A DNA stretch of 64,000 nucleotides from a candidate division TA06 bacterium SM23_40. Its GTDB lineage: Bacteria; LJUI01; SM1-40. The stretch is from the NCBI GenBank assembly GCA_001303705.1, contig LJUI01000002.1, positions 47 through 64,046 of the forward strand, read 5' to 3'. Below are positions 1 through 64,000 of this stretch, piece by piece. The notes under the pieces were generated by a model that saw nothing but the letters and a program-made list of their open reading frames with translations, was not told the origin of the DNA and searched no databases. Position 1 is the stretch's first letter. Every line of letters begins with the position of its first letter. The translations under genes and the position numbers were made by a program.

Positions 1-1
1 T

Positions 2-598
2 GGCGAAGGGTGGGTGGTGGCGTACGCCGGACCGGAGATCGTGGGGGCGCGCCCGGCATACATGGCGCCCATCGCTCCCGAGACCAGCGCGTGGCAGATC
101 GATGGAGTGGTGTGCGGCACCTACTACCTGATCGCGGTCTGGGACAGTGACGGGGATCGGCAGATTGATATCGAGGGGGGCGATGCCCACGGAGCCTACG
201 GGACGCTCGAGATGCTTCTCCCGTTCCGGGTGCCGCCCGAAGCGGGAGAGCCGAGGGAGGTCGAACTCCTCGCCCACGATCCGAGCGCGATCGTGGGGAA
301 CGTGATCTATGTTGGTGAGAGAATGGAGCGGATCACCGTTGAGGCGTTTCAGGATACGGTCTGGCAGGGCGAACCTGCAGCGAGGGTCGGTGGTCTAAGG
401 ACGGGCGAGCGATTTGTGCTGGATGATCTGTCGGTGGGCACGTATATTGTGCGTGCCTACGTCGACATCAATGCAGACGGGATATTCGACGAGAGCGAAC
501 CGCACGGGGTGTACGGCGCCCCTCGGCTCATCGACCTTGCCGCTGGCGAAGATCACAAAGGTGTGTTGATCGCGATCGGGGACCCGCCAGCCGGGTGA
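2..598 (+). CDS. hypothetical protein, C-terminal fragment (frame open to window edge)
   Basis: The frame is open from nt 2 (track ORF 14..598). Two internal repeats carry acidic DxDxDG-like loops (VWDSDGDRQIDIEGGDAHGAYG and YVDINADGIFDESEPHGVYG). No family recognised. Confidence 0.45.
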   Translation, partial: GEGWVVAYAGPEIVGARPAYMAPIAPETSAWQIDGVVCGTYYLIAVWDSDGDRQIDIEGGDAHGAYGTLEMLLPFRVPPEAGEPREVELLAHDPSAIVGNVIYVGERMERITVEAFQDTVWQGEPAARVGGLRTGERFVLDDLSVGTYIVRAYVDINADGIFDESEPHGVYGAPRLIDLAAGEDHKGVLIAIGDPPAG

Positions 599-640
599 CA
601 GAGCGGCGAGAACGGAACGACGTAACAGGAGGTCTCTCCT

Positions 641-1402
641 ATGAACCACGCTGCCCACAGAATGGCTTCGGTGGCACTCATCTCGGCCCTCAGCTGCCTC
701 ATGATCATGTTCCTTGTCGGCTGCCCCACTGATGATGAGCCGACCGGGGAAGGCGCGACCGGCCTGTTCGTCGTGGCGCAGTTGGCCAAGATGGCGAATG
801 TGCCGTTTGCTCAAGCGATCGCGATGCTCCAGCGGCTGCTCGATCCGGAAGAAGGGGCTACCGTGCGGATGATCGCCGCCGGAGACACGCTTGTTCTCGA
901 CGACCAGGGCGGTGGCCTCTACGTCGCCCCGCTAGGTGCTACCTTCGGGGTCGCGTTCGCGGGATCATACCAGCTCTCCATAACGACCTCCGAGAACGAG
1001 CAGGTGACCGGGAGCATAACTATACCCGATTCCTTCGATATCACCTACCCTCCAGTTCTGGGCGCCCACCGCACCACTGATACGCTGGAGATAGAATGGG
1101 AACCCATCGATGGAGCCGATCTCATCATCGTGTCGCTCGACGCCAGCTTCGAGCCGCAGCCGGAAGGGCTTCCCTGGGTCACCTCGCCTCCCCTTGGCGG
1201 AGATGCAACGTCCGTCACGGTACCGGACTCGGTGATTCCGGCGCAGGGCGGGCTGATGGTGGCTTCGGTCATAGGAATCGCGGGAGGATATATCGATCCG
1301 ATCACCTACGATTACTACCAGAGTGAAGAGAACTTGACCGGCGCCATCGGGTTCTTCGGATCGGCGGCTCAGAACGCTGTCTTCTTTACGCTCGTGCCGT
1401 AA
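641..1402 (+). CDS. putative lipoprotein, unknown function
   Basis: AGGAGG lies 8 nt upstream of the ATG. The signal peptide ends in lipobox LVGC. No recognisable catalytic motifs. Confidence 0.6.
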   Translation: MNHAAHRMASVALISALSCLMIMFLVGCPTDDEPTGEGATGLFVVAQLAKMANVPFAQAIAMLQRLLDPEEGATVRMIAAGDTLVLDDQGGGLYVAPLGATFGVAFAGSYQLSITTSENEQVTGSITIPDSFDITYPPVLGAHRTTDTLEIEWEPIDGADLIIVSLDASFEPQPEGLPWVTSPPLGGDATSVTVPDSVIPAQGGLMVASVIGIAGGYIDPITYDYYQSEENLTGAIGFFGSAAQNAVFFTLVP

Positions 1403-1599
1403 CGGTCGGGACCCCCGTGCCTGCATGGAACTGAGCCGTCCGTACGAACCGATTCACCTCCATCGCTTGTCGCCTCTTCGGCCCTGCGAGTCCGGCCCCG
1501 GCCGCGCACCGGGGCCGTTGGGCGACCATCGTTTGTGTGATCGGGAGATGGGCATACAAAGGGAAGAGTGTGGGCAAGCCCAGAGGTGGGGTGTGACCG

Positions 1600-2307
1600 A
1601 TGATTCCCATCCGAGATAATGTCCCCTCGCGGCGCCTGCCGGTCATCACGATCGGCCTCCTCGTCGTCAACGTCGTCATCTTCCTGTACGAGATCGCACT
1701 CGGCCCCGGAGTAGAGGGGATGCTGATGAGGTTCGGGACTATTCCCTACGAGGTGGTTCACCGCGTCGATCTCCCCCCACCCACGGTCAGGCCGATCTAC
1801 CTCACGTTATTCACATCGATGTTCCTCCACGGAAGCTACAGCCACATCATCGGCAACATGCTCTACCTCTGGATATTTGGAGATAACGTCGAAGATCTGA
1901 TGGGCAAGGTGAGATTCATCATCTTCTACCTTATCTGTGGCCTCGTGGCCGGGCTCTCGCACGTTCTGGCATCTCCCGGCTCGCAGGTGCCGGCGATCGG
2001 GGCGAGTGGAGCGATCGCCGGTGTGTTGGGCGCCTACCTCGTTCTGTACCCCAGAGCTCGCGTCCTCGTGCTGATCCTGTTCGGTTTTTTCTTTCGTGCG
2101 ACCTACCTCCCGGCCATCATCGTCCTCGGCCTCTGGTTCATCGTGCAGCTCTTCAGCGGCGTGGCGTCGCTTCCCGGGGCTGGTCGCGGCGGTGGCGTCG
2201 CCTGGTTTGCTCATATCGGCGGGTTTGTCGCGGGGCTGGCGCTAGTGAAGTTATTCCAGAAGCATCCACCCGTCCGCCGCTATGGCGGTACGGACTTCGG
2301 GTTGTGA
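1600..2307 (+). CDS. rhomboid family intramembrane serine protease
   Basis: Multi-TM protein with rhomboid motifs HGSYSHIIGNMLYLWIFG, GASGAIAGVLGAY (GxSG serine) and AHIGGFVAG (histidine). Confidence 0.85.
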   Translation: MIPIRDNVPSRRLPVITIGLLVVNVVIFLYEIALGPGVEGMLMRFGTIPYEVVHRVDLPPPTVRPIYLTLFTSMFLHGSYSHIIGNMLYLWIFGDNVEDLMGKVRFIIFYLICGLVAGLSHVLASPGSQVPAIGASGAIAGVLGAYLVLYPRARVLVLILFGFFFRATYLPAIIVLGLWFIVQLFSGVASLPGAGRGGGVAWFAHIGGFVAGLALVKLFQKHPPVRRYGGTDFGL

Positions 2308-2335
2308 ACTGCCGTCTCTAAGATCCAGGTCGACT

Positions 2336-2486
2336 GCCGCACGAAAGCCGGCGCCGCACGGGCATTGCACTGGGGACTGCTGCGCGGAGGCCGGCGCCGC
2401 ACGGGTAACGGATGGAGACCCTAGCATCGAGACCGACGCCGCACGGGAATGGATGCAGACCGCCGCACGGAGCCCGACGCCGCACG
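2336..2486 (+). repeat. intergenic array of six same-orientation GCCGCACG cores
   Basis: Exact GCCGCACG at 2336, 2353, 2396, 2438, 2462 and 2479. The four inner copies read CGCCGCACGG and the two outer copies read GCCGCACGAA. A 16-nt exact repeat GCCGGCGCCGCACGGG occurs at 2347 and 2390. GGATGGAGACC (2410) and GGATGCAGACC (2451) are near-repeats. Confidence 0.8.
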
Positions 2487-2562
2487 AAGAATCAATGGGA
2501 GGCGGGGATGTGTGCCGTAAAGGTCGATGGCGCGGGGGAACCAGGGAAGGATAGGTGTCTTG

Positions 2563-3121
2563 ATGTCCACGCACGTCGTCATCGACGGGTATAATCTGAT
2601 CTTCTCGGATCCGGCGTTCGCCGAGATAGCGGAGCGGAACCTCCAGCAGGCGAGGGACGAGCTCGTGCGGCTACTCTCTGCGTACCGGACACGGAGCGGA
2701 TCTGACATCACCGTCGTCTTCCACCGTCGTCTTCGACGGTGCCAGAGAGGCCCTTCCTCAGGAGAGGATGGAGCGTCACTCCGGGATCACGGTGGTCTTC
2801 TCGGGGGCCGGGGAGAAGGCTGATAGCGTTGTCGGAGAGATTACAGAGAGACTCGTGAATGAGCATAGCGCGGAGTCCGTTGTCGTGGTGAGCTCTGACC
2901 GTGAGGTCTCGCAGCGGACGAGGCGGCGCGGGGCGGAGGTTCGGGGATCCCGCGAGTTCGCGAATCGCGTGCGGGCTCGGGTACTCCGGAAGGGCCGAAA
3001 GAGAAAAAGAGACGATATCGAGCGACGCAGGGAGCGCCCACTCTCGCCGCGTGAAGTCGAGGAGTGGGAGCGCCTGTTTCAGAAGCGCATGGATCGCGGC
3101 AGCGGAGACGTTGAGGAGTAG
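2563..3121 (+). pseudogene. YacP/Rae1-like NYN-domain ribonuclease gene, interrupted by a +1 frameshift
   Basis: The N-terminal half (MSTHVVIDGYNLIF...DITVVF) is in frame 1 and the C-terminal half (HSGITVVFSGAGEKADSVV...VVVVSSDREV...EVEEWERLF) is in frame 2. Removing one copy of the 13-bp duplication at 2709-2734 restores DITVVFDGAREALPQERMERHSGITVVF, which matches the B. subtilis YacP layout as I recall it. Confidence 0.8.
2709..2734 (+). repeat. exact 13-bp tandem duplication (caccgtcgtcttc x2)
   Basis: Read directly: 2709-2721 equals 2722-2734. 13 mod 3 = 1, which explains the frame change between track ORFs 2527..2823 and 2768..3121. Confidence 0.95.
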
Positions 3122-3176
3122 TGTAGGGACCGGTAAGTCCACCGTCGCAAGCCAGTTCTCCCGTTGCCCTTTTGGC

Positions 3177-3205
3177 TTGACATCGATTTGGGCGCCGGGT
3201 ATATT
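3177..3205 (+). promoter_or_regulatory. sigma-70-type promoter candidate for tRNA-Leu
   Basis: TTGACA (3177-3182), 17-nt spacer, TATATT (3200-3205). The predicted start is a few nt before the tRNA 5' end. Confidence 0.55.
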
Positions 3206-3215
3206 ATTGGCGACG

Positions 3216-3301
<86 letters not shown>

Positions 3302-3691
3302 GAGCGTGGATCCATGCGTGTCCTGTAACGCGGATTTGCGCGGGCGATCTGCGCAACTCCGCGTCGCCGTGTCGAACATCTGAATTCACTGTGCACGAAG
3401 GGGCTGATGCCCCGATCGTGCTGGTATCGGGAGTACGTTGTCGTGGAGATGGAGCGCGAGGGTTTACAGCAGGGCGTACCGAGTAAGAGCGGGGGTACTG
3501 ATGAGACTTTGGAACAGCACCCCGTCGACGAGTTGCGTGAGTCCGGCGGACAGGAGGACGAGCCGAGATCCGCCCTTCGACCCGTGCGTGCCGCTGAGAG
3601 TGAGGAGGACGACGATGACCGTCGCGGCGACAGTGTAGCGAATGGCAGGGCGACCGCGGAACAGGGCGAAGATGTGCAGAGGATAGAGGGG

Positions 3692-4987
3692 ATGACGATC
3701 CAGATTGTGGAGTCCTCTGCCTCGGAGCGTGTGCTCCAGATAGAAATCCCGGCAAAAGAGGTCGAGACCGAGATAGATCGCCTGTACGGAGACCTGCGCA
3801 AGCGCGTAGTCGTTCCTGGCTTCCGAAAGGGCAAGGTGCCGGAGACTATCCTCCGTGCCCGATACGGCACGGCGATCGAGGGGGAGGCGATCGAAACTGT
3901 CGTCCCCAGGGCCTACTGGAGCGCACTCCAGGAGACTAGCCTCGAACCGATTACAAGACCGTCGATCGACGACGTGGAATTCTCCTCGGGTGGCACACTG
4001 AAGTTTGCAGCGCGCTTCGAGGTCGTTCCCGAGATCGAAGTCTCAGGGTACCGCGGACTCAGATTGAAGAGGCAGGTCGCGACGGTCGGCCCGGTCGAGG
4101 TCGATGCGAGAATGGAGCTCATACGTCACATGCATGCGACGTATGAGAACGTGCACCGGCCGGCGAAGGAGGGAGATCTCCTTCTGATCGATTACGAGAC
4201 ATTCGATCTTGGAGGGAAGCGCCTGAGCGACGGAAAGATATCGAATTATCCTATCGAGTTGACGAATAGCCCTCAGCGCGGGGAGTTCGAGGAGGGCCTC
4301 ATCGGATCGGTCCGCGGGGAAGTGAAGCAGCTACCGGTCAGGTTTCCCGAGGATCATCCAGATTCGACCCTTGCCGGGAAGACGGTCCGTTTCGTCGTGA
4401 GCGTTCTTGAGGTGAAGGAGAAACATCTTCCGCCTCTGGATGATGAATTCGCCAGAAGCGTGGGCCAGTTCAAGGATCTCGCCGAGCTGCGCGAGAAGGT
4501 CCGCGCCGGCCTCGAGGCTGAGGAGGTTCACCGACAGCGACAGGAACTTGTGAGCCAGATAGTCGAAAAGCTGCTCGATGCCAACCAGTTCGCACCACCT
4601 AAGGCCATGGTCGAACGGAGCCTGGAGAGGATCGTCCGAGGTGCTCGCGCCGAGGCAGAGCGGAACGGGAGAGGTGTCGATAGTCTGGATGAGGCTGAGT
4701 TCACGACTCACTACCGGCCGGTGGCGGAGATAGTTGTGAGGCGGATGTTGCTTCTCGAGAGAGTCGCCGACCGTGAGGAGATCAGCGCAACAGACGAGGA
4801 GCTGGATCGCTACATCGCCGCTGAGGCGGCACGCACCAGTGCTACACCTACAGCATTCAGGCAGATACTCGAGTCCCGGAGGGAGCTCGACGGCGTACGT
4901 GATTACCTGACGAGAGAGAAGGTACTCGACTTCATCATCGAACAGGCCGAGATCGAGACTGTCCCTGTGAGAAGGAGTGAGCAATGA
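3692..4987 (+). CDS. tig: trigger factor
   Basis: [25 protein letters not shown]...[12 protein letters not shown] is the classical trigger factor N-terminus. About 431 aa. Sits upstream of clpP-clpX. I chose the ATG at 3692, with a purine-rich RBS, over the track start at 3407. Confidence 0.9.
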
Positions 4988-5580
4988 ATCTCGTCCCGAT
5001 CGTAGTGGAGCAGAGCGGCCGAGGTGAACGCGCCTATGACATCTACTCCCGCCTCCTCAAGGATCGTATCATCTTTATTGGTGGTCCCATTGATGAGCAG
5101 GCGTCGACGCTCGTCATCGCTCAGCTCCTCTTCTGTGAGGCAGAGGATCCGGAGAAAGATATCTGGCTGTATATCGACACGCCCGGCGGAGGGGTATCAG
5201 CGGGTCTGGCCATCTACGATACGATTCAGTATATCAAGCCGGATGTAGCCACGATCTGTATGGGGATGGCGGCGAGCATGGGGGCGGTCCTCCTCGCTGC
5301 CGGCGCCAAGGGGAAGCGGTCGGCGTTACCACACTCACGGATGTTGCTCCATCAGCCGATGGGTGGCATCACCGGTCAGGCAGCCGACATCGAGATTTAT
5401 GCCAAGGAGACCATTGCGCTCCGTTTAGAGATCAATAAGATATTGGCCGAGCACACCGGGCAGCCGGAGGATAAGATTGCGGCTGACAGCGATCGGAACT
5501 TCTGGATGTCGTCCGAGGAGGCCAAAGAGTACGGCATCGTAGATGAAGTGATTCGATCGAGGGAAGAGCGGAAGCCATGA
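4984..5580 (+). CDS. clpP: ATP-dependent Clp protease proteolytic subunit
   Basis: [31 protein letters not shown] (Ser) and LLHQPMGG (His). ATGA overlap with tig. Confidence 0.97.
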
Positions 5581-6818
5581 AGCGGGAAGCTGCAAGTACA
5601 CAGGAACCTCGTTGTTCTTTCTGTAATCGCACGCAGCAGGAAGTACGCCGGCTCATATCCGGATCCCAGGCCTACATCTGCGATGAGTGCGTGAAGCTCT
5701 GTGGGGAGATACTCGACGAAGAGATGCTCGACCACGAGAGCATCTCGATGTTTGATCTTCCCTCCCCGGTCGAAATCAAGGAGACGCTGGACGAGCATGT
5801 GATCGACCAAGAACGTGCCAAGAAGGCCATCTCGGTCGCGGTCTACAATCATTACAAGCGTATCGCATCCCGTCCCAAGGACGTAGAGCTGGATAAGAGC
5901 AATATCCTCCTTATCGGCCCGACCGGCACCGGCAAGACGCTATTGGCTCAGACGCTGGCCAAGATATTGAAGGTGCCGTTCTCCATATCGGATGCCACTG
6001 CGCTGACGGAGGCCGGATACGTCGGCGAGGATGTCGAGAATATCCTGGTGCGGGTCCTGCAATCCGCTAACTACGACATCGGTAGAGCTGAGATGGGAAT
6101 TGTGTACATCGATGAGATCGACAAGATAGCGAGGAAGACCGACAATCCTTCGATCACGCGGGATGTATCCGGCGAGGGTGTCCAGCAGGCACTTCTCAAG
6201 ATCATCGAGGGGACCGAAGCGAACGTGCCGCCACAGGGGGGGCGCAAGCACCCTGAGCAGCAGTACATTCGCATGGACACGCGGAACATCCTGTTCATCT
6301 GCGGGGGGACGTTCCACGGTCTGGAGCGCATCGTACAGAGAAGGAAGGGGGAGAAAGCCCTCGGTTTCGGGGCGAAGGTCGGATCCTCCTCGAGAGAGAG
6401 ATCGGCGGAGATCCTATCCGATGTCGAGCCGGAGGATCTGCTCGAGTACGGCCTCATTCCTGAGTTCGTGGGCCGTATGCCGGTCATCGCCACTCTCGAT
6501 GAGCTCGATCGCGAGGCGCTGATCGATGTGCTGACCAAACCCAAGAACGCAGTTGTCAAGCAGTACCAGAAGTACTTCGAAATGGAGAATGTCGAACTCG
6601 TCTTCACACAGGGAGCGCTTGGACGTGTGGCGGATATCGCCATAAAGAGGGGGACGGGCGCACGGGGACTGCGTGCAGTTCTGGAGAATGCGATGCTGGA
6701 AATCATGTATCGGCTGCCTTCGCGCAATGATGTGACACGCTGTGTCATCCATGAGCAGGTAATTGCTGAAGGGAAAGAGCCGACATACGTAATGGCCAAG
6801 CAGCGCAAGAAGGCGTGA
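5577..6818 (+). CDS. clpX: ATP-dependent Clp protease ATP-binding subunit ClpX
   Basis: Zinc finger [11 protein letters not shown]...YICDEC. Walker A GPTGTGKT. Walker [10 protein letters not shown]. Confidence 0.97.
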
Positions 6819-9244
6819 GTGTCCCAATGCCCCGGGAAGAGGAGTCAACTATGCGATCCATCGCTCGTGAAGGGGAGATCATCGAGATCAATGAGGCGCT
6901 GCCCCTCCTGCCGCTCCGCGACATCGTCATTTTCCCCTACATGATAATTCCGCTTCTCGTCGGACGACCTGCCTCCGTCATGGCGATTGAAGAAGCCATG
7001 ATGGAGAACAAGATCATCTTCCTCGTTTCCCAGCTCGATCCGGAAGTATCGGACATAGGTCCCGAGGATCTCCACAGTGTGGGAACGATTGCCCGCCTGA
7101 TTCAGCTGCTTCGTCTACCAGACAATACGATCAAGGTGCTCGTCGAGGGGCTGGCGCGGGCCGAGATCAAGCGATTTCTCCCGTCAGAGGAAGGAGCGCA
7201 GCGGGTGAAGCTGACCCCCCTGACGAGAGAGGTCGTATCCGGCGTGGAGATCGAGGCTCTGCACCGGTCGGTGAAGGCTCAGTTTGAGGAGTACGTCAAG
7301 CTCAACCGAAAGATACCCAGTGAGATACTTCTCTCGATCAGCCACGTCGAAGATGTGGACAGGCTGGTCGACGTCATTTCGGCTCACATGATCCTCAAGG
7401 TCAGAGAAAAGCAGCGTCTGCTCGAGGCGAGGACGATCGAGAGCCAGCTGCGCGCCCTGAGCAAGCTTCTCGCGAGCGAGCTCGAGATCCTTCGGCTGGA
7501 GAAGAAAATCGAGGGCGAGGTCAAGACACAGGTTCGCCAGAACCAGCGACAGTTCTACCTCCACGAGCAACTGAAGGCGATCCGCAAGGAGCTTGGGTAC
7601 CCGGAGGGTGACTCCGAAGAGGTCGAGGAACTGGCGGAAGCGATCGCGGCAGCAGGCATGCCTCCGGAGGTGCAGGAGAAAGCGGAGAAGGAACTGAGGA
7701 AGCTTGCCAAGATGCCGCCGCTTTCGCCGGAGGCGACGGTCTCCCGCAACTATCTCGATTGGTTCATCTCGGTTCCATGGGAGACGCGGACCAAGGATAA
7801 CCTGAAACTCGGTCACGCCGAGAAGGTCCTGGAGGCAGATCATTACGGACTCGACAAACCGAAGGAGCGGATCCTCGAGTACCTGGCGGTGCTCAAGATG
7901 GTGAAAAAGATGAAGGGCCAGATACTCTGCTTCGTTGGACCGGCCGGGACCGGGAAGACCTCGCTCGGCAAGTCGATCGCACGAGCGATAGGACGCAAGT
8001 TCGTGCGCATATCCCTGGGCGGGGTCCGCGACGAGGCCGAGATCAGGGGTCATCGGCGGACCTATATCGGTGCGCTCCCGGGGCGCATCATTCAGTCGAT
8101 GAAACGTGCGGGGACGAAAAACCCTGTGTTCTTGCTCGACGAGGTCGACAAGCTGGGCGCAGACTGGCGGGGCGATCCCTCCGCGGCCCTTCTCGAGGTT
8201 CTCGATCCTGAGCAGAACTTCGCGTTTGGCGACCACTACCTGGATGTCGATTTCGATCTCTCAGAAGTCCTCTTTATCTGTACTGCAAACGTGCTCCACT
8301 CCGTCCCGCCAGCCCTCCAGGATCGCATGGAGGTGATTCGGTTTCCCGGGTACCTGGAGCACGAGAAGCTCGAGATCGCAAAGCGATATCTCGTCCCGAA
8401 GCAGCTGGAAGCTCACGGCCTGAAGGGGAAGGTGACGTACTTCTCTGAGGCGGCGCTTCGCACGATCATCCAGGAGTACACGAGAGAGGCCGGCGTGAGG
8501 AATCTGGAACGCGAGATCGCCACGATCTCTCGGAAGATCGCCCGGCAGATCGCCTCCGGAAAAGGTCAGAAGAGTTTCCGCCTCACCAAGGGCAGTGTGG
8601 GGAGATTTCTCGGTCCGCCCAGATTCCAGCGGCGGAGGATCGATTTCAGGGAGAAGCCCGGTGTGGCAACCGGCCTCGTATGGACCGAGGTAGGTGGGGA
8701 CATCATAGCTGTTGAGGTCGCCGTCATGCCCGGCCGTGGGCGCCTGGTGCTGACAGGCAAGCTGGGCGAAGTAATGCAGGAATCGGCCCAGGCTGCCCTC
8801 AGCTACGCTCGATCGAGAGCGGCCCAGTACGGCATCCATCCACAGTTCTACCGGCGTCTGGACATCCATGTCCACATCCCGGAGGGCGCAATACCCAAGG
8901 ACGGCCCGTCGGCGGGCATAACGATAGCCACCGCCCTCGTTTCGGCGCTGACCGGCATCCCCGTCAGGCCTGACGTCGGTCTGACAGGGGAGATCACGTT
9001 GCGCGGTCAGGTTCTGCCGATCGGGGGGCTCGCGGAGAAGATGGTGGCAGCGCAGAGTGCCGGCCTGGCGCAGGTCATCCTACCACGCGGGAACGAAAAG
9101 GATCTGAAGGAGCTGCCGTCTCAGGCAAAGCGCGGCATCAGGACAGTACTAGTCGATGAAGTCGATGATGTGCTCAGATTGGCGCTGACGGCGACGCCGA
9201 AGCGAGACACGGTCGAGGAGATGCCGGCGGCATACACACACTAA
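6815..9244 (+). CDS. lon: Lon protease
   Basis: N-domain [23 protein letters not shown]. Walker [10 protein letters not shown]. Protease serine motif KDGPSAGIT. The GTG overlaps the clpX stop. An alternative start at the MRSIAREG methionine is possible. Confidence 0.95.
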
Positions 9245-9461
9245 GCAGCTGCTCGGTCGGCTCCGCCATACATCTGACTGAGATCCACACAGGCAATCAG
9301 TATCCCTAGAGAACTCAACGAAGGCGGATGCGGTCATCGGCGACGAGGGTGACCGTGCCCTCTCCGCAGGGGGAGACTATATTTGACCGTCAGCCCCTGG
9401 CGAGGGGCGCGTGATGGTGGTGTAACATGAGGAGGTCGCACTCGGAAAGGAGCGAGAAGAT

Positions 9462-10514
9462 ATGCCGGAAAAGATGAGGGCGGTGGTCAAGACGAAGGCC
9501 GCGCCGGGCGCCGAACTGATCGAGGTCGATGTGCCCACGATCGATCCCGATCAGGTTCTGGTGAAGGTGAAGGCGACGTCGATCTGTGGCACTGATGTTC
9601 ATATCTACGAGTGGGACAAATGGGCACAGAGTCGGATACACGTTCCTCAGACGCTAGGACATGAGTTCGCGGGCGAGATAGTCGAAGTAGGCAGTCAGGT
9701 GACGAAGCTCAAAATCGGTGACTACATCTCAGCTGAGACTCACATCCCGTGCAATGACTGCATTCAATGTTTGACAGGCCAACAGCACATCTGCGGCAAT
9801 CTGAAGATACTCGGCGTTGACTGCAATGGGTGCTTTGCCGAGTACGCGGCTATTCCTGAGATCGTCGCCTGGAAAAATGATACCTCGATTCCGCCGGAAT
9901 TCGCTACTGTCCAGGAGCCTTTGGGGAATGCTGTCTACTGCACAACTGTGGAACCAGTCCTCGGGAAGTCCGTGCTCATATTCGGCGATGGGCCGACTGG
10001 TCTGTTTGCGGCGGGCGTGGCCCGTGTGGCGGGTGCCGCCCTCATCATGATCGTCGGCCGTCATCCGGTGCGTCTCGAGATCGCGAAGAAGATGGGTGCC
10101 GATATCCTGATCAACGGTCACTCGGATGATGTGGAGGCGATCGTCCGAACGGAGACTGGTGGCGTGGGCGTCGACGTTGTGCTAGATATGGCGGGCACGC
10201 AGGTCGCCATCGATCAGGGATTCCGGCTGGTCCGGAAAGGAGGCCGGGTCTCTGCGTTTGGGGTCGCCGCGGGGCCCGTCCAACTCGATCTCAATAACGG
10301 AGTCGTCTTCAAGGGCGTGACCATCTATGGTATCAACGGTCGGCTGATGTACGATACATGGTTCAAGGTGGCGAACCTGCTCAAGTACAAACGCCTGGAC
10401 ATATCGCCGATCGTCACCCACACGCTTCTCCTCGAGGAGTTCGAGAAGGGGTTCAGCCTGATGATGACGAGGCCGAAGATATCCGGCAAGGTCGTCATGT
10501 TTCCTGAGCAGTAA
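9462..10514 (+). CDS. tdh: L-threonine 3-dehydrogenase
   Basis: Zn-ADH fold with [20 protein letters not shown] and [12 protein letters not shown]. Immediately followed by kbl. Confidence 0.9.
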
Positions 10515-10566
10515 GTCAGTCGGTTACGTTGAGGCGAGGGACCGCCATCAGATCGGGAGGGTAACG

Positions 10567-11751
10567 ATGTACGGAGCAGTAAAACAGACGCTGGCTAAAG
10601 AGCTCGAAGAGATCCGTAGCGCAGGCCTGTTCAAAGATGAGCGGATCATTCTCACGCCCCAGGGCGCGGACATCAGCGTCAAAGAGGGCGAGGTGATCAA
10701 CTTCTGCGCCAACAACTATCTCGGGCTCTCCAACAACCCCGAGTTGGTAGCTGCTGCCAAGGAGGGGTTGGAGAAACACGGGTTCGGGATGTCTTCTGTT
10801 CGGTTCATCTGTGGTACACAGGATATTCACAAGGAGCTGGAGCGGGAGATCTCTACGTTCCTGGGTACCGATGACACGATCCTCTATACCTCGTGCTTCG
10901 ACGCGAATGGAGGGTTGTTCGAGACGCTGCTCGACAAGGACTGTTCGGTGATCAGCGACCAGCTCAATCATGCCAGCATCATCGATGGCATTCGGCTCTG
11001 CAAGGCCGAGAGGAGGCGGTTTGCGCACAATGACATGGCCGATCTGGAGAAGCAGCTGAAGGAGACACAGGGGGCGAAGGCGCGGATGGTCGCCACTGAC
11101 GGCGTCTTCAGCATGGACGGTGATATCGCCAGGCTCGACCAGATATGCGATCTCGCGGACAAGTATGATGCGATGGTGATGGTCGATGACTCGCACGCCA
11201 CGGGCTTCGTTGGGAAGACGGGCCGGGGATCTCCCGAACACCGAGGCGTTCAGGGGCGGGTCGACATCATCACGAGCACGCTCGGCAAGGCGCTCGGCGG
11301 TGCGTCAGGTGGGTTCACGAGCGGGCGCCAGGAGATAGTCGACATGCTGAGGCAGCGCTCGCGGCCTTATCTCTTCTCCAACACACTTGCGCCGGCGATC
11401 GTCTATGCGGGTGTGCGTGTTTTCAGGTTGCTCAAGAAGACGACTGAGCTTCGTGATCGCCTGGAAGAGAATACGCTCTATTTCAGGAAGGAGATGACCG
11501 CAAGAGGATTCGATATCATGGAGGGCGTCCATCCCATCGTCCCCATCATGTTGGGAGAAGCCAAACTGGCCGCCGACATGGCTCAGGATCTGCTCGTCGA
11601 GGGGATATATGTGATCGGATTCAGCTATCCCGTGGTGCCGAAAGGCGAGGCGAGAATCAGAGTGCAGCTATCGGCCGCCCATACCAGAGAGCATCTGGAC
11701 AAGGCGATCGAAGCGTTCGCCAAGATCGGAAAGAAGTACGGCGTCATCTGA
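10567..11751 (+). CDS. kbl: glycine C-acetyltransferase (2-amino-3-ketobutyrate CoA ligase)
   Basis: [24 protein letters not shown] and STLGKALGG (PLP lysine). Classical tdh-kbl pair. Confidence 0.92.
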
Positions 11752-11969
11752 GGAAATGCATCATCTGTCAGATGGCGTGAATTGACAGGGCGCGGGTCGC
11801 AGGAGACTGAGGTCGGGGCGACGCGGCGTCGTGGAGCGATTGGGTGTGGCGGGAACGTGGGTGAGGCATTAGAATAAGGGAAGCGATCTGTCCTGTGGCA
11901 GCCCGGGACGAGTCTCGCACTATCCTGGAACGTTTCACAGGGAAGATTCGTTTCAGAAGGAGGGACACG

Positions 11970-12257
11970 GTGTCTACACTCTGGGAGCGCGTGAAGGCCG
12001 GCCTCTCGGTGGCAGCCAGGGAGGCGGAGGATCTGACGAAGATCGGCAAGCTGCGGCTCGAGATGCTCACCACCCAGCGCAACATCGACCGGGCCTTTAG
12101 CGAGCTGGGTGGTCGCGTCTACGACATGCTAACAGGCGAGCAAAAGCGAAGCGTTCCTGCCGATAAGCAGGTGAAGGAGCTCATCGAGCGGATCAAGAAA
12201 CTCGAGGAAGAGCTCGAGCGCAAGGAAAGCCAACTGGGGCGAGTCCGTGAGGAGTGA
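11970..12257 (+). CDS. small coiled-coil hypothetical protein
   Basis: GTG start 6 nt after GAAGGAGGGA. 95 aa, charged and heptad-like (KELIERIKKLEEELERKESQL). No family recognised. The track start at 11895 is less likely. Confidence 0.5.
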   Translation: MSTLWERVKAGLSVAAREAEDLTKIGKLRLEMLTTQRNIDRAFSELGGRVYDMLTGEQKRSVPADKQVKELIERIKKLEEELERKESQLGRVREE

Positions 12258-12397
12258 GCCGGTGGGGTGGTTCCGGCTCGGGTCGTTTGCCTCCGGGCCC
12301 GCAGACGGGAGGCGGGAATGCATGGCGTTATCCGCATGTCGTCGATGCAGGTCTGGAACGGGAGGTTGGTAAGGAATATGGCACGGAGGTGACGCTG

Positions 12398-12844
12398 ATG
12401 CAGCTTGAAAAATGGGAGCCGTTCAGAGAGCTGGCTACGCTCCAGGACGAGATGAATCGGCTTTTTGGACAGATCTTCGGGAGAGCTCCCGCAGGGCGAG
12501 CTGTGAGTGAAGGGATCTGGGCACCTCTTGTGGATGTGGAGGAGACGAAGGACCAGTTCGTCGTGAAGGTCGAGCTCCCGGGGATGACAAAGGACGACAT
12601 CAAGATCTCTGTAATGGGCAACGAGCTGGCGATCAGTGGAGAGCGGAAGCAGGAGGAGATCGCTGAGGAAAAGACCTACCACCGTATCGAGCGGAGCTAC
12701 GGCAGGTTCCGACGGAGTCTCTCCCTTCCTACTGATATCGAGTCCTCGAAAGTGACTGCTAGGTACGTTGATGGCGTCCTCGAGGTCGTGCTGCCCAAGA
12801 GTGAACAAGTAAAGCCAAGAGAAGTATCGATCAGCGTGAAGTAG
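12398..12844 (+). CDS. Hsp20/alpha-crystallin family small heat-shock protein
   Basis: WAPLVDVEETKDQFVVKVELPGMTKDDIKISV...ERSYGRFRRSLSLP...GVLEVVLPK. GGAGGTG RBS before the ATG at 12398. Confidence 0.9.
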   Translation: MQLEKWEPFRELATLQDEMNRLFGQIFGRAPAGRAVSEGIWAPLVDVEETKDQFVVKVELPGMTKDDIKISVMGNELAISGERKQEEIAEEKTYHRIERSYGRFRRSLSLPTDIESSKVTARYVDGVLEVVLPKSEQVKPREVSISVK

Positions 12845-12853
12845 ACCGCCGGC

Positions 12854-12913
12854 CCGCCAGGAGTGGAGACCGGCCTCTGGCTGTGCTCTCCCGACCGCCT
12901 ACACTCCTGGCGG
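12854..12913. promoter_or_regulatory. 12-bp perfect inverted repeat separated by 36 nt (hsp20-htrA intergenic)
   Basis: CCGCCAGGAGTG (12854-12865) is the exact reverse complement of CACTCCTGGCGG (12902-12913). No T-tract follows. Confidence 0.6.
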
Positions 12914-12952
12914 ACGGGGCGGCAGCATCGCTGGGAAGGTAAGAAAGACGCT

Positions 12953-14482
12953 ATGAAAGACATGAAATACGCAAACCGAAGCTGGCTGGTCGTACCAGTC
13001 ATCGCCGTCGTCTCGTTCTTCATGGGCCTGATTGTCGCCGCGAACCTCGACATCACGTCGCTCTCGCCGGCAGCGGAGAGCGTACCGAGGGAGACGGTGG
13101 AAGACAGGGCGCTGGCGGCGATCCTCACCGAAGAGGGCAAGAGTCCATTCGTGGCCGTGGCGCAGAGCGTCATGCCCGCGGTCGTCAACATATCTGCCGA
13201 ACACATCGTGAGATCCCGGACGCCCGAACTCCCATTCGGCTTCGAGTTCAGGGGGCCATTCGAGGAGATGTTCCGCGACTTTTTCCGCAATCGGCCCCCG
13301 TTCGAGGGGAAGTATAGGAGTCTTGGCTCGGGTGTGATCATCGACGGGCAGGGTTATATCCTGACGAACAATCATGTGATCGAGGATGCGGATCGTATTG
13401 TGATTCGCCTTTCCGACAAGACCGAGTACACAGGCTCGCAGGTGACGGTTGTCGGCACCGATCCGAGGACCGACCTGGCGGTGATCAAGATCGAGCCGGA
13501 GGACAAGCTCGTGGCGGCGCCGCTGGGCAACTCCGACTCGGTTCAGGTCGGCGATTGGGCCATCGCCATCGGGAATCCCTTCGGACTCGACCGCACGGTC
13601 ACTGTGGGAGTGATAAGCGCCAAAGGGAGATCGGGAATTCCGTTGTCCGGTGGGGCCACACAGCAGGACTTCATGCAGACTGATGCCTCGATCAATCCGG
13701 GAAACTCCGGGGGCCCGCTCATCAACATTCGGGGTGAGATAATAGGCATCAACTCTGCGATCACCACCAATACCGGCCTCAGTGTCGGCATTGGATTCGC
13801 CATACCGATCAACATGGCGAAGGCCGTCTACCCCCAGCTGATAGAGACCGGCAAGGTTGTGCGCGGATATCTCGGCGTCTATCTCCAGGAACTGACCGTC
13901 GATCTCGCCGAGGCGATGGGAGCAGAGCGGGGTGTCGTGGTGAACAGGGTGGAGCCGGAGACGCCCGCAGCGCGGAGCGGCATCGAGGCCGGTGATGTAA
14001 TCATCGAATACGATGGCACACCAGTCTCGTCGATCGCCCAGCTCCAGTCGCTGGTCGCCCAGACTGAGGTGGGAAAGCGCATCCCAGTCCGCGTCGTGCG
14101 GGAAGAGCGTGAGCGGACGATCCGTGTTGAGATCGGGGAGATGCCGGCAGAGGTCGCCGGTCTCCCGCCTGAGGAAGAGGCAGAGGGTGAGCGCGGCTGG
14201 CTGGGCATGGAGGTCATTGAAGTTGGTTCGGACGCCGCGCGTCGATACGGAGTGGAGGCCAAGGAAGGTGTGTTGGTGGCGGATGTCGAATTCGGCAGCC
14301 CGGCTGATGCAGCGGGTATCCGGGACGGCGATGTAATCAGGCGGATCGGGAAGGTGGATATTGAAGACGCGGGAGATTACGAACAGGCGCGGAATCGGTA
14401 TCGGGGGGAGGAGAAGCCGATCGTCTTCCTCATTCAGAGAGGTGAGGATACGAGTTTCCTGGCCGTGCGGCCGGAGGAGTAG
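12953..14482 (+). CDS. HtrA/DegP-family periplasmic serine endoprotease with two PDZ domains
   Basis: N-terminal TM/signal segment. Triad motifs TNNHVI (His), DLAVIKI (Asp) and GNSGGPL (Ser). Two PDZ-like segments. The ATG at 12953 is preferred over the track start. Confidence 0.92.
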   Translation: MKDMKYANRSWLVVPVIAVVSFFMGLIVAANLDITSLSPAAESVPRETVEDRALAAILTEEGKSPFVAVAQSVMPAVVNISAEHIVRSRTPELPFGFEFRGPFEEMFRDFFRNRPPFEGKYRSLGSGVIIDGQGYILTNNHVIEDADRIVIRLSDKTEYTGSQVTVVGTDPRTDLAVIKIEPEDKLVAAPLGNSDSVQVGDWAIAIGNPFGLDRTVTVGVISAKGRSGIPLSGGATQQDFMQTDASINPGNSGGPLINIRGEIIGINSAITTNTGLSVGIGFAIPINMAKAVYPQLIETGKVVRGYLGVYLQELTVDLAEAMGAERGVVVNRVEPETPAARSGIEAGDVIIEYDGTPVSSIAQLQSLVAQTEVGKRIPVRVVREERERTIRVEIGEMPAEVAGLPPEEEAEGERGWLGMEVIEVGSDAARRYGVEAKEGVLVADVEFGSPADAAGIRDGDVIRRIGKVDIEDAGDYEQARNRYRGEEKPIVFLIQRGEDTSFLAVRPEE

Positions 14483-14508
14483 CTCCGGGACCATGGAGTG
14501 CCGCCGCA

Positions 14509-15414
14509 GTGATCGGATCCTGCGCGGCTGACAATAGCGCCCCTTTTCGAGACCCAGAGACGACCGTGACCGACGGTAGCACCGCCCACAAGGCCGACCA
14601 GAAGTCGCTCGCGATATATCTCAAGGAGATCAGCGAGGTGAATCTCCTCTCTCCAGAGGAGGAGATCGAGCTGGCTGCAAGAACGCGGAAAGGAGATGAG
14701 GCGGCTCTGGAGCGGCTCATCTCGGCGAATCTGCGCTTCGTCGTCTCAATAGCGAAGGTCTACCAGAACCGTGGTCTCTCGCTCACCGACCTCATCAATG
14801 AGGGGAATCTCGGGCTTCTTCGGGCAGCCAGGCGGTTCGATGAACGCAAGGGGATCCGGTTCATTTCGTATGCCGTCTGGTGGATACGTCATTCCATCCT
14901 GAAGGCTCTCGCCGAGCAGTCCAAGATCGTCCGGCTTCCCCTCAACAAGACCGAGCGCCTGAGGAGAATCGCCAAGGCGGCCAAAGAGCTGGGCCAGAAG
15001 CGGGGACGTGACCCAACGGTCGATGAGATAGCCAGGCAGCTGAAGGTCGAGGCCAGTGAAGTCTCCGATGCGATGGCCATTGCCAAGAGTGACATCTCTC
15101 TCGATGCGCCGGTCACTGAGGAAGATGACTGCCTGGTCAACATCATTGAGGCGACAACGTACCCGTCACCGGAGGAGTTGACGAAGCGGAATACGTTCCG
15201 AGACGAGCTGGAACGGGCGCTCGACATACTGACCCCGCGCGAAGCGAGAATACTCATCCTCTATTTCGGCCTGGGCGAGGAGAATCCTCATACCCTCGAG
15301 GAGATCGGCGCGCAGATGCGCCTGTCGCGGGAGAGGGTGAGGCAGATCAAAGAGAAGGCTCTGAAGAAGCTCCGTCACTCTCCCGAGAGCGTAAGGCTGC
15401 GGATATATCTGTAA
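14509..15414 (+). CDS. sigma-70 family RNA polymerase sigma factor, short RpoD-like (FCB-type) form
   Basis: Region 2 NLRFVVSIAKVY...EGNLGLLRAARRFD...FISYAVWWIRHSI. Region 4.2 TLEEIGAQMRLSRERVRQIKEKALKKLR. No long region 1.1. Confidence 0.9.
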   Translation: MIGSCAADNSAPFRDPETTVTDGSTAHKADQKSLAIYLKEISEVNLLSPEEEIELAARTRKGDEAALERLISANLRFVVSIAKVYQNRGLSLTDLINEGNLGLLRAARRFDERKGIRFISYAVWWIRHSILKALAEQSKIVRLPLNKTERLRRIAKAAKELGQKRGRDPTVDEIARQLKVEASEVSDAMAIAKSDISLDAPVTEEDDCLVNIIEATTYPSPEELTKRNTFRDELERALDILTPREARILILYFGLGEENPHTLEEIGAQMRLSRERVRQIKEKALKKLRHSPESVRLRIYL

Positions 15415-15423
15415 AAAAAATCC

Positions 15424-15452
15424 TTGACTTATCGGCGGGATTTCCGTACTTT
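15424..15452 (+). promoter_or_regulatory. sigma-70-type promoter candidate
   Basis: TTGACT, 17 nt, TACTTT. Upstream of the M23 peptidase gene. Confidence 0.4.
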
Positions 15453-15597
15453 TTGGTGTCAATATCTGTATGTGGATACCCGGCAAGGACGGAGACCGCC
15501 TGGCGGCCTGACATGATCAGGCTGGGTGGTCGGGGGGCCAGGTACAAGCAGGGCTGAGGAGACTCGGCTCTTTCCATAACAGATGCAGGGGGATGAG

Positions 15598-16530
15598 ATG
15601 ATCCGTCGATACATCACGCTGCTGCTGATCCCGCACCCGTCGCGGGGTGTGCAGACGTTGAGGCTGTCGCATGCCGCGATCCTCGGCGTAGCGGCACTTG
15701 TCGTAATCTTTTTCGGTGCTGTTGTCTTTGTGACGGTTGGATACGTCACGACGGTCGTCGATCAGGCCACGCTTGCACGCCTGCAGAGCGAGAATGCCGA
15801 TCTCGTCGAGAGACTGGGCGAAATGCAGAGCAATATTGATGAGATGCATGATCAGATGACGCTCCTTGCGGATCTCGATCGGACAATCCGTCTCCAGGCC
15901 GACCTCGACCCCCTGCCGGTGGGGGCAAGAAATATGGGCATGGGCGGCGGGGGCCCTGTAGAGGAAATGGGGGCGATCAGAGAGCCCCTCATTATGACCG
16001 CCACGGAGATGGCCGAGGATACCCGCACGGATCTGGAACGATTGATGCAGGACGTCCTCTCCCAAAAGGAGAGTTTCCAGGAGATCCTGGGTGCGCTCGA
16101 GCGCCAGGCGCATCTACGCAGGCATACGCCCTCGATCAGGCCCGCGACCGGCTGGACCTCCAGTCGATATGGGTACCGCCGGGATCCGTTCACCCATAAG
16201 ATGCGGTGGCACACGGGGATAGACATCAGCGCGCCTCGCGGAACGCCAATCGTGGCAACAGCTGACGGCATTGTCTCATATGTCGGGCGGCGAGGGCGCT
16301 TGGGGCGGGTCGTGGAGATCGACCACGGCTATGGATTCTCGACCATGTACGGCCATTGCTCTATAATCCAAGTGCGCAAGGGGGAGAGAGTCTCGAGGGG
16401 GCAGGTCATTGCATCGATGGGGAGCAGCGGCCGCTCCACAGGTTCACACGTACATTATGAGGTCCGCGTCAGCGGGACGCCGGTCAATCCCAAACACTAC
16501 TTCCTGGCGACGGGGGGCACGATCGACTAG
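15598..16530 (+). CDS. M23 family metallopeptidase (LytM-type murein endopeptidase)
   Basis: N-terminal TM segment and coiled coil. HTGIDISAPRGTPI and GRSTGSHVHYEVRV motifs. An alternative start at 15583 is possible. Confidence 0.9.
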   Translation: MIRRYITLLLIPHPSRGVQTLRLSHAAILGVAALVVIFFGAVVFVTVGYVTTVVDQATLARLQSENADLVERLGEMQSNIDEMHDQMTLLADLDRTIRLQADLDPLPVGARNMGMGGGGPVEEMGAIREPLIMTATEMAEDTRTDLERLMQDVLSQKESFQEILGALERQAHLRRHTPSIRPATGWTSSRYGYRRDPFTHKMRWHTGIDISAPRGTPIVATADGIVSYVGRRGRLGRVVEIDHGYGFSTMYGHCSIIQVRKGERVSRGQVIASMGSSGRSTGSHVHYEVRVSGTPVNPKHYFLATGGTID

Positions 16531-16610
16531 CGCACTGGGGCCGATGCTGGACTCTGCGGGCCCATTCGAGCGATATAGTAGTGTCTATCGACAGGTCAAT
16601 GAGCAGACGA

Positions 16611-16637
16611 GAGAGTCCGAAAGGGCTCTCTTTTTCT
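16611..16637 (+). terminator. rho-independent terminator
   Basis: GAGAGTCC-GAAA-GGGCTCTC (8-bp stem including one G-U pair, GAAA tetraloop) followed by TTTTTCT. Confidence 0.7.
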
Positions 16638-16656
16638 CATGTGGGGAAGGGTAGCT

Positions 16657-18012
16657 ATGAATCGATTCCTCCGTATCACAGTGGTACTGGTCCTCTATGC
16701 GGCGATCGCCTCCGGCTGTGCCACAGTCAGCACGAGCCCGAGGGCGCGCCACAGCCGGGGCCCGATCACCGAATGGAGACTGAATAACGGACTCACGGTC
16801 ATCGTTGAGGAGCGGCGCCATGCGCCTGTCAGCGCTGTAGCGCTCTGGCTGCGCATCGGCTCGTGTCAGGACAGCGATTCACTTGCCGGGATTGCGCATT
16901 TCATGGAGCACATGTTCTTCAAGGGTACTGAGAATCTCCCTGTAGGCGAAGTCGACAGGAGGATCGAGAGTATGGGAGGGAGCTGGAACGGCGCCACCTC
17001 CTATGACTTCACGGAGTACTACGTCGTCGTGGGTGATGAACACGTTGACTCAGTGATGGCGATCCTGAGCGAGGTGGCGCAGCATAGTTCGTTCGCGCCC
17101 ATCGAGGTGGAGCACGAGCGCATGGTGGTGATGGAGGAGATCCGCATGAATATAGACGATCCCTGGGAGCAGGTGTGGGATCTGTTCATGTCGGCCGCGT
17201 TCACCCGTCATCCCTACAGGAGGCCGATCCTGGGAACGATGGAGACGGTGAAGGGGATGACGCGCGACGATCTCCTTACCCGATCCCGTTGCGCCTACGC
17301 GCCGGCCAATCTCTATCTCGTGGTAGTGGGAAACGTGGATCGCCAGGCGGTCCTCGATCGTGCAGAGGAGCATTTCGGGAGCGAGGACTGGGGATCGAGG
17401 GCGCCGTTGCCGCCGGCGGGAGAGGAGTCGGCTCTGAAGGAGACGAGGCGGGTGAGGATCACCAGGCCGCTCGATCACGCATACATGATGTTGGGCTTCC
17501 GTTCGCCACGTGCCCGAGATAGATCGAGTGTCGCCGCCGACGTGCTGGCTGCCATTCTCGGTCGAGGAAGAAGCTCGCGCCTGGTGAAGGTTTTGAAAGA
17601 GGAACGCGGGATTGTCTCGGAGATCAGCGCATCCAACCTGTCGATGCGTGATGCCGGTATCCTCTACATCGAGGCCGAATGTGACGGCGATCGAGTCGAT
17701 GACGTCGAGGAGGCCATTCTCAAAGTGATCGGCGGGCTCGTGCGAGAGGGGGTGTCGCCGCGTGAGGTTGCGCGGGCCCGGGCGATGCTCAGGGCGCAGA
17801 ACATCTTCGAGCGCGAGACGGTGGAGGGGGAGGCGGACTTCCTCGGATACTCTGCGGTCACCACCGGCCTTGTGGGAGGGCTCACCTATCTCGAGAATAT
17901 CGATCGTGTCTCGGCTAGGGACGTCAACCGGGTCGCCAGGCGGTATCTTAGAGGGGGCCATGCACTCGCCGTTGTGTCGCCCGAGCCGGTGCCTGCCGAG
18001 GGCGTGCAGTGA
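16657..18012 (+). CDS. M16 (pitrilysin/insulinase) family zinc peptidase, catalytic-type subunit
   Basis: Lipoprotein-type signal (IASGC). Inverted zinc motif HFMEH in GIAHFMEHMFFKG. Confidence 0.88.
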   Translation: MNRFLRITVVLVLYAAIASGCATVSTSPRARHSRGPITEWRLNNGLTVIVEERRHAPVSAVALWLRIGSCQDSDSLAGIAHFMEHMFFKGTENLPVGEVDRRIESMGGSWNGATSYDFTEYYVVVGDEHVDSVMAILSEVAQHSSFAPIEVEHERMVVMEEIRMNIDDPWEQVWDLFMSAAFTRHPYRRPILGTMETVKGMTRDDLLTRSRCAYAPANLYLVVVGNVDRQAVLDRAEEHFGSEDWGSRAPLPPAGEESALKETRRVRITRPLDHAYMMLGFRSPRARDRSSVAADVLAAILGRGRSSRLVKVLKEERGIVSEISASNLSMRDAGILYIEAECDGDRVDDVEEAILKVIGGLVREGVSPREVARARAMLRAQNIFERETVEGEADFLGYSAVTTGLVGGLTYLENIDRVSARDVNRVARRYLRGGHALAVVSPEPVPAEGVQ

Positions 18013-18067
18013 GCCGCCGTGCGGGTTGCAGTGAGAACGGCAGTCGAGACGACGAGGAGGATGGGGA

Positions 18068-19426
18068 ATGAGAGGATGGCACGAGGAACGTGAGGCAGGG
18101 CGGCTGATCGGGAGCTGGATGTGTGGTTTGCTGATTCTCCCGGCGATCTTCTCGCTCCTTTTCGTTTCGCCCGGGGGGGCCCAGGAGCTCGGTCGGTTCG
18201 TGCTCGACAATGGTCTCGTGGTCATCGTGGAATCGAGTGCCGAGTCGAAGACCGAGGCGTTCGAACTCTTCATCCGAGTTGGCGTGGCCGACGAACCTCC
18301 GGAAGCGAACGGCATCACCAACCTCGTGCAGCATGTGCTCCTCAAGTCTACAGAGACGAGAGATGCGACGGCCATCGCGAACGCGATCGAGGATGTCGGC
18401 GGCGTGCTGGATGCCGAAGCAGAGACCGACGTGGCACGCGTCAGCTGTCTCGTCACCGCCGATGTCTACCAGATCGGTCTCGAGATACTCGCGGATGTAG
18501 TCGCCCGCCCGACCTTTCCAGAAGAGGAGATCGAGAAGGAGAAGGCCGCCATCGTGGCCGAGATCGGCGCGCAAGAGGATCAGAGCTTTTCCTTTGCCTA
18601 CCACAGGCTCCGCCGGGCCATGTACGGGGGACATCCGTACGGAAGGTCGCCCGTGGGAACCGTTTCTTGCGTCTCGCGTCTGACGCGCGAGGATGTCCTC
18701 GATCACTACCGAAGATACTACCGTGCGCCGAACATGGTGCTTTCGGTCGCCGGAGGAATTCCGGTCGCAGAGATGCGGGAGGCGATCGAGCGGGAGTTTG
18801 CTTCACTTTCCGGAGACGAGGTCGAGCGCCTCCCGTCGTCCGCGGTAGTGTGGCCAGAACGGGGGGGGGAGAGGACATACGACCGGGAGATCCTTCAGAG
18901 TTACATTCTTATCGGCTATCCCGGCGCACGCATAACGAGTGAGGACTACGTGCCTCTGAAGGTGCTCGACGCCGTGCTGAGTGGGGGTATGAGCTCCCGT
19001 CTCTTCGTCAATGTGAGAGACAGGAAGGGTCTTGCCTATGATGTCGGTTCTTTCATTCCCACGAGGCGGGATCCGGCCCCGTTCGTCATCTATCTCGGCA
19101 CCAATCCAGCGACTGCCCGACAGGCTGTTGCTGCTCTGGAGCACGAGACTGAGCGTGTGCGTGAAGAGCCCGTCCCTGATGAGGAGGTCGAGCGGTCCAA
19201 ACGGTATCTGTCAGGCAGATGGAGGGCCGAACATCAGCGGAGTTCCGACCGGGCATACTACCGGGGATGGTTCGAGGTGCTTGGGATAGGATACGAATTC
19301 GATAATCGCTATCCTCTCCTCATAGAGACCGTCACCTGGGAAGATCTCGCCGAAGCCGCTCAGACCTATCTGAAAAATCCTACCCTTGTCATGCTGAAGC
19401 CGATCGGCATGGAGACAGACTGGTAG
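18068..19426 (+). CDS. M16 family peptidase-like protein lacking the HxxEH motif
   Basis: Same fold signature (RLFVNVRDRKGLAYDV). The equivalent N-terminal site reads GITNLVQHVLLKS, with no HxxEH. Start uncertain (18068 or 18119). Confidence 0.85.
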   Translation: MRGWHEEREAGRLIGSWMCGLLILPAIFSLLFVSPGGAQELGRFVLDNGLVVIVESSAESKTEAFELFIRVGVADEPPEANGITNLVQHVLLKSTETRDATAIANAIEDVGGVLDAEAETDVARVSCLVTADVYQIGLEILADVVARPTFPEEEIEKEKAAIVAEIGAQEDQSFSFAYHRLRRAMYGGHPYGRSPVGTVSCVSRLTREDVLDHYRRYYRAPNMVLSVAGGIPVAEMREAIEREFASLSGDEVERLPSSAVVWPERGGERTYDREILQSYILIGYPGARITSEDYVPLKVLDAVLSGGMSSRLFVNVRDRKGLAYDVGSFIPTRRDPAPFVIYLGTNPATARQAVAALEHETERVREEPVPDEEVERSKRYLSGRWRAEHQRSSDRAYYRGWFEVLGIGYEFDNRYPLLIETVTWEDLAEAAQTYLKNPTLVMLKPIGMETDW

Positions 19427-19597
19427 CCCCCGATCGACTCCGCTAAGGCTCTGTTGACGCCCGTACCCGATGTGTCGGTCTGTGCGGCCGTGCCCGCCCT
19501 GCTCTCACACGGCATGGAGCGGCATTCGGTGGCTCTGTGCGGGCTCCGCCGCCGGTGGGAGGAACGGCGGCCTGTGCGAGGGTCCTCTAAAAACTGG

Positions 19598-19626
19598 TTG
19601 ACATCGCATGAGGCCTGATGTAGGTT
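19598..19626 (+). promoter_or_regulatory. sigma-70-type promoter candidate
   Basis: TTGACA, 17 nt, TAGGTT. Lies 64 nt upstream of the TPR lipoprotein ATG. Confidence 0.45.
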
Positions 19627-19689
19627 GGTGCGGAGCGGCTACTGCTTCCTTCAGTCTCGTATAATCCGCCTTCAACAGGGGGGCGTGCA

Positions 19690-20619
19690 ATGAACGTGCG
19701 GTCCGGTCTGATGCTGCTGATCATATTCGGCTGTCTTGCGGTGCTGGGATGTGCCAGCCAGTACCTGACGGCGGGGAAGGTTTATCTCCAACAGAATGAC
19801 TACGACGCCGCGATAGAGCAATTCAACAAGGCGCTCGAGGCCAATCCCAATGATGCGGAAGCGCATATCTGGTTAGGGAGGACATACGCACAGCAGAGGA
19901 AGTACGCTGCAGCGAGTGAGGAGTTGGATAAGGCACTGGAGATAGATCCCGGCAAGATGGGCACCTACCAGAAGGAGCCGCAGATCTATTGGGCGATCTA
20001 TCAGAACGCAGGTATTGAGCTGAATACTGCGGGTGATTTTCGGGGAGCGCATGATCGTTTCTGGAGAGCTCTGGAGATCGACTCGACTAGAGCATCGACG
20101 AAGGAGGCGTTGGGCCTCGTGGGCGTGAATGAGGCCGTTGAGCTCATCGCGGTCGAGGACTACGAGAAAGCGCTCGAAGAGCTCGATTCGGCGATCGAGA
20201 TATACCCCCATATGTCCCGGGCATACTTTCTCAAGGGTGTGTGCCTCATGAATATCGAGAGGCGGGAGGATGCGAAGGCCGCCTTTCAGGCAGCGATCGG
20301 CCTGGACCCGGAGGACCGTGATTCGTACTTCAATCTCGGGCTTCTCCATATCCTTATGGAAGAACATGAGAAGGCGATACCACTCTTTCAGAAAGTAATC
20401 GAGCTCGATGAGACGGATGCTGAAGGATGGTCGTACCTTGGTTTGGCGTACGTCAACGCCAAGGAGTTTGATACTGCGATCCAGGCACTCGAGCGGGCGG
20501 TAGAGCTCGATCCATTGCGCGCCTCGACGTACGCGAACCTGGGAATCGCCTATCGGGAGATGGGAATGCAGGAGAAAGCGTTTGAGGCGTTCAAGAGAGC
20601 AGACGAACTGTCGCAGTAA
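19690..20619 (+). CDS. TPR-repeat lipoprotein
   Basis: Signal peptide with lipobox LGC. Repeated 34-aa A/Y/L patterns (AIEQFNKALEANPNDAEAHIWLGRTY and similar). Confidence 0.8.
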   Translation: MNVRSGLMLLIIFGCLAVLGCASQYLTAGKVYLQQNDYDAAIEQFNKALEANPNDAEAHIWLGRTYAQQRKYAAASEELDKALEIDPGKMGTYQKEPQIYWAIYQNAGIELNTAGDFRGAHDRFWRALEIDSTRASTKEALGLVGVNEAVELIAVEDYEKALEELDSAIEIYPHMSRAYFLKGVCLMNIERREDAKAAFQAAIGLDPEDRDSYFNLGLLHILMEEHEKAIPLFQKVIELDETDAEGWSYLGLAYVNAKEFDTAIQALERAVELDPLRASTYANLGIAYREMGMQEKAFEAFKRADELSQ

Positions 20620-20756
20620 GGACCTGCCGGTACTGGTGAGTATCCCGGCTGGAGTTTCGGTGCCCACTCAGCGCGGGAAGAGAGTGGGGAGAGTGTGTGA
20701 TCGACCGGAGAGGATAACGCAGGCGAGCGCGATAGGACCTAGGGGAGACGCCTCTG

Positions 20757-22205
20757 ATGAAAGATTTCGCAACAGAAATCGTCGATCTTCTCGCCGCCAA
20801 GAACGTTGATTACGGTGACGTGCGGGTCGTCGATACCATCACCCAATCGATCGACGTCAAGAACGGGAATGTCGAGGCGATATCGAGTTCCGCTGATCTG
20901 GGATTTGGAGTCCGCCTGCTCATGAATGGGGCGTGGGGATTTGCCTCGAGCTCCCGCCCTGAGAAGGCAGAAGCTGAGAAGGTCGTCAGTCGGGCCATCG
21001 CTATTGCGAGAGCATCGGCTACGGTCTGCACCAAACCTGTGGAGCTCACAAAGCGCCAGCCGCGAAAAGATTCATACGAGAATGCATGGAAGGAAGACCC
21101 GTTCGACGTAACGCTGCATGAGAAGATCGAGATACTGCTCGCCGCAGATGAGCTCATCCGCAGGGAGCCTGCGGTGAAGGTGTCTGAGGCGAGCATGGCG
21201 TTCTATCGGACGAACAAGGTGTTTGCCAGCACTGAGGGGTACCTGATCGATCAGGAGATCGTCGAGAGTGGCGGGGGGATCTCGGCGACTGCTGTGAAGG
21301 AGGGTGAGGTGCAGGTACGATCCTATCCCAACTCGTTCCGCGGCAACTATTCGACGTCGGGGTACGAGTTCGTGCGTGCCATGGATCTCGTGGAACATGC
21401 ACCTCGCGTCGCTGAGGAGGCCGCACAGCTCCTCGTTGCGCCGCAGTGTCCGTCAGAAGTGACGACGATCATACTCGACTCAGACCAGCTTGCGCTCCAG
21501 GTGCATGAGTCGATCGGCCATCCCATCGAGCTAGACCGTGTGCTGGGCACGGAGGCGAGCTACGCAGGAACGAGCTTCGTTACGATCGACAAACTGGGCA
21601 CATTCCGTTACGGGTCCGACAAGGTGGTTGTGGTGGCAGACGCAACCGTGCCAGGGGGGCTCGGTACGTTCGGGTACGATGATGAAGGAACTGCCGCCCA
21701 GCGCGTGATGATCATCGACCACGGGATGTTCATTGGCTATCTCTCCTCCCGCGAGACCGCACCGGTCATCGGGAGGGAGTCGAGCGGCGCAATGCTGGCC
21801 GACGGATGGAACCGCATCCCTCTCATTAGAATGACGAACATCAACCTCGAGCCTGGTGAGTGGTCGCTCGACGATCTGATCGCCGACACCGACAGAGGGA
21901 TCTTCTTCTCGACCAACAAGAGTTGGTCAATCGATGATCGGCGGCTCAACTTCCAGTTCGGAACTGAGATCGCATGGGAGATCACCAACGGCCGTTTGGG
22001 AAAAATCTACAAGAACCCGAACTATACTGGGATAACACCTGAATTCTGGAACTCATGTGATGCCGTGTGCAACAAGGAGCACTGGCAGCTCTGGGGCCTT
22101 CTCAATTGTGGAAAGGGCGAGCCGGGCCAGGCGATGCACGTCGGGCACGGGACCGCACCTGCCCGGTTCAGGAACGTACGAGTTGGCATCGCGCCGTCAG
22201 CATAG
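20757..22205 (+). CDS. tldD: TldD family metalloprotease
   Basis: N-terminal YGDVRVV...GFGVRLLMNGAWGFASS and the zinc motif HESIGHPIELDR. Confidence 0.9.
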   Translation: MKDFATEIVDLLAAKNVDYGDVRVVDTITQSIDVKNGNVEAISSSADLGFGVRLLMNGAWGFASSSRPEKAEAEKVVSRAIAIARASATVCTKPVELTKRQPRKDSYENAWKEDPFDVTLHEKIEILLAADELIRREPAVKVSEASMAFYRTNKVFASTEGYLIDQEIVESGGGISATAVKEGEVQVRSYPNSFRGNYSTSGYEFVRAMDLVEHAPRVAEEAAQLLVAPQCPSEVTTIILDSDQLALQVHESIGHPIELDRVLGTEASYAGTSFVTIDKLGTFRYGSDKVVVVADATVPGGLGTFGYDDEGTAAQRVMIIDHGMFIGYLSSRETAPVIGRESSGAMLADGWNRIPLIRMTNINLEPGEWSLDDLIADTDRGIFFSTNKSWSIDDRRLNFQFGTEIAWEITNGRLGKIYKNPNYTGITPEFWNSCDAVCNKEHWQLWGLLNCGKGEPGQAMHVGHGTAPARFRNVRVGIAPSA

Positions 22206-23757
22206 GAAGACGCTAGTCCTTCTCTTCTTCATCGGGGCCGCAATACAGGTTCCTGGGTGCGCTTACTATAATACATTCTACAATGCGAAAGCCAGCTACA
22301 CCCAGGGAATGCGGCTCAAGGAGCAGTCGCCTGAAGGGAAGTTGTCGCCGGGAGCGAAGAATCACTTCGACAAGGCGATCGAGAAGTGTGCAAAAGTCAT
22401 CGAGCTCTACCCCGGCAGCCGATGGGTTGATGAGGCGGTGCTCCTCATGGGGAAGTGTTTCTTCGAGGAGGAGGAGTATCTCAAGGCGCTGCGCAAGTTC
22501 GAAGAAGTGACTATCTATTACAGCGGCGGCAAGTGGCTCGATGATGCGTATTACATGATGGGACGCACCTACGTGGCCCTCGAGGACTATCCGAGGGCCA
22601 CTGCGGCTTTCGACCACTCGCTGAGCATCGCACCAGAGGGCGAGTGGGCAGATGATGCGACCTACTGGAAAGCCGCTGCCGATTTTGCGACAGAAGGCTT
22701 TTCCGCCGCAGCCAGCCAGTACAGAGCCTTCCTCCAGCTCTATCCACGTAGTGAGTATTACGATCAGGCGTTATTTGAGCTCGCCGAATCGCTCCATCGG
22801 CTCGGGCAGTTCGAGGAGGCGATATCTCGGTTTTCAGAGCTCGTGGACCGGAGGCCGGGCAAGAAGCTGGCGTTCCCGGCGTCTCTTCGGATCGGCGAGG
22901 CCTGTCTCGCCATGGGGACGGTCGAGAGGGCTCTCACCACGTTCAAGGCGCTCCAGGGGAGCGGGCTCGAACCCGGAGAGGAGGCGAAGCTCGGCCTGCG
23001 CGTCGGCGATTGCCATCGCTCCCTCGGTGACTACAACGCTGCATTGAGTGCTCTTGATGCAGTTGTGCAGGGTCACCCCCGTACTGAGGAGGCGGCTGAG
23101 GCGAGCTACCGGATGGGCCTGATCTATGAGGAGGATCTCTCCGACCTCGAGGAAGCGCGCAAGGCCTACGAACAGGTGAGAAGGCATGCGCCAGCGCTCG
23201 AGGTGGCGTTCGACGCTGCAGAGCGTTCGACATCGATCGCCAAATTGACCGAGTACCGCGAGAACCTCGCCACGGGAGAGGAGGCGGATCTGGCGGCGAC
23301 TCAGTTTCAGCTCGCCGAACTCTACTACTTTGGACTGGGAGATGTCGATCAGGCGATGCTGGAATACGGGAAGGTGCTGGCCGACTACCCCGAGAGCGAG
23401 CTCGCCCCCAAGGCCGCGTTCGCCCTGGCCTGGATCCTCGAGCACGAGAAGGGAGATGAGGAAGGAGCGCGAGCCGCCTACGAGGAGCTCACCGTGCGGT
23501 TTCCCGGGACAACATATGCTGCTCGGGCAGAGGCGGAGTTGCGCGATACTCCGGGGCTGGGTGAGGAGGGCAAGGACGTTCTCCCCCTGGAGGATGCTCC
23601 GATACTCGAGGGAGGCGCCGCATCAGCCGAAAATGCTGCCTCGAACGGGGATCGCGCCGATAGTGCCGGGATGAGTTCCGCCAGCCTGAATGGGGTAGTG
23701 CCGGTTGCGGACGACTCCTCCGGAACGTCGCGTGTGGCCGAGGAGGAGTCACCATGA
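22183..23757 (+). CDS. TPR-repeat outer-membrane lipoprotein (BamD/YbgF-like fold, function unassigned)
   Basis: A TTG at 22183 gives a signal peptide [25 protein letters not shown] with a lipobox. Multiple TPR-like repeats. Low-complexity acidic C-terminus. The track start at 22057 lies inside tldD. Confidence 0.7.
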
Positions 23758-24155
23758 ACAGAGAGCGGAGAACGGCGCGCCGCGGGGCATCGCGGGCCCT
23801 CGTGATCCTCTGCATCATAGGTCTTGTGGCAGCGGGGTGTGCTACAACAGAACGGTACCGGTCGGGGGGACGAGTCTTCAAAGGATATGCCACCTACTAT
23901 GGCCGGCAGTACCATGGTCGCGCCACGGCGAGCGGAGAGATATTCGACATGTATGCGATGACTGCCGCACACAGAACGCTGCCATTCGGGACAAGAGTCC
24001 GGGTCACCAACTGTGCCAACGGCCGGTCGGTCGTGGTACGGATCAATGATCGCGGGCCGTTTGTCCAGGGAGTCATCATCGATCTCTCGTTCGGTGCCGC
24101 GCAGCGCATCGGGCTATTGGGGAAGGGAATAGTACGGCTGGAGGTACTTCCATGA
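23754..24155 (+). CDS. rlpA: RlpA-like septal ring lytic transglycosylase (DPBB domain) lipoprotein
   Basis: Lipobox [24 protein letters not shown]...[31 protein letters not shown]. Confidence 0.9.
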
Positions 24156-24889
24156 GGCACGGACCGGCGGATCGTCTCATCGTCGCTCTCGATGTCGACA
24201 CGCTGGCGGAGGCAGAGCGCCTGCTCGACATTCTGAGCCCTGATGTCGAGATCTTCAAGATCGGGAGTCGGCTCTTCACCGCCAGCGGGCCGGCCGCAGC
24301 AGAGGCCGTGAAAGCGCGCGGCAAACGTCTATTCCTCGATCTCAAGTTTCATGATATACCTAATACGGTCGCCGGCGGAGTTGCGGCATCTGTCGAACTG
24401 GGGGTCGACATGCTCACTCTCCACACCACCGGTGGTGAGGCCATGCTGAGGAGCGCTCAAATCGCGGTCGAGGAGAGGGCTCGCCAGCTCGGCAGGCAAC
24501 CTCCCCTGCTGCTGGGGGTGACGGTATTGACGAGTCTCGATGGGCCAGCTCTCGAGAGGGTGTGGGGGCTCAAGGGGCGGAGTCTCGAGGAGGAAGTCAT
24601 ATCGCTTGCGCTCATGGCGAAGAAGGCGGGTGTCGACGGTGTCGTCGCATCGCCCCGTGAGATCCGATCGGTGAAGGATCATTGCGGTGATGGGTTTGCA
24701 GTGGTCACCCCGGGGATCCGTCCGACCGGGGGAGGAAGTGACGATCAGGTGAGGACCATGACTCCCGGGGAAGCTGTGGCCGAGGGTGCTGATTTCATAG
24801 TAGTGGGCCGCCCGATCGTGCGGGCATCCGACCCGCTGGAGGCGGCCAGAGCGATACTCGGAGAGATGGGGGAGGCGATCGGTGGATAG
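24152..24889 (+). CDS. pyrF: orotidine 5'-phosphate decarboxylase
   Basis: LIVALDV and [12 protein letters not shown] active-site motifs. ATGA overlap with rlpA. Confidence 0.93.
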
Positions 24890-25463
24890 AAAGGAAGTTG
24901 AGGAGATCTTCCGAGAACTGGGAGTATTGCTGGAAGGCCATTTCCTTCTCGCATCCGGCCGACACAGTCGTTTCTACTTCGAGAAGTTCCGCCTTCTCGA
25001 GTGGCCGGCTGCCGCCGACAGATTGTGCCGTGCGCTGGCGGAGCAGTCGAGGAATCTGGGGGCGCGTGTCGTTGCCGGCCCGACCACAGGTGGACTGCTC
25101 GTCGCCTACGCCGTCGCCCGCCATCTGGGCATCAAGGCCATCTATGCCGAGCGGATCGAGGTTGGGCGGGGATTTCCCCGCGGCTCTGTGCTCGATCCGG
25201 GGGAGCGGGTGTTGATCGTCGATGATGTGCTGACGACCGGCGGATCGGTACGGGAGACATGGGAAGCGGTGGAACGTCTCGGCGGCGAAGTATGTGGTGT
25301 CGGCGTTCTCGTCGATCGAAGCCAGGATGCAGAGTGGCTGGGAGGGACGCCCTTCACTGCCGTCTATCGGGCAGAGGTAGAGACGTTCGCGCCTGATGAC
25401 TGCCCGCTCTGTGGGCAGGGGATGAAACTTGTGGCTCCGGGGGGGTCGAAGCGAAAGGGGTAG
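24882..25463 (+). CDS. pyrE: orotate phosphoribosyltransferase
   Basis: GHFLLASGRHS and PRPP-binding motif VLIVDDVLTTGGS. The GTG start overlaps the pyrF end by 8 nt. Confidence 0.92.
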   Translation: MDRKEVEEIFRELGVLLEGHFLLASGRHSRFYFEKFRLLEWPAAADRLCRALAEQSRNLGARVVAGPTTGGLLVAYAVARHLGIKAIYAERIEVGRGFPRGSVLDPGERVLIVDDVLTTGGSVRETWEAVERLGGEVCGVGVLVDRSQDAEWLGGTPFTAVYRAEVETFAPDDCPLCGQGMKLVAPGGSKRKG

Positions 25464-25526
25464 TGGAGCGGGGTCGAGAAGGGGACCGCCGCGTGAGAAG
25501 AGGTGGAGTCAAGAGGAGTGTGAGGA

Positions 25527-27614
25527 ATGAAACGGTTTATGGTCTGTATCGCGATCTGTTGTTCGGTCGTTCTGATCGGGACTCACCTCTGGGTGTCGCC
25601 GGTTGGTGTCGCCGCGGCGGGCGATCGGGAAGACGGCCGGGTACCTGACAGGACGGAGGGATCTTCCGGCGATGACCATGCTGCGATCTGGGTCTTCTTC
25701 TGTGACAAGGGATTCTCTTCGCCCGCGGATGAGGAGGAAGCGCTCGTCGAGGTCGAGCGTTCGCTCCTCGAGCGGGCGCGCGCCCGGCGCGCAAAGGTGA
25801 AACGTGGTCGGCTCGTCGATAGCCGAGACCTCCCTGTCTGTGAGGCCTATGTCGAAGAGGTCCTTGCGATCGGCGCCCGGCTGAGGGCGATGAGTCGCTG
25901 TCTCAACGCCATCAGCATCGAGGTCGCCCCCGAACTCATCGAGGCGATCGAGAATCTGGAGTATGTCAGGTCGACGCGGCCGGTCTCGGGTTTCCGGGGG
26001 CCGCGGGCATTTCCTGGTGCGCCGCCGCCGCCTTCGATGGCGCCCGCCTATCCCGAGACCCTCGACTACGGCCCGTCGTTCGGACAGCTCGAGCAGATAA
26101 ACGTTCCGGCCGTGCACGAGCTCGGGTACAGCGGAGAAGGTGTGCTCATCTGCATGCTCGACACAGGGTTTCAGAGAGAGCACGAGGCGATCGTCCCGAT
26201 CAATGTGATCGCGGAATGGGATTTCGTCAACGGTGACAGCAACACCGCATACGATCCGCTCCAGGATGCTGAGAACCAGCCCTCGCACGGCACCGGTACC
26301 CTGTCCGTGATCGGCGGGTTCATGGAGGGGCAGCTGATCGGGCCGGCGTACGGGGCCGACTTCATGTTGGCGAAGACCGAAGATACGACGATGGAGGAAC
26401 CGATTGAGGAGGACTGGTGGGTTGAGGGGATCGAGTGGGCTGATAGCCTGGGAGCGGATGTGGCATCGAGCTCCCTCGGGTATATCGACTGGTACACGTC
26501 TCCGGATCTCAACGGAGACAGCGCTGTGACGACGCAGGCTGCCGATTGGGCGGCTTCCGTGGGGATCGTCGTCTCAAACTCCGCGGGGAATGAAGGGCCA
26601 GGATACCTCTCGCTCATCGCCCCGGCGGACGCGGACAGCATCCTGGCCGTCGGTGCAGTCGATTCCGAGGGGGATATCGCCGGTTTCAGCTCACGCGGCC
26701 CGACCTGGGACCTGCGCATCAAACCGGAGGTCTGTGCTCAGGGAGTCGGCACGTACTGGGCGGACTACCCGACTCTCAATCAGTACAACTACGTAAATGG
26801 CACCTCCCTCTCCTGTCCTCTTGTCGGCGGGTCAGCGGCCCTGGTGCTCGAGGCTCATCCTGACTGGGGGCCCATGGAGGTGCGGGAGGCGTTGATGATG
26901 ACGGCTGACAACGCCTCCAGCCCGGATAATGCATATGGCTGGGGGATCATCGATGTCCTCGCGGCCATCAACTTCCTTCCGCCGGCCGCCCCTGAGGGCC
27001 TGACGATCGATCCGCTTCCCATGGGCAACAGCCTCGCCTGGCATCCGGTGACCTTGAATCGGGACAGTACGGCGATCGAGGATCTGGACGGGTATAACGT
27101 GTACCGATCGGTTGAGAGCGGGCAGTACGGATTCGATCCGATCAACATCTCGGTCTGGGAGGACACCACCTATATCGACTTCACTGCATCCCCGGATACT
27201 GCTTACTACTACGTCGTCAAGGCGGTCGACACCCTGGGATATGAAAGTCACCCGTCGAACGAGGTCTCGAGTCCGGGCACCTCAGTGAGCGGCGGCGATG
27301 GATCCGCGGATCCCGGGCTCCGCCGACTCTGGCTCTCTTCGGCCTTCCCCAATCCCTTCTCCCGCGGCACGTCCGTCACGTATGTCGTGCCGGCCTCAGG
27401 GGCTGGTGAGAGGAGCCAGGTCGAGGTGTCGGTGTACAACCTCCAGGGACAGCGCGTGAAGACGCTCCTCGACGGGAACCTGCTGCCCGGCCGACATTCG
27501 ATCGAATGGGATGCCACTGATGGAGGCGGGCACCGTGTGGGATCCGGTGTGTACTTCTTCTCGCTGGAGGCAGGGGGCTCGCGTCTGACACGCAAGGCGG
27601 TGGTGCTGCGCTGA
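25527..27614 (+). CDS. S8 (subtilisin) family serine peptidase with C-terminal T9SS/FlgD-Ig-like sorting domain
   Basis: Signal peptide. Catalytic motifs CMLDTGF (Asp), HGTGTLS (His) and NGTSLSCP (Ser). The last ~90 aa read FPNPFSRGTSVTY...VSVYNLQGQRVKTLL...WDATDGGGHRVGSGVYFFSL. Confidence 0.9.
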   Translation: MKRFMVCIAICCSVVLIGTHLWVSPVGVAAAGDREDGRVPDRTEGSSGDDHAAIWVFFCDKGFSSPADEEEALVEVERSLLERARARRAKVKRGRLVDSRDLPVCEAYVEEVLAIGARLRAMSRCLNAISIEVAPELIEAIENLEYVRSTRPVSGFRGPRAFPGAPPPPSMAPAYPETLDYGPSFGQLEQINVPAVHELGYSGEGVLICMLDTGFQREHEAIVPINVIAEWDFVNGDSNTAYDPLQDAENQPSHGTGTLSVIGGFMEGQLIGPAYGADFMLAKTEDTTMEEPIEEDWWVEGIEWADSLGADVASSSLGYIDWYTSPDLNGDSAVTTQAADWAASVGIVVSNSAGNEGPGYLSLIAPADADSILAVGAVDSEGDIAGFSSRGPTWDLRIKPEVCAQGVGTYWADYPTLNQYNYVNGTSLSCPLVGGSAALVLEAHPDWGPMEVREALMMTADNASSPDNAYGWGIIDVLAAINFLPPAAPEGLTIDPLPMGNSLAWHPVTLNRDSTAIEDLDGYNVYRSVESGQYGFDPINISVWEDTTYIDFTASPDTAYYYVVKAVDTLGYESHPSNEVSSPGTSVSGGDGSADPGLRRLWLSSAFPNPFSRGTSVTYVVPASGAGERSQVEVSVYNLQGQRVKTLLDGNLLPGRHSIEWDATDGGGHRVGSGVYFFSLEAGGSRLTRKAVVLR

Positions 27615-27697
27615 TCCGGCGGATAGACGGCGCGCGTGCGCTGCGTGCGAAATGGCAGGCCGCTGTACACGCATCTGTGATCGGCGAGGATCCCGAT

Positions 27698-28684
27698 ATG
27701 GTTGAGAAAAGAGCGCCGTGGGTGTGCACAGCTTCTCTGGCCCTGCTGTTGATCGTTCTGGTAGGGGGGTGCCCGCGCGACGAGGCGACATCGCCTGAAG
27801 AGACCAGGACCGTCCCGCATCAGGGACGGTACGGGATCTATGCGCTCGATCCCGTAACAGAGGAGGTCGAGCTCGTCGTCAGTTCTTCCGGGAACTACGC
27901 ATTTCTGCGGCTGAGCAATGCCGGTGACAGGTTCCTCTTCTCACGGAAGATCGATGGCGATGCCGACGAGGACGAAGAGATCTGCACGATCGGAACGGAC
28001 GGAAACGGGCTTTGGAGGCTGACCGACAATGACTGGTGGGATCTGTACCCGTGTTGGTCTCCCGATGATAGTCGGATCGCCTTCCTTTCGTTTCGCGATT
28101 CAGATCTCGACGTCTATGTGATGGATGCGGATGGCGGGAATGTGGCTCTGCTGTACGACTCAGGGTCCCACGACGCGGATATCGACTGGGGAGGGGACAG
28201 AATCGCTTTCACGACGGGCAGCCGGATATGGACTGTCAACGACGACGGGACAGATCCGACCCAGATCACCGATCCGCCCAGAGCAGGGGAGTGGGGAAAC
28301 GCAAACCTGCCGTTCGGGGACTACGACCCCAGGTTCAGCCCCGATGCGTCGAGGATCGCATTCGAGCGGCTCGTAGACGATACCAGCCCTCACGGCAACT
28401 ACGATATCTATGTGATCGACTCCAGCGGGACTGATGAGACCCGCCTGACGGAGACGGGCTTTAGCCAGGGGTTGGCGAGCTGGTCACACCAGGGAGACCG
28501 GATGGTCTATTCCGTGGCCGCAATCGGCACCGAGGGGAGATACGATATCTACATGATGGATTCAGACGGGGCTCACAACCGCAACATAACACCCGACTAC
28601 TTTCCGGATGGCTTCTTGTGCCACTCACCGCAGTTCTCCCTCGATGACTCCAGGATCTTCTTCGTGGGAGAGTGGTGGGAGTGA
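27698..28684 (+). CDS. PD40/TolB-like beta-propeller repeat lipoprotein
   Basis: Lipobox VGGC. Repeated PD40-type motifs (YPCWSPDDSRIAFLS, DPRFSPDASRIAFE, HSPQFSLDDSRIFF). Confidence 0.8.
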   Translation: MVEKRAPWVCTASLALLLIVLVGGCPRDEATSPEETRTVPHQGRYGIYALDPVTEEVELVVSSSGNYAFLRLSNAGDRFLFSRKIDGDADEDEEICTIGTDGNGLWRLTDNDWWDLYPCWSPDDSRIAFLSFRDSDLDVYVMDADGGNVALLYDSGSHDADIDWGGDRIAFTTGSRIWTVNDDGTDPTQITDPPRAGEWGNANLPFGDYDPRFSPDASRIAFERLVDDTSPHGNYDIYVIDSSGTDETRLTETGFSQGLASWSHQGDRMVYSVAAIGTEGRYDIYMMDSDGAHNRNITPDYFPDGFLCHSPQFSLDDSRIFFVGEWWE

Positions 28685-28738
28685 TTGTTCCGTGTAATCG
28701 GTCACATGAGGACGGGCCCCAGACGAGGGAGGAGAGAG

Positions 28739-29242
28739 ATGTTTCGCAAACTGGATGATTTTCTGAAAGCGTACGAGGAACACCGAGAGGGTTCCAGGAA
28801 GATCCTCGGCGCGCTTACCGATGAGAATATCAATCAGCCGGTGGCGAGCGGCCATCGCACCCTGGGCCATGTCGCCTGGCACATGGTGGCGACCATCCCC
28901 GAGATGATGAACCATACGGGTCTGGGCATCTCCTCGGTCGATCCTCATTCGCCGCCGCCCACGTCAGCCCCGGAGATCGCCCAGGCATACGAGAAGGTGA
29001 CGGCTGAGCTGGTGGAGGCGATCAAGGCCAACTGGACTGATGAGACGTTGCTCGAGATAGACGAGATGTATGGTGAGAAGTGGCCGCGGGGAACGACCCT
29101 GGGAGCGCTGCTCAGCCATGAAGTGCATCACCGGGGCCAGATAACAGTACTCCTGCGTCAGGCGGGCCAGAAGGTGCCGGGGTGCTTCGGACCCGCCAAA
29201 GAGGAGTGGGAGCAGTACGGTATGGAGGCCCCGCCCTATTAG
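28739..29242 (+). CDS. DinB-family (four-helix bundle, metal-binding) protein
   Basis: GHVAWHMV and LLSHEVHHRGQITVLLRQ histidine motifs. GGGAGGAGAGAG RBS before the ATG at 28739. Confidence 0.8.
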   Translation: MFRKLDDFLKAYEEHREGSRKILGALTDENINQPVASGHRTLGHVAWHMVATIPEMMNHTGLGISSVDPHSPPPTSAPEIAQAYEKVTAELVEAIKANWTDETLLEIDEMYGEKWPRGTTLGALLSHEVHHRGQITVLLRQAGQKVPGCFGPAKEEWEQYGMEAPPY

Positions 29243-29409
29243 AGGCAGGGGGATCCCCTCGTCATCTGTTCTCGCCGTCCCGAGAGGTGGCCACGCAGCG
29301 CCCGCTCCGGGCTGCTCCCGGCGGCCGGGGCCTCTGAGCGACGTGCTGCGCGTGTACACATCGGCCCGCCAGATTTCCGCCAGATCGGCCCTGCCCCGGT
29401 CGAAATGTG

Positions 29410-29438
29410 TTGACAGCAGCGGTGCGGTGTTCTATGCT
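29410..29438 (+). promoter_or_regulatory. sigma-70-type promoter candidate for the ABC transporter operon
   Basis: TTGACA (29410-29415), 17 nt, TATGCT (29433-29438). About 165 nt upstream of the permease ATG. Confidence 0.55.
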
Positions 29439-29608
29439 CACCCATCGCATCATCGTCGCCGAGACACGACCCCGGCAGTGCCGATACCAGCGCCCGAAAT
29501 ATCCGGGCGTCGAGTGTCGATGTGTATCGGCGCTCCACCCCGACAGACATTGCAAGAACGGCTTCGGCACACCCTCCGACGCGTTCCGTCATCCATGCCA
29601 TCCAGACC

Positions 29609-30604
29609 ATGGAGATCGCGATGGCGGCGACCTCTACTCAGGCGGCAGGGCTCGGGTGGTGGCGATCAGGTCTGGGCAAGTTCGGTCCGTACCTCTACCT
29701 CCTGCCCGCTGCGCTCATCATCATCGTCTTCCGGTTCGTACCGATTCTCTACTCGGTGAGGATCAGTCTATACCGATGGGGGATCGCGGGCGCCGGTGCG
29801 TTCCTGGGCATCGGCAACTATGCCGAGATGATCCGGGATGGCATCTTCTGGCGGTCGATGCTCAACGCCTCCTACTACGTCATCGGGGTCGTCCCGCTCG
29901 GAATCGTCGTCTCGCTGTTGGCCTCTCTCCTCCTCAACACGAAAATCCGTGCCCTCGGCTTATACCGGACGGTCTACTTCCTCCCTGTGGTGACCTCGAT
30001 CATCGCCATCTCGATGGTCTGGAAGTGGATCTACAATCCGCAGCGGGGCCTGGCCAATTACCTGCTAATGAGATTCCGCTTGCCGACACTCGCCTGGCTC
30101 GAGGAGCCGAGAGGCGTCGTCGAACTCGCGTTCTCCCCGTTGGGCATCGAGGTTCCCGGGTGGTGTGCCGGGCCCAGTCTCGCCCTCGTCGCGCTCGTCA
30201 TCCTCAGCATCTGGAAGGGGCTCGGGTACAATATCGTCATCTTCCTCGCCGGGCTCCAGAACATCCCTCAGCAGTACTATGAGGCCGGGCGGATCGACGG
30301 CGCAGGGCGGCTGGGACTATTCCGCCACGTAACCTGGCCGCTCCTCTCCCCGACGACGTTCTATGTGCTCGTCATGACCACGATAGTCTCGTTCCAGGTC
30401 TTCGCTCCCGTCTGGCTCATAACGGGGCCGCCTGCCGGCGGTCCGCTCGGGACGACGAAGGTCATCGTCTACTACTTATATCAGAGGGCGTTCAACGAGG
30501 GGCGGTATGGGTACGGGAGTGCGATCGCATTCGCGCTCTTCCTGGTCATTCTCTGTCTCACGCTCGCGCAGCGGCTCGTGCTGGAGCGGAGGGTGCACTA
30601 CTGA
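29609..30604 (+). CDS. carbohydrate-type ABC transporter permease (MalF/UgpA-like)
   Basis: Six-TM profile. EAA loop YEAGRIDGAGRLGLFRHVTWPLLSP. The ATG at 29609 is preferred over the track start. Confidence 0.88.
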   Translation: MEIAMAATSTQAAGLGWWRSGLGKFGPYLYLLPAALIIIVFRFVPILYSVRISLYRWGIAGAGAFLGIGNYAEMIRDGIFWRSMLNASYYVIGVVPLGIVVSLLASLLLNTKIRALGLYRTVYFLPVVTSIIAISMVWKWIYNPQRGLANYLLMRFRLPTLAWLEEPRGVVELAFSPLGIEVPGWCAGPSLALVALVILSIWKGLGYNIVIFLAGLQNIPQQYYEAGRIDGAGRLGLFRHVTWPLLSPTTFYVLVMTTIVSFQVFAPVWLITGPPAGGPLGTTKVIVYYLYQRAFNEGRYGYGSAIAFALFLVILCLTLAQRLVLERRVHY

Positions 30605-31461
30605 TGCGGACTGACCACGCGGTGCCGTTCGTCGGGATCATGAGCAGGACGGGACGAAGGGGAATAGTGCATCTATTTCTCCTTGCCGGCGCCGTGCTCA
30701 TGCTCCTGCCCTTCATCTGGATGCTCTCGACTTCGCTCAAGAATCCTGTCGAGGCACTCCAGTTCCCGCCTACGTGGCTGCCACAGGCCCCGCGGTTTGC
30801 CAACTATGTCGAGGCGTGGCGGGCGGTTCCGTTTCCGCGTTACTTTTTCAATACTGTCCTTGTGACAGTCGCTGTTCTCACGGGCACACTCATCAGCTCG
30901 TGCTTGGCCGCGTACGCCTTCGCGCGGATGGAGTTCCGCGGACGCGAGGTACTCTTCTTCGGATTTCTCGCGGTGATGATGGTTCCCATGCCGGTGTACC
31001 TCGTGCCGAGCTATCTCATCATGTCGAAGCTCGGGTGGATCGACACATATCTCGCCCTCATCGTTCCCTGGACCGCGAGCGTCTTCACGATCTTTCTTCT
31101 GCGGCAGCACTTCCGGGCTATCCCCCGTGAACTATACGAGGCGGCCGTTATCGACGGCTGCTCGCGGCTTGGATTCCTCTGGCGGGTGGTTCTTCCTCTT
31201 TCCCGGGCGGTGCTGGTGACCGTGGCACTGTTCAGCATCATCGGCTCGTGGAACAGCTTCATGTGGCCCCTCGTCATGGTCAATTCCAAGTTGCTCCGGC
31301 CGATCCAGGTGGGGCTGGCCTATTTTGCCCAGGGAGAGGCAACAGAGTACACGCTGCTCATGGCAGCGTCCACCTTCTGCATTGCTCCTCTGGTCCTTCT
31401 CTTTTTCGTGGCGCAGCGTCAGATCATCGAGAGCTATGCGAAGACCGGGCTGAAGGAGTAG
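30604..31461 (+). CDS. carbohydrate-type ABC transporter permease (MalG/UgpE-like)
   Basis: EAA loop YEAAVIDGCSRLGFLWRVVLPLSRA. 1-nt overlap with the upstream permease gene. Confidence 0.88.
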   Translation: MRTDHAVPFVGIMSRTGRRGIVHLFLLAGAVLMLLPFIWMLSTSLKNPVEALQFPPTWLPQAPRFANYVEAWRAVPFPRYFFNTVLVTVAVLTGTLISSCLAAYAFARMEFRGREVLFFGFLAVMMVPMPVYLVPSYLIMSKLGWIDTYLALIVPWTASVFTIFLLRQHFRAIPRELYEAAVIDGCSRLGFLWRVVLPLSRAVLVTVALFSIIGSWNSFMWPLVMVNSKLLRPIQVGLAYFAQGEATEYTLLMAASTFCIAPLVLLFFVAQRQIIESYAKTGLKE

Positions 31462-31478
31462 TTCGGAGGGACCTCACA

Positions 31479-32789
31479 GTGTACACAGCTCTGCCTCAGG
31501 TGACGCGCTGGATACGGATCATCGTCTGTTCGGTTCTGCTCTGCGCCCTTTTTGCCGCTTCAGGGTGCAGGAAGAAGGGTGCCGGGATAGAGGTACCATT
31601 CTGGCATGCCATGGGAGGGGAGGTCGGCTCCGCCCTTGAAGAGATGGTCGCTGACTTCAATGCGTCGCACCCGGGGCCGCCGGTCATGCCGGTGAGCATG
31701 GGCAGCTATGAGTCGCTCTCCCAGAAGCTGATGGCCTCGGTTGCGGCAGGGGAGCCTCCTGTGCTGGCCCAGGTATACGAGTCGTGGAGTGCACAGTTCA
31801 TGGCCTCCGGTGCGGTCATGCCCATGGGTCCGTACGTCCGCGGATCGGAGGGTCTCGACCCGCAGGAGCTCGACGACATCTTCCCCGTGCTCATCGAAGG
31901 TAACACCTGGCAGGAAGAGCTATGGACCTTCCCGTTCAACAAGAGCGTTCCGGCCTTCTTCTACAACCGGGACATGTTCCGCGAGATCGGGCTCGATCCC
32001 GACCGGTTCCCCGAGACGTGGGATGAGTTCGTCCATACCGCGAGGCGTCTGACACGAGACCTCGACGGAGACGGCCGTACGGACCGGTGGGGATTTGCCA
32101 TGCCCGTCAACGTCTGGATATTCGGGTGTCTTCTGCTCGGCAACGGGGGAGCGCTCCTCAGCCCTGACGGCACCGAGGCAGCATTCGATGGGCCGGCCGG
32201 CGTGGACGCACTGGAGAAGATCGCGAAGCTGCTTAAGGAGGATCGGGTCGCCTACCTGACAACAGGGTATCAGCATCAGGACGACTTCCTTGCCGGCAAG
32301 GTCGGCATGATCCAGAGCTCGATCGCCTCGTATGCATTCATGAAATCGAAGATAACGTTCGATATCGGTATCGCCCCCTTCCCGGCTACTGAGGAGCGGG
32401 CGGTCCTCGTATACGGCACGAATGTGGCGCTGTTCGCGCGGAGCACGCCGGAACAGCGGGATCGGGCCTGGGAGTTCGTCCGCTGGTTCACCTCACCCGA
32501 GGCGCAGGCCCGGTGGTCACTGGCCACGGCCTACGTCCCCGTGAGGAGGAGCGCGCTCGAACTGCCTGCGATGAGCGGCTGGTTTGAGGAGCTTCCCGGC
32601 CTGAGGGAGACGATGCTCCAGATGGAGCACGGAAGGCTTGAGCCGAGAATTCAGGAGTGGTTTGCTGGCCGCCGCCTCCTTGGCGAGCTGGCGTTGGAAC
32701 CTGTCTTGCGCGGCCATGAAACACCTGAGCTTGGATTGAAGAAGGCGGCACGCCATTTCGATGCCGAGCTCGAGGCGGCGCGCAGATGA
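31479..32789 (+). CDS. ABC transporter extracellular solute-binding lipoprotein (family 1)
   Basis: GTG start after GGAGGG. Lipobox AASGC. The profile is typical of sugar-binding SBPs (FWHAMGG..., PFNKSVPAFFYNRDMF). The track start at 31248 lies inside the permease gene. Confidence 0.85.
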   Translation: MYTALPQVTRWIRIIVCSVLLCALFAASGCRKKGAGIEVPFWHAMGGEVGSALEEMVADFNASHPGPPVMPVSMGSYESLSQKLMASVAAGEPPVLAQVYESWSAQFMASGAVMPMGPYVRGSEGLDPQELDDIFPVLIEGNTWQEELWTFPFNKSVPAFFYNRDMFREIGLDPDRFPETWDEFVHTARRLTRDLDGDGRTDRWGFAMPVNVWIFGCLLLGNGGALLSPDGTEAAFDGPAGVDALEKIAKLLKEDRVAYLTTGYQHQDDFLAGKVGMIQSSIASYAFMKSKITFDIGIAPFPATEERAVLVYGTNVALFARSTPEQRDRAWEFVRWFTSPEAQARWSLATAYVPVRRSALELPAMSGWFEELPGLRETMLQMEHGRLEPRIQEWFAGRRLLGELALEPVLRGHETPELGLKKAARHFDAELEAARR

Positions 32790-32903
32790 TCTGGAAGGCG
32801 AGCAGAGTCGGGGAGCGCCGGCCACATAGGTGCAGATGGTGCGGAGGGCAGGGGGGAACATGGAGGGGCCAGGTCTTGTAATGGGAGGATAAGGAGCCGA
32901 GCG

Positions 32904-35900
32904 ATGAGAGAGAGGGTCCACGCAGTCATACTGTCTGTGGCGGCACTGCTCCTGGTAGCATTGCCGGCCGGTTCTTTGACGATCTACGACATCCAGTACA
33001 CCGAGGATCCGGGCGGGGATTCGCCGTACGCGGGACAGGTCGTCACGGTCTCCGGGATCGTGACCGCAGGAACGGGCATCTTTCCCAGCGGATACTTCAT
33101 TCAGGATGGTGAGGGCCCGTGGCGCGGCGTCTATATCTATGACTATACGACGTCCGTCTCACAAGGGGACAGCGTCACGGTTACGGGAGAGGTGAGTGAG
33201 TACTACGGGAAGACCGAGATCGGCTTCATCTCGAGTGTCACTATCCACAGCTCGGACAATCAGCTCCCGGGGATGGCCGCCGTGCTCACTGCCGATCTCG
33301 CGACTGGGTCCGATGAAGCCGAATCGTACGAGGGTGTGCTCATCGCCGTTTCGAATGTCGTCGTAACCGACGACGATCTCGGGTACGGCGAATGGGAGAT
33401 CGACGATGGCTCAGGTCCGTGCCGGGTCGATGATGAGGCATACGCCTACAGCCCCTCGCTCGGAGATACGTTCCTCGTCGTTGCTGGAATCCTCGACTAC
33501 GCGTTCGATGACTTCAAGATCGAGCCGCGGTACGCTGCCGACATCATGACGAGCCTCGACGGTTCAGGCTCCGCCTCGATAGACATCGGGATGGTTCCTC
33601 CTTCCTCGACATACAACCTCAGGGTGCGGATCACGCCGGCGGCAGGGCAGCTCGTTGCCGCGAGCGTCGAACTCCCGTCGGCATGGGGGTGGAGCGGATC
33701 CGGTTCGGATGTGCTCCTCTCCGGGGCAGGGTTCGCGTCGGCGACGAGCGAGGTGATCGGGAGCGGGACGAGCGCAGACCCGTACCTGATCCTCGTACAG
33801 GACGCGGCCCTTACCGTCGCCGACTATGGGATCGTCGAGATCCGCCACACGACTTCTCCGGACAGCTCGGCATCATATCCGTTCATCATCAGTACCGCGG
33901 GGCAGGGCGGGGTGCTCACTGAGATCGCAGCTGCACCGCGGATCATTGTGACACGCGCTGACGGAACAGTCCCCATCAGCTTGGTGCGCAAGAATGACGA
34001 AGATGGACGGCCACTCCTATTGGGCGAGGCAGTGGCGGTGCGCGGCATCGTCACCGCCGGAGACGAGTTCGGTCCCCAGAGTTTCATGCAGGACGAGACA
34101 GCCGGGGTCGTCGTCTACGGGATCGAGGATGCCCTCACGCGAGGAGACGATGTCACAGTGATGGGGACTGTCGATCAGTATAGCGGGCTGACAGAGCTTG
34201 TGAGTCCCAGCCTCCTCACGCTCCACAGCACGGGCAACGCGGTCGAGCCGCTCACGCTCCATGCGATCGATATTGCCACGGAAGGAGCGGGAGGAGTAGA
34301 GCAGTACGAGGGGTTGCTGGTGCAACTCCAGGGCGTAACGATGGAAGAACCGTTCTTTCCTGTCGACGACAATGTGATGATACAGGACTCCACGGGATCC
34401 TGCCAGATGCGGATTGACGGGGATACCGAGCTTGCCGGAACTCCTGCGCCGAGAGGTGCATTTAATGTCATCGGAGTCGTCTCCCAGTATGCCCCCGACT
34501 CCCCCCACACAACTGACTATCAGGTGATGCCACGTGGACTCTCGGATATCGTTAAAGGGGGAGACGGATCGGGCACTGTCGCGCCACAGCCCAGCGGTGT
34601 GTTCCGCGGCGCCGATGTGACACTGACACTGACGGTCGCCGCAGAGCTGGGCGAACTTGTCGGCGCGAGCATCGAGGTGCCGGTCGATTGGGAATGGACC
34701 GGCGATGTGAGCGACGTGTCGCTCAGCGGCGATGGTGCGTCAGGCGCAGTCGTCGATTCTATCGTGGGGGATGGCGTCGCCGAGGCGTACGCGATCTATA
34801 TCTCTGGTGCGTTGATAACAGCGAGCGAGACGATGAGCGTAACGATCGGCCGTCTTGTTGCGCCCAGTACTCTGCTCGGCTATTCCTTCGTCACGATGAC
34901 CGCGACGGCCGGCGGCACGTTGCTGGAGGTCTCATCTTCGCCCGAAGTGTGGGTCGTGGAGCGTATCGCCGACATCCAGGCGCCGGGAGACGACGGATAT
35001 AGCTCGGCGATGGTCGGGCAGGGGGTGGTCGTCCAGGGGGTCGTCACCGGGCCCTCTCCTGTCTTCAACCCCAGCGAGGAGGCGACGAGTTTCTGGATTC
35101 AGGATGCGACAGGCGGCGTGAACGTATACAGCGGCCAGGACGACGGTAACCTGGGCCTGACGCTCGGCACGGAAGTCCGGGTGTTGGGTGAGGTTGTGGA
35201 ATATGCAGGGGTGACAGAAGTGAGTTATGATGACCCCGAAGACCTGACGATCATCGGAACGACAGCAGTGCCGGCTCCGTTCGATCTGCCGCCATCGCGG
35301 GGTATCAACGAGACAGTAGAGGGATTGCTGGTACGTATCGTGGGCGCTCAGGTTGCGACTGCGCCTCAGGCCGCTGGCGCGGGCAAGAACTTTCAGATAT
35401 GGCACGATATGGCCCTGGTCGATGTGAGGGTCGTGGACGCGGCCCAGATCGATCTCTCTCAGGTCTTCCCCGGTGCATACTTCGACCTTGTCGGGGTGGC
35501 CGGCCAGTATGATACCGATCCGCCCTATAATGCCGGATACCAGCTCCAGCTCAGAATGGCGAGCGATCTCCTGTTGCTCGATCTCGGTCAAGCATCCTCC
35601 GGCCCGGTGCTCGAGATCACGCCGAATCCGTTTTCGCCCGATCTGGGAGAAGTGGCCTCAATCAGCGTGAACGGCCCGGCATCTTCACGGCTTACTCTTC
35701 GCATCTACGACCTCGAGGGTCGGCTCGTGCTCGAGCCGCTGGACGGCAGGCCGGGAGGGCCGACGCTCTTCGAGTGGAAGGGGACGGACCAGGCGGGCGA
35801 GCGGGTAACGATAGGTATCTACCTCTGCCATTTGACGGTGGTGCGTACCGATGGGACGAGCGACACGGTGCTCAAGCCCGTGGTAGTAGGGACACCGCTC

Positions 35901-35906
35901 GATTGA
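32904..35906 (+). CDS. 1000-aa secreted modular protein, (A-B)x2-A plus T9SS/FlgD-Ig-like C-terminal domain
   Basis: Signal peptide. Three ~195-aa A modules: aa 25-215, 355-549 and 686-889. Each has G.V.V.G.VTA...F.QD...VY...GD.V.V.G.V.EY.G.TE. Two ~130-aa B modules: ELPSAWGWSGSGSDVLLSGAG and EVPVDWEWTGDVSDVSLSGDG. C-terminal ITPNPFSP...LRIYDLEGRLV...WKGTDQAGERVTIGIYL. Confidence 0.85.
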   Translation: MRERVHAVILSVAALLLVALPAGSLTIYDIQYTEDPGGDSPYAGQVVTVSGIVTAGTGIFPSGYFIQDGEGPWRGVYIYDYTTSVSQGDSVTVTGEVSEYYGKTEIGFISSVTIHSSDNQLPGMAAVLTADLATGSDEAESYEGVLIAVSNVVVTDDDLGYGEWEIDDGSGPCRVDDEAYAYSPSLGDTFLVVAGILDYAFDDFKIEPRYAADIMTSLDGSGSASIDIGMVPPSSTYNLRVRITPAAGQLVAASVELPSAWGWSGSGSDVLLSGAGFASATSEVIGSGTSADPYLILVQDAALTVADYGIVEIRHTTSPDSSASYPFIISTAGQGGVLTEIAAAPRIIVTRADGTVPISLVRKNDEDGRPLLLGEAVAVRGIVTAGDEFGPQSFMQDETAGVVVYGIEDALTRGDDVTVMGTVDQYSGLTELVSPSLLTLHSTGNAVEPLTLHAIDIATEGAGGVEQYEGLLVQLQGVTMEEPFFPVDDNVMIQDSTGSCQMRIDGDTELAGTPAPRGAFNVIGVVSQYAPDSPHTTDYQVMPRGLSDIVKGGDGSGTVAPQPSGVFRGADVTLTLTVAAELGELVGASIEVPVDWEWTGDVSDVSLSGDGASGAVVDSIVGDGVAEAYAIYISGALITASETMSVTIGRLVAPSTLLGYSFVTMTATAGGTLLEVSSSPEVWVVERIADIQAPGDDGYSSAMVGQGVVVQGVVTGPSPVFNPSEEATSFWIQDATGGVNVYSGQDDGNLGLTLGTEVRVLGEVVEYAGVTEVSYDDPEDLTIIGTTAVPAPFDLPPSRGINETVEGLLVRIVGAQVATAPQAAGAGKNFQIWHDMALVDVRVVDAAQIDLSQVFPGAYFDLVGVAGQYDTDPPYNAGYQLQLRMASDLLLLDLGQASSGPVLEITPNPFSPDLGEVASISVNGPASSRLTLRIYDLEGRLVLEPLDGRPGGPTLFEWKGTDQAGERVTIGIYLCHLTVVRTDGTSDTVLKPVVVGTPLD

Positions 35907-36006
35907 TGTAGGGACTGCTCTGTTGTGGCGAGGAGTGTGAACGGAACATGAGCCCTCGACCGAGGGGAGATCAGCGATCGATGGGAAGGAACAGCGGGAG
36001 GCAGAC

Positions 36007-36849
36007 GTGGTAAGACAACCAGGTAGGGCCGGGCGGGGCATCGTCATCGGCCTCACGGCGCTTGCGGCTGCGCTGCCCGCGTGGGCGGCCTTCGAGGATC
36101 TGGAGTCAGGGGTGAGGCCTCAGGGGATGGGGGGAGCGTTTACCGCTGTCGCCGATGATCCGAGCGCGATCCACTGGAATCCTGCAGGGCTGGCGGCCCT
36201 GGAGGAGATCGAGTTGATTGCTCTGTACAAGCATCTGTTCGGCGGCCCCGAAGGGCTTCACAACGCCACGCTCGATGTCGCCCTGCCCACGCGATGGGGC
36301 CATTTCGGGGCCTCGCTTCAGGAGGTCGGTTTCGAGCTGGAGAGCGAGCGCGTGCTCACGCTATCGGGCGGGTTGCAGCTGACCGAGGATCTTGCGGTCG
36401 GGCTCAACGTCGTGGGGTACCAGCTGTACCAGAAGAGGTTCGGCACCGGCCTGGCTGTGGGGTTCGACGTCGGCCTATTGGCAACGGTGTACCGCCGATG
36501 GCGGCTCGGCTTCTTTGCACACAACCTCAATAATCCCACGATGGGCACGGACTACCGGTACGATCTGCCGCGCCTCGTCAACGTCGGTCTGGCGTACATA
36601 CCGTTCGAGGGGGTGATCTCGAGCCTCGATCTCTCCAAAGAGGTGGGCAAGGGGACGCGCCTCCAGGCGGGACAGGAGTTCGCCATCTTCGATGATCTGC
36701 TGGTACTGCGTGCAGGCATTCAGACCGAACCTGCACGCTATTCGGCCGGCGTCGGCACGAGAATAGAGCGGCTCCGGTTGGACTACGCGGTCCAGAACCA
36801 CGAAGTCCTTCCCCTCACCCATCAGATATCGTTCGGGTATCGGTTCTGA
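36007..36849 (+). CDS. outer-membrane beta-barrel protein, PorV/PorQ-like (family call tentative)
   Basis: GGGAG RBS then GTG. Signal peptide ending AWA. N-terminal GMGGAFTAVADDPSAIHWNPAGLA motif. Alternating beta-strand pattern. C-terminal FGYRF. Confidence 0.7.
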   Translation: MVRQPGRAGRGIVIGLTALAAALPAWAAFEDLESGVRPQGMGGAFTAVADDPSAIHWNPAGLAALEEIELIALYKHLFGGPEGLHNATLDVALPTRWGHFGASLQEVGFELESERVLTLSGGLQLTEDLAVGLNVVGYQLYQKRFGTGLAVGFDVGLLATVYRRWRLGFFAHNLNNPTMGTDYRYDLPRLVNVGLAYIPFEGVISSLDLSKEVGKGTRLQAGQEFAIFDDLLVLRAGIQTEPARYSAGVGTRIERLRLDYAVQNHEVLPLTHQISFGYRF

Positions 36850-36891
36850 GTACGCCCAGAAACTTTTCATCGGGGTTGAAAGGAACAGGAG

Positions 36892-39426
36892 ATGCGCAGC
36901 CCGTTCATTCTCTTGATTGCACTCGCTTCCCTCGTCGGCTCCCTCCCGGCGCCGGGGACGGTGGATGCACAGGTGGCAGGAGCGGCAGGAGAGGCGCCGG
37001 CCGAGAGGACGACGCCGTACACGCCGGACGATCAGCTCGACCTCAATAAGGCGTCGCTCGAGCAGCTCCTCTCGCTCCCCCTCGAGGCCGAGGATGCGCG
37101 TGCCATCTATGAGTGGCGTCGACGGCATGGCCCGTTTCAGAGCGTGTACGGGCTGCGAAGGATCGAGCAGATCGACGGCGCCGAGTTCGAGCGGATCAAA
37201 CCCCTTCTCTTCGTCGCTCCACCCGAGCTGGCGCAGGAGGTTACACAGCGGATCGAAGAGATACAGAGACGGCTTGCCCGCGAGGAGACGCCTGCCGCGG
37301 CTGCCATCGATGAGTGGGAAGATCTGGTTGTCGATCCCCTTGATATCAACCGCGCGACGGTCGACGATCTGGTTATGCTCGATGACGTGTCGCTCGTCGA
37401 TGCGGTGGCCGTCGTCAAGCATCGGATGACCCGCGGCCGGATCGATGACCTTCGCGCCCTGCGGCGCAACGTACGCGGCCTCACCTACTACGGATATACC
37501 AGGATGCGGGATTTCGTCCGGTTCGATCCCCGTCCCGAGGGACTCGATTTCCATGGCCTCTATCGGGTGATCATCGATCACCGCTCCGAGGTCGACGTCG
37601 GCGAGGACGATGAAAACCTCGATCTTCTGACGAGCCGGCTTGAGGCTTCAGTGGCCGGGCTCGCGCCGGGATCGGGAGAGGAGGAGCCGGGAGCAAATCT
37701 CGAGGGATTGCAGCAGGCAGGTTGGACTGATCAGGAGATCGACCGGCTCAGGGGTGAGCTCGAGCAGGATCTTGTATCGATCAGGGGGATTCCTGCTGAA
37801 CCGCGGATCCTCCAGAAGGTACGGGCGCGCTGGGGACGCCGCATCAAGCTCGGGTTCGTCGCAGAACGGGATCCGGGGGAGAGGACGGATGATCTGGTCA
37901 AGGGGTACCTGGGCCTGTACGACATGGGGCCGATCGATCGTCTCATCCTCGGCACATACCGGCTCACGCTCGGGCAGTCACTCGTCATCGATAATGACGA
38001 GCCGGGAGGATATGAGTCCCCGTTCCGGCGGACTGACCGGATCGCGGGCCTGTTCGGCGATGCCACCGCATCCGAAGAGTTCATCTTCCGCGGCGCTGCC
38101 ATGCAGGCGAGCCTGGGCAGGATCCGCCCCCTGGTCTTCTATTCGCGCGACCGCAAGGACGCCATCCTCAACCGGGACGGGACTGCGAACAGCCTCATTA
38201 CGAGCTGGCCCCGGCCCGAGAGCACCAGGGATCGGCTGCTCGAGAGGACGTTCGGGGGGAGTCTGCGGTTTGATCTGGGAGGCCTGGGGCCCCTCCCGAT
38301 CGGCACGTATGTCGCCGCCAATGGATACGAGGCGGACTACGACCCCGGGGTCCGCATCGATCCGACCACGCTCGACATCCCCGGGGATGGAGACACTCTG
38401 AGGGACCCGAACTACCTTCAGGCGTTCAGCGGTGATCGGCGCCGCGTGTACGGAACAGACTTCCGCACGCTCCTCGGCAATGTCTCCGTCGAGGGCGAGT
38501 ACGGGAGGCTCGATGGCGGGGGCGATGCGTTGGTTCTGAAGGCCCGGGCGCAGTACGAATACCTCTACCTGCTCGGGCTGTACCGCCGGTACGACGCCGA
38601 TTTCGATAATCCGTACGCCCGCCCGTTTATGGAGCAGCGGAAGTACGACGATACGCTCTTCGAGAGAGAGTACCGCCTGCTCAATCCCCTTCATTCATAT
38701 CTTCAAGACTACCCCGCCCCGAAAGCCGAAGAGGGGCTCTATTTCGAGACCCGCTATCAGATCACCCGAAAGATCATCATCACCAGAGCATATCTCGACA
38801 CGTGGCGCAACGTGGCCTGGGGGTTGCCCAACCTCCGGATCCAGGGAGAGATCGAGTACCGACCCGTCTTTCCTCTCCGCTTCCGGCTGAAGCAGAAGTG
38901 GCAGCGTAAGTCGAATCCCGGCGATGTGGTGGCGACGACCTCGCGCACCAGCGAGACGACACTGCGGGCATTCGCACTCCTCAGCCAGCGTGACTTCTTC
39001 GGACTGGAGCTCCGGTACGGGCGGGTGCGGCTCACTCCCACGCTCCGATGGGGAGGCGACATGATGATGGACGGGGGGTTCCTATCCGGGAACTGGGAGC
39101 ATCATTTCTCTCCCGCGCTGTCAGTGCAGTCGGGCATCGTCATCTGGGAGACGAACGGCATGTCCCAGTGGACATTCGAAGACAGAGGAATCGATTTCCT
39201 CAATGGACGGGGGATGAGGTATTACATCACGGTACTCGATCAGCTCTCGCCCGGCCTGAGCCTCCGTTTCAAATTCAGAAAGAAGAACACCGAATTGCCC
39301 CATTCGGGCATCTATGGACCGGAGAGTGAGTACAGGTACGGAGGCGGATCGGCCGTTCCGGTGAAGGATTTCGTCGATTATCAGGATGAGTATTCGGCGA
39401 GCATTCAGCTCGACTTCCGCTGGTAA
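36892..39426 (+). CDS. outer-membrane beta-barrel protein with two N-terminal ComEA-like helix-hairpin-helix domains
   Basis: Signal peptide (VDA/Q). HhH 1 (aa 48-108): LDLNKASLEQLLSLPLEAEDARAIYEWRRRHGPFQSVYGLRRIEQIDGAEFERIKPLLFV. HhH 2 (aa 148-211): LDINRATVDDLVMLDDVSLVDAVAVVKHRMTRGRIDDLRAL. The C-terminal ~500 aa are Y/R/G-rich alternating strands ending IQLDFRW. Confidence 0.8.
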   Translation: MRSPFILLIALASLVGSLPAPGTVDAQVAGAAGEAPAERTTPYTPDDQLDLNKASLEQLLSLPLEAEDARAIYEWRRRHGPFQSVYGLRRIEQIDGAEFERIKPLLFVAPPELAQEVTQRIEEIQRRLAREETPAAAAIDEWEDLVVDPLDINRATVDDLVMLDDVSLVDAVAVVKHRMTRGRIDDLRALRRNVRGLTYYGYTRMRDFVRFDPRPEGLDFHGLYRVIIDHRSEVDVGEDDENLDLLTSRLEASVAGLAPGSGEEEPGANLEGLQQAGWTDQEIDRLRGELEQDLVSIRGIPAEPRILQKVRARWGRRIKLGFVAERDPGERTDDLVKGYLGLYDMGPIDRLILGTYRLTLGQSLVIDNDEPGGYESPFRRTDRIAGLFGDATASEEFIFRGAAMQASLGRIRPLVFYSRDRKDAILNRDGTANSLITSWPRPESTRDRLLERTFGGSLRFDLGGLGPLPIGTYVAANGYEADYDPGVRIDPTTLDIPGDGDTLRDPNYLQAFSGDRRRVYGTDFRTLLGNVSVEGEYGRLDGGGDALVLKARAQYEYLYLLGLYRRYDADFDNPYARPFMEQRKYDDTLFEREYRLLNPLHSYLQDYPAPKAEEGLYFETRYQITRKIIITRAYLDTWRNVAWGLPNLRIQGEIEYRPVFPLRFRLKQKWQRKSNPGDVVATTSRTSETTLRAFALLSQRDFFGLELRYGRVRLTPTLRWGGDMMMDGGFLSGNWEHHFSPALSVQSGIVIWETNGMSQWTFEDRGIDFLNGRGMRYYITVLDQLSPGLSLRFKFRKKNTELPHSGIYGPESEYRYGGGSAVPVKDFVDYQDEYSASIQLDFRW

Positions 39427-39530
39427 CACAAAGGTCGCCGCCGGTGAGGATCCCCGCGCGACTTCCGTGCTCCGGTGAATGTCGCAGCTGCATCTGGTGC
39501 CAGCAGGGAGGAACTGTGAGGGAGAAGAAC

Positions 39531-40742
39531 ATGTTCATCAACAGGGGGCTTCGCGCGCCCGCAGCGGCTCTTGTCGTGCTGGTGGCCGCGCTGAGTGCGG
39601 CGGGCGCGTCCGGGTATACGTTGCCGGGCGTGAGGTCGTTCGGGGACCCGGTGAGCGGGCAGGGGGCGCGATCGATGGCGATGGGGGGAACAGGTATCGC
39701 TGCTGACCCGGGCCTGGGACGCCTCTTCGTCAATCCTGCACTCCTCGGGTTCGCCCGGCGCGGCAGAATAGAGGCCTCGCTGGGCGTGGCGCGGCCCGGT
39801 GAGGTACGCACGCAGGAGGTGTTCGACAGCTTCGACAATACGGTGGGGGAAGCCACGCTCGCGGCGAACACAAGCTACTACATCCGCCCTGCCCTCTGGG
39901 GAGTCATGCAGCCGTTGGGGAGGTTTGTGGTGGCGGCCGGCGGGAGAGAACGGTACGACTTCGACTACGATTTCCATCAGGAGATCCGCGACAACTTCTA
40001 CTACCGGCTGGGGAGCCGCGACCTCGTGGTACGGGGAGGGCTGTACGAGTGGAGCCTCGGCGTGGGCATGTGCCCGAGTGCGTCGGTCGGCCTGGGTGCG
40101 GCCGTCAACCTGCTCCGCGGAGACGCGGAGTGGAGGTGGGAGGTGGAGGATTCATCGGTCGATACGACCGAGACATCGAGCGCGAATCTCGATGGGTGGG
40201 ACGTTACGGTGGGCGCTGCGGCGAGGATCGGGGAGCGCGTCGTGCTCGGGTTGATGGCGCGCAGGGGAGCTGAGGTGGGATGGGAGGCGGAGTCGGGTTC
40301 TATTGATGACGCGACTGTCGACTATCCGCCGTTGCTCGGGGCGGGGCTCGAGGTCACGCCGGCAAACCAGTTTCCGGCGATCCTGAGCTGGGATGTGCTG
40401 TACATCCCCTGGTCCGACCTGACGGTCGATGGTGAGGAGGCCGACCTCGACGATGTGTGGGAGGTGAGGTTCGGCGTCGAGCACGAGATGACCGATGGGC
40501 TCCTCGTCAGGATCGGCTTCCGATGGGAGCCGTCGTACGTCAACGAGGAGATCGCGCAGGCGGTGGTGGCGACCGGGCTCGGGTGGGAGGTCAAGGGATT
40601 CGGCATCGATCTGGCCACCGAGCTCGGAAGACGAGGATACCGGAGCTCGGAGGTGACCGCATCTGACGTCGACTTCCCGGAGCCGGTCGAGGTGGAGGAG
40701 ACTCTCGTGCGTCTGGCAGCGACGGTGTGGAGAGAGTTCTAG
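39531..40742 (+). CDS. outer-membrane beta-barrel protein (FadL/PorV-like, tentative)
   Basis: GAGGGAG RBS then the ATG at 39531. Signal peptide. GARSMAMGGTGIAADPGLGRLFVNPALLG motif. Ends ATVWREF. Confidence 0.7.
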   Translation: MFINRGLRAPAAALVVLVAALSAAGASGYTLPGVRSFGDPVSGQGARSMAMGGTGIAADPGLGRLFVNPALLGFARRGRIEASLGVARPGEVRTQEVFDSFDNTVGEATLAANTSYYIRPALWGVMQPLGRFVVAAGGRERYDFDYDFHQEIRDNFYYRLGSRDLVVRGGLYEWSLGVGMCPSASVGLGAAVNLLRGDAEWRWEVEDSSVDTTETSSANLDGWDVTVGAAARIGERVVLGLMARRGAEVGWEAESGSIDDATVDYPPLLGAGLEVTPANQFPAILSWDVLYIPWSDLTVDGEEADLDDVWEVRFGVEHEMTDGLLVRIGFRWEPSYVNEEIAQAVVATGLGWEVKGFGIDLATELGRRGYRSSEVTASDVDFPEPVEVEETLVRLAATVWREF

Positions 40743-40875
40743 GGGGCCGCCTCTGGTGGGCCTCGGCAGCGGCGGACCGTACGGGATGCTCGAGTCGCGA
40801 GGAGAGTAGACGAAGGATGGGTTGCGTGCGATCTGCGGCCGCCGTTCGATGTCGGCGGCCTGAGAGGGATGTGAG

Positions 40876-42426
40876 ATGATGAGGTATACGCGCATGAGGA
40901 GCGCGCTCCTTGCGCTGGTGCTCGCTCTGATCGTTCTGGGGAGCGCCCCGGCGGATGAGTACCAGCACCTGATCATTCTCCACACCAATGACATACATGG
41001 AAGTCTGGCGCCGGTGGATGCGTGGTGGCTGAATCCGGATTTCCCGCCGCCCGTCGGCAATGGCGCTGCCGCAATGACGATCATCGATCGGGAACGGGCG
41101 AATGCGGAGAAGCACGGATACGGATTTCTGCTCCTCGATGCGGGAGATTTCTACCAGGGGACGCCGCTCGGGGATTTTTCCAGGGGCGAGGCGGTAATCG
41201 AGTTCCTGAACCACGCTGGCTATGATGTGATGAGCCTGGGCAATCACGACTATGCAGATGGACAGGAGAACCTGTACGAGCGCGCTGCGCAGGCCGACTT
41301 CCCCTTCCTCGGCGCCAACATTCTGATAGAACAGACAGGTGAACTGCCTCCCTATGCGAGGCGGCATATCAAACTGGAACGGGGTGGTGTGAAGATCGGG
41401 ATATTCGGTCTCATCACCCAGTACATGAAGGGGATGGCGAGGCCGGAAGACATCGAGGGGCTGGAGTTCCTCGAGGAAGCTCCGGTAGCGGCGGAGTGTG
41501 TGGAGGAGCTGAGGGCCGAAGGTGTCGACATCATCATCGGCCTCACACACATCGGGTATCGCCACGATAGGCGCCTCGTCCAGCAAGTCCGGGGAATCGA
41601 CGTCATCATCGGGGGGCACAGTCATACCGGATTGCGAGACCCGTACGAGTCGTTCTCCAATCATACTGTCGTCTGCCAGACATTTGGCCACCTGACGACA
41701 GTGGGCAGGCTCGAGCTGTTGATCGATCGTGAGACGAACCGTATCGCCGGGTATGAGGGGAAGCTGTTTGAACTGTACGCCGAGGAGGTACCGCTCGATC
41801 AAGAGGCGCTCGCACTGGTCGGGAAGTGGGTCGAGAAGGCGGAGCAGGGGCTGGACGAGGTGATCGGCTCATCAGCTGCCGAGCTTACCCGGGCGGGCAT
41901 GGAGGAATCCCCTATGGGGAACCTCATTACGGATGCGATGCGCCTGCGATTCGGGGTCGACGTGGTGATGCACAACAGTGGTGGGATCACGGGCACGCTG
42001 CCAAAGGGAGTCCTCACCTATCGGAATGCGTATGAAGCAGATGCCTATGCCAATACCGTTGTCACCATGGTGTTGAGTGGGCGTCAAGTGTGGGACCTGC
42101 TCGAAGTGAGCGTGAACCGCCACCACGCAATCTTCCAGGTCTCGGGTGTGAGGATGGTCTATGATGTGACTCGCCCGATCGGCGAGCGCGTGCTCGAGGT
42201 GGAGGTTGGTGGGGAACCCCTCGATTTCGATCGCGATTATACGGTGGCAACAAACAGCTTCCTTGCCGCCGGAGGCGGCGAATATGAGATATTCGGCCAG
42301 GGCCGGGACTGGACCGACACCGGCGTCTATATCCGGGATGTCATCGCGAGCTATGTGCGCGCCCACTCCCCTATCGACGCGAAGGTGGAGGGACGGATCA
42401 TCGACCTGTCGGTTTCACTCCGTTAG
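40876..42426 (+). CDS. bifunctional metallophosphatase/5'-nucleotidase (UshA family), secreted
   Basis: Signal peptide. Calcineurin-like motifs HTNDIHG, DAGDFYQGT, GNHDY and GGHSH. C-terminal 5'-nucleotidase substrate-binding region (NSGGITGTL, NSFLAAGGGEY). Confidence 0.9.
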   Translation: MMRYTRMRSALLALVLALIVLGSAPADEYQHLIILHTNDIHGSLAPVDAWWLNPDFPPPVGNGAAAMTIIDRERANAEKHGYGFLLLDAGDFYQGTPLGDFSRGEAVIEFLNHAGYDVMSLGNHDYADGQENLYERAAQADFPFLGANILIEQTGELPPYARRHIKLERGGVKIGIFGLITQYMKGMARPEDIEGLEFLEEAPVAAECVEELRAEGVDIIIGLTHIGYRHDRRLVQQVRGIDVIIGGHSHTGLRDPYESFSNHTVVCQTFGHLTTVGRLELLIDRETNRIAGYEGKLFELYAEEVPLDQEALALVGKWVEKAEQGLDEVIGSSAAELTRAGMEESPMGNLITDAMRLRFGVDVVMHNSGGITGTLPKGVLTYRNAYEADAYANTVVTMVLSGRQVWDLLEVSVNRHHAIFQVSGVRMVYDVTRPIGERVLEVEVGGEPLDFDRDYTVATNSFLAAGGGEYEIFGQGRDWTDTGVYIRDVIASYVRAHSPIDAKVEGRIIDLSVSLR

Positions 42427-42744
42427 ATGCGAGAGATCCCGGGCGGACCGACAGAAGCGATCTGTCCGGGATAGCGCCTGCCGATTCGTGTCTCTTCTCT
42501 ACGTACCCTGCTCGACCCTCGAGATCAATAATAACACGGAACCACGAGTAGGCGGGATCTCCCGTCCGCCTCAATCGGATCGCCCGCGCTCGGCGACGCA
42601 TATGCGAGTCCGTTCGCCCCGGGCGATTTGTCGTATCGTTGCGGGTTCGGTTCCGAGGCTGGACAAGGTGCACTGCCGCATCCGAGTCCCCCCGCGTGAC
42701 CGATACCGTCGGTCTGTTCGGCATATCATACAAGGAGGAGGGCC

Positions 42745-44121
42745 ATGAGGATCAACATCGCTCCTGTGACGGCCGTCCTGCTCTCCCTTGCGATGGCGGC
42801 AGGCACGGGGCGGACGCAGGAGATCCAGGTGTCGCTCGATGAGGCCGGCACGCTCTCACGCATCGATGCCGAACTCGAGCGGGATCTCGGGCTGTTCCCC
42901 GAGTATGAGAATTTCAGAGAGGCGTGGCTGTTTCGGGTCGCAGAGGGAGAATTCGTGCTCGAGATCCTGCACGGGCATGAAGGCGCACTGAGGAAAGTCC
43001 GACTGCCTCTGTCTGCGGAGGAGGTACGCGAGTTACGGCGTGAGGTGACCGCACGTATCGAAGAGCGCGCCCCTGGGGTCCTGTTCGACCGGACCGGGCG
43101 GACGAAGCTCCTCATCACCACAACGCTCCTCTCCCTCGGATACTACGGCTGGGCGCTCCCGGTGGTCTTTGATGTCGGGGGGAAGGGGGGGGCGGCGCTC
43201 TACTTCATGACGAGCGGCGCCGGGTTCTTTGTCCCGCGTGCCGCGACCGAGCGGATACCCGTCACGGATGCGGCAGCCACTCTTGCTCTGTACGGTGCAA
43301 CCCGGGGCATCGCGCACGGCATCTGTCTTGATTACGTCTTCCGCGGAGAGGATGTGGGGGGCCGCGATGCAATAGCCTTCGGTATGGTCGCCAGCGTGGT
43401 GGAGGGAGTGGCCGGGTTCTCCGTTGCCAACCAGCTGGATATGACTCCGGGCACTGCTGAAGTGATCAGCGTCATGGGCGATGCAGGCCTTGGATTCGGG
43501 CTTCTGACCGCTGATGTAGCAGGTTTCTTCGACGATGGCGAGGAGAAATCGCGTCAGGCAGCGGCGTCAGCGCTGTTCGGTTCAGGCGTAGGAGTCGCTG
43601 CGGGGGGCATGCTGTCGAGGATGGAACCATATACGCGTGACGACGCCTATGTTCTGAGGGCAGCGGGGCTGCTCGGCGCATACCTCCCTCTCGCGCTCGT
43701 CGACATCGCCGACCCCGAAAATGACAAAGCCTACACCGCGGCCTCCATGGCGGGATTGGCGATAGGGCACGGTATCGGCCATTACCTTGTCCGCGATAAG
43801 GACTTCGGAAGCGGCCAGGGCATGATGGTAACCCTCGGTGAGGTTGCGGGGGGATTGTTCGGGCTGGGGCTCGCCCACCTCGCAGCTACCGAGGGGCGCG
43901 ACCACAGCACGCTCTATCTCACCGCAAGCTCTATAGGCGCCACGATCGGATTCTGGTCGATGTACCGTTCGGTTGCCCCGGCCGCGCACGCGCGGGAGGG
44001 GAGCGTCGTCTGGGAAATTGATCTTGCGCCACAGGGTGTGATCGCCCTTGCCCGCGGCGGCGCAGTCGGCGCGGATCGCCGCTCGCCGGTACCGCTGCTC
44101 GGGTGGACCATCAGGTTCTGA
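42745..44121 (+). CDS. hypothetical polytopic Gly/Ala-rich membrane protein
   Basis: AGGAGGAGGG RBS. Signal peptide, then a ~110-aa soluble charged region, then about 9-10 hydrophobic Gly-zipper-like segments. No family recognised. Confidence 0.65.
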   Translation: MRINIAPVTAVLLSLAMAAGTGRTQEIQVSLDEAGTLSRIDAELERDLGLFPEYENFREAWLFRVAEGEFVLEILHGHEGALRKVRLPLSAEEVRELRREVTARIEERAPGVLFDRTGRTKLLITTTLLSLGYYGWALPVVFDVGGKGGAALYFMTSGAGFFVPRAATERIPVTDAAATLALYGATRGIAHGICLDYVFRGEDVGGRDAIAFGMVASVVEGVAGFSVANQLDMTPGTAEVISVMGDAGLGFGLLTADVAGFFDDGEEKSRQAAASALFGSGVGVAAGGMLSRMEPYTRDDAYVLRAAGLLGAYLPLALVDIADPENDKAYTAASMAGLAIGHGIGHYLVRDKDFGSGQGMMVTLGEVAGGLFGLGLAHLAATEGRDHSTLYLTASSIGATIGFWSMYRSVAPAAHAREGSVVWEIDLAPQGVIALARGGAVGADRRSPVPLLGWTIRF

Positions 44122-44135
44122 CGATCAGGTTCTGA
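44108..44135 (+). repeat. 14-bp tandem duplication spanning a stop codon
   Basis: ccATCAGGTTCTGA (44108-44121) then cgATCAGGTTCTGA (44122-44135), 13/14 identical. The first TGA is the stop of CDS 42745..44121. Confidence 0.9.
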
Positions 44136-44362
44136 TGGTGAGTGTCTGTCTTCTCTCCCTCTCACACTGCCTCGAGCGGCTCCACGCCCGAGGAGACTGC
44201 TCCAGGGCGCCTCGGAGGTGGCGCCTGACACTCCGCATGTCTGGGGGGGTTCGGGCGAACGCTCCCCGGGGCTGTGGCAAGGTGTGGCCACCTTGAAGTC
44301 AGGGCGTGATAATACGCTTTACGGTGGATGTTGTGGAGCGGGAACTTGTGCGTGGAGTCTGC

Positions 44363-44391
44363 TTGATATCGGGGTCGATCTGTGGTACACT
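44363..44391 (+). promoter_or_regulatory. sigma-70-type promoter candidate
   Basis: TTGATA, 17 nt, TACACT. About 70 nt upstream of the ATG at 44461. Confidence 0.5.
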
Positions 44392-44460
44392 AGAAGCTTG
44401 GTGGCGCCCACTATTGTAGCAGACTGCTCTGTCGCACTCAACACCGACTGGAGGACCTAC

Positions 44461-45921
44461 ATGAGGAGATCATCTCTAGCGCTCTGTCTTAGTGGAATTC
44501 TGACGCTATGCGTCCTCGGGCTCTCGAGTGCCCAGGTACGGAGCCCGGCAGCGCTTGACGCCGCCGATTGTGCCCTGCCGGCCGGACTGGCAGAGGCCAT
44601 TGGTGATCCCGCCCGCGTGCGGGATGCGCGACACCTTTTTTCCCGGGATGGAGAAGAGTGGACACCGGAAGACACCGCGTTCGAACGCCATTTCATGCTC
44701 GCCCGGCTCCGTCTCGCCCGCGAACAGGGAATGTTGGAGAGCATCGACCAGGAGCGCCTGGCGGACATGATCAGAAGAGCCGGCCTGGAAGGGATCTCTG
44801 TACAGGCGCTTCGCCAACTTCTCGACGGAGGGCCTGGGACGCGCGGCATGGTCGGGTATGGGTTCTTCTTCAACGAATACTCGTTCTACTGGATGGACAT
44901 TACTGCCATCGTCCAGAACATGATCATTCCCCGCACCCCGGGCGGAGATGTGTACACCTGGCTGTACAACACGACGACGAACCGTTCGAATCTCGGCGTC
45001 GAGGCGTTCATCTCCTACCACTCCCAGTCCGATTTTCACTTCAAGGTCTATGACTGGGCCCATCCTTCTCCCTGGCAGATCGACATGCCCTATGACGACC
45101 TCGATGAGTATATCTACGACGTGCCCAACCCGGACGGGGTGTGGCGCCAGCTGCTCCGCGTCGTCAACATCACCCGGCAGCACGAGCCGAACGAGTGGAC
45201 GAACGAGGTCTACTTGTACAACCGCTTCCGCGACGTCTGGGATCTTGTCTACCTCTACTCCTATACGACTAATCATCCTACAGAGAACACCTATGAGCCG
45301 GGCGATTTCTACGGGAGCTGGGGGCCGATCTTCGAGACATTTCAGGATCATGACGGAAGCAATAAGCCGATCGGCTTCGACAACAGCTGGATGTATCAGG
45401 ATGGCGTTGTGTCGAAGCTGACTCCGACGAATTCGTATCTCAGAGTGGACGACCCGGACCTGTACCCGCCGATATTCGTTGTACCGAACGCTGCCTGGGC
45501 TGTTGGGAGCACTGAGGGTGAGCCGGCCAACCAGGTCTTCGAGGCCGAGGATGGCACCCACGAGATAGGCCATGCCTTCGGCCAGGGCTGGGTCGCAACG
45601 CCCGGTGAGGGGGAGGGGTGGATGCTGCGGGGGCCGTTATGGACCCTGCCGGAGGGACGGATGAACGCGGAGTTCCTCCTGGGTATCGCTCAAGTGACCG
45701 GCCCCGATGATGCCGTCTGCCTCGTCGGCGTATGGGACGCGACGATCAGCGACTATGCCGCATCAGATATCCTGTACCGGCACGATTTCGTCCATCGGTT
45801 CTATCCGCACCAGTTCCGGTACGACTTCGAGGCGATCTCCGGCCACCAGTACGAGTTTGTGGTGTACAGCTATGCTCACCTGGCGTTCGGAGTCGACAGG
45901 GTGGTGATTGTCAAGAACTAG
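44461..45921 (+). CDS. hypothetical secreted protein (orphan, aromatic/Asn-rich)
   Basis: GGAGGA RBS. Signal peptide MRRSSLALCLSGILTLCVLGLSSAQ. W/Y/F/N-rich mature part. C-terminal ~130 aa begin FEAEDGTHEIGHAFGQGW. No family recognised. Confidence 0.7.
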   Translation: MRRSSLALCLSGILTLCVLGLSSAQVRSPAALDAADCALPAGLAEAIGDPARVRDARHLFSRDGEEWTPEDTAFERHFMLARLRLAREQGMLESIDQERLADMIRRAGLEGISVQALRQLLDGGPGTRGMVGYGFFFNEYSFYWMDITAIVQNMIIPRTPGGDVYTWLYNTTTNRSNLGVEAFISYHSQSDFHFKVYDWAHPSPWQIDMPYDDLDEYIYDVPNPDGVWRQLLRVVNITRQHEPNEWTNEVYLYNRFRDVWDLVYLYSYTTNHPTENTYEPGDFYGSWGPIFETFQDHDGSNKPIGFDNSWMYQDGVVSKLTPTNSYLRVDDPDLYPPIFVVPNAAWAVGSTEGEPANQVFEAEDGTHEIGHAFGQGWVATPGEGEGWMLRGPLWTLPEGRMNAEFLLGIAQVTGPDDAVCLVGVWDATISDYAASDILYRHDFVHRFYPHQFRYDFEAISGHQYEFVVYSYAHLAFGVDRVVIVKN

Positions 45922-45973
45922 CGCTCATCCATCCGGGGTGAGGCAGGCATGATTTCCGGGATGCATAATTTTC

Positions 45974-46002
45974 TTGACGACAATCGGTCTGTGTGATAAG
46001 GT
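45974..46002 (+). promoter_or_regulatory. sigma-70-type promoter candidate
   Basis: TTGACG, 17 nt, TAAGGT. Upstream of the LTD protein gene. Confidence 0.4.
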
Positions 46003-46095
46003 CCGGGATGACTTGTTACCGGATCATGTGGGACGATGAAAGGAGGCAATAGAGGCACGTCAACGTCTGCATAACGTACCGGAGGGTGGACAGTT

Positions 46096-46755
46096 ATGAG
46101 ACATCATCTTGCCGGGCTGCTGGCGCTCGGGTGTGTAGTCTGCCTGCCCGTCGGCGGTCTGTCCCAGGTCGTTTTCAATGAGGTCTACTATGATGCCGAC
46201 AATGCCTGGGCTGACAATGCCAACGAGTGGGTCGAGCTGTACAATGCCGGAGGGTCGACTGTCGACCTCGGTGGTCTGATCTTCACCGACCACCCGGATA
46301 CCACGTGGGAGGGGTACTACCTCATTCCGGGTGGCACGATGCTCGGTCCGGGGGAATTCCTGATTCTGTGCCGCGATGCCGATAGCCTCAACTCACACTG
46401 GTCGATCCCGCCTGCGGTGACCGTTCTCGCCTGGGGGGATGCTCCCACAACCACCTATCTCATGCTCCATAATGATGGCGAGGACATCCATCTGCTGGAT
46501 GGGGAGACTGATGTGGCGGTGATGTGGTACGGTGACGGGGGAGATCTGGGGCCCACCAATGCCGCCCCCGATGTAACCGCAGGCCACAGCCTCGGCCTGT
46601 ACCCCGATGGGTCGAGCACGGGCGTTCCCAGCGATGACTACTACGACTATGCCGATCCGACGCCGGGCGAGCCCAACGAGGCGATCGTCCCGGTCTCTTC
46701 GACGACGTGGGGCAAGCTGAAGGCAATGTATTCGGTCCCCAAGGGCCAGCAATAG
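46096..46755 (+). CDS. secreted lamin-tail-domain (LTD) protein
   Basis: Signal peptide. VVFNEVYYDADNAWADNANEWVELYNAGGSTVDLGGLIFTD...YLIPGGTMLGPGEFLILC...LMLHNDGEDIHLLD matches the LTD pattern (inEv...ewvELyN...vdLsGw). Confidence 0.8.
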   Translation: MRHHLAGLLALGCVVCLPVGGLSQVVFNEVYYDADNAWADNANEWVELYNAGGSTVDLGGLIFTDHPDTTWEGYYLIPGGTMLGPGEFLILCRDADSLNSHWSIPPAVTVLAWGDAPTTTYLMLHNDGEDIHLLDGETDVAVMWYGDGGDLGPTNAAPDVTAGHSLGLYPDGSSTGVPSDDYYDYADPTPGEPNEAIVPVSSTTWGKLKAMYSVPKGQQ

Positions 46756-46830
46756 GCCGGGCGGCAGACCTGACTCGGCCCGCTCCGTGCGATTGCTGCC
46801 ACATGTGGCCGGGTGCCGTAGTGTACAGGG

Positions 46831-46861
46831 GAGTCGCAGGGCGTAACGAGCCCTGCGACTC
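46831..46861 (+). terminator. strong hairpin downstream of the LTD gene (possible terminator, no U-tract)
   Basis: GAGTCGCAGGGC-GTAACGA-GCCCTGCGACTC. 12-bp perfect stem with a 7-nt loop. Confidence 0.45.
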
Positions 46862-46947
46862 TCGATGTCTTGATAGAGCAGGCGATTGGTGTCGATACCG
46901 CCCGCGATGGTGAAGACCGGCAAGAAACGAGGAGAGGTGCGATTGAG

Positions 46948-47985
46948 ATGACCGATGGTGTGATCGACCTGCGGAGTGATACCGTGACGAGACCGTCACC
47001 GGGCATGCGGCGCGCTATGGCGGAGGCGGAGGTGGGTGATGATGTCTTCGGCGACGATCCCACCGTCAAGCGGCTCGAGGCGAGGGTGGCGGCAATGCTG
47101 GGAAAGGATCGAGGCCTCTTTCTTCCTTCGGGAACGATGGCCAACGAGGTCGCCCTCCGTGTGTTGACACAGCCGGGCGATGAGGTGATCTGCGAACAGG
47201 GTTCCCACATCTATAACTACGAAGTGGGGGCTGCGGCCGCGCTCGCCGGCGTGCAGTTGAGACCGCTCGAGGGATCGAGAGGTGTGCTGCGCGTCGAGCA
47301 GATAGAGCACGCCATCAGGCCGAGCGATATCCATCTGCCGGTGACGAGGGTCGTCTGCCTCGAGAACACCCACACCCGCGCCGGCGGTGCGATCTTCCCC
47401 CTCGAGGAGATGCACGGTATCAGAGAGTTGACAGGAGGTGCCGGGATCGCTGTCTATCTCGATGGAGCCCGCCTGTGGAACGCCTCCGCCCGCACCGGGG
47501 TCGCCCTGGACGAGTATGCGGCGCAGGCAGACTCTGTCTCGGTCTGCCTCTCGAAGGGGCTCGGCGCACCTGTTGGATCGGTCTTTGTGGGAGACCATTC
47601 GATGGTCGAGCGAGCGAGGCGGTATCGGAAGATGTATGGCGGTGGGATGCGCCAGGTGGGGATACTCGCCGCGGCAGGGCTGTATGCGCTCGAGCACAAC
47701 ATCGCGCGACTGGAGGAGGATCACCGGCGCGCGGCGCAGCTCGCCGAAGCCGTCGAGGGATGCTCACGGGCACGGCTCGTGGGAGGGAAGCCCGATACGA
47801 ACATGGTCGTACTGGAGGTCCTGGATGGTCCAGCCGAGGCATCGAGGGTGCAAGAGGAACTCGCCGCGCGATCGGTGCTTGTTGTCCCGTTTGGTGCGTC
47901 TCAGCTGCGGGCGGTAACGCACCTGGACATAGGTGACGGGGAACTGGAGAAAGCGATCAGCGTCTTCCGTGCAGTTCTCAGTTGA
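46948..47985 (+). CDS. ltaE: low-specificity L-threonine aldolase
   Basis: IDLRSDTVTRPS, GDDVFGDDPT, LPSGTMANEVAL and SVCLSKGLGAP (PLP lysine). Confidence 0.9.
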   Translation: MTDGVIDLRSDTVTRPSPGMRRAMAEAEVGDDVFGDDPTVKRLEARVAAMLGKDRGLFLPSGTMANEVALRVLTQPGDEVICEQGSHIYNYEVGAAAALAGVQLRPLEGSRGVLRVEQIEHAIRPSDIHLPVTRVVCLENTHTRAGGAIFPLEEMHGIRELTGGAGIAVYLDGARLWNASARTGVALDEYAAQADSVSVCLSKGLGAPVGSVFVGDHSMVERARRYRKMYGGGMRQVGILAAAGLYALEHNIARLEEDHRRAAQLAEAVEGCSRARLVGGKPDTNMVVLEVLDGPAEASRVQEELAARSVLVVPFGASQLRAVTHLDIGDGELEKAISVFRAVLS

Positions 47986-48043
47986 TCGTGCGCAGGTCGG
48001 CCTTGTGAGCCGGCCCTCGCAGCACTCATCCACATAACGGGGA

Positions 48044-49741
48044 TTGCCGACGGTGCGGGACGAGGAGAGAGTCTGGAAGGTCTCGCAGATCGATGAGGAG
48101 GCCGGCGAACGGCTCTGCCGCGCGCTCGGCATGCCGCTCCTTCTGGCGCGTCTCCTCGTCGCCAGGGGCATCTCCTCGCCTGACGGGGCACGGCGGTACC
48201 TCTCTCCTGCGCTCGCCGACTTCCTTGATCCGTATCTGCTGGCCGATATGGAGCGTGCGGTCCGCCGCATCAATCGGGCCATCAGCTCGGGAGAGCGGGT
48301 CACCGTTGTCGGGCACGAAGATACAGACGGGTTGACCGGGACTGTCGTGCTGCTCGAGATCTTGCGGAAGATGGGGGCGGAGGCCGATTACTATCTTCCC
48401 AGCCGGGTCGAGGAGGGTCACGGATTATCCCGGCGTGCTATCGCCCGGGCGAAGCAGCGCGGGTCTGCTCTTATTGTCACTGTAGATTGTGGCGTGACAG
48501 ATAGTCATCCGGTGGCTGAGGCGGGGCGGAACGGGATTGATGTGATCGTGCTCGATCATCACGAAGTTATCGCACCCCTGCCCTCCGCAGTGGCGGTCGT
48601 TGACCCCAAGCGGCCGGATTCTGCCTATCCCTTCCGCGGTCTCGCCGGGGTCGGCGTTGCGTTCAAGACGGCCCAGGCCCTCGTCGCGGGAGCAGATAGA
48701 GGTCCTCGGGCGGAGTGGGAACAGGTCGCCCCTGACCTGCTCGAGCTCGTTCTGCTGGGGAGTATCGCGGATCGCGTCCCTCTCTGTGACGAGAACCGTG
48801 TAGCTGCGGTACTCGGACTCAAAGCATTCGAGGCAACCGAACGGATCGGCCTGCAGGCACTCAAGCATGGGCTGAAGGGAGAGGAGGATCGCGATCTCAG
48901 AGCCATGGAACTCGTCCAGGGGTCGATCTCACTCATCGCCTCTGCCCGGTCGGAGGATGGCGGTAATGATGGATGTGAACTTCTCCTCACTCACGACTCC
49001 GCGTCTGCTGGCACAGTCGTCACAAAACTTCGAAAGGAGAGCGAGCGCTGGCACGCAGCGGCGAGAGCCAGTTTCGACCGGGTACTCAAGATGCTCGATA
49101 GAGAGATCGACGAGCCGATTATCATCCTCGTCAACGAAGAGATTCCGTACTACCTGCTGGGACACTGTGCATCGCGGCTGAGGAAACTGTACATGCGGCC
49201 GGCGATCCTGATCGGGAAGCGAGGCGCCGGCCTGGCAGGCGAGGCGAGGGGTCCAAAGTGGTTCGATCTCATGGAGTGTCTGGCCACGTCAGACGAGTTG
49301 CTCGAAAGCTGGGGTGGGCACAAGGGAGCGGCCGGGTTTTCGTTGAGCAGGGACCGGTTGCCTGCGTTCAGTGATCGCGTGCGGGCATATGCTGCCGAGC
49401 GGATCGACCCCGTCGACCTCCAGGAGATCCTGCGCATAGACATAGAAGTGGGGGAGGGGGAGCTCGGGCCCGACCTGATCAAGGTCCTGGCAGCACTCCG
49501 GCCCTATGGGGAGGGCAACCCGGCGCCGCTTCTCCTGGCGCGTACAGTGGATGTGACGAGTCAGGGGCCGCGATGTGTCGTCAAGGCCGGCGGCGACAGT
49601 ATATCGCTGATCGATGAGCGGAGAAGATCCAGCTGGACAGACCTGTCGGGGAGGCCTCTCCAGCTCGATATCGTCTTCACCCTCGGCGATAGCGATGAGC
49701 TCCTGCTCGTCGATTGCCGGCCGACGTTCTTGAATGAATAG
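48044..49741 (+). CDS. recJ: single-stranded-DNA-specific exonuclease RecJ
   Basis: DHH motifs VVGHEDTDGLTG, IVTVDCG and VIVLDHHE. DHHA1-like GGHKGAAGFS. Start ambiguous (TTG 48044 or GTG 48053). Confidence 0.92.
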   Translation: MPTVRDEERVWKVSQIDEEAGERLCRALGMPLLLARLLVARGISSPDGARRYLSPALADFLDPYLLADMERAVRRINRAISSGERVTVVGHEDTDGLTGTVVLLEILRKMGAEADYYLPSRVEEGHGLSRRAIARAKQRGSALIVTVDCGVTDSHPVAEAGRNGIDVIVLDHHEVIAPLPSAVAVVDPKRPDSAYPFRGLAGVGVAFKTAQALVAGADRGPRAEWEQVAPDLLELVLLGSIADRVPLCDENRVAAVLGLKAFEATERIGLQALKHGLKGEEDRDLRAMELVQGSISLIASARSEDGGNDGCELLLTHDSASAGTVVTKLRKESERWHAAARASFDRVLKMLDREIDEPIIILVNEEIPYYLLGHCASRLRKLYMRPAILIGKRGAGLAGEARGPKWFDLMECLATSDELLESWGGHKGAAGFSLSRDRLPAFSDRVRAYAAERIDPVDLQEILRIDIEVGEGELGPDLIKVLAALRPYGEGNPAPLLLARTVDVTSQGPRCVVKAGGDSISLIDERRRSSWTDLSGRPLQLDIVFTLGDSDELLLVDCRPTFLNE

Positions 49742-49767
49742 CGGCTTCGCGCTCCGCGGGCCGCTCG

Positions 49768-49801
49768 ACGGCGACGCGCTCCAGACCCGCCGTGTTTTTT
49801 G
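49768..49801 (+). terminator. rho-independent terminator candidate after recJ
   Basis: ACGGCG...CGCCGT stem (6 bp, 14-nt loop) followed by GTTTTTTG. Confidence 0.5.
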
Positions 49802-49830
49802 TTGACAAGCGGTCCCAGTCATATTACATT
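49802..49830 (+). promoter_or_regulatory. sigma-70-type promoter candidate
   Basis: TTGACA, 17 nt, TACATT. 78 nt upstream of the small OMP ATG. Confidence 0.5.
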
Positions 49831-49907
49831 CTCCCTGCTGGCAGATGTGCAGGCAGGATCGGCAGTCCGGAGATCGGGCGACAGCAATCCTAGAGCGAGG
49901 TCCCGCG

Positions 49908-50387
49908 ATGAGTGAGAGAATCGTCAGCTCTGTAGGCATTCTGCTTCTGCTGGGCCTCGCCGCAAACGTACAGGCGATCGGCCTTCACCCGATGGGGGGG
50001 AACGTCGGTATCGGCGGAACCGTAGCCGGAGATCACATGTGGTATGTGAAGTTCGGCCTGACACATCGGCTTGCCATGGAGATGTCGTTCGATTGGACCC
50101 ACGACTCCGAAAGCGCGGATCGTTTCTGGCTGGGGGGCGGCCTGCTGTGCCATTCCTGGCAGGGGCAGAAGGTAAGGCCGTACGCCGGAGCGAGGGCAGC
50201 CATTGCGATCTACGATGATCCCGGCTCAGATGAGAGTAAGAGCAGATTCGTGCTGCTCCCTTCCGCCGGGGTGGAATACTTCATCCATGACGCACTCAGC
50301 TTGGGCGCCGAGGCGTCTCTGCCGTTGATGTTCGGCTCGTTCTCGCTTCGTACGACTACTCTCGCTGCCGTCCGCTACTATTTCTGA
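49908..50387 (+). CDS. small outer-membrane beta-barrel protein
   Basis: Signal peptide ending VQA. Alternating amphipathic strands. C-terminal AAVRYYF. Confidence 0.7.
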   Translation: MSERIVSSVGILLLLGLAANVQAIGLHPMGGNVGIGGTVAGDHMWYVKFGLTHRLAMEMSFDWTHDSESADRFWLGGGLLCHSWQGQKVRPYAGARAAIAIYDDPGSDESKSRFVLLPSAGVEYFIHDALSLGAEASLPLMFGSFSLRTTTLAAVRYYF

Positions 50388-50500
50388 TTTCATCATCGGA
50401 CTCCCCGGAGCATTTCCGCAGGCCTGGCTTGTGAGCAGTGTGGTACTCCGATCCCCTCGGAGGAATCGCTCCATGGAAGAGAGGGAGGGCGCCCAGGACG

Positions 50501-50938
50501 ATGAGAGCGGTCGTGCAGCGTGTGGCGCGGGCTGGCGTCAGCGTCAACGGGGAACGGATCGCCGAGATCGGCCGGGGGATGGTGATTCTTCTCGGGGTGG
50601 GTGCTGGCGACTCGTCGTCCGACGCAGGGAGCCTGGCAGAGAAATGTCTTAACCTCCGCATCTTTGAAGACGCTGAGGGGAAGATGAACCTCTCCGCTCT
50701 GGAGGTTGGGGCCGATCTGCTCGCGATTTCTCAGTTCACGCTCTACGGCAATTGTCGCAAGGGAAGGAGGCCGAGTTTCACAGAGGCAGCGCCGGCGCAG
50801 GTGGCCGAGGACCTGTACGAAGAGTTTGTCTCCTCGCTGAGGAAATCCGGACTGAGAGTGGAGACAGGACGGTTCGGAGCACGCATGCTCGTCGAGATTC
50901 ACAATGAGGGACCGGTCACCTTCATCCTCGATACATAG
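50501..50938 (+). CDS. dtd: D-aminoacyl-tRNA deacylase
   Basis: MRAVVQRV start, ISQFTLYG and [10 protein letters not shown] motifs. 145 aa. Confidence 0.93.
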
Positions 50939-51172
50939 CAGATAGAACGTGCACAAATGGGCGTATCATCGATCATGCCGTTCCGGCGACTGCAGGCTGG
51001 CCTATAGCGGAGTTGTGGCGTCGAGACGAAACTCCATCCAACGCAGTTACTCCCACGAACTGGGAACATCCCTCATTCTCCCTGAACGGACTTTCGAGCG
51101 AGATTTGCTCGAGAGTCAACCACTCTTCCCGAGCGGGTGTCGCTCCGTCCTTCCCGAGGAGTTCTCTATCTC

Positions 51173-52069
51173 ATGATCCAGAGCATGACAGGATATGGCC
51201 GCGTTGAGCGTCGTCTCGATGACGAGCAGGTTCAGGTTTCGGTCGAGGTCAGATCGACCAATCATCGGTTCTGTGAAGTCTCCCTCCGCCTTCCCAAATT
51301 CATGGCCCCACTCGAAGCACGATTGAAGTCACTTGTCAAGAACCATGTTACTCGGGGATTCCTGACTGTCTATGTTTCGTGGTCTCAGGGCGAGGGAGGG
51401 GGAACTGAACTCGTCGTCGATGACGCGGTTGCCGGGGCGTATCGAGAGATGCTGGACCAACTGAAGAAACGGCACAGGGTGGAGGGGCCCATCGATCTGG
51501 CAACGCTCGTCTCGCTCCCCGGGGTGTTCAAAGAAGCGAAGGAGGAGCACGATCTCGAGCACGATTGGGATGTACTCAGGCAGCTTGTGATCGACGCGCT
51601 TGAGGCGATGACGGTGATGAAGCGGGAAGAGGGTAAGAATCTCGCTGACGATCTCCTCAACAGGGCTGCCGCCATCGAGGCGGTCCTCGAGGCGATTGAA
51701 GAGAGAGCGCCTCGGCGTACAGAGGAGATGAGGGAAAAGCTGAGAGCTCGGATCTCCGATGTCCTCTCCGCGGAGGGTCTCGCTGCGCAGATCGGCGAGG
51801 ATCGTCTCGCGTTGGAGGTCGGCTTTATCGCCGAACGGAGCGACATCACAGAAGAGTGCGTCCGCCTGAGGAGCCATCTCAAGCAGTTTCGATCTTTCAT
51901 CGATGACTCGGGTGCGGCCGGGAGAAGGCTGAATTTCCTCCTCCAGGAGATGCATCGTGAGGTGAATACCCTGGGCGTGAAGGCAGGGGATGAATTCATA
52001 TCACAACGCGTGGTGCTGCTTAAAGAGGAATTAGAGAAACTCCGAGAACAGATGCAGAACGTGGAGTAG
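51173..52069 (+). CDS. yicC: YicC family stress-induced protein
   Basis: MIQSMTGYG start and C-terminal FLLQEMHREVNTLGVKA (DUF1732). Precedes gmk-rpoZ, as in many bacteria. Confidence 0.9.
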   Translation: MIQSMTGYGRVERRLDDEQVQVSVEVRSTNHRFCEVSLRLPKFMAPLEARLKSLVKNHVTRGFLTVYVSWSQGEGGGTELVVDDAVAGAYREMLDQLKKRHRVEGPIDLATLVSLPGVFKEAKEEHDLEHDWDVLRQLVIDALEAMTVMKREEGKNLADDLLNRAAAIEAVLEAIEERAPRRTEEMREKLRARISDVLSAEGLAAQIGEDRLALEVGFIAERSDITEECVRLRSHLKQFRSFIDDSGAAGRRLNFLLQEMHREVNTLGVKAGDEFISQRVVLLKEELEKLREQMQNVE

Positions 52070-52074
52070 TCCGA

Positions 52075-52677
52075 TTGACTAGATCTGCATTCCCTATCGT
52101 TCTCTCTGCACCTTCTGGCACGGGAAAGACGACGATCTGTCGCAGGGTAGCCGGTTCTCTCGACGCACTGCGATATTCAGTCTCTGCCACGACGCGTCCC
52201 GCCCGAGCAGGGGAAAGGGATGGAGAAGCCTACCGCTTCCTCGATGTTGCCACGTTCAAGCGGATGGTCGAACAGGATAGATTCATCGAGTGGGCGATGG
52301 TATACGGACAGCATTATGGGACGTTGCGCGAGCCGGTCGAGCAGTGGCTCGCGGAAGGGAAGGATGTAATCCTTGATCTTGACGTGCAGGGCGCCAGGGC
52401 GATGCAGGCTGCCTATCCCGATCTGGTGCTCGTGTTCGTCTACCCGCCATCCCTTGCCGTCCTCAGAGAACGCCTCGCCTCCAGGGGTACCGATGATCCG
52501 GCCGAGATCGGCCGGAGGATCGCACTCGCCCGGGAGGAGATGGAGAATGCGCAATTCTATTCCTATCTCGTCGTCAACGAGACGTTGTCGAAGACTGTCG
52601 ATCAAGTAAGGTCGATCGTATTCGCCGAACGCGCCAGAGCAGACAGAGTTTCGCTCATTGGCTGGGAGGAGACGTAG
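52075..52677 (+). CDS. gmk: guanylate kinase
   Basis: P-loop SAPSGTGKTT. SVSATTRPAR..E..G..Y.F. TTG start. Confidence 0.92.
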   Translation: MTRSAFPIVLSAPSGTGKTTICRRVAGSLDALRYSVSATTRPARAGERDGEAYRFLDVATFKRMVEQDRFIEWAMVYGQHYGTLREPVEQWLAEGKDVILDLDVQGARAMQAAYPDLVLVFVYPPSLAVLRERLASRGTDDPAEIGRRIALAREEMENAQFYSYLVVNETLSKTVDQVRSIVFAERARADRVSLIGWEET

Positions 52678-52761
52678 CGTTCATCAGTTGAGTGCCATTT
52701 CGCCGGTGATTCGACCATCTGCGATGGATCGGAGCGCCACCTGAGGAGGTCTGAGAGCCAT

Positions 52762-53007
52762 ATGGCGTTTGTACCATTGGAGGACGTGCTCATGTCGATT
52801 GAGAACAGGTACAAGGCGGTCATCGTTGCAGCGAAGGAGGCTCGGCGACTCAATCAGGAACTGAGTAAGGAGGGCGAAGAGGAGGCCGGTGCGGCCAAGC
52901 TGACGATGGAGGCACTCAGACGGGTCTCGGAGGGACTCGTCAAATACAATGAGATAGAAGAGGAGGGAGAAGAGGGAGAGGAGGTGCAGGACGAGAAGAA
53001 GTCGTGA
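52762..53007 (+). CDS. rpoZ: DNA-directed RNA polymerase subunit omega
   Basis: IENRYKAVIVAAKEARRLN. Acidic C-terminal tail. Confidence 0.9.
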   Translation: MAFVPLEDVLMSIENRYKAVIVAAKEARRLNQELSKEGEEEAGAAKLTMEALRRVSEGLVKYNEIEEEGEEGEEVQDEKKS

Positions 53008-53017
53008 TCGACGTGCG

Positions 53018-53818
53018 GTGAGGGTCCCTGACGGTCATCGTGCGGCGCCGTCGGCTACGACAGGTGCCGCTCAGAGATTGATGGCAGATGAACTCCGCGA
53101 TCTCGTCGGTCTGACTACACGATATCTCGCTCAGCAGGGCGAGTTGGGCGAGAGGGAGCTGTACCTGACGGAGGGGAATAGGCCCCGGAGGGGTGTGGAG
53201 CACCAGGTAGGTGCAGAAAGGAGACTGACACGTCTCGGGGGACGCGTCCGGTCGTGTACGCGGTGCGGACTTTCGCGGACAAGGACTCAGGTCGTTTTCG
53301 GCGCTGGCAGCGCTGAGGCAAAGCTCGTCTTCGTGGGCGAGGCTCCTGGGCGGGATGAGGACCTGGCCGGGGCCCCGTTCGTGGGCGCCGCGGGGCGTCT
53401 GCTGACGAAGATCATCGAGTCGATCGGGTTTCGCCGCGACATGGTCTACATCACCAATATCCTCAAGTGTCGGCCACCGGAGAATCGAAACCCGCTGCCC
53501 GAAGAGATTGCCTGCTGTTGTCCGCACCTCGATATGCAACTCGACATCATCTCCCCGCTGGTCATCTGCACTCTGGGCACGTTCGCCAGTCAAACGCTGC
53601 TCGGCACGACACTTCCGATTTCCTCCCTCAGGGGACGCGTCTGGGACTGCCGGGGCACCATGCTTGTGCCGACCTACCATCCCGCCGCCCTTCTCCGGAA
53701 TCCCGGCTGGAAGCGAAGAGTGTGGGAGGATGTGCAGCTTCTGCGCAGGGTATACGACGATCTCGTCGCCGGGAGGATTCCCCGGGGCGCGCTCAAAGCA
53801 CCATTGACACCAGAGTGA
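53018..53818 (+). CDS. uracil-DNA glycosylase, family 4
   Basis: CTRCGL, FVGEAPGRDED, PFVGAAGRLL, ITNILKCRPPENRNP and YHPAALLRNP. Start uncertain (GTG 53018 or ATG 53081). Confidence 0.88.
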   Translation: MRVPDGHRAAPSATTGAAQRLMADELRDLVGLTTRYLAQQGELGERELYLTEGNRPRRGVEHQVGAERRLTRLGGRVRSCTRCGLSRTRTQVVFGAGSAEAKLVFVGEAPGRDEDLAGAPFVGAAGRLLTKIIESIGFRRDMVYITNILKCRPPENRNPLPEEIACCCPHLDMQLDIISPLVICTLGTFASQTLLGTTLPISSLRGRVWDCRGTMLVPTYHPAALLRNPGWKRRVWEDVQLLRRVYDDLVAGRIPRGALKAPLTPE

Positions 53819-53843
53819 GTTAACGAACCGTACGAGGGAGTGA

Positions 53844-55229
53844 ATGATTGTGGCCTCTAGGGAGGGAAGTCAGCGAGTACCACCTCAGGCGCTCGACGCC
53901 GAAGCGTGGGTACTGGGAGCGATGTTGCTCGACCGTCAAGCCGTGCTCAAGGCGATTGAGATGCTCGATAGCTCCGCGTTCTACTCTGGCAGCCACGAGC
54001 TCATATTCCGGGCGATCGTCTCTCTGTTCGATCGGCATCAGGCGGTCGATGTCGTGACCGTATCAGATGAGTTGAAGCGGATGGCGCAGTTGGAGTCGGT
54101 TGGCGGTGCCAGCTATCTCGCCAGTCTCGTAGAATCGGTGCCGACTGCAGCCAATCTGGAATACCATGCCCGCATTGTGCTCGAGAAGGCTGTCCTCCGG
54201 CGGCTCATCGATGTCGCCACAGAGGTGGTGCGGAACTGCCATGAAGCACGTGAGGACGCCGATCGCATCCTCGACCAGGCTGAACAGACCATCTTCAGTA
54301 TCAAGGAGTCGCGGTTGCGGGAGGGGTTCACCCCGATCAGGTCGATTCTCAAGCACAGCTTCGAGGCGATCGAGGCCCTGCACGACCGTGGCGCCAGCGT
54401 GACAGGGGTCGCGTCCGGATATGAACGTCTCGATGAACTGACAGCTGGATTCCAGAGGGGGGAGTTGATCATCGTTGCCGCCCGGCCATCGGTGGGCAAG
54501 ACGGCGCTCGTCTTGAACGTTGCCGAAAACGCTTCCATTGAGGGTGGTGTTCCTGTCGCCATCTTCAGTCTTGAAATGTCGAGGGAGCAGCTCGTCCAGC
54601 GGATGCTCTGCTCCGGCGCGCACGTCGACTCGCGGCGCGTGAGGAGAGGAACTCTGCATGCCTCAGACTGGCCGAAACTGACGACCGCCGCGGGCCGACT
54701 GGCGGAAGCTCCCATCTATGTCGATGACTCGAGCAGCTTGACGTGGCTGGAGCTCAAAGCGAAAGCACGACGCCTCAAAGCGGAGTCCGATATCGGTCTG
54801 CTCATTGTCGACTACCTTCAGCTGCTGAGGGGGACTGGGAAGACAGAGAATCGCCAACAAGAGGTCTCAGAGATATCGCGTGCACTCAAGGCGTTGTCGA
54901 AGGAGCTCGATGTTCCGATAATCGCCGTCTCGCAGCTTTCCCGGGCACCCAGCACCAGGGGGAACGAGCGGCCGCTCCTCTCGGATCTTCGTGAATCAGG
55001 TGCCCTGGAACAGGACGCTGATGTAGTGCTCTTTCTCTTCCGCGATCCACACCTGGACTGGTCTGACAGAACGGTGGAGTTGATCGTCGGCAAGCAGCGA
55101 AACGGGCCCACGGGGACGGTCTACCTGACATTCCTCAGGGAGTTCACGAGATTCGAGAGTCAGGACAGGGGACGCGAGGGATTCGTGGAACTCTCCGAAG
55201 GGGAGATCGAAGCAGAAGTGGGGAGCTGA
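53844..55229 (+). CDS. dnaB: replicative DNA helicase
   Basis: PPQALDAEAWVLGAMLLD N-terminus. Walker A ARPSVGKTA. IVDYLQLL. AVSQLSRA. Confidence 0.96.
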   Translation: MIVASREGSQRVPPQALDAEAWVLGAMLLDRQAVLKAIEMLDSSAFYSGSHELIFRAIVSLFDRHQAVDVVTVSDELKRMAQLESVGGASYLASLVESVPTAANLEYHARIVLEKAVLRRLIDVATEVVRNCHEAREDADRILDQAEQTIFSIKESRLREGFTPIRSILKHSFEAIEALHDRGASVTGVASGYERLDELTAGFQRGELIIVAARPSVGKTALVLNVAENASIEGGVPVAIFSLEMSREQLVQRMLCSGAHVDSRRVRRGTLHASDWPKLTTAAGRLAEAPIYVDDSSSLTWLELKAKARRLKAESDIGLLIVDYLQLLRGTGKTENRQQEVSEISRALKALSKELDVPIIAVSQLSRAPSTRGNERPLLSDLRESGALEQDADVVLFLFRDPHLDWSDRTVELIVGKQRNGPTGTVYLTFLREFTRFESQDRGREGFVELSEGEIEAEVGS

Positions 55230-56002
55230 TGGTCCAACTCGTCGAGCGGGTAGGAGACAGGGTTATCGGAGGTCTTGCCCACGTCGGCGGCGTGGTGATG
55301 ATGCTGGCACGGATCATCTCCACTCTTCCGAAGCTGCCGCGTTCGCTCGGTCTGACGGTGGATCAGATGATGGCGATGGGAGTCAATTCCCTGCCGCTGG
55401 TCGCCATCACGTCTGCCTTCACCGGGATGGTCGCCTCGGTGCAGACCGCCTATCAGTTTCGCGACTACACCCCCATGGTGCTGCTGGGGTCGGCGGTGGG
55501 CAAGATGGTGCTCATCGAGCTCGGCCCGGTTCTGACCGCACTTGTCGTTGCGGGACGGGTAGGAGCCTCCATTGCCGCCGAGCTGGGGACGATGAAGGTG
55601 ACCGAGCAGATCGACGCGCTCGAAACGCTCGCTGTCGACCCAATTCGCTATCTGGCGCTTCCCCGGTTCGTGTCGGGAATGATCATGCTCCCGGTTCTCG
55701 TCATAATGGCGGACGTCATCGCAATACTGGGTGGGATGTTCGTGGCCGTGTTCGCAGTAGGGGTGAGTGCAGAGACGTTTACGCGGGGGCTTCGACTCTA
55801 CTTCCAGTTCCGTGATGTCTTCGGAGGATTGTTCAAGGCCGTGATTTTTGGGATGATCATCGCAGTTATGGGGTGCTATCAGGGATTCAATGCCGGATGG
55901 GGGGCGGGGGGCGTGGGTCGAGCGACGACTCGAGCAGTCGTATATTCGTGTCTTCTCATCCTCATCTTCGACTACGTGGTGGCCGAACTAGTCTTCCGAT
56001 GA
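55229..56002 (+). CDS. mlaE: MlaE-family ABC transporter permease
   Basis: Typical MlaE profile (GPVLTALVVAGRVGASIAAELGTMKVTEQIDAL). 1-nt overlap with dnaB. Confidence 0.9.
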   Translation: MVQLVERVGDRVIGGLAHVGGVVMMLARIISTLPKLPRSLGLTVDQMMAMGVNSLPLVAITSAFTGMVASVQTAYQFRDYTPMVLLGSAVGKMVLIELGPVLTALVVAGRVGASIAAELGTMKVTEQIDALETLAVDPIRYLALPRFVSGMIMLPVLVIMADVIAILGGMFVAVFAVGVSAETFTRGLRLYFQFRDVFGGLFKAVIFGMIIAVMGCYQGFNAGWGAGGVGRATTRAVVYSCLLILIFDYVVAELVFR

Positions 56003-56006
56003 TAGA

Positions 56007-56753
56007 ATGATAGAGCTGATTGATATTCACAAGTGGCTGGGTGGTCAGGAGGTATTGCGGGGCGTCGATCTCCACATCGAGACCGGTGAGACGCTTGTCA
56101 TCATCGGCCGGAGTGGATGTGGAAAGACCGTTCTCCTGAAGCATCTGATCGGGCTGATGAGACCGGACCAGGGACGCATACTGCTGAATGGATTCGACTA
56201 CGCACGGCTGTCAACGCCTGAGCTGTATGCGATGAGACGGCGTTTCGGTATGGTCTTTCAGGGATCAGCGCTGTTCGACACGATGACGGTAGCCGAGAAT
56301 GTGGGCCTTGGCCTGCGTGAACATACCTCGATGTCCAGAGACGAGATCGCGGAGGTCGTCAGCGAGAGGCTGAGGATGGTGGGCTTGTCCGGCCTCGACC
56401 ATCAGAGGCCGGCTGAGCTCTCGGGCGGGATGAAGAAGCGTGTCGCCCTTGCTCGGGCGCTGGCGATGGATCCAGAGTACGTGCTGTACGACGAGCCCAC
56501 CACGGGTCTCGACCCGATAACGGCCGACATGATAAACGAACTCATCAAGTGTCTCCAGGCCCAGCTTACCATTACCTCCGTTGCCGTCACCCACGACATG
56601 AAGAGCGCATACAAGATAGCCGATCGTATCGCCATGCTGTATCAAGGTAGGATCATCTTCAGCGGGAGTCCTGTCGAGGTCCGGGAGACCGGTAATCCGG
56701 TTGTACAGCAGTTCATCCAGGGGATAGCTGAGGGGCCGATTGAGTGCCGATAG
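56007..56753 (+). CDS. mlaF: MlaF-like ABC transporter ATP-binding protein
   Basis: Walker A GRSGCGKT. Signature LSGGMKKR. Walker B VLYDEPT. Confidence 0.92.
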   Translation: MIELIDIHKWLGGQEVLRGVDLHIETGETLVIIGRSGCGKTVLLKHLIGLMRPDQGRILLNGFDYARLSTPELYAMRRRFGMVFQGSALFDTMTVAENVGLGLREHTSMSRDEIAEVVSERLRMVGLSGLDHQRPAELSGGMKKRVALARALAMDPEYVLYDEPTTGLDPITADMINELIKCLQAQLTITSVAVTHDMKSAYKIADRIAMLYQGRIIFSGSPVEVRETGNPVVQQFIQGIAEGPIECR

Positions 56754-56783
56754 GTATCCACCACAGGTCTCGGAGAAGGGAGT

Positions 56784-57659
56784 ATGAGTGACAGAGGCGT
56801 GAAAGCGACGGTGGGAACGATCGTCATCCTCGCGGTGGCGATAGCTCTGGTCGGCGTCATCTGGCTGGGCCAGTACGGGCTGTACAGAGAGCATGAAACG
56901 GTGACGGTGCGGTTCGTCGATGTCGCCGGTCTGGAGAAGGGCGATGGGGTGGCGGTGGCAGGCGTTCACAAGGGGCGAGTTGTCGACATCTCTCTGCGCG
57001 GACGGGAGGCATATGTGCAACTCCTCCTCGACAGAGACGTCTGGCTGGCCGAAGACGCGACCTTCTCCATCAAGAGCAAGAGCGCCCTGGGGGAGAAGTT
57101 CGTCTCCATCGATCCCGGCAGCTCGTCGGTTCGTCTCGCTCTCACCGAGCCTGCCACGGGCCGGACGCTGAGCGATCTGTCCGGGGCCACCGAGCAACTG
57201 GGGGTGATCGCATCGCGCCTCGGCGAGGTTATCATCTCCCTGGAGGAGAACGTGCTGAATGACGAGGTCCTGGGATCGCTGCGCGAGACGGTTGAGAACC
57301 TGAAGGCTGCTACTGGCTCGATCTCGGAGTTGACGGCGGAGAACCGAGGCGATCTGAGGCGGGCGGTAACGGGCATGCGGGGGGCATCGGCGGAACTGCA
57401 GACGGCTGCCTCGGGTCTCAGCAAGCTCGTCAACACCAATGAGCCTCAGATCACAGATGCCATCGGCCGACTGTCGGGTGTGGCCGAGCGTCTCGACACG
57501 CTGACGGCTCGATTGGAGAACGGCGAGGGAACACTCGGCAGGTTGCTCGAGGACGATGCACTGTATGTCAGCCTCCAGAGTACAGCCGATGAGCTGCGGA
57601 CGCTCATACAGGATGTGAAGAAGAATCCGGGGCGCTACATTCACTTATCGATCTTCTAG
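56784..57659 (+). CDS. mlaD: MlaD/MCE-domain protein
   Basis: Single N-terminal TM, an MCE domain (V.F.DVAGLEKGDGVAVAGVHKGRV), and a C-terminal helical region. Confidence 0.85.
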   Translation: MSDRGVKATVGTIVILAVAIALVGVIWLGQYGLYREHETVTVRFVDVAGLEKGDGVAVAGVHKGRVVDISLRGREAYVQLLLDRDVWLAEDATFSIKSKSALGEKFVSIDPGSSSVRLALTEPATGRTLSDLSGATEQLGVIASRLGEVIISLEENVLNDEVLGSLRETVENLKAATGSISELTAENRGDLRRAVTGMRGASAELQTAASGLSKLVNTNEPQITDAIGRLSGVAERLDTLTARLENGEGTLGRLLEDDALYVSLQSTADELRTLIQDVKKNPGRYIHLSIF

Positions 57660-57663
57660 GGCG

Positions 57664-59034
57664 ATGGCAAAGGAGAGAGTGCAGTTCGTCTGCCGTGAGT
57701 GCGGGTACGAATCAGCCCGCTGGCTGGGGCGCTGCCCCCAGTGCGGGATGTGGAATGCCCTTGTCGAGGCGCCGGTGCCACAGCGCGACTCCGGCGCAGC
57801 GGCGAGGCCGGGGATAGGGGGGGTTCCCAAGAGGCTCTCTGAATTCGCGCCTACGTCCGACGCCCGGCTGAGCACCGCGATCGGAGAGTTCGACCGGGTG
57901 CTCGGCGGCGGGGTCGTCCCGGGCTCGTTCATCCTGGTCGGTGGGGATCCAGGGATCGGCAAATCGACTCTTGTGATGCAGGGCATGGACGGGCTGGCCC
58001 GTCAGGGCGTGCGCGTCGTGTACTCCAGCGGGGAGGAGTCCCCCGGCCAGACGGGCATGCGTGCGCGTCGTCTTGGCATTTCGGGCGATGAATTCTATAT
58101 TGTATGTGAGACGAGTCTGGATGCCATTCTCGACCATGTCGCTGCGCTCCAGCCGGGTGTGCTGGTCATCGACTCGATCCAGACGACGCATCGGACCGGC
58201 GTCGCCAGCTCTCCTGGCAGCATCGGGCAGGTCCGCGAGTGTGGGGCGGAGCTGATGCGGGTGGCCAAGAGCGACGGCGTAGCTGTCATCGTCATCGGCC
58301 ATGTGACAAAGGAGGGCTTGGTCGCCGGGCCCCGCACGCTCGAGCACATGGTCGATACCGTGCTCTATATAGAGGGCGATCGCTACCATCAGTATCGCCT
58401 TCTGAGGGCCGCCAAGAACCGTTTCGGGTCGACGAATGAGATCGGCGTCTTCGAGATGAGCGGTGCCGGGCTCCAGGAGGTGCCCAATCCCTCGCAGATG
58501 TTCCTATCTGAGAGAGTTCGCGGCGCACCAGGTTCTGTCGTCGGCTGCGCCATAGAGGGAACGCGGCCGCTCCTCGTGGAGACGCAGGCGCTTGTCTCGC
58601 CCAGCTGCTATGGTGTCCCTCAGCGAGTCGCCACGGGTGTAGATCGTCAGCGTCTTGCTATGCTTCTCGCGGTACTCGAACGAAGAGTTGGGATGAGGCT
58701 CGGCGATTCCGACGTATTCGTTAACGTGGCCGGGGGCCTGAGGGTGACCGAGCCAGCGCTCGACCTCTCGGTTGTGCTTGCGGTGGCGTCGAGCGTGAAG
58801 AATGCGGCGTGCGATCCGGATGCGATTGTGGTCGGCGAGGTCGGCCTCGGCGGCGAGGTGAGGGGCGTAAGCCAGGCGGCTCGTCGGGTCGCGGAAGCGG
58901 CGAAGCTCGGGTTCGCGCGGTGTATTATTGCCGCCGCCAATGTGAAATCCCTCGATGACGCGGAGAATATCACGATCAGAGGGGTGCGCGACGTTATAGA
59001 TGCCCTCGATGCAATCGATACTCTGTCCCGTTGA
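57664..59034 (+). CDS. radA: DNA repair protein RadA/Sms
   Basis: Zinc finger CRECGYESARWLGRCPQCGMW. Walker A GDPGIGKST. KNRFGSTNE. Lon-like C-terminal domain. Confidence 0.96.
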   Translation: MAKERVQFVCRECGYESARWLGRCPQCGMWNALVEAPVPQRDSGAAARPGIGGVPKRLSEFAPTSDARLSTAIGEFDRVLGGGVVPGSFILVGGDPGIGKSTLVMQGMDGLARQGVRVVYSSGEESPGQTGMRARRLGISGDEFYIVCETSLDAILDHVAALQPGVLVIDSIQTTHRTGVASSPGSIGQVRECGAELMRVAKSDGVAVIVIGHVTKEGLVAGPRTLEHMVDTVLYIEGDRYHQYRLLRAAKNRFGSTNEIGVFEMSGAGLQEVPNPSQMFLSERVRGAPGSVVGCAIEGTRPLLVETQALVSPSCYGVPQRVATGVDRQRLAMLLAVLERRVGMRLGDSDVFVNVAGGLRVTEPALDLSVVLAVASSVKNAACDPDAIVVGEVGLGGEVRGVSQAARRVAEAAKLGFARCIIAAANVKSLDDAENITIRGVRDVIDALDAIDTLSR

Positions 59035-59116
59035 GACAGCGCGCGGCCGGCAATCGCATTGCCCATATCATCCATCATCATGTCGATCATCGGAGTGGAG
59101 AAAGGAGTGATATCCA

Positions 59117-60109
59117 TTGATCTACATCATATACGTACTATTCGTCCTGGTCTGCGGCCTCGTCGGATCAGCGATCGCGTGGAGATTGGAGGAGAACGTG
59201 CCGGGCTGGGCCGCGGCCGGCGTGATCCTGGCCGTAGTTGGCCTGGCGATCGAATCTTTGTTGCGCCGCCTCTCAGTGCGGCGGGTGGTCGGCGGATCGA
59301 TCGGGCTTCTTCTCGGGCTGGCCATCGCTAATGCCGTCGCCTACGTGATCTCTACTGTGCCGGGCACCGCGCACGTCCGCCCCATCATCTTCGTACTGGC
59401 GAACGTCATATGCGGATACCTGGGACTGCGCGTAGGGTCCAGGGAGGCCGAACCGACGTCGTTCCTCTCGTTCGGCCTCGGCGCAGGGGGTCGGGGACAC
59501 GATGGAGAGGGCAAGGTGCTCGATACGAGCGCGATCATCGATGGAAGAGTGGCCGATGTCTGCGAGTCCGGGTTCATTGAGGGCAGACTGATCGTGCCCC
59601 GTTTCGTCATGCGTGAACTTCAGCAGATAGCAGACTCGCCGGATCCTCTGCGGCGTGCCCGGGGACGCAGAGGACTCGAGATACTCAAGCGTATTCAGCA
59701 GCAGAAAGAAGTCAGTGTCATGATCGAAGACATCTCAGTGCCGGAGACAGAGGATGAGAACGCCAGGCTCGTACGGTTCGCTGAGCAGAAGGGAGTTCAG
59801 CTCATCACGAGCGACTACGGGGTGAACAAGATCGGCGAGCTCCACGGAGTTCGGGTACTGAACGTCAACGAGCTGGCGAAAGCGCTGAGACCTGTCTTCC
59901 TGCCGGGTGAGGAAGTGACCGTTCGCCTCATCAAGAGAGGCAAAGAGTCAGGGCAGGGTGTGGGCTACCTTGAAGATGGCACCATGGTGGTCGTCGATGA
60001 CGGGAGCAACAAGATCGGGAGGACTGTCGTCTCGACGGTGACGAGTCTCCTCCAGACGACGGCGGGTCGGATGATCTTCTCGAAGTTGAAAGGGAGCGAG
60101 AAACGATGA
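59117..60109 (+). CDS. PIN/TRAM domain protein (YacL-like)
   Basis: AAAGGAG RBS then TTG. N-terminal TM helices. PIN VLDTSAIIDGRV. C-terminal TRAM-like GEEVTVRLIKRGKESGQGVGYLEDGTMVVV. Confidence 0.88.
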   Translation: MIYIIYVLFVLVCGLVGSAIAWRLEENVPGWAAAGVILAVVGLAIESLLRRLSVRRVVGGSIGLLLGLAIANAVAYVISTVPGTAHVRPIIFVLANVICGYLGLRVGSREAEPTSFLSFGLGAGGRGHDGEGKVLDTSAIIDGRVADVCESGFIEGRLIVPRFVMRELQQIADSPDPLRRARGRRGLEILKRIQQQKEVSVMIEDISVPETEDENARLVRFAEQKGVQLITSDYGVNKIGELHGVRVLNVNELAKALRPVFLPGEEVTVRLIKRGKESGQGVGYLEDGTMVVVDDGSNKIGRTVVSTVTSLLQTTAGRMIFSKLKGSEKR

Positions 60110-61362
60110 CGGTCGGCGCCCTCATTCCTGCGGCCGGGCTGGGAGAGCGCATGGGAGGAGGGTTGGAGAAGCAGTTTCTCCCCCTGGCGGGCGTGCCGGT
60201 CCTGGCGCGTACGCTCGCCGCGTTCGACGCGTCGGCGTCTGTCGGCCCCGTCGTAGTAGTCGTCAGGCCTGATCGGGTCGATTACTGCAGGCATGAAGTG
60301 GTGCTCCCATCGGGGTGCATCAAGGTCCGGGATATCGTTCCCGGTGGTGAAGACCGACAGGATTCCGTACGTCTCGGCCTGCAGGCGCTGACGGACGTGG
60401 ATGTAGTAGTTATTCACGACGCGGTAAGACCCCTGGTCTCGTCGGGGTTGATCGAGGAGACGATTCGGCTTTCCTCGACAGAGCCAGCCGTCGTGGCCGC
60501 GGTGCCGGCGGTCGACTCTCCCAAGGAGGTCGCCGACGGCGCTGTCCTCCGGAGCCTGGATCGGGAACGTGTATGGCTCGCCCAGACCCCGCAGACGTTC
60601 GAGCGGTCGCTGATCGAGCGGGCTCATCGTGAGGCCCGGGTGAAGGGCTACCGCACGACCGACGACGCTGCCCTGGTTGAGTGGCTCGGAGTGCCGGTGA
60701 GCGTGGTGCCCGGGTCGCAGGACAATATCAAGATCACTACCCTGGAAGATCTGGCATACGCCGAATGGCTATTGAATCGACGCATCCACGCGCCCGCGGA
60801 AGGCCTTGAGGAGCGTGGTTACCTGCCCGGGCAGGAGAAGGGAGAAAGTCTCATGGCGCCAGGAGTCCGGGAAGGGCGCTCCTCGCTGCGGGCCGGGGTC
60901 GGGTATGACGTCCATCCGTTCGACGCGGGAAGGCGACTCGTGCTCGGCGGGGTCGAGGTGGAGTATACCGCTGGCCTCGGCGGCCATTCCGATGCAGATG
61001 TACTATCGCATGCTATCGCCGATGCACTCCTCGGTGCTGCCTCCCTCGGGGATGTCGGCCGTCTTTTCCCGGACTCGGACGAACGCTACCGGGACATATC
61101 GAGTCTCGTACTGCTGGAACAGGTCCACGCCGCGATCCGGGCGAAGGGTCTGTCCGTCGCCAATGTTGATGCGACCGTCCTTGCAGAACAGCCGATGCTT
61201 GGCCCGTATGTCGAGCAGATGAAGAAGAATGTCGCCCGTGCTCTCCGTGCGCCGCCCGAGCGGGTATCTGTCAAAGCGACACGTGGTGAGGGTCTGGGGT
61301 TCGTCGGGCGCGGGGAGGGGATGGCGGCCGTGGCGGTCGCGCTCCTGGTCTCAGGAGGTTGA
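60106..61362 (+). CDS. ispDF: bifunctional 2-C-methyl-D-erythritol 4-phosphate cytidylyltransferase / 2,4-cyclodiphosphate synthase
   Basis: IspD motif IPAAGLGERMG. IspF motifs GVGYDVHPF and GHSDADVLSHAIADALLGA. Confidence 0.93.
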   Translation: MTVGALIPAAGLGERMGGGLEKQFLPLAGVPVLARTLAAFDASASVGPVVVVVRPDRVDYCRHEVVLPSGCIKVRDIVPGGEDRQDSVRLGLQALTDVDVVVIHDAVRPLVSSGLIEETIRLSSTEPAVVAAVPAVDSPKEVADGAVLRSLDRERVWLAQTPQTFERSLIERAHREARVKGYRTTDDAALVEWLGVPVSVVPGSQDNIKITTLEDLAYAEWLLNRRIHAPAEGLEERGYLPGQEKGESLMAPGVREGRSSLRAGVGYDVHPFDAGRRLVLGGVEVEYTAGLGGHSDADVLSHAIADALLGAASLGDVGRLFPDSDERYRDISSLVLLEQVHAAIRAKGLSVANVDATVLAEQPMLGPYVEQMKKNVARALRAPPERVSVKATRGEGLGFVGRGEGMAAVAVALLVSGG

Positions 61363-61387
61363 CCTGATCTCGAGCAGAGGGGCGAAC

Positions 61388-62119
61388 GTGCCTGCACGAC
61401 AAACGGGCGGCGCCCTCAAACGGCAATGCGTTTCTGAGGGGGGCGGACGTCATTTGGTGCTTCTCGGGGCTCTGGCGGTGCTCGCCATTGTCTTCGCTCT
61501 GGTGGTGCTCGACGTCGCCGCGTCGAGCGGGGAAGAGGGCGAGCGGGGGATCCCCGCGCGCGAACGGTTTGCGCGATCGCTCGAACAGCACGGCATTCCC
61601 AGGGAGCTGATCGTCGTCGCAATCGCCACCTTACCCGTATTCGAGCTTCGAGGTTCGATACCGGTGGCCCTGGGGCTGTTCCAGATGACGTGGTGGTATG
61701 GATTCTGCCTCTCCGTGGTCGGGAACCTCATTCCTGTTGTCCCGCTGTTGATTGCGCTCGGTCCGGTGTCACAGCGGCTATCGCGGTTTGCGATCTGGGA
61801 TCGCTTCTTCCAGTGGCTGTTCGCACGGACGAGGAGACGCAGCGACATCGTCAGGCGATATGGAGCTGTGGGGCTCATGTTGTTCGTCGCGATACCTCTC
61901 CCCGTCACGGGCGCATGGACAGGATGCGTGGCAGCTTTTCTATTCGGTGTTGATCTGATGCAGGCCCTTCCCGCAATCATACTCGGGGTCTGCATCGCAG
62001 GGACCGTGGTCACGTCACTTATCAAGTTGGGAGTCGTCGGGGCGATCATAGCCGGGGGAGCACTCACTTTCATTGCCCTCACAAGCTTCATGGGGTGGGT
62101 CCGGCGTGACAGGGCATAA
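61388..62119 (+). CDS. small multi-drug export protein family (COG2426-like) membrane protein
   Basis: LPVFELRGSIPVALG and IPLPVTGAWTG motifs. 4-5 TM segments. Start uncertain (GTG 61388, TTG 61454 or GTG 61457). The track start lies inside ispDF. Confidence 0.7.
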   Translation: MPARQTGGALKRQCVSEGGGRHLVLLGALAVLAIVFALVVLDVAASSGEEGERGIPARERFARSLEQHGIPRELIVVAIATLPVFELRGSIPVALGLFQMTWWYGFCLSVVGNLIPVVPLLIALGPVSQRLSRFAIWDRFFQWLFARTRRRSDIVRRYGAVGLMLFVAIPLPVTGAWTGCVAAFLFGVDLMQALPAIILGVCIAGTVVTSLIKLGVVGAIIAGGALTFIALTSFMGWVRRDRA

Positions 62120-62240
62120 CTTGGTTTGCGAATGGGATCGAACGGAGTGTCGAGATTGCGCTGCGTGTCCGACTGGCGAGCGAGGCGATCTAGTTGAGAC
62201 CCCTGGTGATCCCTGACGCCACACGATCAAGAGGAGAACG

Positions 62241-63317
62241 ATGAACAAGCGCGAACGCCTGCTCAAGAAGCTTACTGAAGCCTGGGGACCTTCGGGGTTT
62301 GAGAGCGATGTTGCGAGCATCATTAGTGAGGAGCTCGCGCCGGTAGGCAAGCTGTCTCGGGACAAGCTCGGAAGCGTGATCGCCGTCCAGGAAGGCCGGA
62401 CAAAACGGGGACCGCGTATCATGCTCGCTGCGCACATGGATGAAGTGGGGTTCATGGTACAGCAGATCACGAAAGAGGGGTATTTGCGGTTCCTCGCTCT
62501 CGGCGGGTGGAGTCCACGCGCAATGCCCTCTATGAGGGTGTTGATCAGGACGCACACCGGCAAGGACGTGGTCGGTGTGGTGGGCTTCAAGCCTCCACAC
62601 GAGCTCGGCCCTGAGGAGCGCAAGAAGCCGATCGAACTCAAGGATCTTCATATCGACGTAGGGGCGATCGACAAATATGATGTCAAGAAGGAGCTGGGCA
62701 TCCGCGTGGGAGACCCGATCGCCCCTGTGACTCAGTTCGTTCCCATGACCAACAAGGAGATGTACCTGGCCAAGGCCTGGGACGACCGGTCCGGGTGCGC
62801 GCTCATGGTGGAGGCGATGCAAGAGTTGGCTGAGACGAAACATCCCAATACGGTCATCGGCGTGGGCACTGTCCAGGAAGAAGTGGGACTCCGTGGTGCG
62901 CAGACGAGCGGGCACGCAGTCAAGCCCGATCTGGCCCTGGCGATCGATGTGGCACTGGCACGAGACACGCCCGGATATCGCGAGGATACTGACTGCCGGA
63001 TGGGAGCAGGAGCTGCGATTCTCGCCTACGATTCCACCATGATTCCGAACCTCGCGTTGCGCGATCTCGCGGTCGATGTTGCGGAGGAGGAGGGGATCCC
63101 CTATCAAGTGACGACGCTCCGCGGGGGGTACGATACAGGACGGATCCACATCCAGCGCGAAGGCGTGCCCAGCCTTGCGTTGGGAGTTCCCACCCGCTAT
63201 GCCCACAGCACGGAGAGCGTCATTCATCGTAAGGACTATGAGAGCGCACTGAGGCTGATCGTCGCTCTCGTCGAGCGACTCGACAGGCGAACGGTCGACA
63301 AGGTAGTGACGAGGTGA
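62241..63317 (+). CDS. M42 family aminopeptidase
   Basis: LTEAWGPSGFE, AAHMDEVGF, WDDRSGC and QEEVGLRGA metal-ligand motifs. Confidence 0.9.
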   Translation: MNKRERLLKKLTEAWGPSGFESDVASIISEELAPVGKLSRDKLGSVIAVQEGRTKRGPRIMLAAHMDEVGFMVQQITKEGYLRFLALGGWSPRAMPSMRVLIRTHTGKDVVGVVGFKPPHELGPEERKKPIELKDLHIDVGAIDKYDVKKELGIRVGDPIAPVTQFVPMTNKEMYLAKAWDDRSGCALMVEAMQELAETKHPNTVIGVGTVQEEVGLRGAQTSGHAVKPDLALAIDVALARDTPGYREDTDCRMGAGAAILAYDSTMIPNLALRDLAVDVAEEEGIPYQVTTLRGGYDTGRIHIQREGVPSLALGVPTRYAHSTESVIHRKDYESALRLIVALVERLDRRTVDKVVTR

Positions 63318-63322
63318 CATAG

Positions 63323-63625
63323 ATGGAGGAGATGATCAAGGCTGTCCGTCGTTTCCACGAGAAACATGATTTCGCCCACAATAACGGACACGACCCGTTC
63401 TATCGCATGATGTTGATGATGGAGGAAGTGGGCGAGATATGCGAGGCTCTCACCAAGGGCAAGGAGAATCTGGCCGAGGAACATGCGGACCTTCTTATCC
63501 TCTTGCTGGGGAATTGCATCGCGTTCAATATCGACATCGAGGAGGCGTTCTGGAATAAGTATCGTCGCGTCATGGAGAGGGAGGCGAGGTGGGTGGGCGG
63601 CAAGATTCGAGTCACTGATGGATAG
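63323..63625 (+). CDS. MazG-like nucleotide pyrophosphohydrolase domain protein
   Basis: 100-aa four-helix pattern with the EEVGE...EEHADLL acidic motif. Confidence 0.75.
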   Translation: MEEMIKAVRRFHEKHDFAHNNGHDPFYRMMLMMEEVGEICEALTKGKENLAEEHADLLILLLGNCIAFNIDIEEAFWNKYRRVMEREARWVGGKIRVTDG

Positions 63626-63721
63626 TAGAGACGGCAACTTCCCGGGGCTTGTTGAGGATCGAGCATCATCGGGGCCAGGTGGTTGCGCACAGCCGAATGT
63701 GCGGGCAATGAGGAACGAAAG

Positions 63722-64000
63722 ATGTGCGGAATACTGGGCATAGTAGACGGGGAGGACGTTGTCAGGCAGCTGTACGCCGGTCTTATGACACTGCAGCACC
63801 GGGGCCAGGACGCAGCGGGAATCATGGCATACGACGGGCGGTTCAATCTCAAGAAGGGGAATGGCCTGGTCAGGGACGTCTTCAATGCGAAGAACCTGGC
63901 GCGCCTCCGGGGCCCAACCGGGCTCGGCCATGTTCGCTACCCCACTGTTGGCGGCGGCGGCGCCGACGATGCACAGCCGTTCTACGTCAATGCGCCGTTC
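63722..64000 (+). CDS. purF: amidophosphoribosyltransferase, N-terminal fragment (runs off window)
   Basis: My own translation: MCGILGIVDGEDVVRQLYAGLMTLQHRGQDAAGI...GHVRYPTVG. N-terminal Cys nucleophile of the class II amidotransferase. Not in the track because no stop codon lies within the window. Confidence 0.9.
   Translation, partial: MCGILGIVDGEDVVRQLYAGLMTLQHRGQDAAGIMAYDGRFNLKKGNGLVRDVFNAKNLARLRGPTGLGHVRYPTVGGGGADDAQPFYVNAPF

Follow-up and report, generated by a model that had tools for sequence, protein, structure and literature searches.

The five consecutive genes at positions 32904-42426 of the window (the whole 64-kb stretch of DNA that was analysed), here called g1 to g5, belong to a previously undescribed operon which is conserved in uncultured sediment bacteria related to Bacteroidota. 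We give an even chance to the reading that the locus serves FCB-group candidate phyla in nucleic-acid utilisation, with a logic like that of polysaccharide-utilisation (PUL) or ddb loci but a different outer-membrane machine. If this is true, extracellular DNA or RNA would enter through a new type of pore and be passed on to phosphatases of the periplasm and to an importer. The DNA-scavenging function originally predicted for the locus gained from its DUF5689/DdbD link, from a NucT-like tail and from the kinship of its modules with those of EEP nucleases, and lost from the absence of GIG hairpins.

The arrangement of five + strand genes separated by 42-133 nt is real. The intergenic gaps calculated from the ORF coordinates (Table 1) are 100, 42, 104 and 133 nt, compared to 318 nt between g5 and the next gene. 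Each of the products appears to have, as predicted, a signal peptide, ie a Sec-like N-terminus in which a hydrophobic core is followed by small residues (judged by eye), and the motifs quoted earlier for the g2 and g4 barrels were both found in the translations. The C-terminal residues of the three barrel candidates, g2, g3 and g4, are F, W and F, respectively; F or W in this position is usual in outer-membrane proteins. Nearly all of the genes in the window lie on the + strand, so the strand shared by g1 to g5 is uninformative by itself, and what speaks against a chance grouping is a gene order kept from one phylum to another. The promoter-like site upstream of the first permease, with 10 of 12 consensus matches and the top score of the region in a scan for the consensus only, weakly suggests a possible start for the transcription unit, which may end at the hairpin beyond g5.

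Table 1. Features of the locus and its surroundings, in window coordinates (aa = residues of the g3 product).
Feature	Position	Strand	Basis or remark
Promoter-like site, TTGACA-17-TATGCT	29410..29438	+	Consensus scan
UgpA-like ABC permease, CUT1 family	29621..30604	+	BPD_transp_1; start from public gene calls
UgpE-like ABC permease	30604..31461	+	Pfam BPD_transp_1
Lipoprotein substrate-binding protein, UgpB / dinucleotide-binding branch of CUT1 (placed with UgpB by best match only)	31479..32789	+	SBP_bac_1
g1	32904..35906	+	ORF, 1000 aa
g2	36007..36849	+	ORF, 280 aa
g3	36892..39426	+	ORF, 844 aa
g3 HHH_3 domain 1	aa 47-106; nt 37030-37209	+	
g3 HHH_3 domain 2	aa 149-208; nt 37336-37515	+	
g3 predicted beta-barrel, ~24 strands	aa 220-843	+	AF2 model
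g3 acidic helical insert	aa 243-298	+	
g4	39531..40742 (403 aa, start of public gene calls); 39444 (432 aa, first GTG)	+	
g5	40876..42426	+	ORF, 516 aa
Terminator-like hairpin with T-rich tail	42608..42626	+	Consensus scan only; 180 nt past g5 stop

Relatives of g3 formed 161 clusters at E ≤ 1e-30, and no fewer than 158 species genomes encode a relative, drawn from TA06, WOR-3, Edwardsbacteria, Fermentibacteria and allied candidate phyla; the spread of the cassette also takes in Cloacimonadota, Latescibacterota and Hydrothermota. Synteny was counted over testable loci only, with a denominator that differs by gene. A gene for a g2-type PorV-like barrel immediately precedes g3 in 64 of the 66 testable loci, and one for a g4-type barrel lies downstream in 58 of 70. 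The barrels are followed by a full-length 5'-nucleotidase in 42 of 63, and where it is missing it is replaced by a secreted NucT-like PLD nuclease, with signal peptide and HKD motif, and a UshA-like phosphoesterase (loci L005, L009, L016, L032 and others); a tail of one kind or the other was found in 49 of the 63. One variant locus adjoins a pst/phoU phosphate-uptake operon. The g1 gene is adjacent in 32/48 testable loci and absent next door in about a third, and even without it the order g2-g3-g4-g5 is kept; one subgroup of WOR-3 has g1-g2-g3 only. In 20 of 31 testable loci the gene immediately preceding g1 encodes a UgpB-like binding protein, which, judged by this gene order, belongs to the conserved unit. 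The genes of the cassette overlap or abut in the relatives' loci. The genes are thus kept together in dozens of species, which represent several candidate phyla, and the HhH, OB/DUF5689, PorV-like and 5'-nucleotidase assignments of the original prediction were all supported by profile searches.

The g1 product is built of three tandem-OB (DUF5689 / ExeM YhcR-like) modules with Ig-like domains between them, and ends in a putative FlgD_ig / T9SS-type sorting domain. DUF5689 (PF18942) was matched with 48.4 bits (gathering threshold 28.6) over profile positions 19-217 of 217, and ExeM_NucH (NF033681) in three stretches, each confined to the N-terminal model positions 1-116, with a score of 94.8 bits, under the curated cut-off of 300. 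Both matches support the nuclease-accessory modules that had been proposed. At the C-terminus, TIGR04183 (PF18962), the T9SS type A sorting domain, scored 13.1 bits, under its cut-off of 23, and the related FlgD_ig 36.5 bits, over its cut-off of 27. Profile searches gave no match to the Exo_endo_phos (EEP) catalytic domain in g1, nor to any nuclease catalytic domain in the unit within the window, as the original prediction had cautioned. Homologues of g1 contain LTD and EEP nuclease domains, and the g1 modules match those of EEP-nuclease proteins with E values of 1e-43 to 1e-60. The AF2 model is all-beta (pLDDT 87.6), and a Foldseek search with it returned p204 HIN-dsDNA complexes among generic Ig matches. 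Its sequence is that of AMJ71_05115 from TA06 bacterium SM1_40 (100% identity). Judged from its domains, g1 is a secreted, non-catalytic surface protein, a pure array of binding modules. DUF5689 is a domain of DdbD, from the DNA-utilisation locus of B. thetaiotaomicron, and of RA0C_RS04920, which is required for natural transformation in Riemerella; both proteins have genetic links to DNA use or uptake in Bacteroidota. The nuclease activity of ExeM requires its YhcR-like tandem-OB region. The net charge of each g1 module is -22 to -28, which disfavours direct DNA binding; we propose that divalent cations probably act as a bridge.

In g3 a signal peptide and disordered linker precede two HHH_3 domains (59.6 bits in two stretches, Pfam gathering threshold 27) and a predicted barrel, so the 844-aa barrel does carry the two ComEA-like HhH domains claimed for it, without the GIG signature. 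The only region with a sequence match in the PDB is the HhH region of ComEA/EEPD1 (ComEA structures 8dfk and 8dss), and the score against the full-length ComEA model TIGR01259 was 37.3 bits, below the cut-off of 152.35. ComEA HhH domains bind dsDNA non-specifically. Where ComEA has LPGIGP and VxGIG, g3 has LP-LEA and IEQID, and the family consensus retains only VPG(I/M)(T/D) and VxGLS; by sequence, its hairpins are degenerate and lack the canonical GIG. The second HhH domain is basic in 16/17 family members, and the charge of the first is not consistently basic. The AF2 model (pLDDT 72.9, pTM 0.70) found only generic large barrels in Foldseek (MtrB, FimD, TonB-dependent transporters, SlpA) and no specific structural relative; the TM of about 0.25-0.37 with the TonB-dependent transporters amounts to a generic barrel likeness. 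TonB_dep_Rec, Plug and CarboxypepD_reg were not matched by g2, g3 or g4 in profile searches. The loop and turn lengths of the modelled barrel suggest a periplasmic N-terminal HhH region, and we propose that g3 is a new kind of outer-membrane pore, lacking TonB-transporter domains and fused to ComEA-like domains.

The flanking barrels g2 and g4 are paralogues, and represent two new subfamilies. Over its full length g2 matched PorV_fam (NF033709) with an E value of 3e-15 (56.5 bits, cut-off 90), as did 12 of 13 relatives (best 7e-26). The g4 product matched BamG (NF053685; E 4e-10, 39.4 bits, cut-off 250) and PorV_fam (E 2e-8, 34.4 bits, cut-off 90), and BamG was matched weakly by 7 of 12 relatives of g4. 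Compared by hhalign, the two families are related with a probability of 98.2%, at about 19% profile-level identity. The PorV-like assignment made originally therefore holds as homology, with all scores under the curated cut-offs. From these profiles g2 would be a small PorV/PorQ-family (FadL-like) outer-membrane barrel, for which we propose an adaptor or anchor role, and g4 a second FadL-superfamily barrel of BamG/PorV-like type. BamG is a solved example of a FadL-like barrel docked on a larger barrel and anchoring a surface protein.

Surface display without transport, which we consider unlikely, would make g1 a T9SS-type cargo or adhesin, g2, g4 and perhaps g3 its PorV/PorQ/PorP-like anchors, and the 5'-nucleotidase and importer mere neighbours. 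The T9SS-like end of g1 is consistent with it, homologues with the same tail being named T9SS type A sorting proteins, as are the PorV_fam matches throughout the g2 family, the C25/PorU-like peptidases encoded close to the cassette in some 6 loci, and the pairs of cargo and PorP-like barrel genes known in Bacteroidota (PMC9143113). However, the PorV, PorQ and BamG scores are all subthreshold, and display leaves unexplained the fusion of two HhH domains to a barrel of about 24 strands, the presence across phyla of a 5'-nucleotidase or PLD nuclease tail, and the persistence of g2 to g5 where g1 is not adjacent. No T9SS components were found among about 40 larger ORFs searched in the 64-kb window. 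The T9SS-partner alternative offered with the original prediction probably explains the surface retention of g1, but leaves the HhH-barrel and the phosphoesterase tail unaccounted for.

The g5 product has the two-domain architecture of the UshA-type 5'-nucleotidase it was first taken for, with Metallophos (51.8 bits) and 5_nucleotid_C (128 bits) both over their thresholds; the UshA equivalog gave 212.6 bits, under its cut-off of 600. Its best PDB matches were 3ivd and 2z1a, then UshA and CD73. It has a Sec-type export signal and no lipobox, and is therefore probably periplasmic. The importer directly upstream of g1, described originally as sugar-type, has real permeases and a real binding protein, but they are UgpB/UgpAE-like, from the organophosphate/dinucleotide branch of CUT1. 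The best NCBIfam match of the first permease was UgpA (111 bits, cut-off 335) and of the second UgpE (123.6 bits, cut-off 297). The binding protein, with lipobox FAASGC, scored 144.7 bits against UgpB, under the equivalog cut-off of 411, and its PDB sequence matches were 7c0f (1e-41), which we take to be a dinucleotide-binding protein, followed by E. coli UgpB (4aq4). Its ligand could be, among other options, a sugar or a glycerophosphodiester. The LTD protein noted downstream is also real (46096-46755), but is not kept by relatives of the cassette.

The UgpB/UgpAE-like importer would suit a phosphorylated or anionic substrate other than nucleic acid. Candidates are nucleotide-sugars, glycerophosphodiesters, fragments of teichoic acid or phosphoglycan, and free nucleotides, and in that case the OB and HhH domains would be generic binders of polyanions. 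UDP-sugars are further substrates of UshA-type enzymes (NCBIfam description), and the non-canonical hairpins and acidic g1 modules point the same way. We nevertheless regard this as rather improbable: the OB modules are those found on EEP nucleases, the variant tail contains a NucT-type nuclease, and HHH_3 and DUF5689 are tied to DNA in experimental systems.

A similarly low probability is given to natural transformation, ie an outer-membrane apparatus that brings intact DNA to the periplasm for ComEC import and recombination, not as food. The closest functional analogues of two of the parts are ComEA and the DUF5689 protein RA0C_RS04920, and recJ is the next gene after the 5'-nucleotidase in 11 WOR-3 loci; in Edwardsbacteria and in the window it lies a few kb further downstream. 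RecJ has no signal peptide, however, and may be merely a conserved neighbour; the window and the clustered loci yielded neither comEC or dprA nor pilus genes, and the cassette is tightly linked to an ABC binding protein and to phosphoesterases or nucleases of degradative type, a pattern that fits catabolism. Anchoring or export of biofilm-matrix DNA, in which surface DNA is held or released without import, would use the predicted surface nucleic-acid-binding modules and large pore, and ExeM-type extracellular nucleases do influence biofilms, but it is highly improbable, as an inward direction is indicated by the conserved periplasmic 5'-nucleotidase, by the nuclease of the variant loci and by a binding protein of uptake type, and no export ATPase or secretion-system genes were linked to the cassette among the window and clustered-locus genes searched.

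For nucleic-acid utilisation, we infer a substrate, a topology, a physical association of the parts and a direction of transport from the observed domain identities, gene order, conservation of that order and predicted folds. The g1 protein would be exported and displayed on the surface, held by its sorting domain and/or by g2 and g4 as adaptor barrels, which would flank the g3 barrel as BamG does BamA and PorV does SprA. Extracellular DNA or RNA would be captured by the three tandem-OB modules, and the polymer or its fragments would cross the outer membrane through the g3 barrel. In the periplasm the HhH domains of g3 would bind the incoming strand in a ComEA-like manner, biasing its movement inward. 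The strand would then be degraded by periplasmic enzymes, for which variant loci encode the NucT-like PLD nuclease; that of the TA06 genome itself is perhaps encoded elsewhere. The 5'-nucleotidase would free phosphate and nucleosides, and a phosphodiester, (di)nucleotide or nucleoside product would be imported by the UgpB-like lipoprotein and UgpAE-like permeases.

Compared to known systems, the locus resembles ddbABCDEF of B. thetaiotaomicron and the related transformation genes RA0C_RS04915/04920 of Riemerella anatipestifer in having a surface DUF5689 (tandem-OB, HIN-like) protein beside an outer-membrane transporter and secreted or periplasmic nucleic-acid hydrolases, and in its PUL-like organisation and hosts in the FCB superphylum. 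However, the ddb transporter is a TonB-dependent SusC-like barrel, whereas here an HhH-fused barrel with no detected TonB-type family lies between two FadL-like barrels. DdbD has only one DUF5689 unit and is a lipoprotein; g1 has three modules, a putative C-terminal sorting domain and no lipid anchor. Secreted nucleases are encoded by ddb but not by the unit in the window, which does include an ABC binding protein.

The HhH domains of g3 share with ComEA the HHH_3 fold (by Pfam and crystal-structure sequences) and a predicted periplasmic site, where incoming DNA would emerge. ComEA is, however, a small soluble or membrane-anchored protein working with PilQ and type IV pili, while the pair in g3 is fused to an outer-membrane barrel, with degenerate hairpins and an equivalog score of 37 versus 152. 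As FadL-superfamily barrels, g2 and g4 carry the N-terminal motif of the family that includes PorV/PorQ and BamG, known members of which attach to a larger barrel and retain proteins at the surface, but their genes flank a barrel that belongs to neither T9SS nor BAM. The g1 modules share homology with the accessory OB-fold region of ExeM, without the EEP, SNase or other catalytic domain of ExeM/NucH/YhcR nucleases. Finally, the UshA-type 5'-nucleotidase and Ugp-like ABC importer fit the downstream steps of phosphate scavenging from extracellular DNA by UshA/CpdB-type enzymes and Ugp, eg in Vibrio cholerae; in proteobacteria the corresponding genes are dispersed and belong to the Pho regulon, whereas here they form one operon with a dedicated outer-membrane apparatus.

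The five open reading frames proposed as an extracellular-DNA scavenging locus were confirmed at the coordinates originally predicted, with intergenic gaps of 100, 42, 104 and 133 nt, and by inspection each product (g1 to g5) begins with a Sec-type signal peptide. The shared strand of the five genes carries no weight, because + strand genes, housekeeping ones such as those for trigger factor, ClpX, Lon, a sigma-70-type sigma factor, DnaB and RecJ, fill almost all of the window. The GC skew is positive in every 2-kb bin of positions 1-64000 except 30001-32000 (-0.004), so the cumulative skew rises across the window, which on this composition appears to lie within a single replichore, on the leading strand. 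The window contains one tRNA.

Coordinates of the window's features and of features in relatives' loci containing g3 homologues (L numbers)
Feature	Source	Position	Strand	Description
tRNA	window	3216-3298
S8 subtilase	window	25527-27614		secreted
Promoter-like site	window	29410-29438	+	consensus scan, weak evidence
Binding protein	window	31479-32789		UgpB-like lipoprotein
g1	window	32904-35906	+	surface tandem-OB protein, 1000 aa
g2	window	36007-36849	+	barrel, 280 aa; C-terminal residue F
g3	window	36892-39426	+	HhH-barrel, 844 aa; C-terminal residue W
g3 loop	window	38584-38727		g3 aa 565-612
g4	window	39531-40742	+	barrel, 403 aa; open frame reaches back to GTG at 39444; C-terminal residue F
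g5	window	40876-42426	+	5'-nucleotidase, 516 aa
Terminator-like hairpin	window	42608-42626	+	consensus scan, weak evidence
g6	window	42745-44121		458 aa; signal peptide; glycine-rich multi-pass hydrophobic body; no Pfam/NCBIfam match
g7	window	44695-45921		408 aa; Trp/Tyr-rich; no signal peptide; no Pfam/NCBIfam match
recJ	window	48044-49741
recJ	L020-L043, L086	about 2.4-2.9 kb past g3
pst operon	L005	15958-22025	-	phosphate uptake
DUF559 gene	L009	8654-9093
DUF559 gene	L010	5330-5769
Peptidase_C25	L025	465-4364
Peptidase_C25	L079	10768-14673
Peptidase_C25	L076	8353-10698

Two HHH_3 domains (59.6 bits) were the only family detected in g3 with Pfam and NCBIfam, neither of which has a model covering the barrel, and in the PDB a profile of 17 g3 relatives matched solely EEPD1 and ComEA, each through its HhH part. 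The hairpins are degenerate, and HhH2 alone is consistently basic. In the AF2 model (pLDDT 72.9, pTM 0.70) the two HhH units are helical and precede a strand (residues 220-231), an acidic helical insert (243-298) and a run of strands to the C-terminus; 24 strands were counted from its secondary-structure string. Short turns alternate with long loops, an arrangement that would leave the C-terminus, and hence also the HhH region at the N-terminus, on the periplasmic side. Foldseek returned solely generic large barrels (MtrB, FimD ushers, TonB-dependent transporters and SlpA) at TM 0.2-0.4. Conservation within the barrel is highest in the longest of the loops predicted to be extracellular (DNPYxRGFxEQxRFDDT...PxPKAE), where aromatic and charged residues abound; this loop may form a constriction or a gate, or bind a partner.

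Both g2 and g4 are FadL-superfamily barrels, and their families are mutually homologous (hhalign probability 98.2%). The PorV_fam model matches g2 over its whole length (E 3e-15) and 12 of 13 g2 relatives; g4 matches BamG and PorV_fam weakly, and BamG is matched by 7 of 12 g4 relatives. No sequence of either family reached the curated PorV_fam or BamG cut-offs. Searched against PDB chains, g2 found no match and g4 only marginal ones to TodX and TbuX. BamG, itself a FadL-like barrel, is docked on BamA and serves as the anchor of a surface lipoprotein. The last product, g5, is a two-domain UshA-type 5'-nucleotidase.

The surface protein g1, whose sequence is that of AMJ71_05115 from candidate division TA06 bacterium SM1_40 (100% identity), exceeded the domain-search thresholds for DUF5689 (48.4 bits) and for a C-terminal FlgD_ig domain (36.5 bits); g1 matched the Por_Secre_tail and PorZ tails just weakly. 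A secreted S8 subtilase encoded in the window ends in the same FlgD_ig-type domain, so the tail looks like a general sorting signal of the organism and not a locus-specific one. A rival explanation is that the locus is a pure T9SS display unit, that is, a sorted cargo with PorV-like outer-membrane partners. In three stretches g1 matches the ExeM/NucH model, each time its N-terminal part, with additional OB-fold hits, and the g1 modules match the tandem modules of proteins combining an EEP nuclease with an LTD at E 1e-43 to 1e-60; Pfam and NCBIfam searches detected no catalytic domain in g1 itself, and its sequence matched no PDB chain. AF2 models g1 with confidence (pLDDT 87.6) as an all-beta protein in which a pattern recurs three times. 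Generic multi-Ig proteins dominate the full-length Foldseek search and are uninformative; the informative hits are those to p204 HIN-dsDNA complexes. The modules have net charges of -22 to -28, an acidity which is a family trait common to the nuclease-linked modules, and given these extreme values any binding of nucleic acid would probably be bridged by cations.

DUF5689 is also the annotation of DdbD, encoded in the ddbABCDEF locus, which Bacteroides thetaiotaomicron needs in order to deplete exogenous DNA. DdbD has been proposed to bind DNA as the partner of the outer-membrane transporter of that locus, and the authors of that work report a HIN-like structural similarity for it. The same annotation is carried by RA0C_RS04920, needed for natural transformation in Riemerella, and deletion of the YhcR-like tandem-OB region of ExeM abolishes its nuclease activity. 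Transformation-type uptake is another rival reading of the locus, as is anchoring of extracellular DNA.

Immediately upstream of g1 are genes for two permeases and a lipoprotein binding protein (lipobox FAASGC), whose best matches are UgpA, UgpE and UgpB, none reaching the cut-off. In the PDB the binding protein is best matched by 7c0f (1e-41), which we take to be a Thermus UgpB-like protein binding the dinucleotide U3G, and then by E. coli UgpB. A Thermus dinucleotide-binding UgpB-like protein exists and sits next to UgpB in CUT1 (PMC12718374). Uptake of another phosphorylated substrate is a further rival. A promoter-like site and a terminator-like hairpin, weak evidence from a consensus scan, flank the stretch from the first permease gene to g5; no Rfam element, riboswitches included, was found upstream of the unit or within it, and domain searches found no nuclease encoded there. 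Neither g6 nor g7 is kept beside the cassette in relatives' loci; these two and the LTD protein were excluded from the system, family matches or synteny in relatives being absent.

A word-based search gave only 18 g3 relatives, and an exhaustive profile search 161 clusters at E<=1e-30, roughly 100 of them full-length. Scanning species-representative genomes yielded at least 158 relatives, the best 80 of which have 37-46% identity and come from WOR-3, Fermentibacteria (including Aegiribacteria and Sabulitectum), Edwardsbacteria, TA06, Cloacimonadota, Latescibacterota and Hydrothermota, every record being a metagenome-assembled or uncultured-isolate genome. Open reading frames were called in the relatives' loci and searched with profiles from the window's genes, a locus being testable where it had enough flanking sequence. 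The gene-order check suggested with the original prediction found the g2-g3-g4 order and the tail kept across candidate phyla. The g2 gene is immediately 5' of g3 in 64 of 66 testable loci and g4 immediately 3' in 58 of 70; a full-length 5'-nucleotidase follows g4 in 42 of 63 and a PLD-type protein replaces it in seven, so that 49 of the 63 have one tail or the other. A g1 gene precedes g2 in 32 of 48 loci, and a binding protein precedes g1 in 20 of 31. The commonest architectures are binding protein-g1-g2-g3-g4-5'-nucleotidase (20 loci), g2-g3-g4-5'-nucleotidase (18) and g1-g2-g3 (seven). In the relatives, cassette genes frequently overlap or abut, and some lineages lack g4 and g5, or an adjacent g1. 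An impression from three loci that the 5'-nucleotidase is not conserved was ruled out by the 80-species scan.

The PLD protein carries a signal peptide together with an HKD motif and, among nucleases, matches NucT; 3' of it lies a UshA-like metallophosphatase, also with a signal peptide. Just downstream of one such cassette (L005) is a complete pst-type phosphate uptake operon, comprising PhoU, PstB, two permeases, a Metallophos gene and a PstS-like binding protein. After this operon come a gene of 329 aa that matches no family and one for a histidine kinase.

Several other genes occur beside the cassette. In one lineage a small DUF559 endonuclease-like gene lies between g1 and g2, and looks like a selfish insertion tolerated by the operon. 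Large gingipain/PorU-like Peptidase_C25 proteins, with a propeptide and either Por_Secre_tail/FlgD_ig or dockerin, adjoin g2-g3 in a few WOR-3 and Hydrothermota loci; they hint at T9SS-like sorting machinery in those phyla, and being near the cassette in only about six loci were not counted as members. Directly after the 5'-nucleotidase in 11 WOR-3 loci is recJ (DHH-DHHA1-RecJ_OB, without a signal peptide), which lies 4-9 kb downstream in Edwardsbacteria and the window. Shared by several candidate phyla, this synteny either goes back to an ancestral gene neighbourhood or ties recJ functionally to ssDNA or oligonucleotides that have been imported.

Four independent families linked to nucleic acids or nucleotides (OB/DUF5689 modules, HHH_3, a 5'-nucleotidase or NucT-like nuclease, and a UgpB-branch binding protein) are co-kept across phyla, with three outer-membrane barrels in their midst. 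They are read most economically as a nucleic-acid utilisation locus, a reading to which we give an even chance. Nucleic acid would be captured at the cell surface by g1, pass through g3 and be captured in the periplasm by its HhH domains; hydrolysis would follow in the periplasm and the ABC system would import the products, g2 and g4 serving as adaptors. It is less likely than not, though far from remote, that g3 represents a genuinely new class of translocon for nucleic acid at the outer membrane.

Extracellular DNA is a major sediment pool of phosphorus, nitrogen and carbon, and TA06, WOR-3, Edwardsbacteria and Fermentibacteria are abundant in sediments and uncultured. If the utilisation reading is true, the cassette would be a genomic marker of DNA foraging in these four groups, and DNA or oligonucleotides would cross the outer membrane without pili or TonB, via a pore with its own ComEA-like receptor. 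FadL/PorV/BamG-type barrels would prove to be adaptors outside T9SS and BAM as well, and the HhH-barrel family could be given a function open to testing. A full-text literature search turned up no account of this cassette or of a barrel fused to HhH domains. In its logic the cassette resembles the ddb loci, which were described recently, but its transporter is of another type. More tentatively, g3 might be a third Gram-negative outer-membrane nucleic-acid route, in which a barrel of about 24 strands, independent of TonB and pili, has its own fused periplasmic ComEA-like ratchet, and two FadL/PorV adaptors hold a canopy of OB capture modules above the pore; the other two routes are PilQ with type IV pili and the DdbC-type TonB-dependent transporters.

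What the first reader, a model, noticed from the sequence alone, without database searches (positions are those of the whole stretch)
36892..39426. Tandem ComEA-like helix-hairpin-helix domains fused to a ~500-aa outer-membrane beta-barrel
Seen: a cleavable signal peptide is followed by two ~60-aa segments with the ComEA pattern (L.LN.A..E.L..LP......A..I...R...G.F....L). Then comes a long Y/G/R/D-rich alternating-strand region ending in the OMP-type terminus LDFRW. ComEA is normally a periplasmic or membrane-anchored DNA receptor of competence systems. Covalent fusion to a large barrel would put a DNA-binding module at the outer membrane. That is the architecture expected for a DNA-conducting or DNA-tethering porin. 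I cannot say from memory whether this fusion family has been characterised.
Basis: partly seen in the sequence, partly recalled or inferred. Interest (0 to 1): 0.65.

Follow-up and report, generated by a model that had tools for sequence, protein, structure and literature searches.

The report
ComEA-like domains fused to outer-membrane barrel
An uncharacterised outer-membrane channel protein of uncultured bacteria carries two DNA-receptor-like (ComEA-type) domains on its predicted inner face and always sits among genes for binding and breaking down extracellular DNA, so it may be a new route for DNA across the outer membrane.

Summary
Window 36892-39426 (+) encodes an 844-aa secreted protein. 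It has two ComEA-type HhH modules, each above Pfam's HHH_3 threshold on its own. Behind them AlphaFold2 predicts a barrel of about 24 strands that resembles only outer-membrane barrels.

The barrel spans about 625 aa, not 500. Loop/turn alternation places the HhH modules in the periplasm, not on the surface.

The protein belongs to an unnamed family: 158 matches in species-representative genomes, all listed ones from metagenome-assembled genomes, mostly WOR-3, Fermentibacteria and Edwardsbacteria. The gene sits in a conserved same-strand cassette:
- a secreted triple-OB-fold DUF5689 protein with a T9SS-type tail;
- a PorV/PorQ-like small barrel (68 of 69 loci);
- the HhH-barrel;
- a FadL-like barrel;
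- a 5'-nucleotidase;
- in subsets, an ABC importer, a PLD-type Nuc-like protein or RecJ.

DUF5689 proteins are the proposed DNA-binding partners in the Bacteroides ddb DNA-utilisation locus and the Riemerella transformation system. No TonB-dependent transporter is present here.

Best reading (about 0.45): an outer-membrane conduit for extracellular DNA or oligonucleotides, with a tethered periplasmic ComEA-like ratchet.

Caveats: no DNA binding or conduction is shown, the first HhH hairpin is degenerate, the HhH modules are not basic, and the window's cassette has no recognisable nuclease.

The parts
36892..39426 (+). Gene for the 844-aa HhH-barrel protein (whole ORF including the stop codon)
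   Evidence: ORF and translation. 18 homologues at 29-100% identity over 90-100% of the length. 158 matches in species-representative genomes.
36892..36969 (+). Signal peptide, aa 1-26 (MRS / hydrophobic core / VDA|Q), type I, no lipobox
   Evidence: Read from the sequence. Homologues also start with a short hydrophobic N-terminus. No predictor was run.
37033..37209 (+). HhH module 1 (aa 48-106), ComEA-type HHH_3. The first hairpin is one residue shorter than in ComEA (LP-LEA versus LPGIG).
   Evidence: Pfam HHH_3 at 40.9 bits, E = 2.2e-10 on its own. Aligns to ComEA 8DSS and to EEPD1 9YI2.
37210..37338 (+). Acidic linker (aa 107-149) with the nearly invariant motif A-I-D-E-W-E-D-L; role unknown
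   Evidence: W142 and D144 are invariant. Net charge is -1 to -11. pLDDT is below 50 over aa 112-139.
37339..37521 (+). HhH module 2 (aa 150-210), divergent HHH_3
   Evidence: Pfam HHH_3 at 30.1 bits, E = 5.2e-7 on its own. Similar to module 1 at E = 3e-6.
37549..37584 (+). Predicted barrel strand 1 (aa 220-231, conserved GNYR..YD)
   Evidence: DSSP of the AF2 model. Amphipathic alternation. R225 is invariant.
37585..37803 (+). 73-aa acidic helical insert between strands 1 and 2 (aa 232-304). Predicted extracellular loop L1 or a lumen plug.
   Evidence: Helices at 243-256, 270-275 and 280-298. Net charge over aa 236-304 is -2 to -13 across the family. The position comes from the strand order.
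37804..39420 (+). Barrel strands 2-24 (aa 305-843), ending in the OMP-type C-terminus LDFRW
   Evidence: AF2 DSSP. Foldseek matches are outer-membrane barrels. Long loops alternate with short turns, and predicted lumen-facing residues are net +11 to +17 in all 18 homologues.
29621..32789 (+). ABC importer: two BPD_transp_1 permeases (29621-30604, 30604-31461) and a lipoprotein UgpB-like SBP_bac_1 binding protein (31479-32789). No ATPase gene in the cassette.
   Evidence: Pfam, NCBIfam, gene calls on identical contigs. The binding-protein gene lies upstream in 20 of 45 related loci with enough flank.
32904..35906 (+). 1000-aa secreted protein: three OB-fold (ExeM/NucH N-terminal-like / DUF5689) modules, Ig-like spacers and a C-terminal FlgD_ig / T9SS-type sorting domain. 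No nuclease domain found.
   Evidence: Pfam DUF5689 E = 1.4e-12, tRNA_anti-codon OB fold, FlgD_ig. NCBIfam ExeM_NucH_DNase E = 5.8e-27 in 3 stretches, below cut-off. AF2 pLDDT 85.5. Foldseek match to the p204 HIN-dsDNA complex 5Z7D, probability 1.00. Present upstream in 35 of 52 loci.
36007..36849 (+). 280-aa small outer-membrane barrel of the PorV/PorQ type, ending in ...FGYRF; stop codon 42 nt before the HhH-barrel start codon
   Evidence: NCBIfam PorV_fam E = 3.4e-15, below cut-off. Pfam UPF0164. Adjacent upstream in 68 of 69 loci with at least 1 kb of flank.
39531..40742 (+). 403-aa FadL/PorV/BamG-like outer-membrane barrel, ending in ...VWREF
   Evidence: Weak matches to Toluene_X, BamG and PorV_fam. 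Signal peptide. Adjacent downstream in 57 of 72 loci, and also next to distant relatives.
40876..42426 (+). UshA-like 5'-nucleotidase (Metallophos + 5_nucleotid_C) with a signal peptide
   Evidence: Pfam, NCBIfam, N-terminus. Within 4 kb downstream in 45 of 57 loci.

Best explanation
The gene encodes an outer-membrane beta-barrel of about 24 strands. Its N-terminal 200 residues form two ComEA-type helix-hairpin-helix modules that hang into the periplasm. It is the core of a conserved cassette for capturing extracellular nucleic acid, passing it through the outer membrane and breaking it down.

Proposed sequence of events (all steps inferred):
1. A secreted triple-OB-fold / DUF5689 protein binds extracellular DNA at the cell surface. 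It may be held there through its T9SS-type C-terminal domain by the adjacent PorV/PorQ-like small barrel.
2. DNA or oligonucleotides enter the wide, positively lined lumen of the HhH-barrel.
3. The tethered periplasmic HhH modules bind the incoming strand and bias its movement inward. This would be a built-in version of the ComEA Brownian ratchet, working without a pilus, secretin or TonB.
4. Periplasmic enzymes, including the UshA-like 5'-nucleotidase and in some lineages a PLD-type Nuc-like protein, convert the nucleic acid to small products. These are then taken up, in some lineages through the adjacent ABC system.

Shown here: the domain architecture, the barrel fold prediction, the family and the conserved gene neighbourhood.

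Inferred: the periplasmic orientation, DNA binding, conduction through the barrel, the anchoring role of the small barrel, and a nutritional purpose.
For: - Both HhH modules pass Pfam's HHH_3 threshold individually. They align to the ComEA DNA-binding domain and to the tandem HhH modules of EEPD1.
- The AF2 model has 24 long strands, and its listed Foldseek matches are essentially all outer-membrane barrels (FimD, MtrB, FrpB, AlgE, FadL, porins).
- Connections alternate between long and short. The long ones are 73, 8, 38, 26, 26, 4, 45, 4, 8, 9, 17 and 22 residues; the short ones are 3, 4, 4, 11, 2, 3, 4, 2, 4, 4 and 2. The protein also has an OMP-type aromatic C-terminus. This is the classic loop/turn pattern and puts the N-terminus of strand 1 in the periplasm.
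- Predicted lumen-facing residues are net +11 to +17 in all 18 homologues, with 27 conserved basic and 12 conserved acidic positions. The barrel region as a whole is near neutral.
- Synteny across 80 loci from WOR-3, Fermentibacteria, Edwardsbacteria, Cloacimonadota, TA06, Latescibacterota and Hydrothermota: PorV/Q-like barrel upstream in 68 of 69, FadL-like barrel downstream in 57 of 72, 5'-nucleotidase in 45 of 57, DUF5689/OB protein in 35 of 52. A PLDc_2 protein of 192 aa is inserted in 7 loci, and RecJ follows in 13 of 51.
- The upstream protein shares its OB-fold N-terminal module with ExeM/NucH extracellular nucleases. Its homologues are labelled 'predicted extracellular nuclease', and some carry EEP nuclease (PF03372) or LTD domains. 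Its model matches the p204 HIN-dsDNA complex.
- DUF5689 proteins are the proposed DNA-binding partners of the outer-membrane transporter in the B. thetaiotaomicron ddbABCDEF DNA-utilisation locus (PMC12478041). A DUF5689 protein is essential for natural transformation in Riemerella anatipestifer, which also needs an outer-membrane barrel and a separate multi-HhH protein predicted to be periplasmic (PMC8459023). The present protein unites the barrel and HhH roles in one chain.
- All cassette products carry signal peptides.
- A promoter-like site at 29410 and a terminator-like hairpin at 42608 bracket the cassette (weak evidence).
Against: - No experiment exists. Every listed genome carrying the family is a metagenome-assembled genome of an uncultured organism.
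- Hairpin 1 of module 1 lacks the G-h-G turn and is one residue shorter than in ComEA.
- The modules are not basic: module 1 is -6 to +3 and module 2 is -1 to +5. They fail the NCBIfam ComEA cut-offs.
- Model coordinates could not be inspected. It is therefore unverified that strand 220-231 lies in the barrel wall, or whether the lumen is open or plugged by the acidic insert or the long loops.
- The lumen-charge estimate is a crude alternation analysis.
- The window's own cassette contains no recognisable endonuclease.
- The binding protein is UgpB-like (CUT1 type), not a known nucleoside-binding type.
- Distant relatives sit in loci dominated by giant LTD/fn3 surface proteins and SpoVG-domain proteins rather than catabolic enzymes.
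Confidence: 0.45

Rival explanations
1. It is the outer-membrane DNA translocon of a pilus-independent natural-transformation system. The mechanics are the same as in the best explanation, but the imported dsDNA is handed to ComEC for recombination rather than degraded for food.
For: ComEA-type modules define competence DNA receptors. The Riemerella transformation system uses a DUF5689 protein, an outer-membrane barrel and an HhH protein (PMC8459023). The ddb paper argues that transformation and DNA-utilisation systems are evolutionarily related (PMC12478041). RecJ lies near the cassette in the window and directly follows the 5'-nucleotidase gene in WOR-3 loci.
Against: The conserved partners are catabolic or uptake genes: 5'-nucleotidase, a PLD-type Nuc-like protein and an ABC importer. 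No ComEC, DprA or ComF domain was found among the large ORFs of the 64-kb window. RecJ is a cytoplasmic housekeeping exonuclease.
Confidence: 0.15
2. It is a substrate-specific porin for small anions released from nucleic acids (nucleotides, short oligonucleotides, phosphate). The HhH modules do not bind DNA. They serve as a periplasmic scaffold, for example to dock the 5'-nucleotidase or another partner.
For: The lumen is positively lined. The HhH hairpins are degenerate and the modules are not basic. HhH-fold domains with non-DNA roles exist outside the cytoplasm; related proteins also hit the PsbU and T2SS-K HhH-like families. A conserved acidic linker motif (AIDEWEDL) looks like a protein-protein interface. 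The 5'-nucleotidase is the most regular enzymatic partner.
Against: A 24-strand barrel is far wider than small solutes need. Distant branches of the family keep strong canonical tandem HHH_3 modules, E = 1e-36 to 1e-43, which suggests that DNA binding is ancestral. The upstream partner looks built to bind polymeric DNA, with three OB-fold modules.
Confidence: 0.15
3. It is an assembly, secretion or anchoring component for cell-surface proteins: a T9SS accessory, or an usher-like platform for the CTD-bearing OB-fold or LTD proteins. It would not be a conduit for nucleic acid.
For: PorV/PorQ-like barrels flank it on both sides, and a cargo with a T9SS-type C-terminal domain lies upstream. The top Foldseek match is the 24-strand FimD usher. 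Distant relatives lie beside giant LTD/fn3 surface proteins and a PorP/SprF-like gene.
Against: No usher, PapC or T9SS-component family matches the protein. Foldseek TM-scores are low (0.2-0.34) and spread over unrelated barrel classes. No chaperone or pilin genes are nearby. This reading does not explain the HhH modules, the basic lumen or the conserved 5'-nucleotidase.
Confidence: 0.15
4. It is a surface tether for extracellular DNA used in adhesion or the biofilm matrix. The HhH modules would be exported to the cell surface through the barrel, as in an autotransporter.
For: N-terminal passengers are exported through C-terminal barrels in type V secretion (established knowledge).
Against: Only about 14 residues separate module 2 from strand 1. 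The even strand count and the loop/turn pattern put the N-terminus in the periplasm. Type V barrels have 12-16 strands and a lumen-crossing linker, which is not seen here.
Confidence: 0.05

Closest known systems
ComEA, the periplasmic or membrane-anchored DNA receptor of competence systems (e.g. Vibrio cholerae ComEA, PMC3879209; Gram-positive ComEA structures 8DSS/8DFK, PMC9747964)
   Same: It has the same HHH_3 domain type, extracytoplasmic location and predicted periplasmic position. The proposed role is also the same: binding incoming DNA so that it is retained in the periplasm.
   Different: ComEA is a small soluble or inner-membrane-anchored protein with one HhH domain, and it works behind a type IV pilus and the PilQ secretin. 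Here two modules are fused to a large outer-membrane barrel, hairpin 1 is degenerate, the modules are not basic, and the NCBIfam ComEA cut-offs are not reached.
DdbC-DdbD of the Bacteroides thetaiotaomicron ddbABCDEF DNA-utilisation locus (PMC12478041), and the related Riemerella anatipestifer transformation proteins RA0C_RS04915, RA0C_RS04920 and RA0C_RS02645 (PMC8459023)
   Same: The locus logic matches. A DUF5689 protein with HIN-like OB folds sits at the surface next to an outer-membrane barrel, with nucleic-acid-processing enzymes in the same locus. Riemerella additionally needs an HhH protein predicted to be periplasmic. All belong to the wider FCB group of bacteria.
   Different: The barrel here is not a TonB-dependent transporter: no Plug, TonB_dep_Rec or CarboxypepD_reg match was found. 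The HhH function is fused to the barrel. The DUF5689 protein carries a T9SS-type tail instead of a lipid anchor. PorV/PorQ- and FadL-like barrels are added. The window's cassette has no recognisable nuclease.
PilQ secretin, the DNA conduit of type-IV-pilus-based competence
   Same: The proposed function is the same: a wide outer-membrane opening through which DNA reaches ComEA.
   Different: PilQ is a multimeric secretin gated by a retracting pilus. This protein is predicted to be a single-chain 24-strand barrel with no pilus genes nearby.
Large monomeric outer-membrane barrels such as the FimD/PapC ushers (24 strands) and MtrB (26 strands)
   Same: They share size class and fold and are the best Foldseek matches. 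In the ushers a wide lumen is closed by an internal plug, which is a possible analogy for the acidic insert.
   Different: There is no sequence-family match, no usher N- or C-terminal domains, and no chaperone, pilin or cytochrome partners. TM-scores are only 0.28-0.34.

Membership tests
ComEA (competence DNA receptor) | HHH_3 (PF12836) domain above Pfam's gathering score | tested here: met
   Whole protein 59.6 bits. Module 1 scores 40.9 bits and module 2 scores 30.1 bits against a cut-off of 27.
ComEA (competence DNA receptor) | Reaches the NCBIfam ComEA model cut-offs (TIGR01259 and TIGR00426) | tested here: not met
   37.3 bits against a cut-off of 152.35, and 30.8 bits against 53.1.
ComEA (competence DNA receptor) | Canonical G-h-G hairpins and a basic DNA-binding surface | tested here: inconclusive
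   Hairpin 1 is shortened (LP-LEA versus LPGIG). Hairpin 2 keeps P-G-[IMV] in most homologues but not in the window protein. Net charge is -3 for module 1 and +2 for module 2. Distant relatives have canonical modules.
ComEA (competence DNA receptor) | Small stand-alone periplasmic or membrane-anchored protein, genetically linked to comEC or other competence genes | tested here: not met
   The protein has 844 aa and is fused to a barrel. No ComEC, DprA or ComF domain was found among the large ORFs of the window.
ComEA (competence DNA receptor) | Sequence-independent DNA binding | not testable with these tools
   Needs EMSA or anisotropy with the purified N-terminal fragment.
Ddb-type DNA-utilisation / Riemerella-type DNA-uptake locus | DUF5689 surface protein with HIN-like OB folds encoded next to the outer-membrane transporter | tested here: met
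   Pfam DUF5689 E = 1.4e-12. Foldseek match to the p204 HIN-dsDNA complex. The gene lies two genes upstream and is conserved in 35 of 52 loci.
Ddb-type DNA-utilisation / Riemerella-type DNA-uptake locus | The transporter is a TonB-dependent receptor (DdbC / RA0C_RS04915 type) | tested here: not met
   No Plug, TonB_dep_Rec or CarboxypepD_reg match in the HhH-barrel at E <= 1. None was found in the cassette neighbours either.
Ddb-type DNA-utilisation / Riemerella-type DNA-uptake locus | Secreted or periplasmic nucleases encoded in the locus | tested here: inconclusive
   No nuclease domain was found in the window's cassette. A 5'-nucleotidase is present. A PLDc_2 protein of 192 aa occurs in 7 related loci. 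Two cassette-adjacent proteins have no family match.
Ddb-type DNA-utilisation / Riemerella-type DNA-uptake locus | Locus required for depletion or uptake of exogenous DNA | not testable with these tools
   Needs genetics or heterologous reconstitution. All carriers are uncultured.
Integral outer-membrane beta-barrel protein | Closed antiparallel barrel with amphipathic strands, long loops alternating with short turns, and a C-terminal aromatic beta-signal | tested here: met
   AF2 DSSP shows 24 strands. Listed Foldseek matches are outer-membrane barrels. All 24 strands are amphipathic and the loop/turn alternation holds. The terminal residue is W or F in 17 of 18 homologues.
Chaperone-usher pathway usher (FimD/PapC) | Usher sequence family with its N- and C-terminal and plug domains, plus adjacent chaperone and pilin genes | tested here: not met
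   No Pfam usher or PapC match. Neighbours are PorV/FadL-like barrels, a 5'-nucleotidase and an OB-fold protein. Foldseek TMq is only 0.28-0.32.

The most novel reading that the evidence does not exclude
This family is a previously unrecognised kind of outer-membrane DNA translocon. A single-chain barrel of about 24 strands would pass polymeric DNA without a type IV pilus, secretin or TonB, driven only by its own tethered ComEA-like periplasmic ratchet. It would be gated by an acidic, DNA-mimicking insert. It would work together with a T9SS-delivered triple-OB-fold DNA catcher held by a PorQ-like anchor. This would be the main route by which several uncultured FCB-group phyla (WOR-3, Fermentibacteria, Edwardsbacteria and others) feed on, or acquire, environmental DNA.
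Probability: 0.25. Interest if true: 0.85.

Novelty: new variant of a known kind. Interest (0 to 1): 0.66.

Why it matters
How DNA crosses the outer membrane is understood only for pilus/secretin systems. For Bacteroidota it has recently been proposed to occur through DUF5689-assisted TonB-dependent transporters.

A conserved fusion of the periplasmic DNA receptor to a large barrel works like a Rosetta-stone clue. It suggests that receptor and channel act together, and it points to a third, simpler solution.

The question becomes directly testable in vitro: DNA binding by a 190-aa fragment, and channel recordings with DNA.

The family is widespread in uncultured sediment, hot-spring and digester lineages. 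It may therefore also mark who consumes extracellular DNA, a large pool of organic phosphorus and nitrogen, in those habitats.

Tried and rejected
- **Family matches for the barrel.** Pfam and NCBIfam scans at E <= 1 found only the HhH models. A sequence search of the PDB matched only the HhH part.
- **Barrel class from Foldseek.** The search could not assign a specific class. Matches spread over ushers, TonB-dependent receptors, AlgE, FadL, porins, MtrB and SlpA, with TM-scores of 0.13-0.34. The usher and TonB-receptor readings were rejected on missing family features.
- **A hidden nuclease in the 1000-aa upstream protein.** The AF2 model plus Foldseek showed only OB, Ig-like and HIN-like folds.
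- **Literature.** Six full-text searches found no description of the fusion. They did find the DUF5689 link (PMC8459023, PMC12478041).
- **Homology to the Riemerella HhH protein RA0C_RS02645.** The paper places its HhH domain at aa 236-301, a different layout.
- **Taxon of the window.** It could not be fixed. Identical contigs are unlabelled metagenome assemblies. Gene order is closest to the Edwardsbacteria loci L001, L002 and L037.
- **Promoter and terminator scans.** These give only weak support for the operon boundaries.
- **Mobile-element or artefact origin.** Rejected. The flanks are housekeeping genes on one strand, and the gene is conserved in many lineages.


Full report
**1. The observation**

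Window 36892-39426 (+) is an ATG-started ORF of 844 codons, preceded by a Shine-Dalgarno-like GGAACAGGAG. The N-terminus has a short basic head, a hydrophobic core and VDA|Q, so it reads as a type-I signal peptide. No predictor was available.

Pfam HHH_3 matches at E = 3.2e-16 in two stretches. Scanned separately, aa 48-106 scores 40.9 bits and aa 150-210 scores 30.1 bits against a cut-off of 27. The two modules also match each other at E = 3e-6. PDB sequence matches cover only this part: the tandem HhH modules of EEPD1 (9YI2), ComEA (8DSS, 8DFK, 2DUY) and KIF22.

An AlphaFold2 model built on 18 homologues has pLDDT 74.5 and pTM 0.69. It shows the two helical modules, one strand at 220-231, a helical segment at 232-304, and then 23 long strands to residue 843. 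Foldseek against the PDB gave 312 matches at E <= 0.001. The 50 listed are outer-membrane barrels, apart from one S-layer complex built on such a barrel.

The barrel is about 625 aa, not about 500.

**2. Anatomy and topology**

Counting DSSP strands gives 24. All 24 show amphipathic alternation across the family.

Connections alternate between long and short. The long ones are 73, 8, 38, 26, 26, 4, 45, 4, 8, 9, 17 and 22 residues. The short ones are 3, 4, 4, 11, 2, 3, 4, 2, 4, 4 and 2 residues. The chain ends in an aromatic residue in 17 of 18 homologues.

By the established rule for outer-membrane proteins (short periplasmic turns, long external loops, C-terminus in the periplasm), strand 1 starts in the periplasm. 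The HhH modules end about 14 residues before it, so they should be periplasmic. This is an inference: I could not open the model's coordinates to confirm barrel closure or lumen occupancy.

A crude assignment of lumen-facing residues, taking the less hydrophobic register of each strand, gives a net charge of +11 to +17 in all 18 homologues. There are 27 conserved basic and 12 conserved acidic positions. The barrel region as a whole is near neutral.

The 73-aa insert between strands 1 and 2 is acidic (-2 to -13) and carries a conserved AGW[TS]..EI..LR motif. The linker between the HhH modules carries a nearly invariant AIDEWEDL motif. Neither has an explained role.

Two points count against simple ComEA-like behaviour:
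- Hairpin 1 of module 1 is one residue shorter than in ComEA and lacks the G-h-G turn.
- The modules are not basic: module 1 is -6 to +3 and module 2 is -1 to +5.

More distant branches of the family, such as a Caldisericota protein, keep strong canonical tandem HHH_3 modules at E = 1e-36 to 1e-43.

**3. The family**

The word-indexed search found 18 proteins at 29-100% identity over 90-100% of the query. The exhaustive profile search found 162 clusters (50% identity) at E <= 1e-30. Full-length members have about 780-890 aa.

In species-representative genomes, 158 stretches encode a relative. The 80 fetched are all from metagenome-assembled genomes: WOR-3, Fermentibacteria / Aegiribacteria / Sabulitectum, Edwardsbacteria, Cloacimonadota, TA06, Latescibacterota and Hydrothermota.

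Sources name the proteins only 'hypothetical', 'helix-hairpin-helix domain-containing' or 'ComEA-like'. No Pfam or NCBIfam model covers the barrel.

**4. The neighbourhood**

All cassette genes lie on the + strand. In the window the order is as follows.

| Position | Product | Evidence |
|---|---|---|
| 29621-31461 | two ABC permeases | |
| 31479-32789 | UgpB-like lipoprotein binding protein | |
| 32904-35906 | 1000-aa secreted OB-fold / DUF5689 protein | |
| 36007-36849 | 280-aa PorV/PorQ-family barrel | |
| 36892-39426 | HhH-barrel | |
| 39531-40742 | 403-aa FadL/PorV/BamG-like barrel | |
| 40876-42426 | UshA-like 5'-nucleotidase | |

All of these products have signal peptides.

I ran tblastn of these proteins against the 80 loci. 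Counting only loci with enough flank gives these frequencies:

| Neighbour | Loci with it |
|---|---|
| Small PorV/Q-like barrel directly upstream | 68 of 69 |
| FadL-like barrel directly downstream | 57 of 72 |
| 5'-nucleotidase within 4 kb downstream | 45 of 57 |
| OB-fold / DUF5689 protein within 4 kb upstream | 35 of 52 |
| Binding protein upstream | 20 of 45 |
| RecJ downstream | 13 of 51 |

The median gap between the small barrel gene and the HhH-barrel gene is 44 nt. De novo clustering of neighbouring ORFs added a 192-aa PLDc_2 protein in 7 loci. By size and family this is probably a Nuc-type endonuclease. In the locus examined (L022) it lies between the FadL-like and 5'-nucleotidase genes.

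The 1000-aa protein matches DUF5689 twice. It matches the OB-fold N-terminal region of ExeM/NucH extracellular nucleases three times (E = 5.8e-27, below that model's full-length cut-off). It ends in a FlgD_ig / T9SS-type sorting domain. Its homologues are labelled 'predicted extracellular nuclease' or 'YhcR', and some relatives carry EEP nuclease and LTD domains.

Its AF2 model (pLDDT 85.5) is all-beta, with three OB-pair modules, Ig-like spacers and the tail. Among generic multi-domain matches it hits the p204 HIN-dsDNA complex at probability 1.00. No nuclease fold appears.

The rest of the window is housekeeping: trigger factor, ClpX, Lon, HtrA, sigma-70, M16 peptidases, TldD, PyrF, YicC, Gmk, UDG, DnaB, MlaE, RadA and IspDF. 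The cassette is therefore chromosomal, not part of a mobile element.

**5. Link to known systems**

DUF5689 occurs in two experimentally studied systems.

In Riemerella anatipestifer, transformation requires three outer-envelope proteins (PMC8459023):
- a DUF5689 protein (RA0C_RS04920);
- the adjacent outer-membrane barrel with a carboxypeptidase-regulatory-like domain (RA0C_RS04915);
- a separate multi-HhH protein predicted to be periplasmic (RA0C_RS02645).

In Bacteroides thetaiotaomicron, the ddbABCDEF locus is required for depletion of exogenous DNA (PMC12478041). DdbC is a TonB-dependent transporter. DdbD is a DUF5689 protein modelled as its DNA-binding lid, with similarity to the p202 HIN domain. 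DdbA, DdbB and DdbF are nucleases.

The present cassette has the DUF5689/HIN-like protein and nucleic-acid enzymes but no TonB-dependent transporter. In its place stands a barrel fused to HhH modules. The fusion thus joins two functions that Riemerella needs as separate proteins. That is suggestive, not proof. The barrels are not homologous by any test I could run, and homology to the Riemerella HhH protein could not be tested.

**6. Mechanism**

I think the following is most likely, with a confidence of about 0.45 for the whole chain:
1. The OB-fold protein catches DNA at the surface. It may be anchored through its sorting domain to the PorV/PorQ-like barrel. The analogy is PorQ-PorZ and PorV-PorU in the T9SS attachment complex, which I take from established knowledge and did not test here.
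2. DNA or oligonucleotides pass the basic lumen of the 24-strand barrel.
3. The tethered HhH modules retain and ratchet the strand inward, as proposed for ComEA in Vibrio cholerae (PMC3879209).
4. Periplasmic enzymes produce nucleotides and nucleosides for uptake.

Architecture, family and synteny are shown. Orientation, DNA binding, conduction, anchoring and purpose are inferred.

The rivals are:
- the same machine feeding transformation (0.15);
- a small-anion porin whose HhH modules are scaffolds (0.15);
- an accessory for secreting or anchoring surface proteins (0.15);
- a surface DNA tether (0.05).

The neighbourhoods of two distant relatives include giant LTD/fn3 proteins, SpoVG-domain proteins and a second HHH_3 protein. 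They still keep the FadL-like gene directly downstream. This keeps the surface-assembly rival alive, but it also preserves the nucleic-acid-binding theme.

**7. Novelty and verdict**

The protein is not a member of ComEA proper, of the TonB-dependent Ddb transporters or of the ushers. In each case at least one defining feature was tested and not met. It plausibly works like a ComEA joined to a DNA channel within a Ddb-like locus.

I rate it a new variant of a known kind: DUF5689-associated DNA acquisition and ComEA-assisted uptake. There is a real chance (about 0.25) that it is a new class of pilus- and TonB-independent DNA translocon.

Interest is 0.66. The architecture and its conservation would surprise people working on DNA uptake and on outer-membrane proteins, and it yields simple decisive experiments. 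Set against that, function is wholly inferred and all carriers are uncultured.

Noticed in passing
window 46096-46755 (+): A secreted 219-aa protein with a lamin-tail domain (LTD, E = 5.9e-13). LTDs recur in the extracellular-nuclease-like relatives of the OB-fold protein and next to distant HhH-barrel relatives. It may therefore belong to the same nucleic-acid theme.
   Followed up: partly
window 48044-49741 (+); WOR-3 loci such as L015:15078-16700: RecJ (DHH, DHHA1, RecJ_OB) lies 5.6 kb downstream of the 5'-nucleotidase gene in the window. In 13 of 51 related loci, mostly WOR-3, it lies within 7 kb downstream of the HhH-barrel gene and usually follows the 5'-nucleotidase gene directly. Whether this linkage is functional or accidental is unknown.
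   Followed up: partly
window 42745-44121 (+): A 458-aa protein with a signal peptide and an OMP-like C-terminus (...GWTIRF) but no family match. The 448-aa protein at the same position in the Edwardsbacteria-like locus L002 (15321-16667) carries a T9SS sorting domain; homology between the two was not established.
   Followed up: partly
window 25527-27614 (+): A subtilase (Peptidase_S8) with a FlgD_ig / Por_Secre_tail C-terminal domain, which suggests that the organism uses a T9SS-type sorting system. C25 peptidases with the same tail flank the cassette in WOR-3 and Hydrothermota loci.
   Followed up: no
L022:13548-14126 and six other related loci: A 192-aa PLDc_2 protein, probably a Nuc-type endonuclease, belongs to a neighbour cluster found in 7 loci. 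In L022 it lies between the FadL-like and 5'-nucleotidase genes. It is absent from the window's cassette.
   Followed up: partly
L085:6139-7929 and L086:6736-8004: Distant HhH-barrel relatives are preceded by a second, barrel-less HHH_3 protein (596 and 422 aa). They sit among SpoVG-domain proteins, LTD proteins and a giant LTD/fn3 surface protein. This is a different and unexplained locus type.
   Followed up: no
window 1-64000: Nearly all large genes are on the + strand, and GC skew is positive in 31 of 32 two-kb blocks. This is consistent with a long leading-strand stretch of one replichore. A single tRNA-Leu lies at 3216-3301.
   Followed up: no
window about 44200-46100 versus locus L081: Gene calls on the otherwise identical contig L081 imply a 1-nt offset relative to the window somewhere between 44121 and 46096. 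They also give a 408-aa gene where the window has a 567-aa ORF (44218-45921) in another frame. This could be an indel or frameshift between assemblies.
   Followed up: no
window 29410-29438 and 42608-42626 (+): A promoter-like site (10 of 12 matches) lies ahead of the first permease gene, and a terminator-like hairpin lies after the 5'-nucleotidase gene. Together they bracket a possible 13-kb operon. These are consensus scans only, and FCB-group promoters may differ.
   Followed up: no
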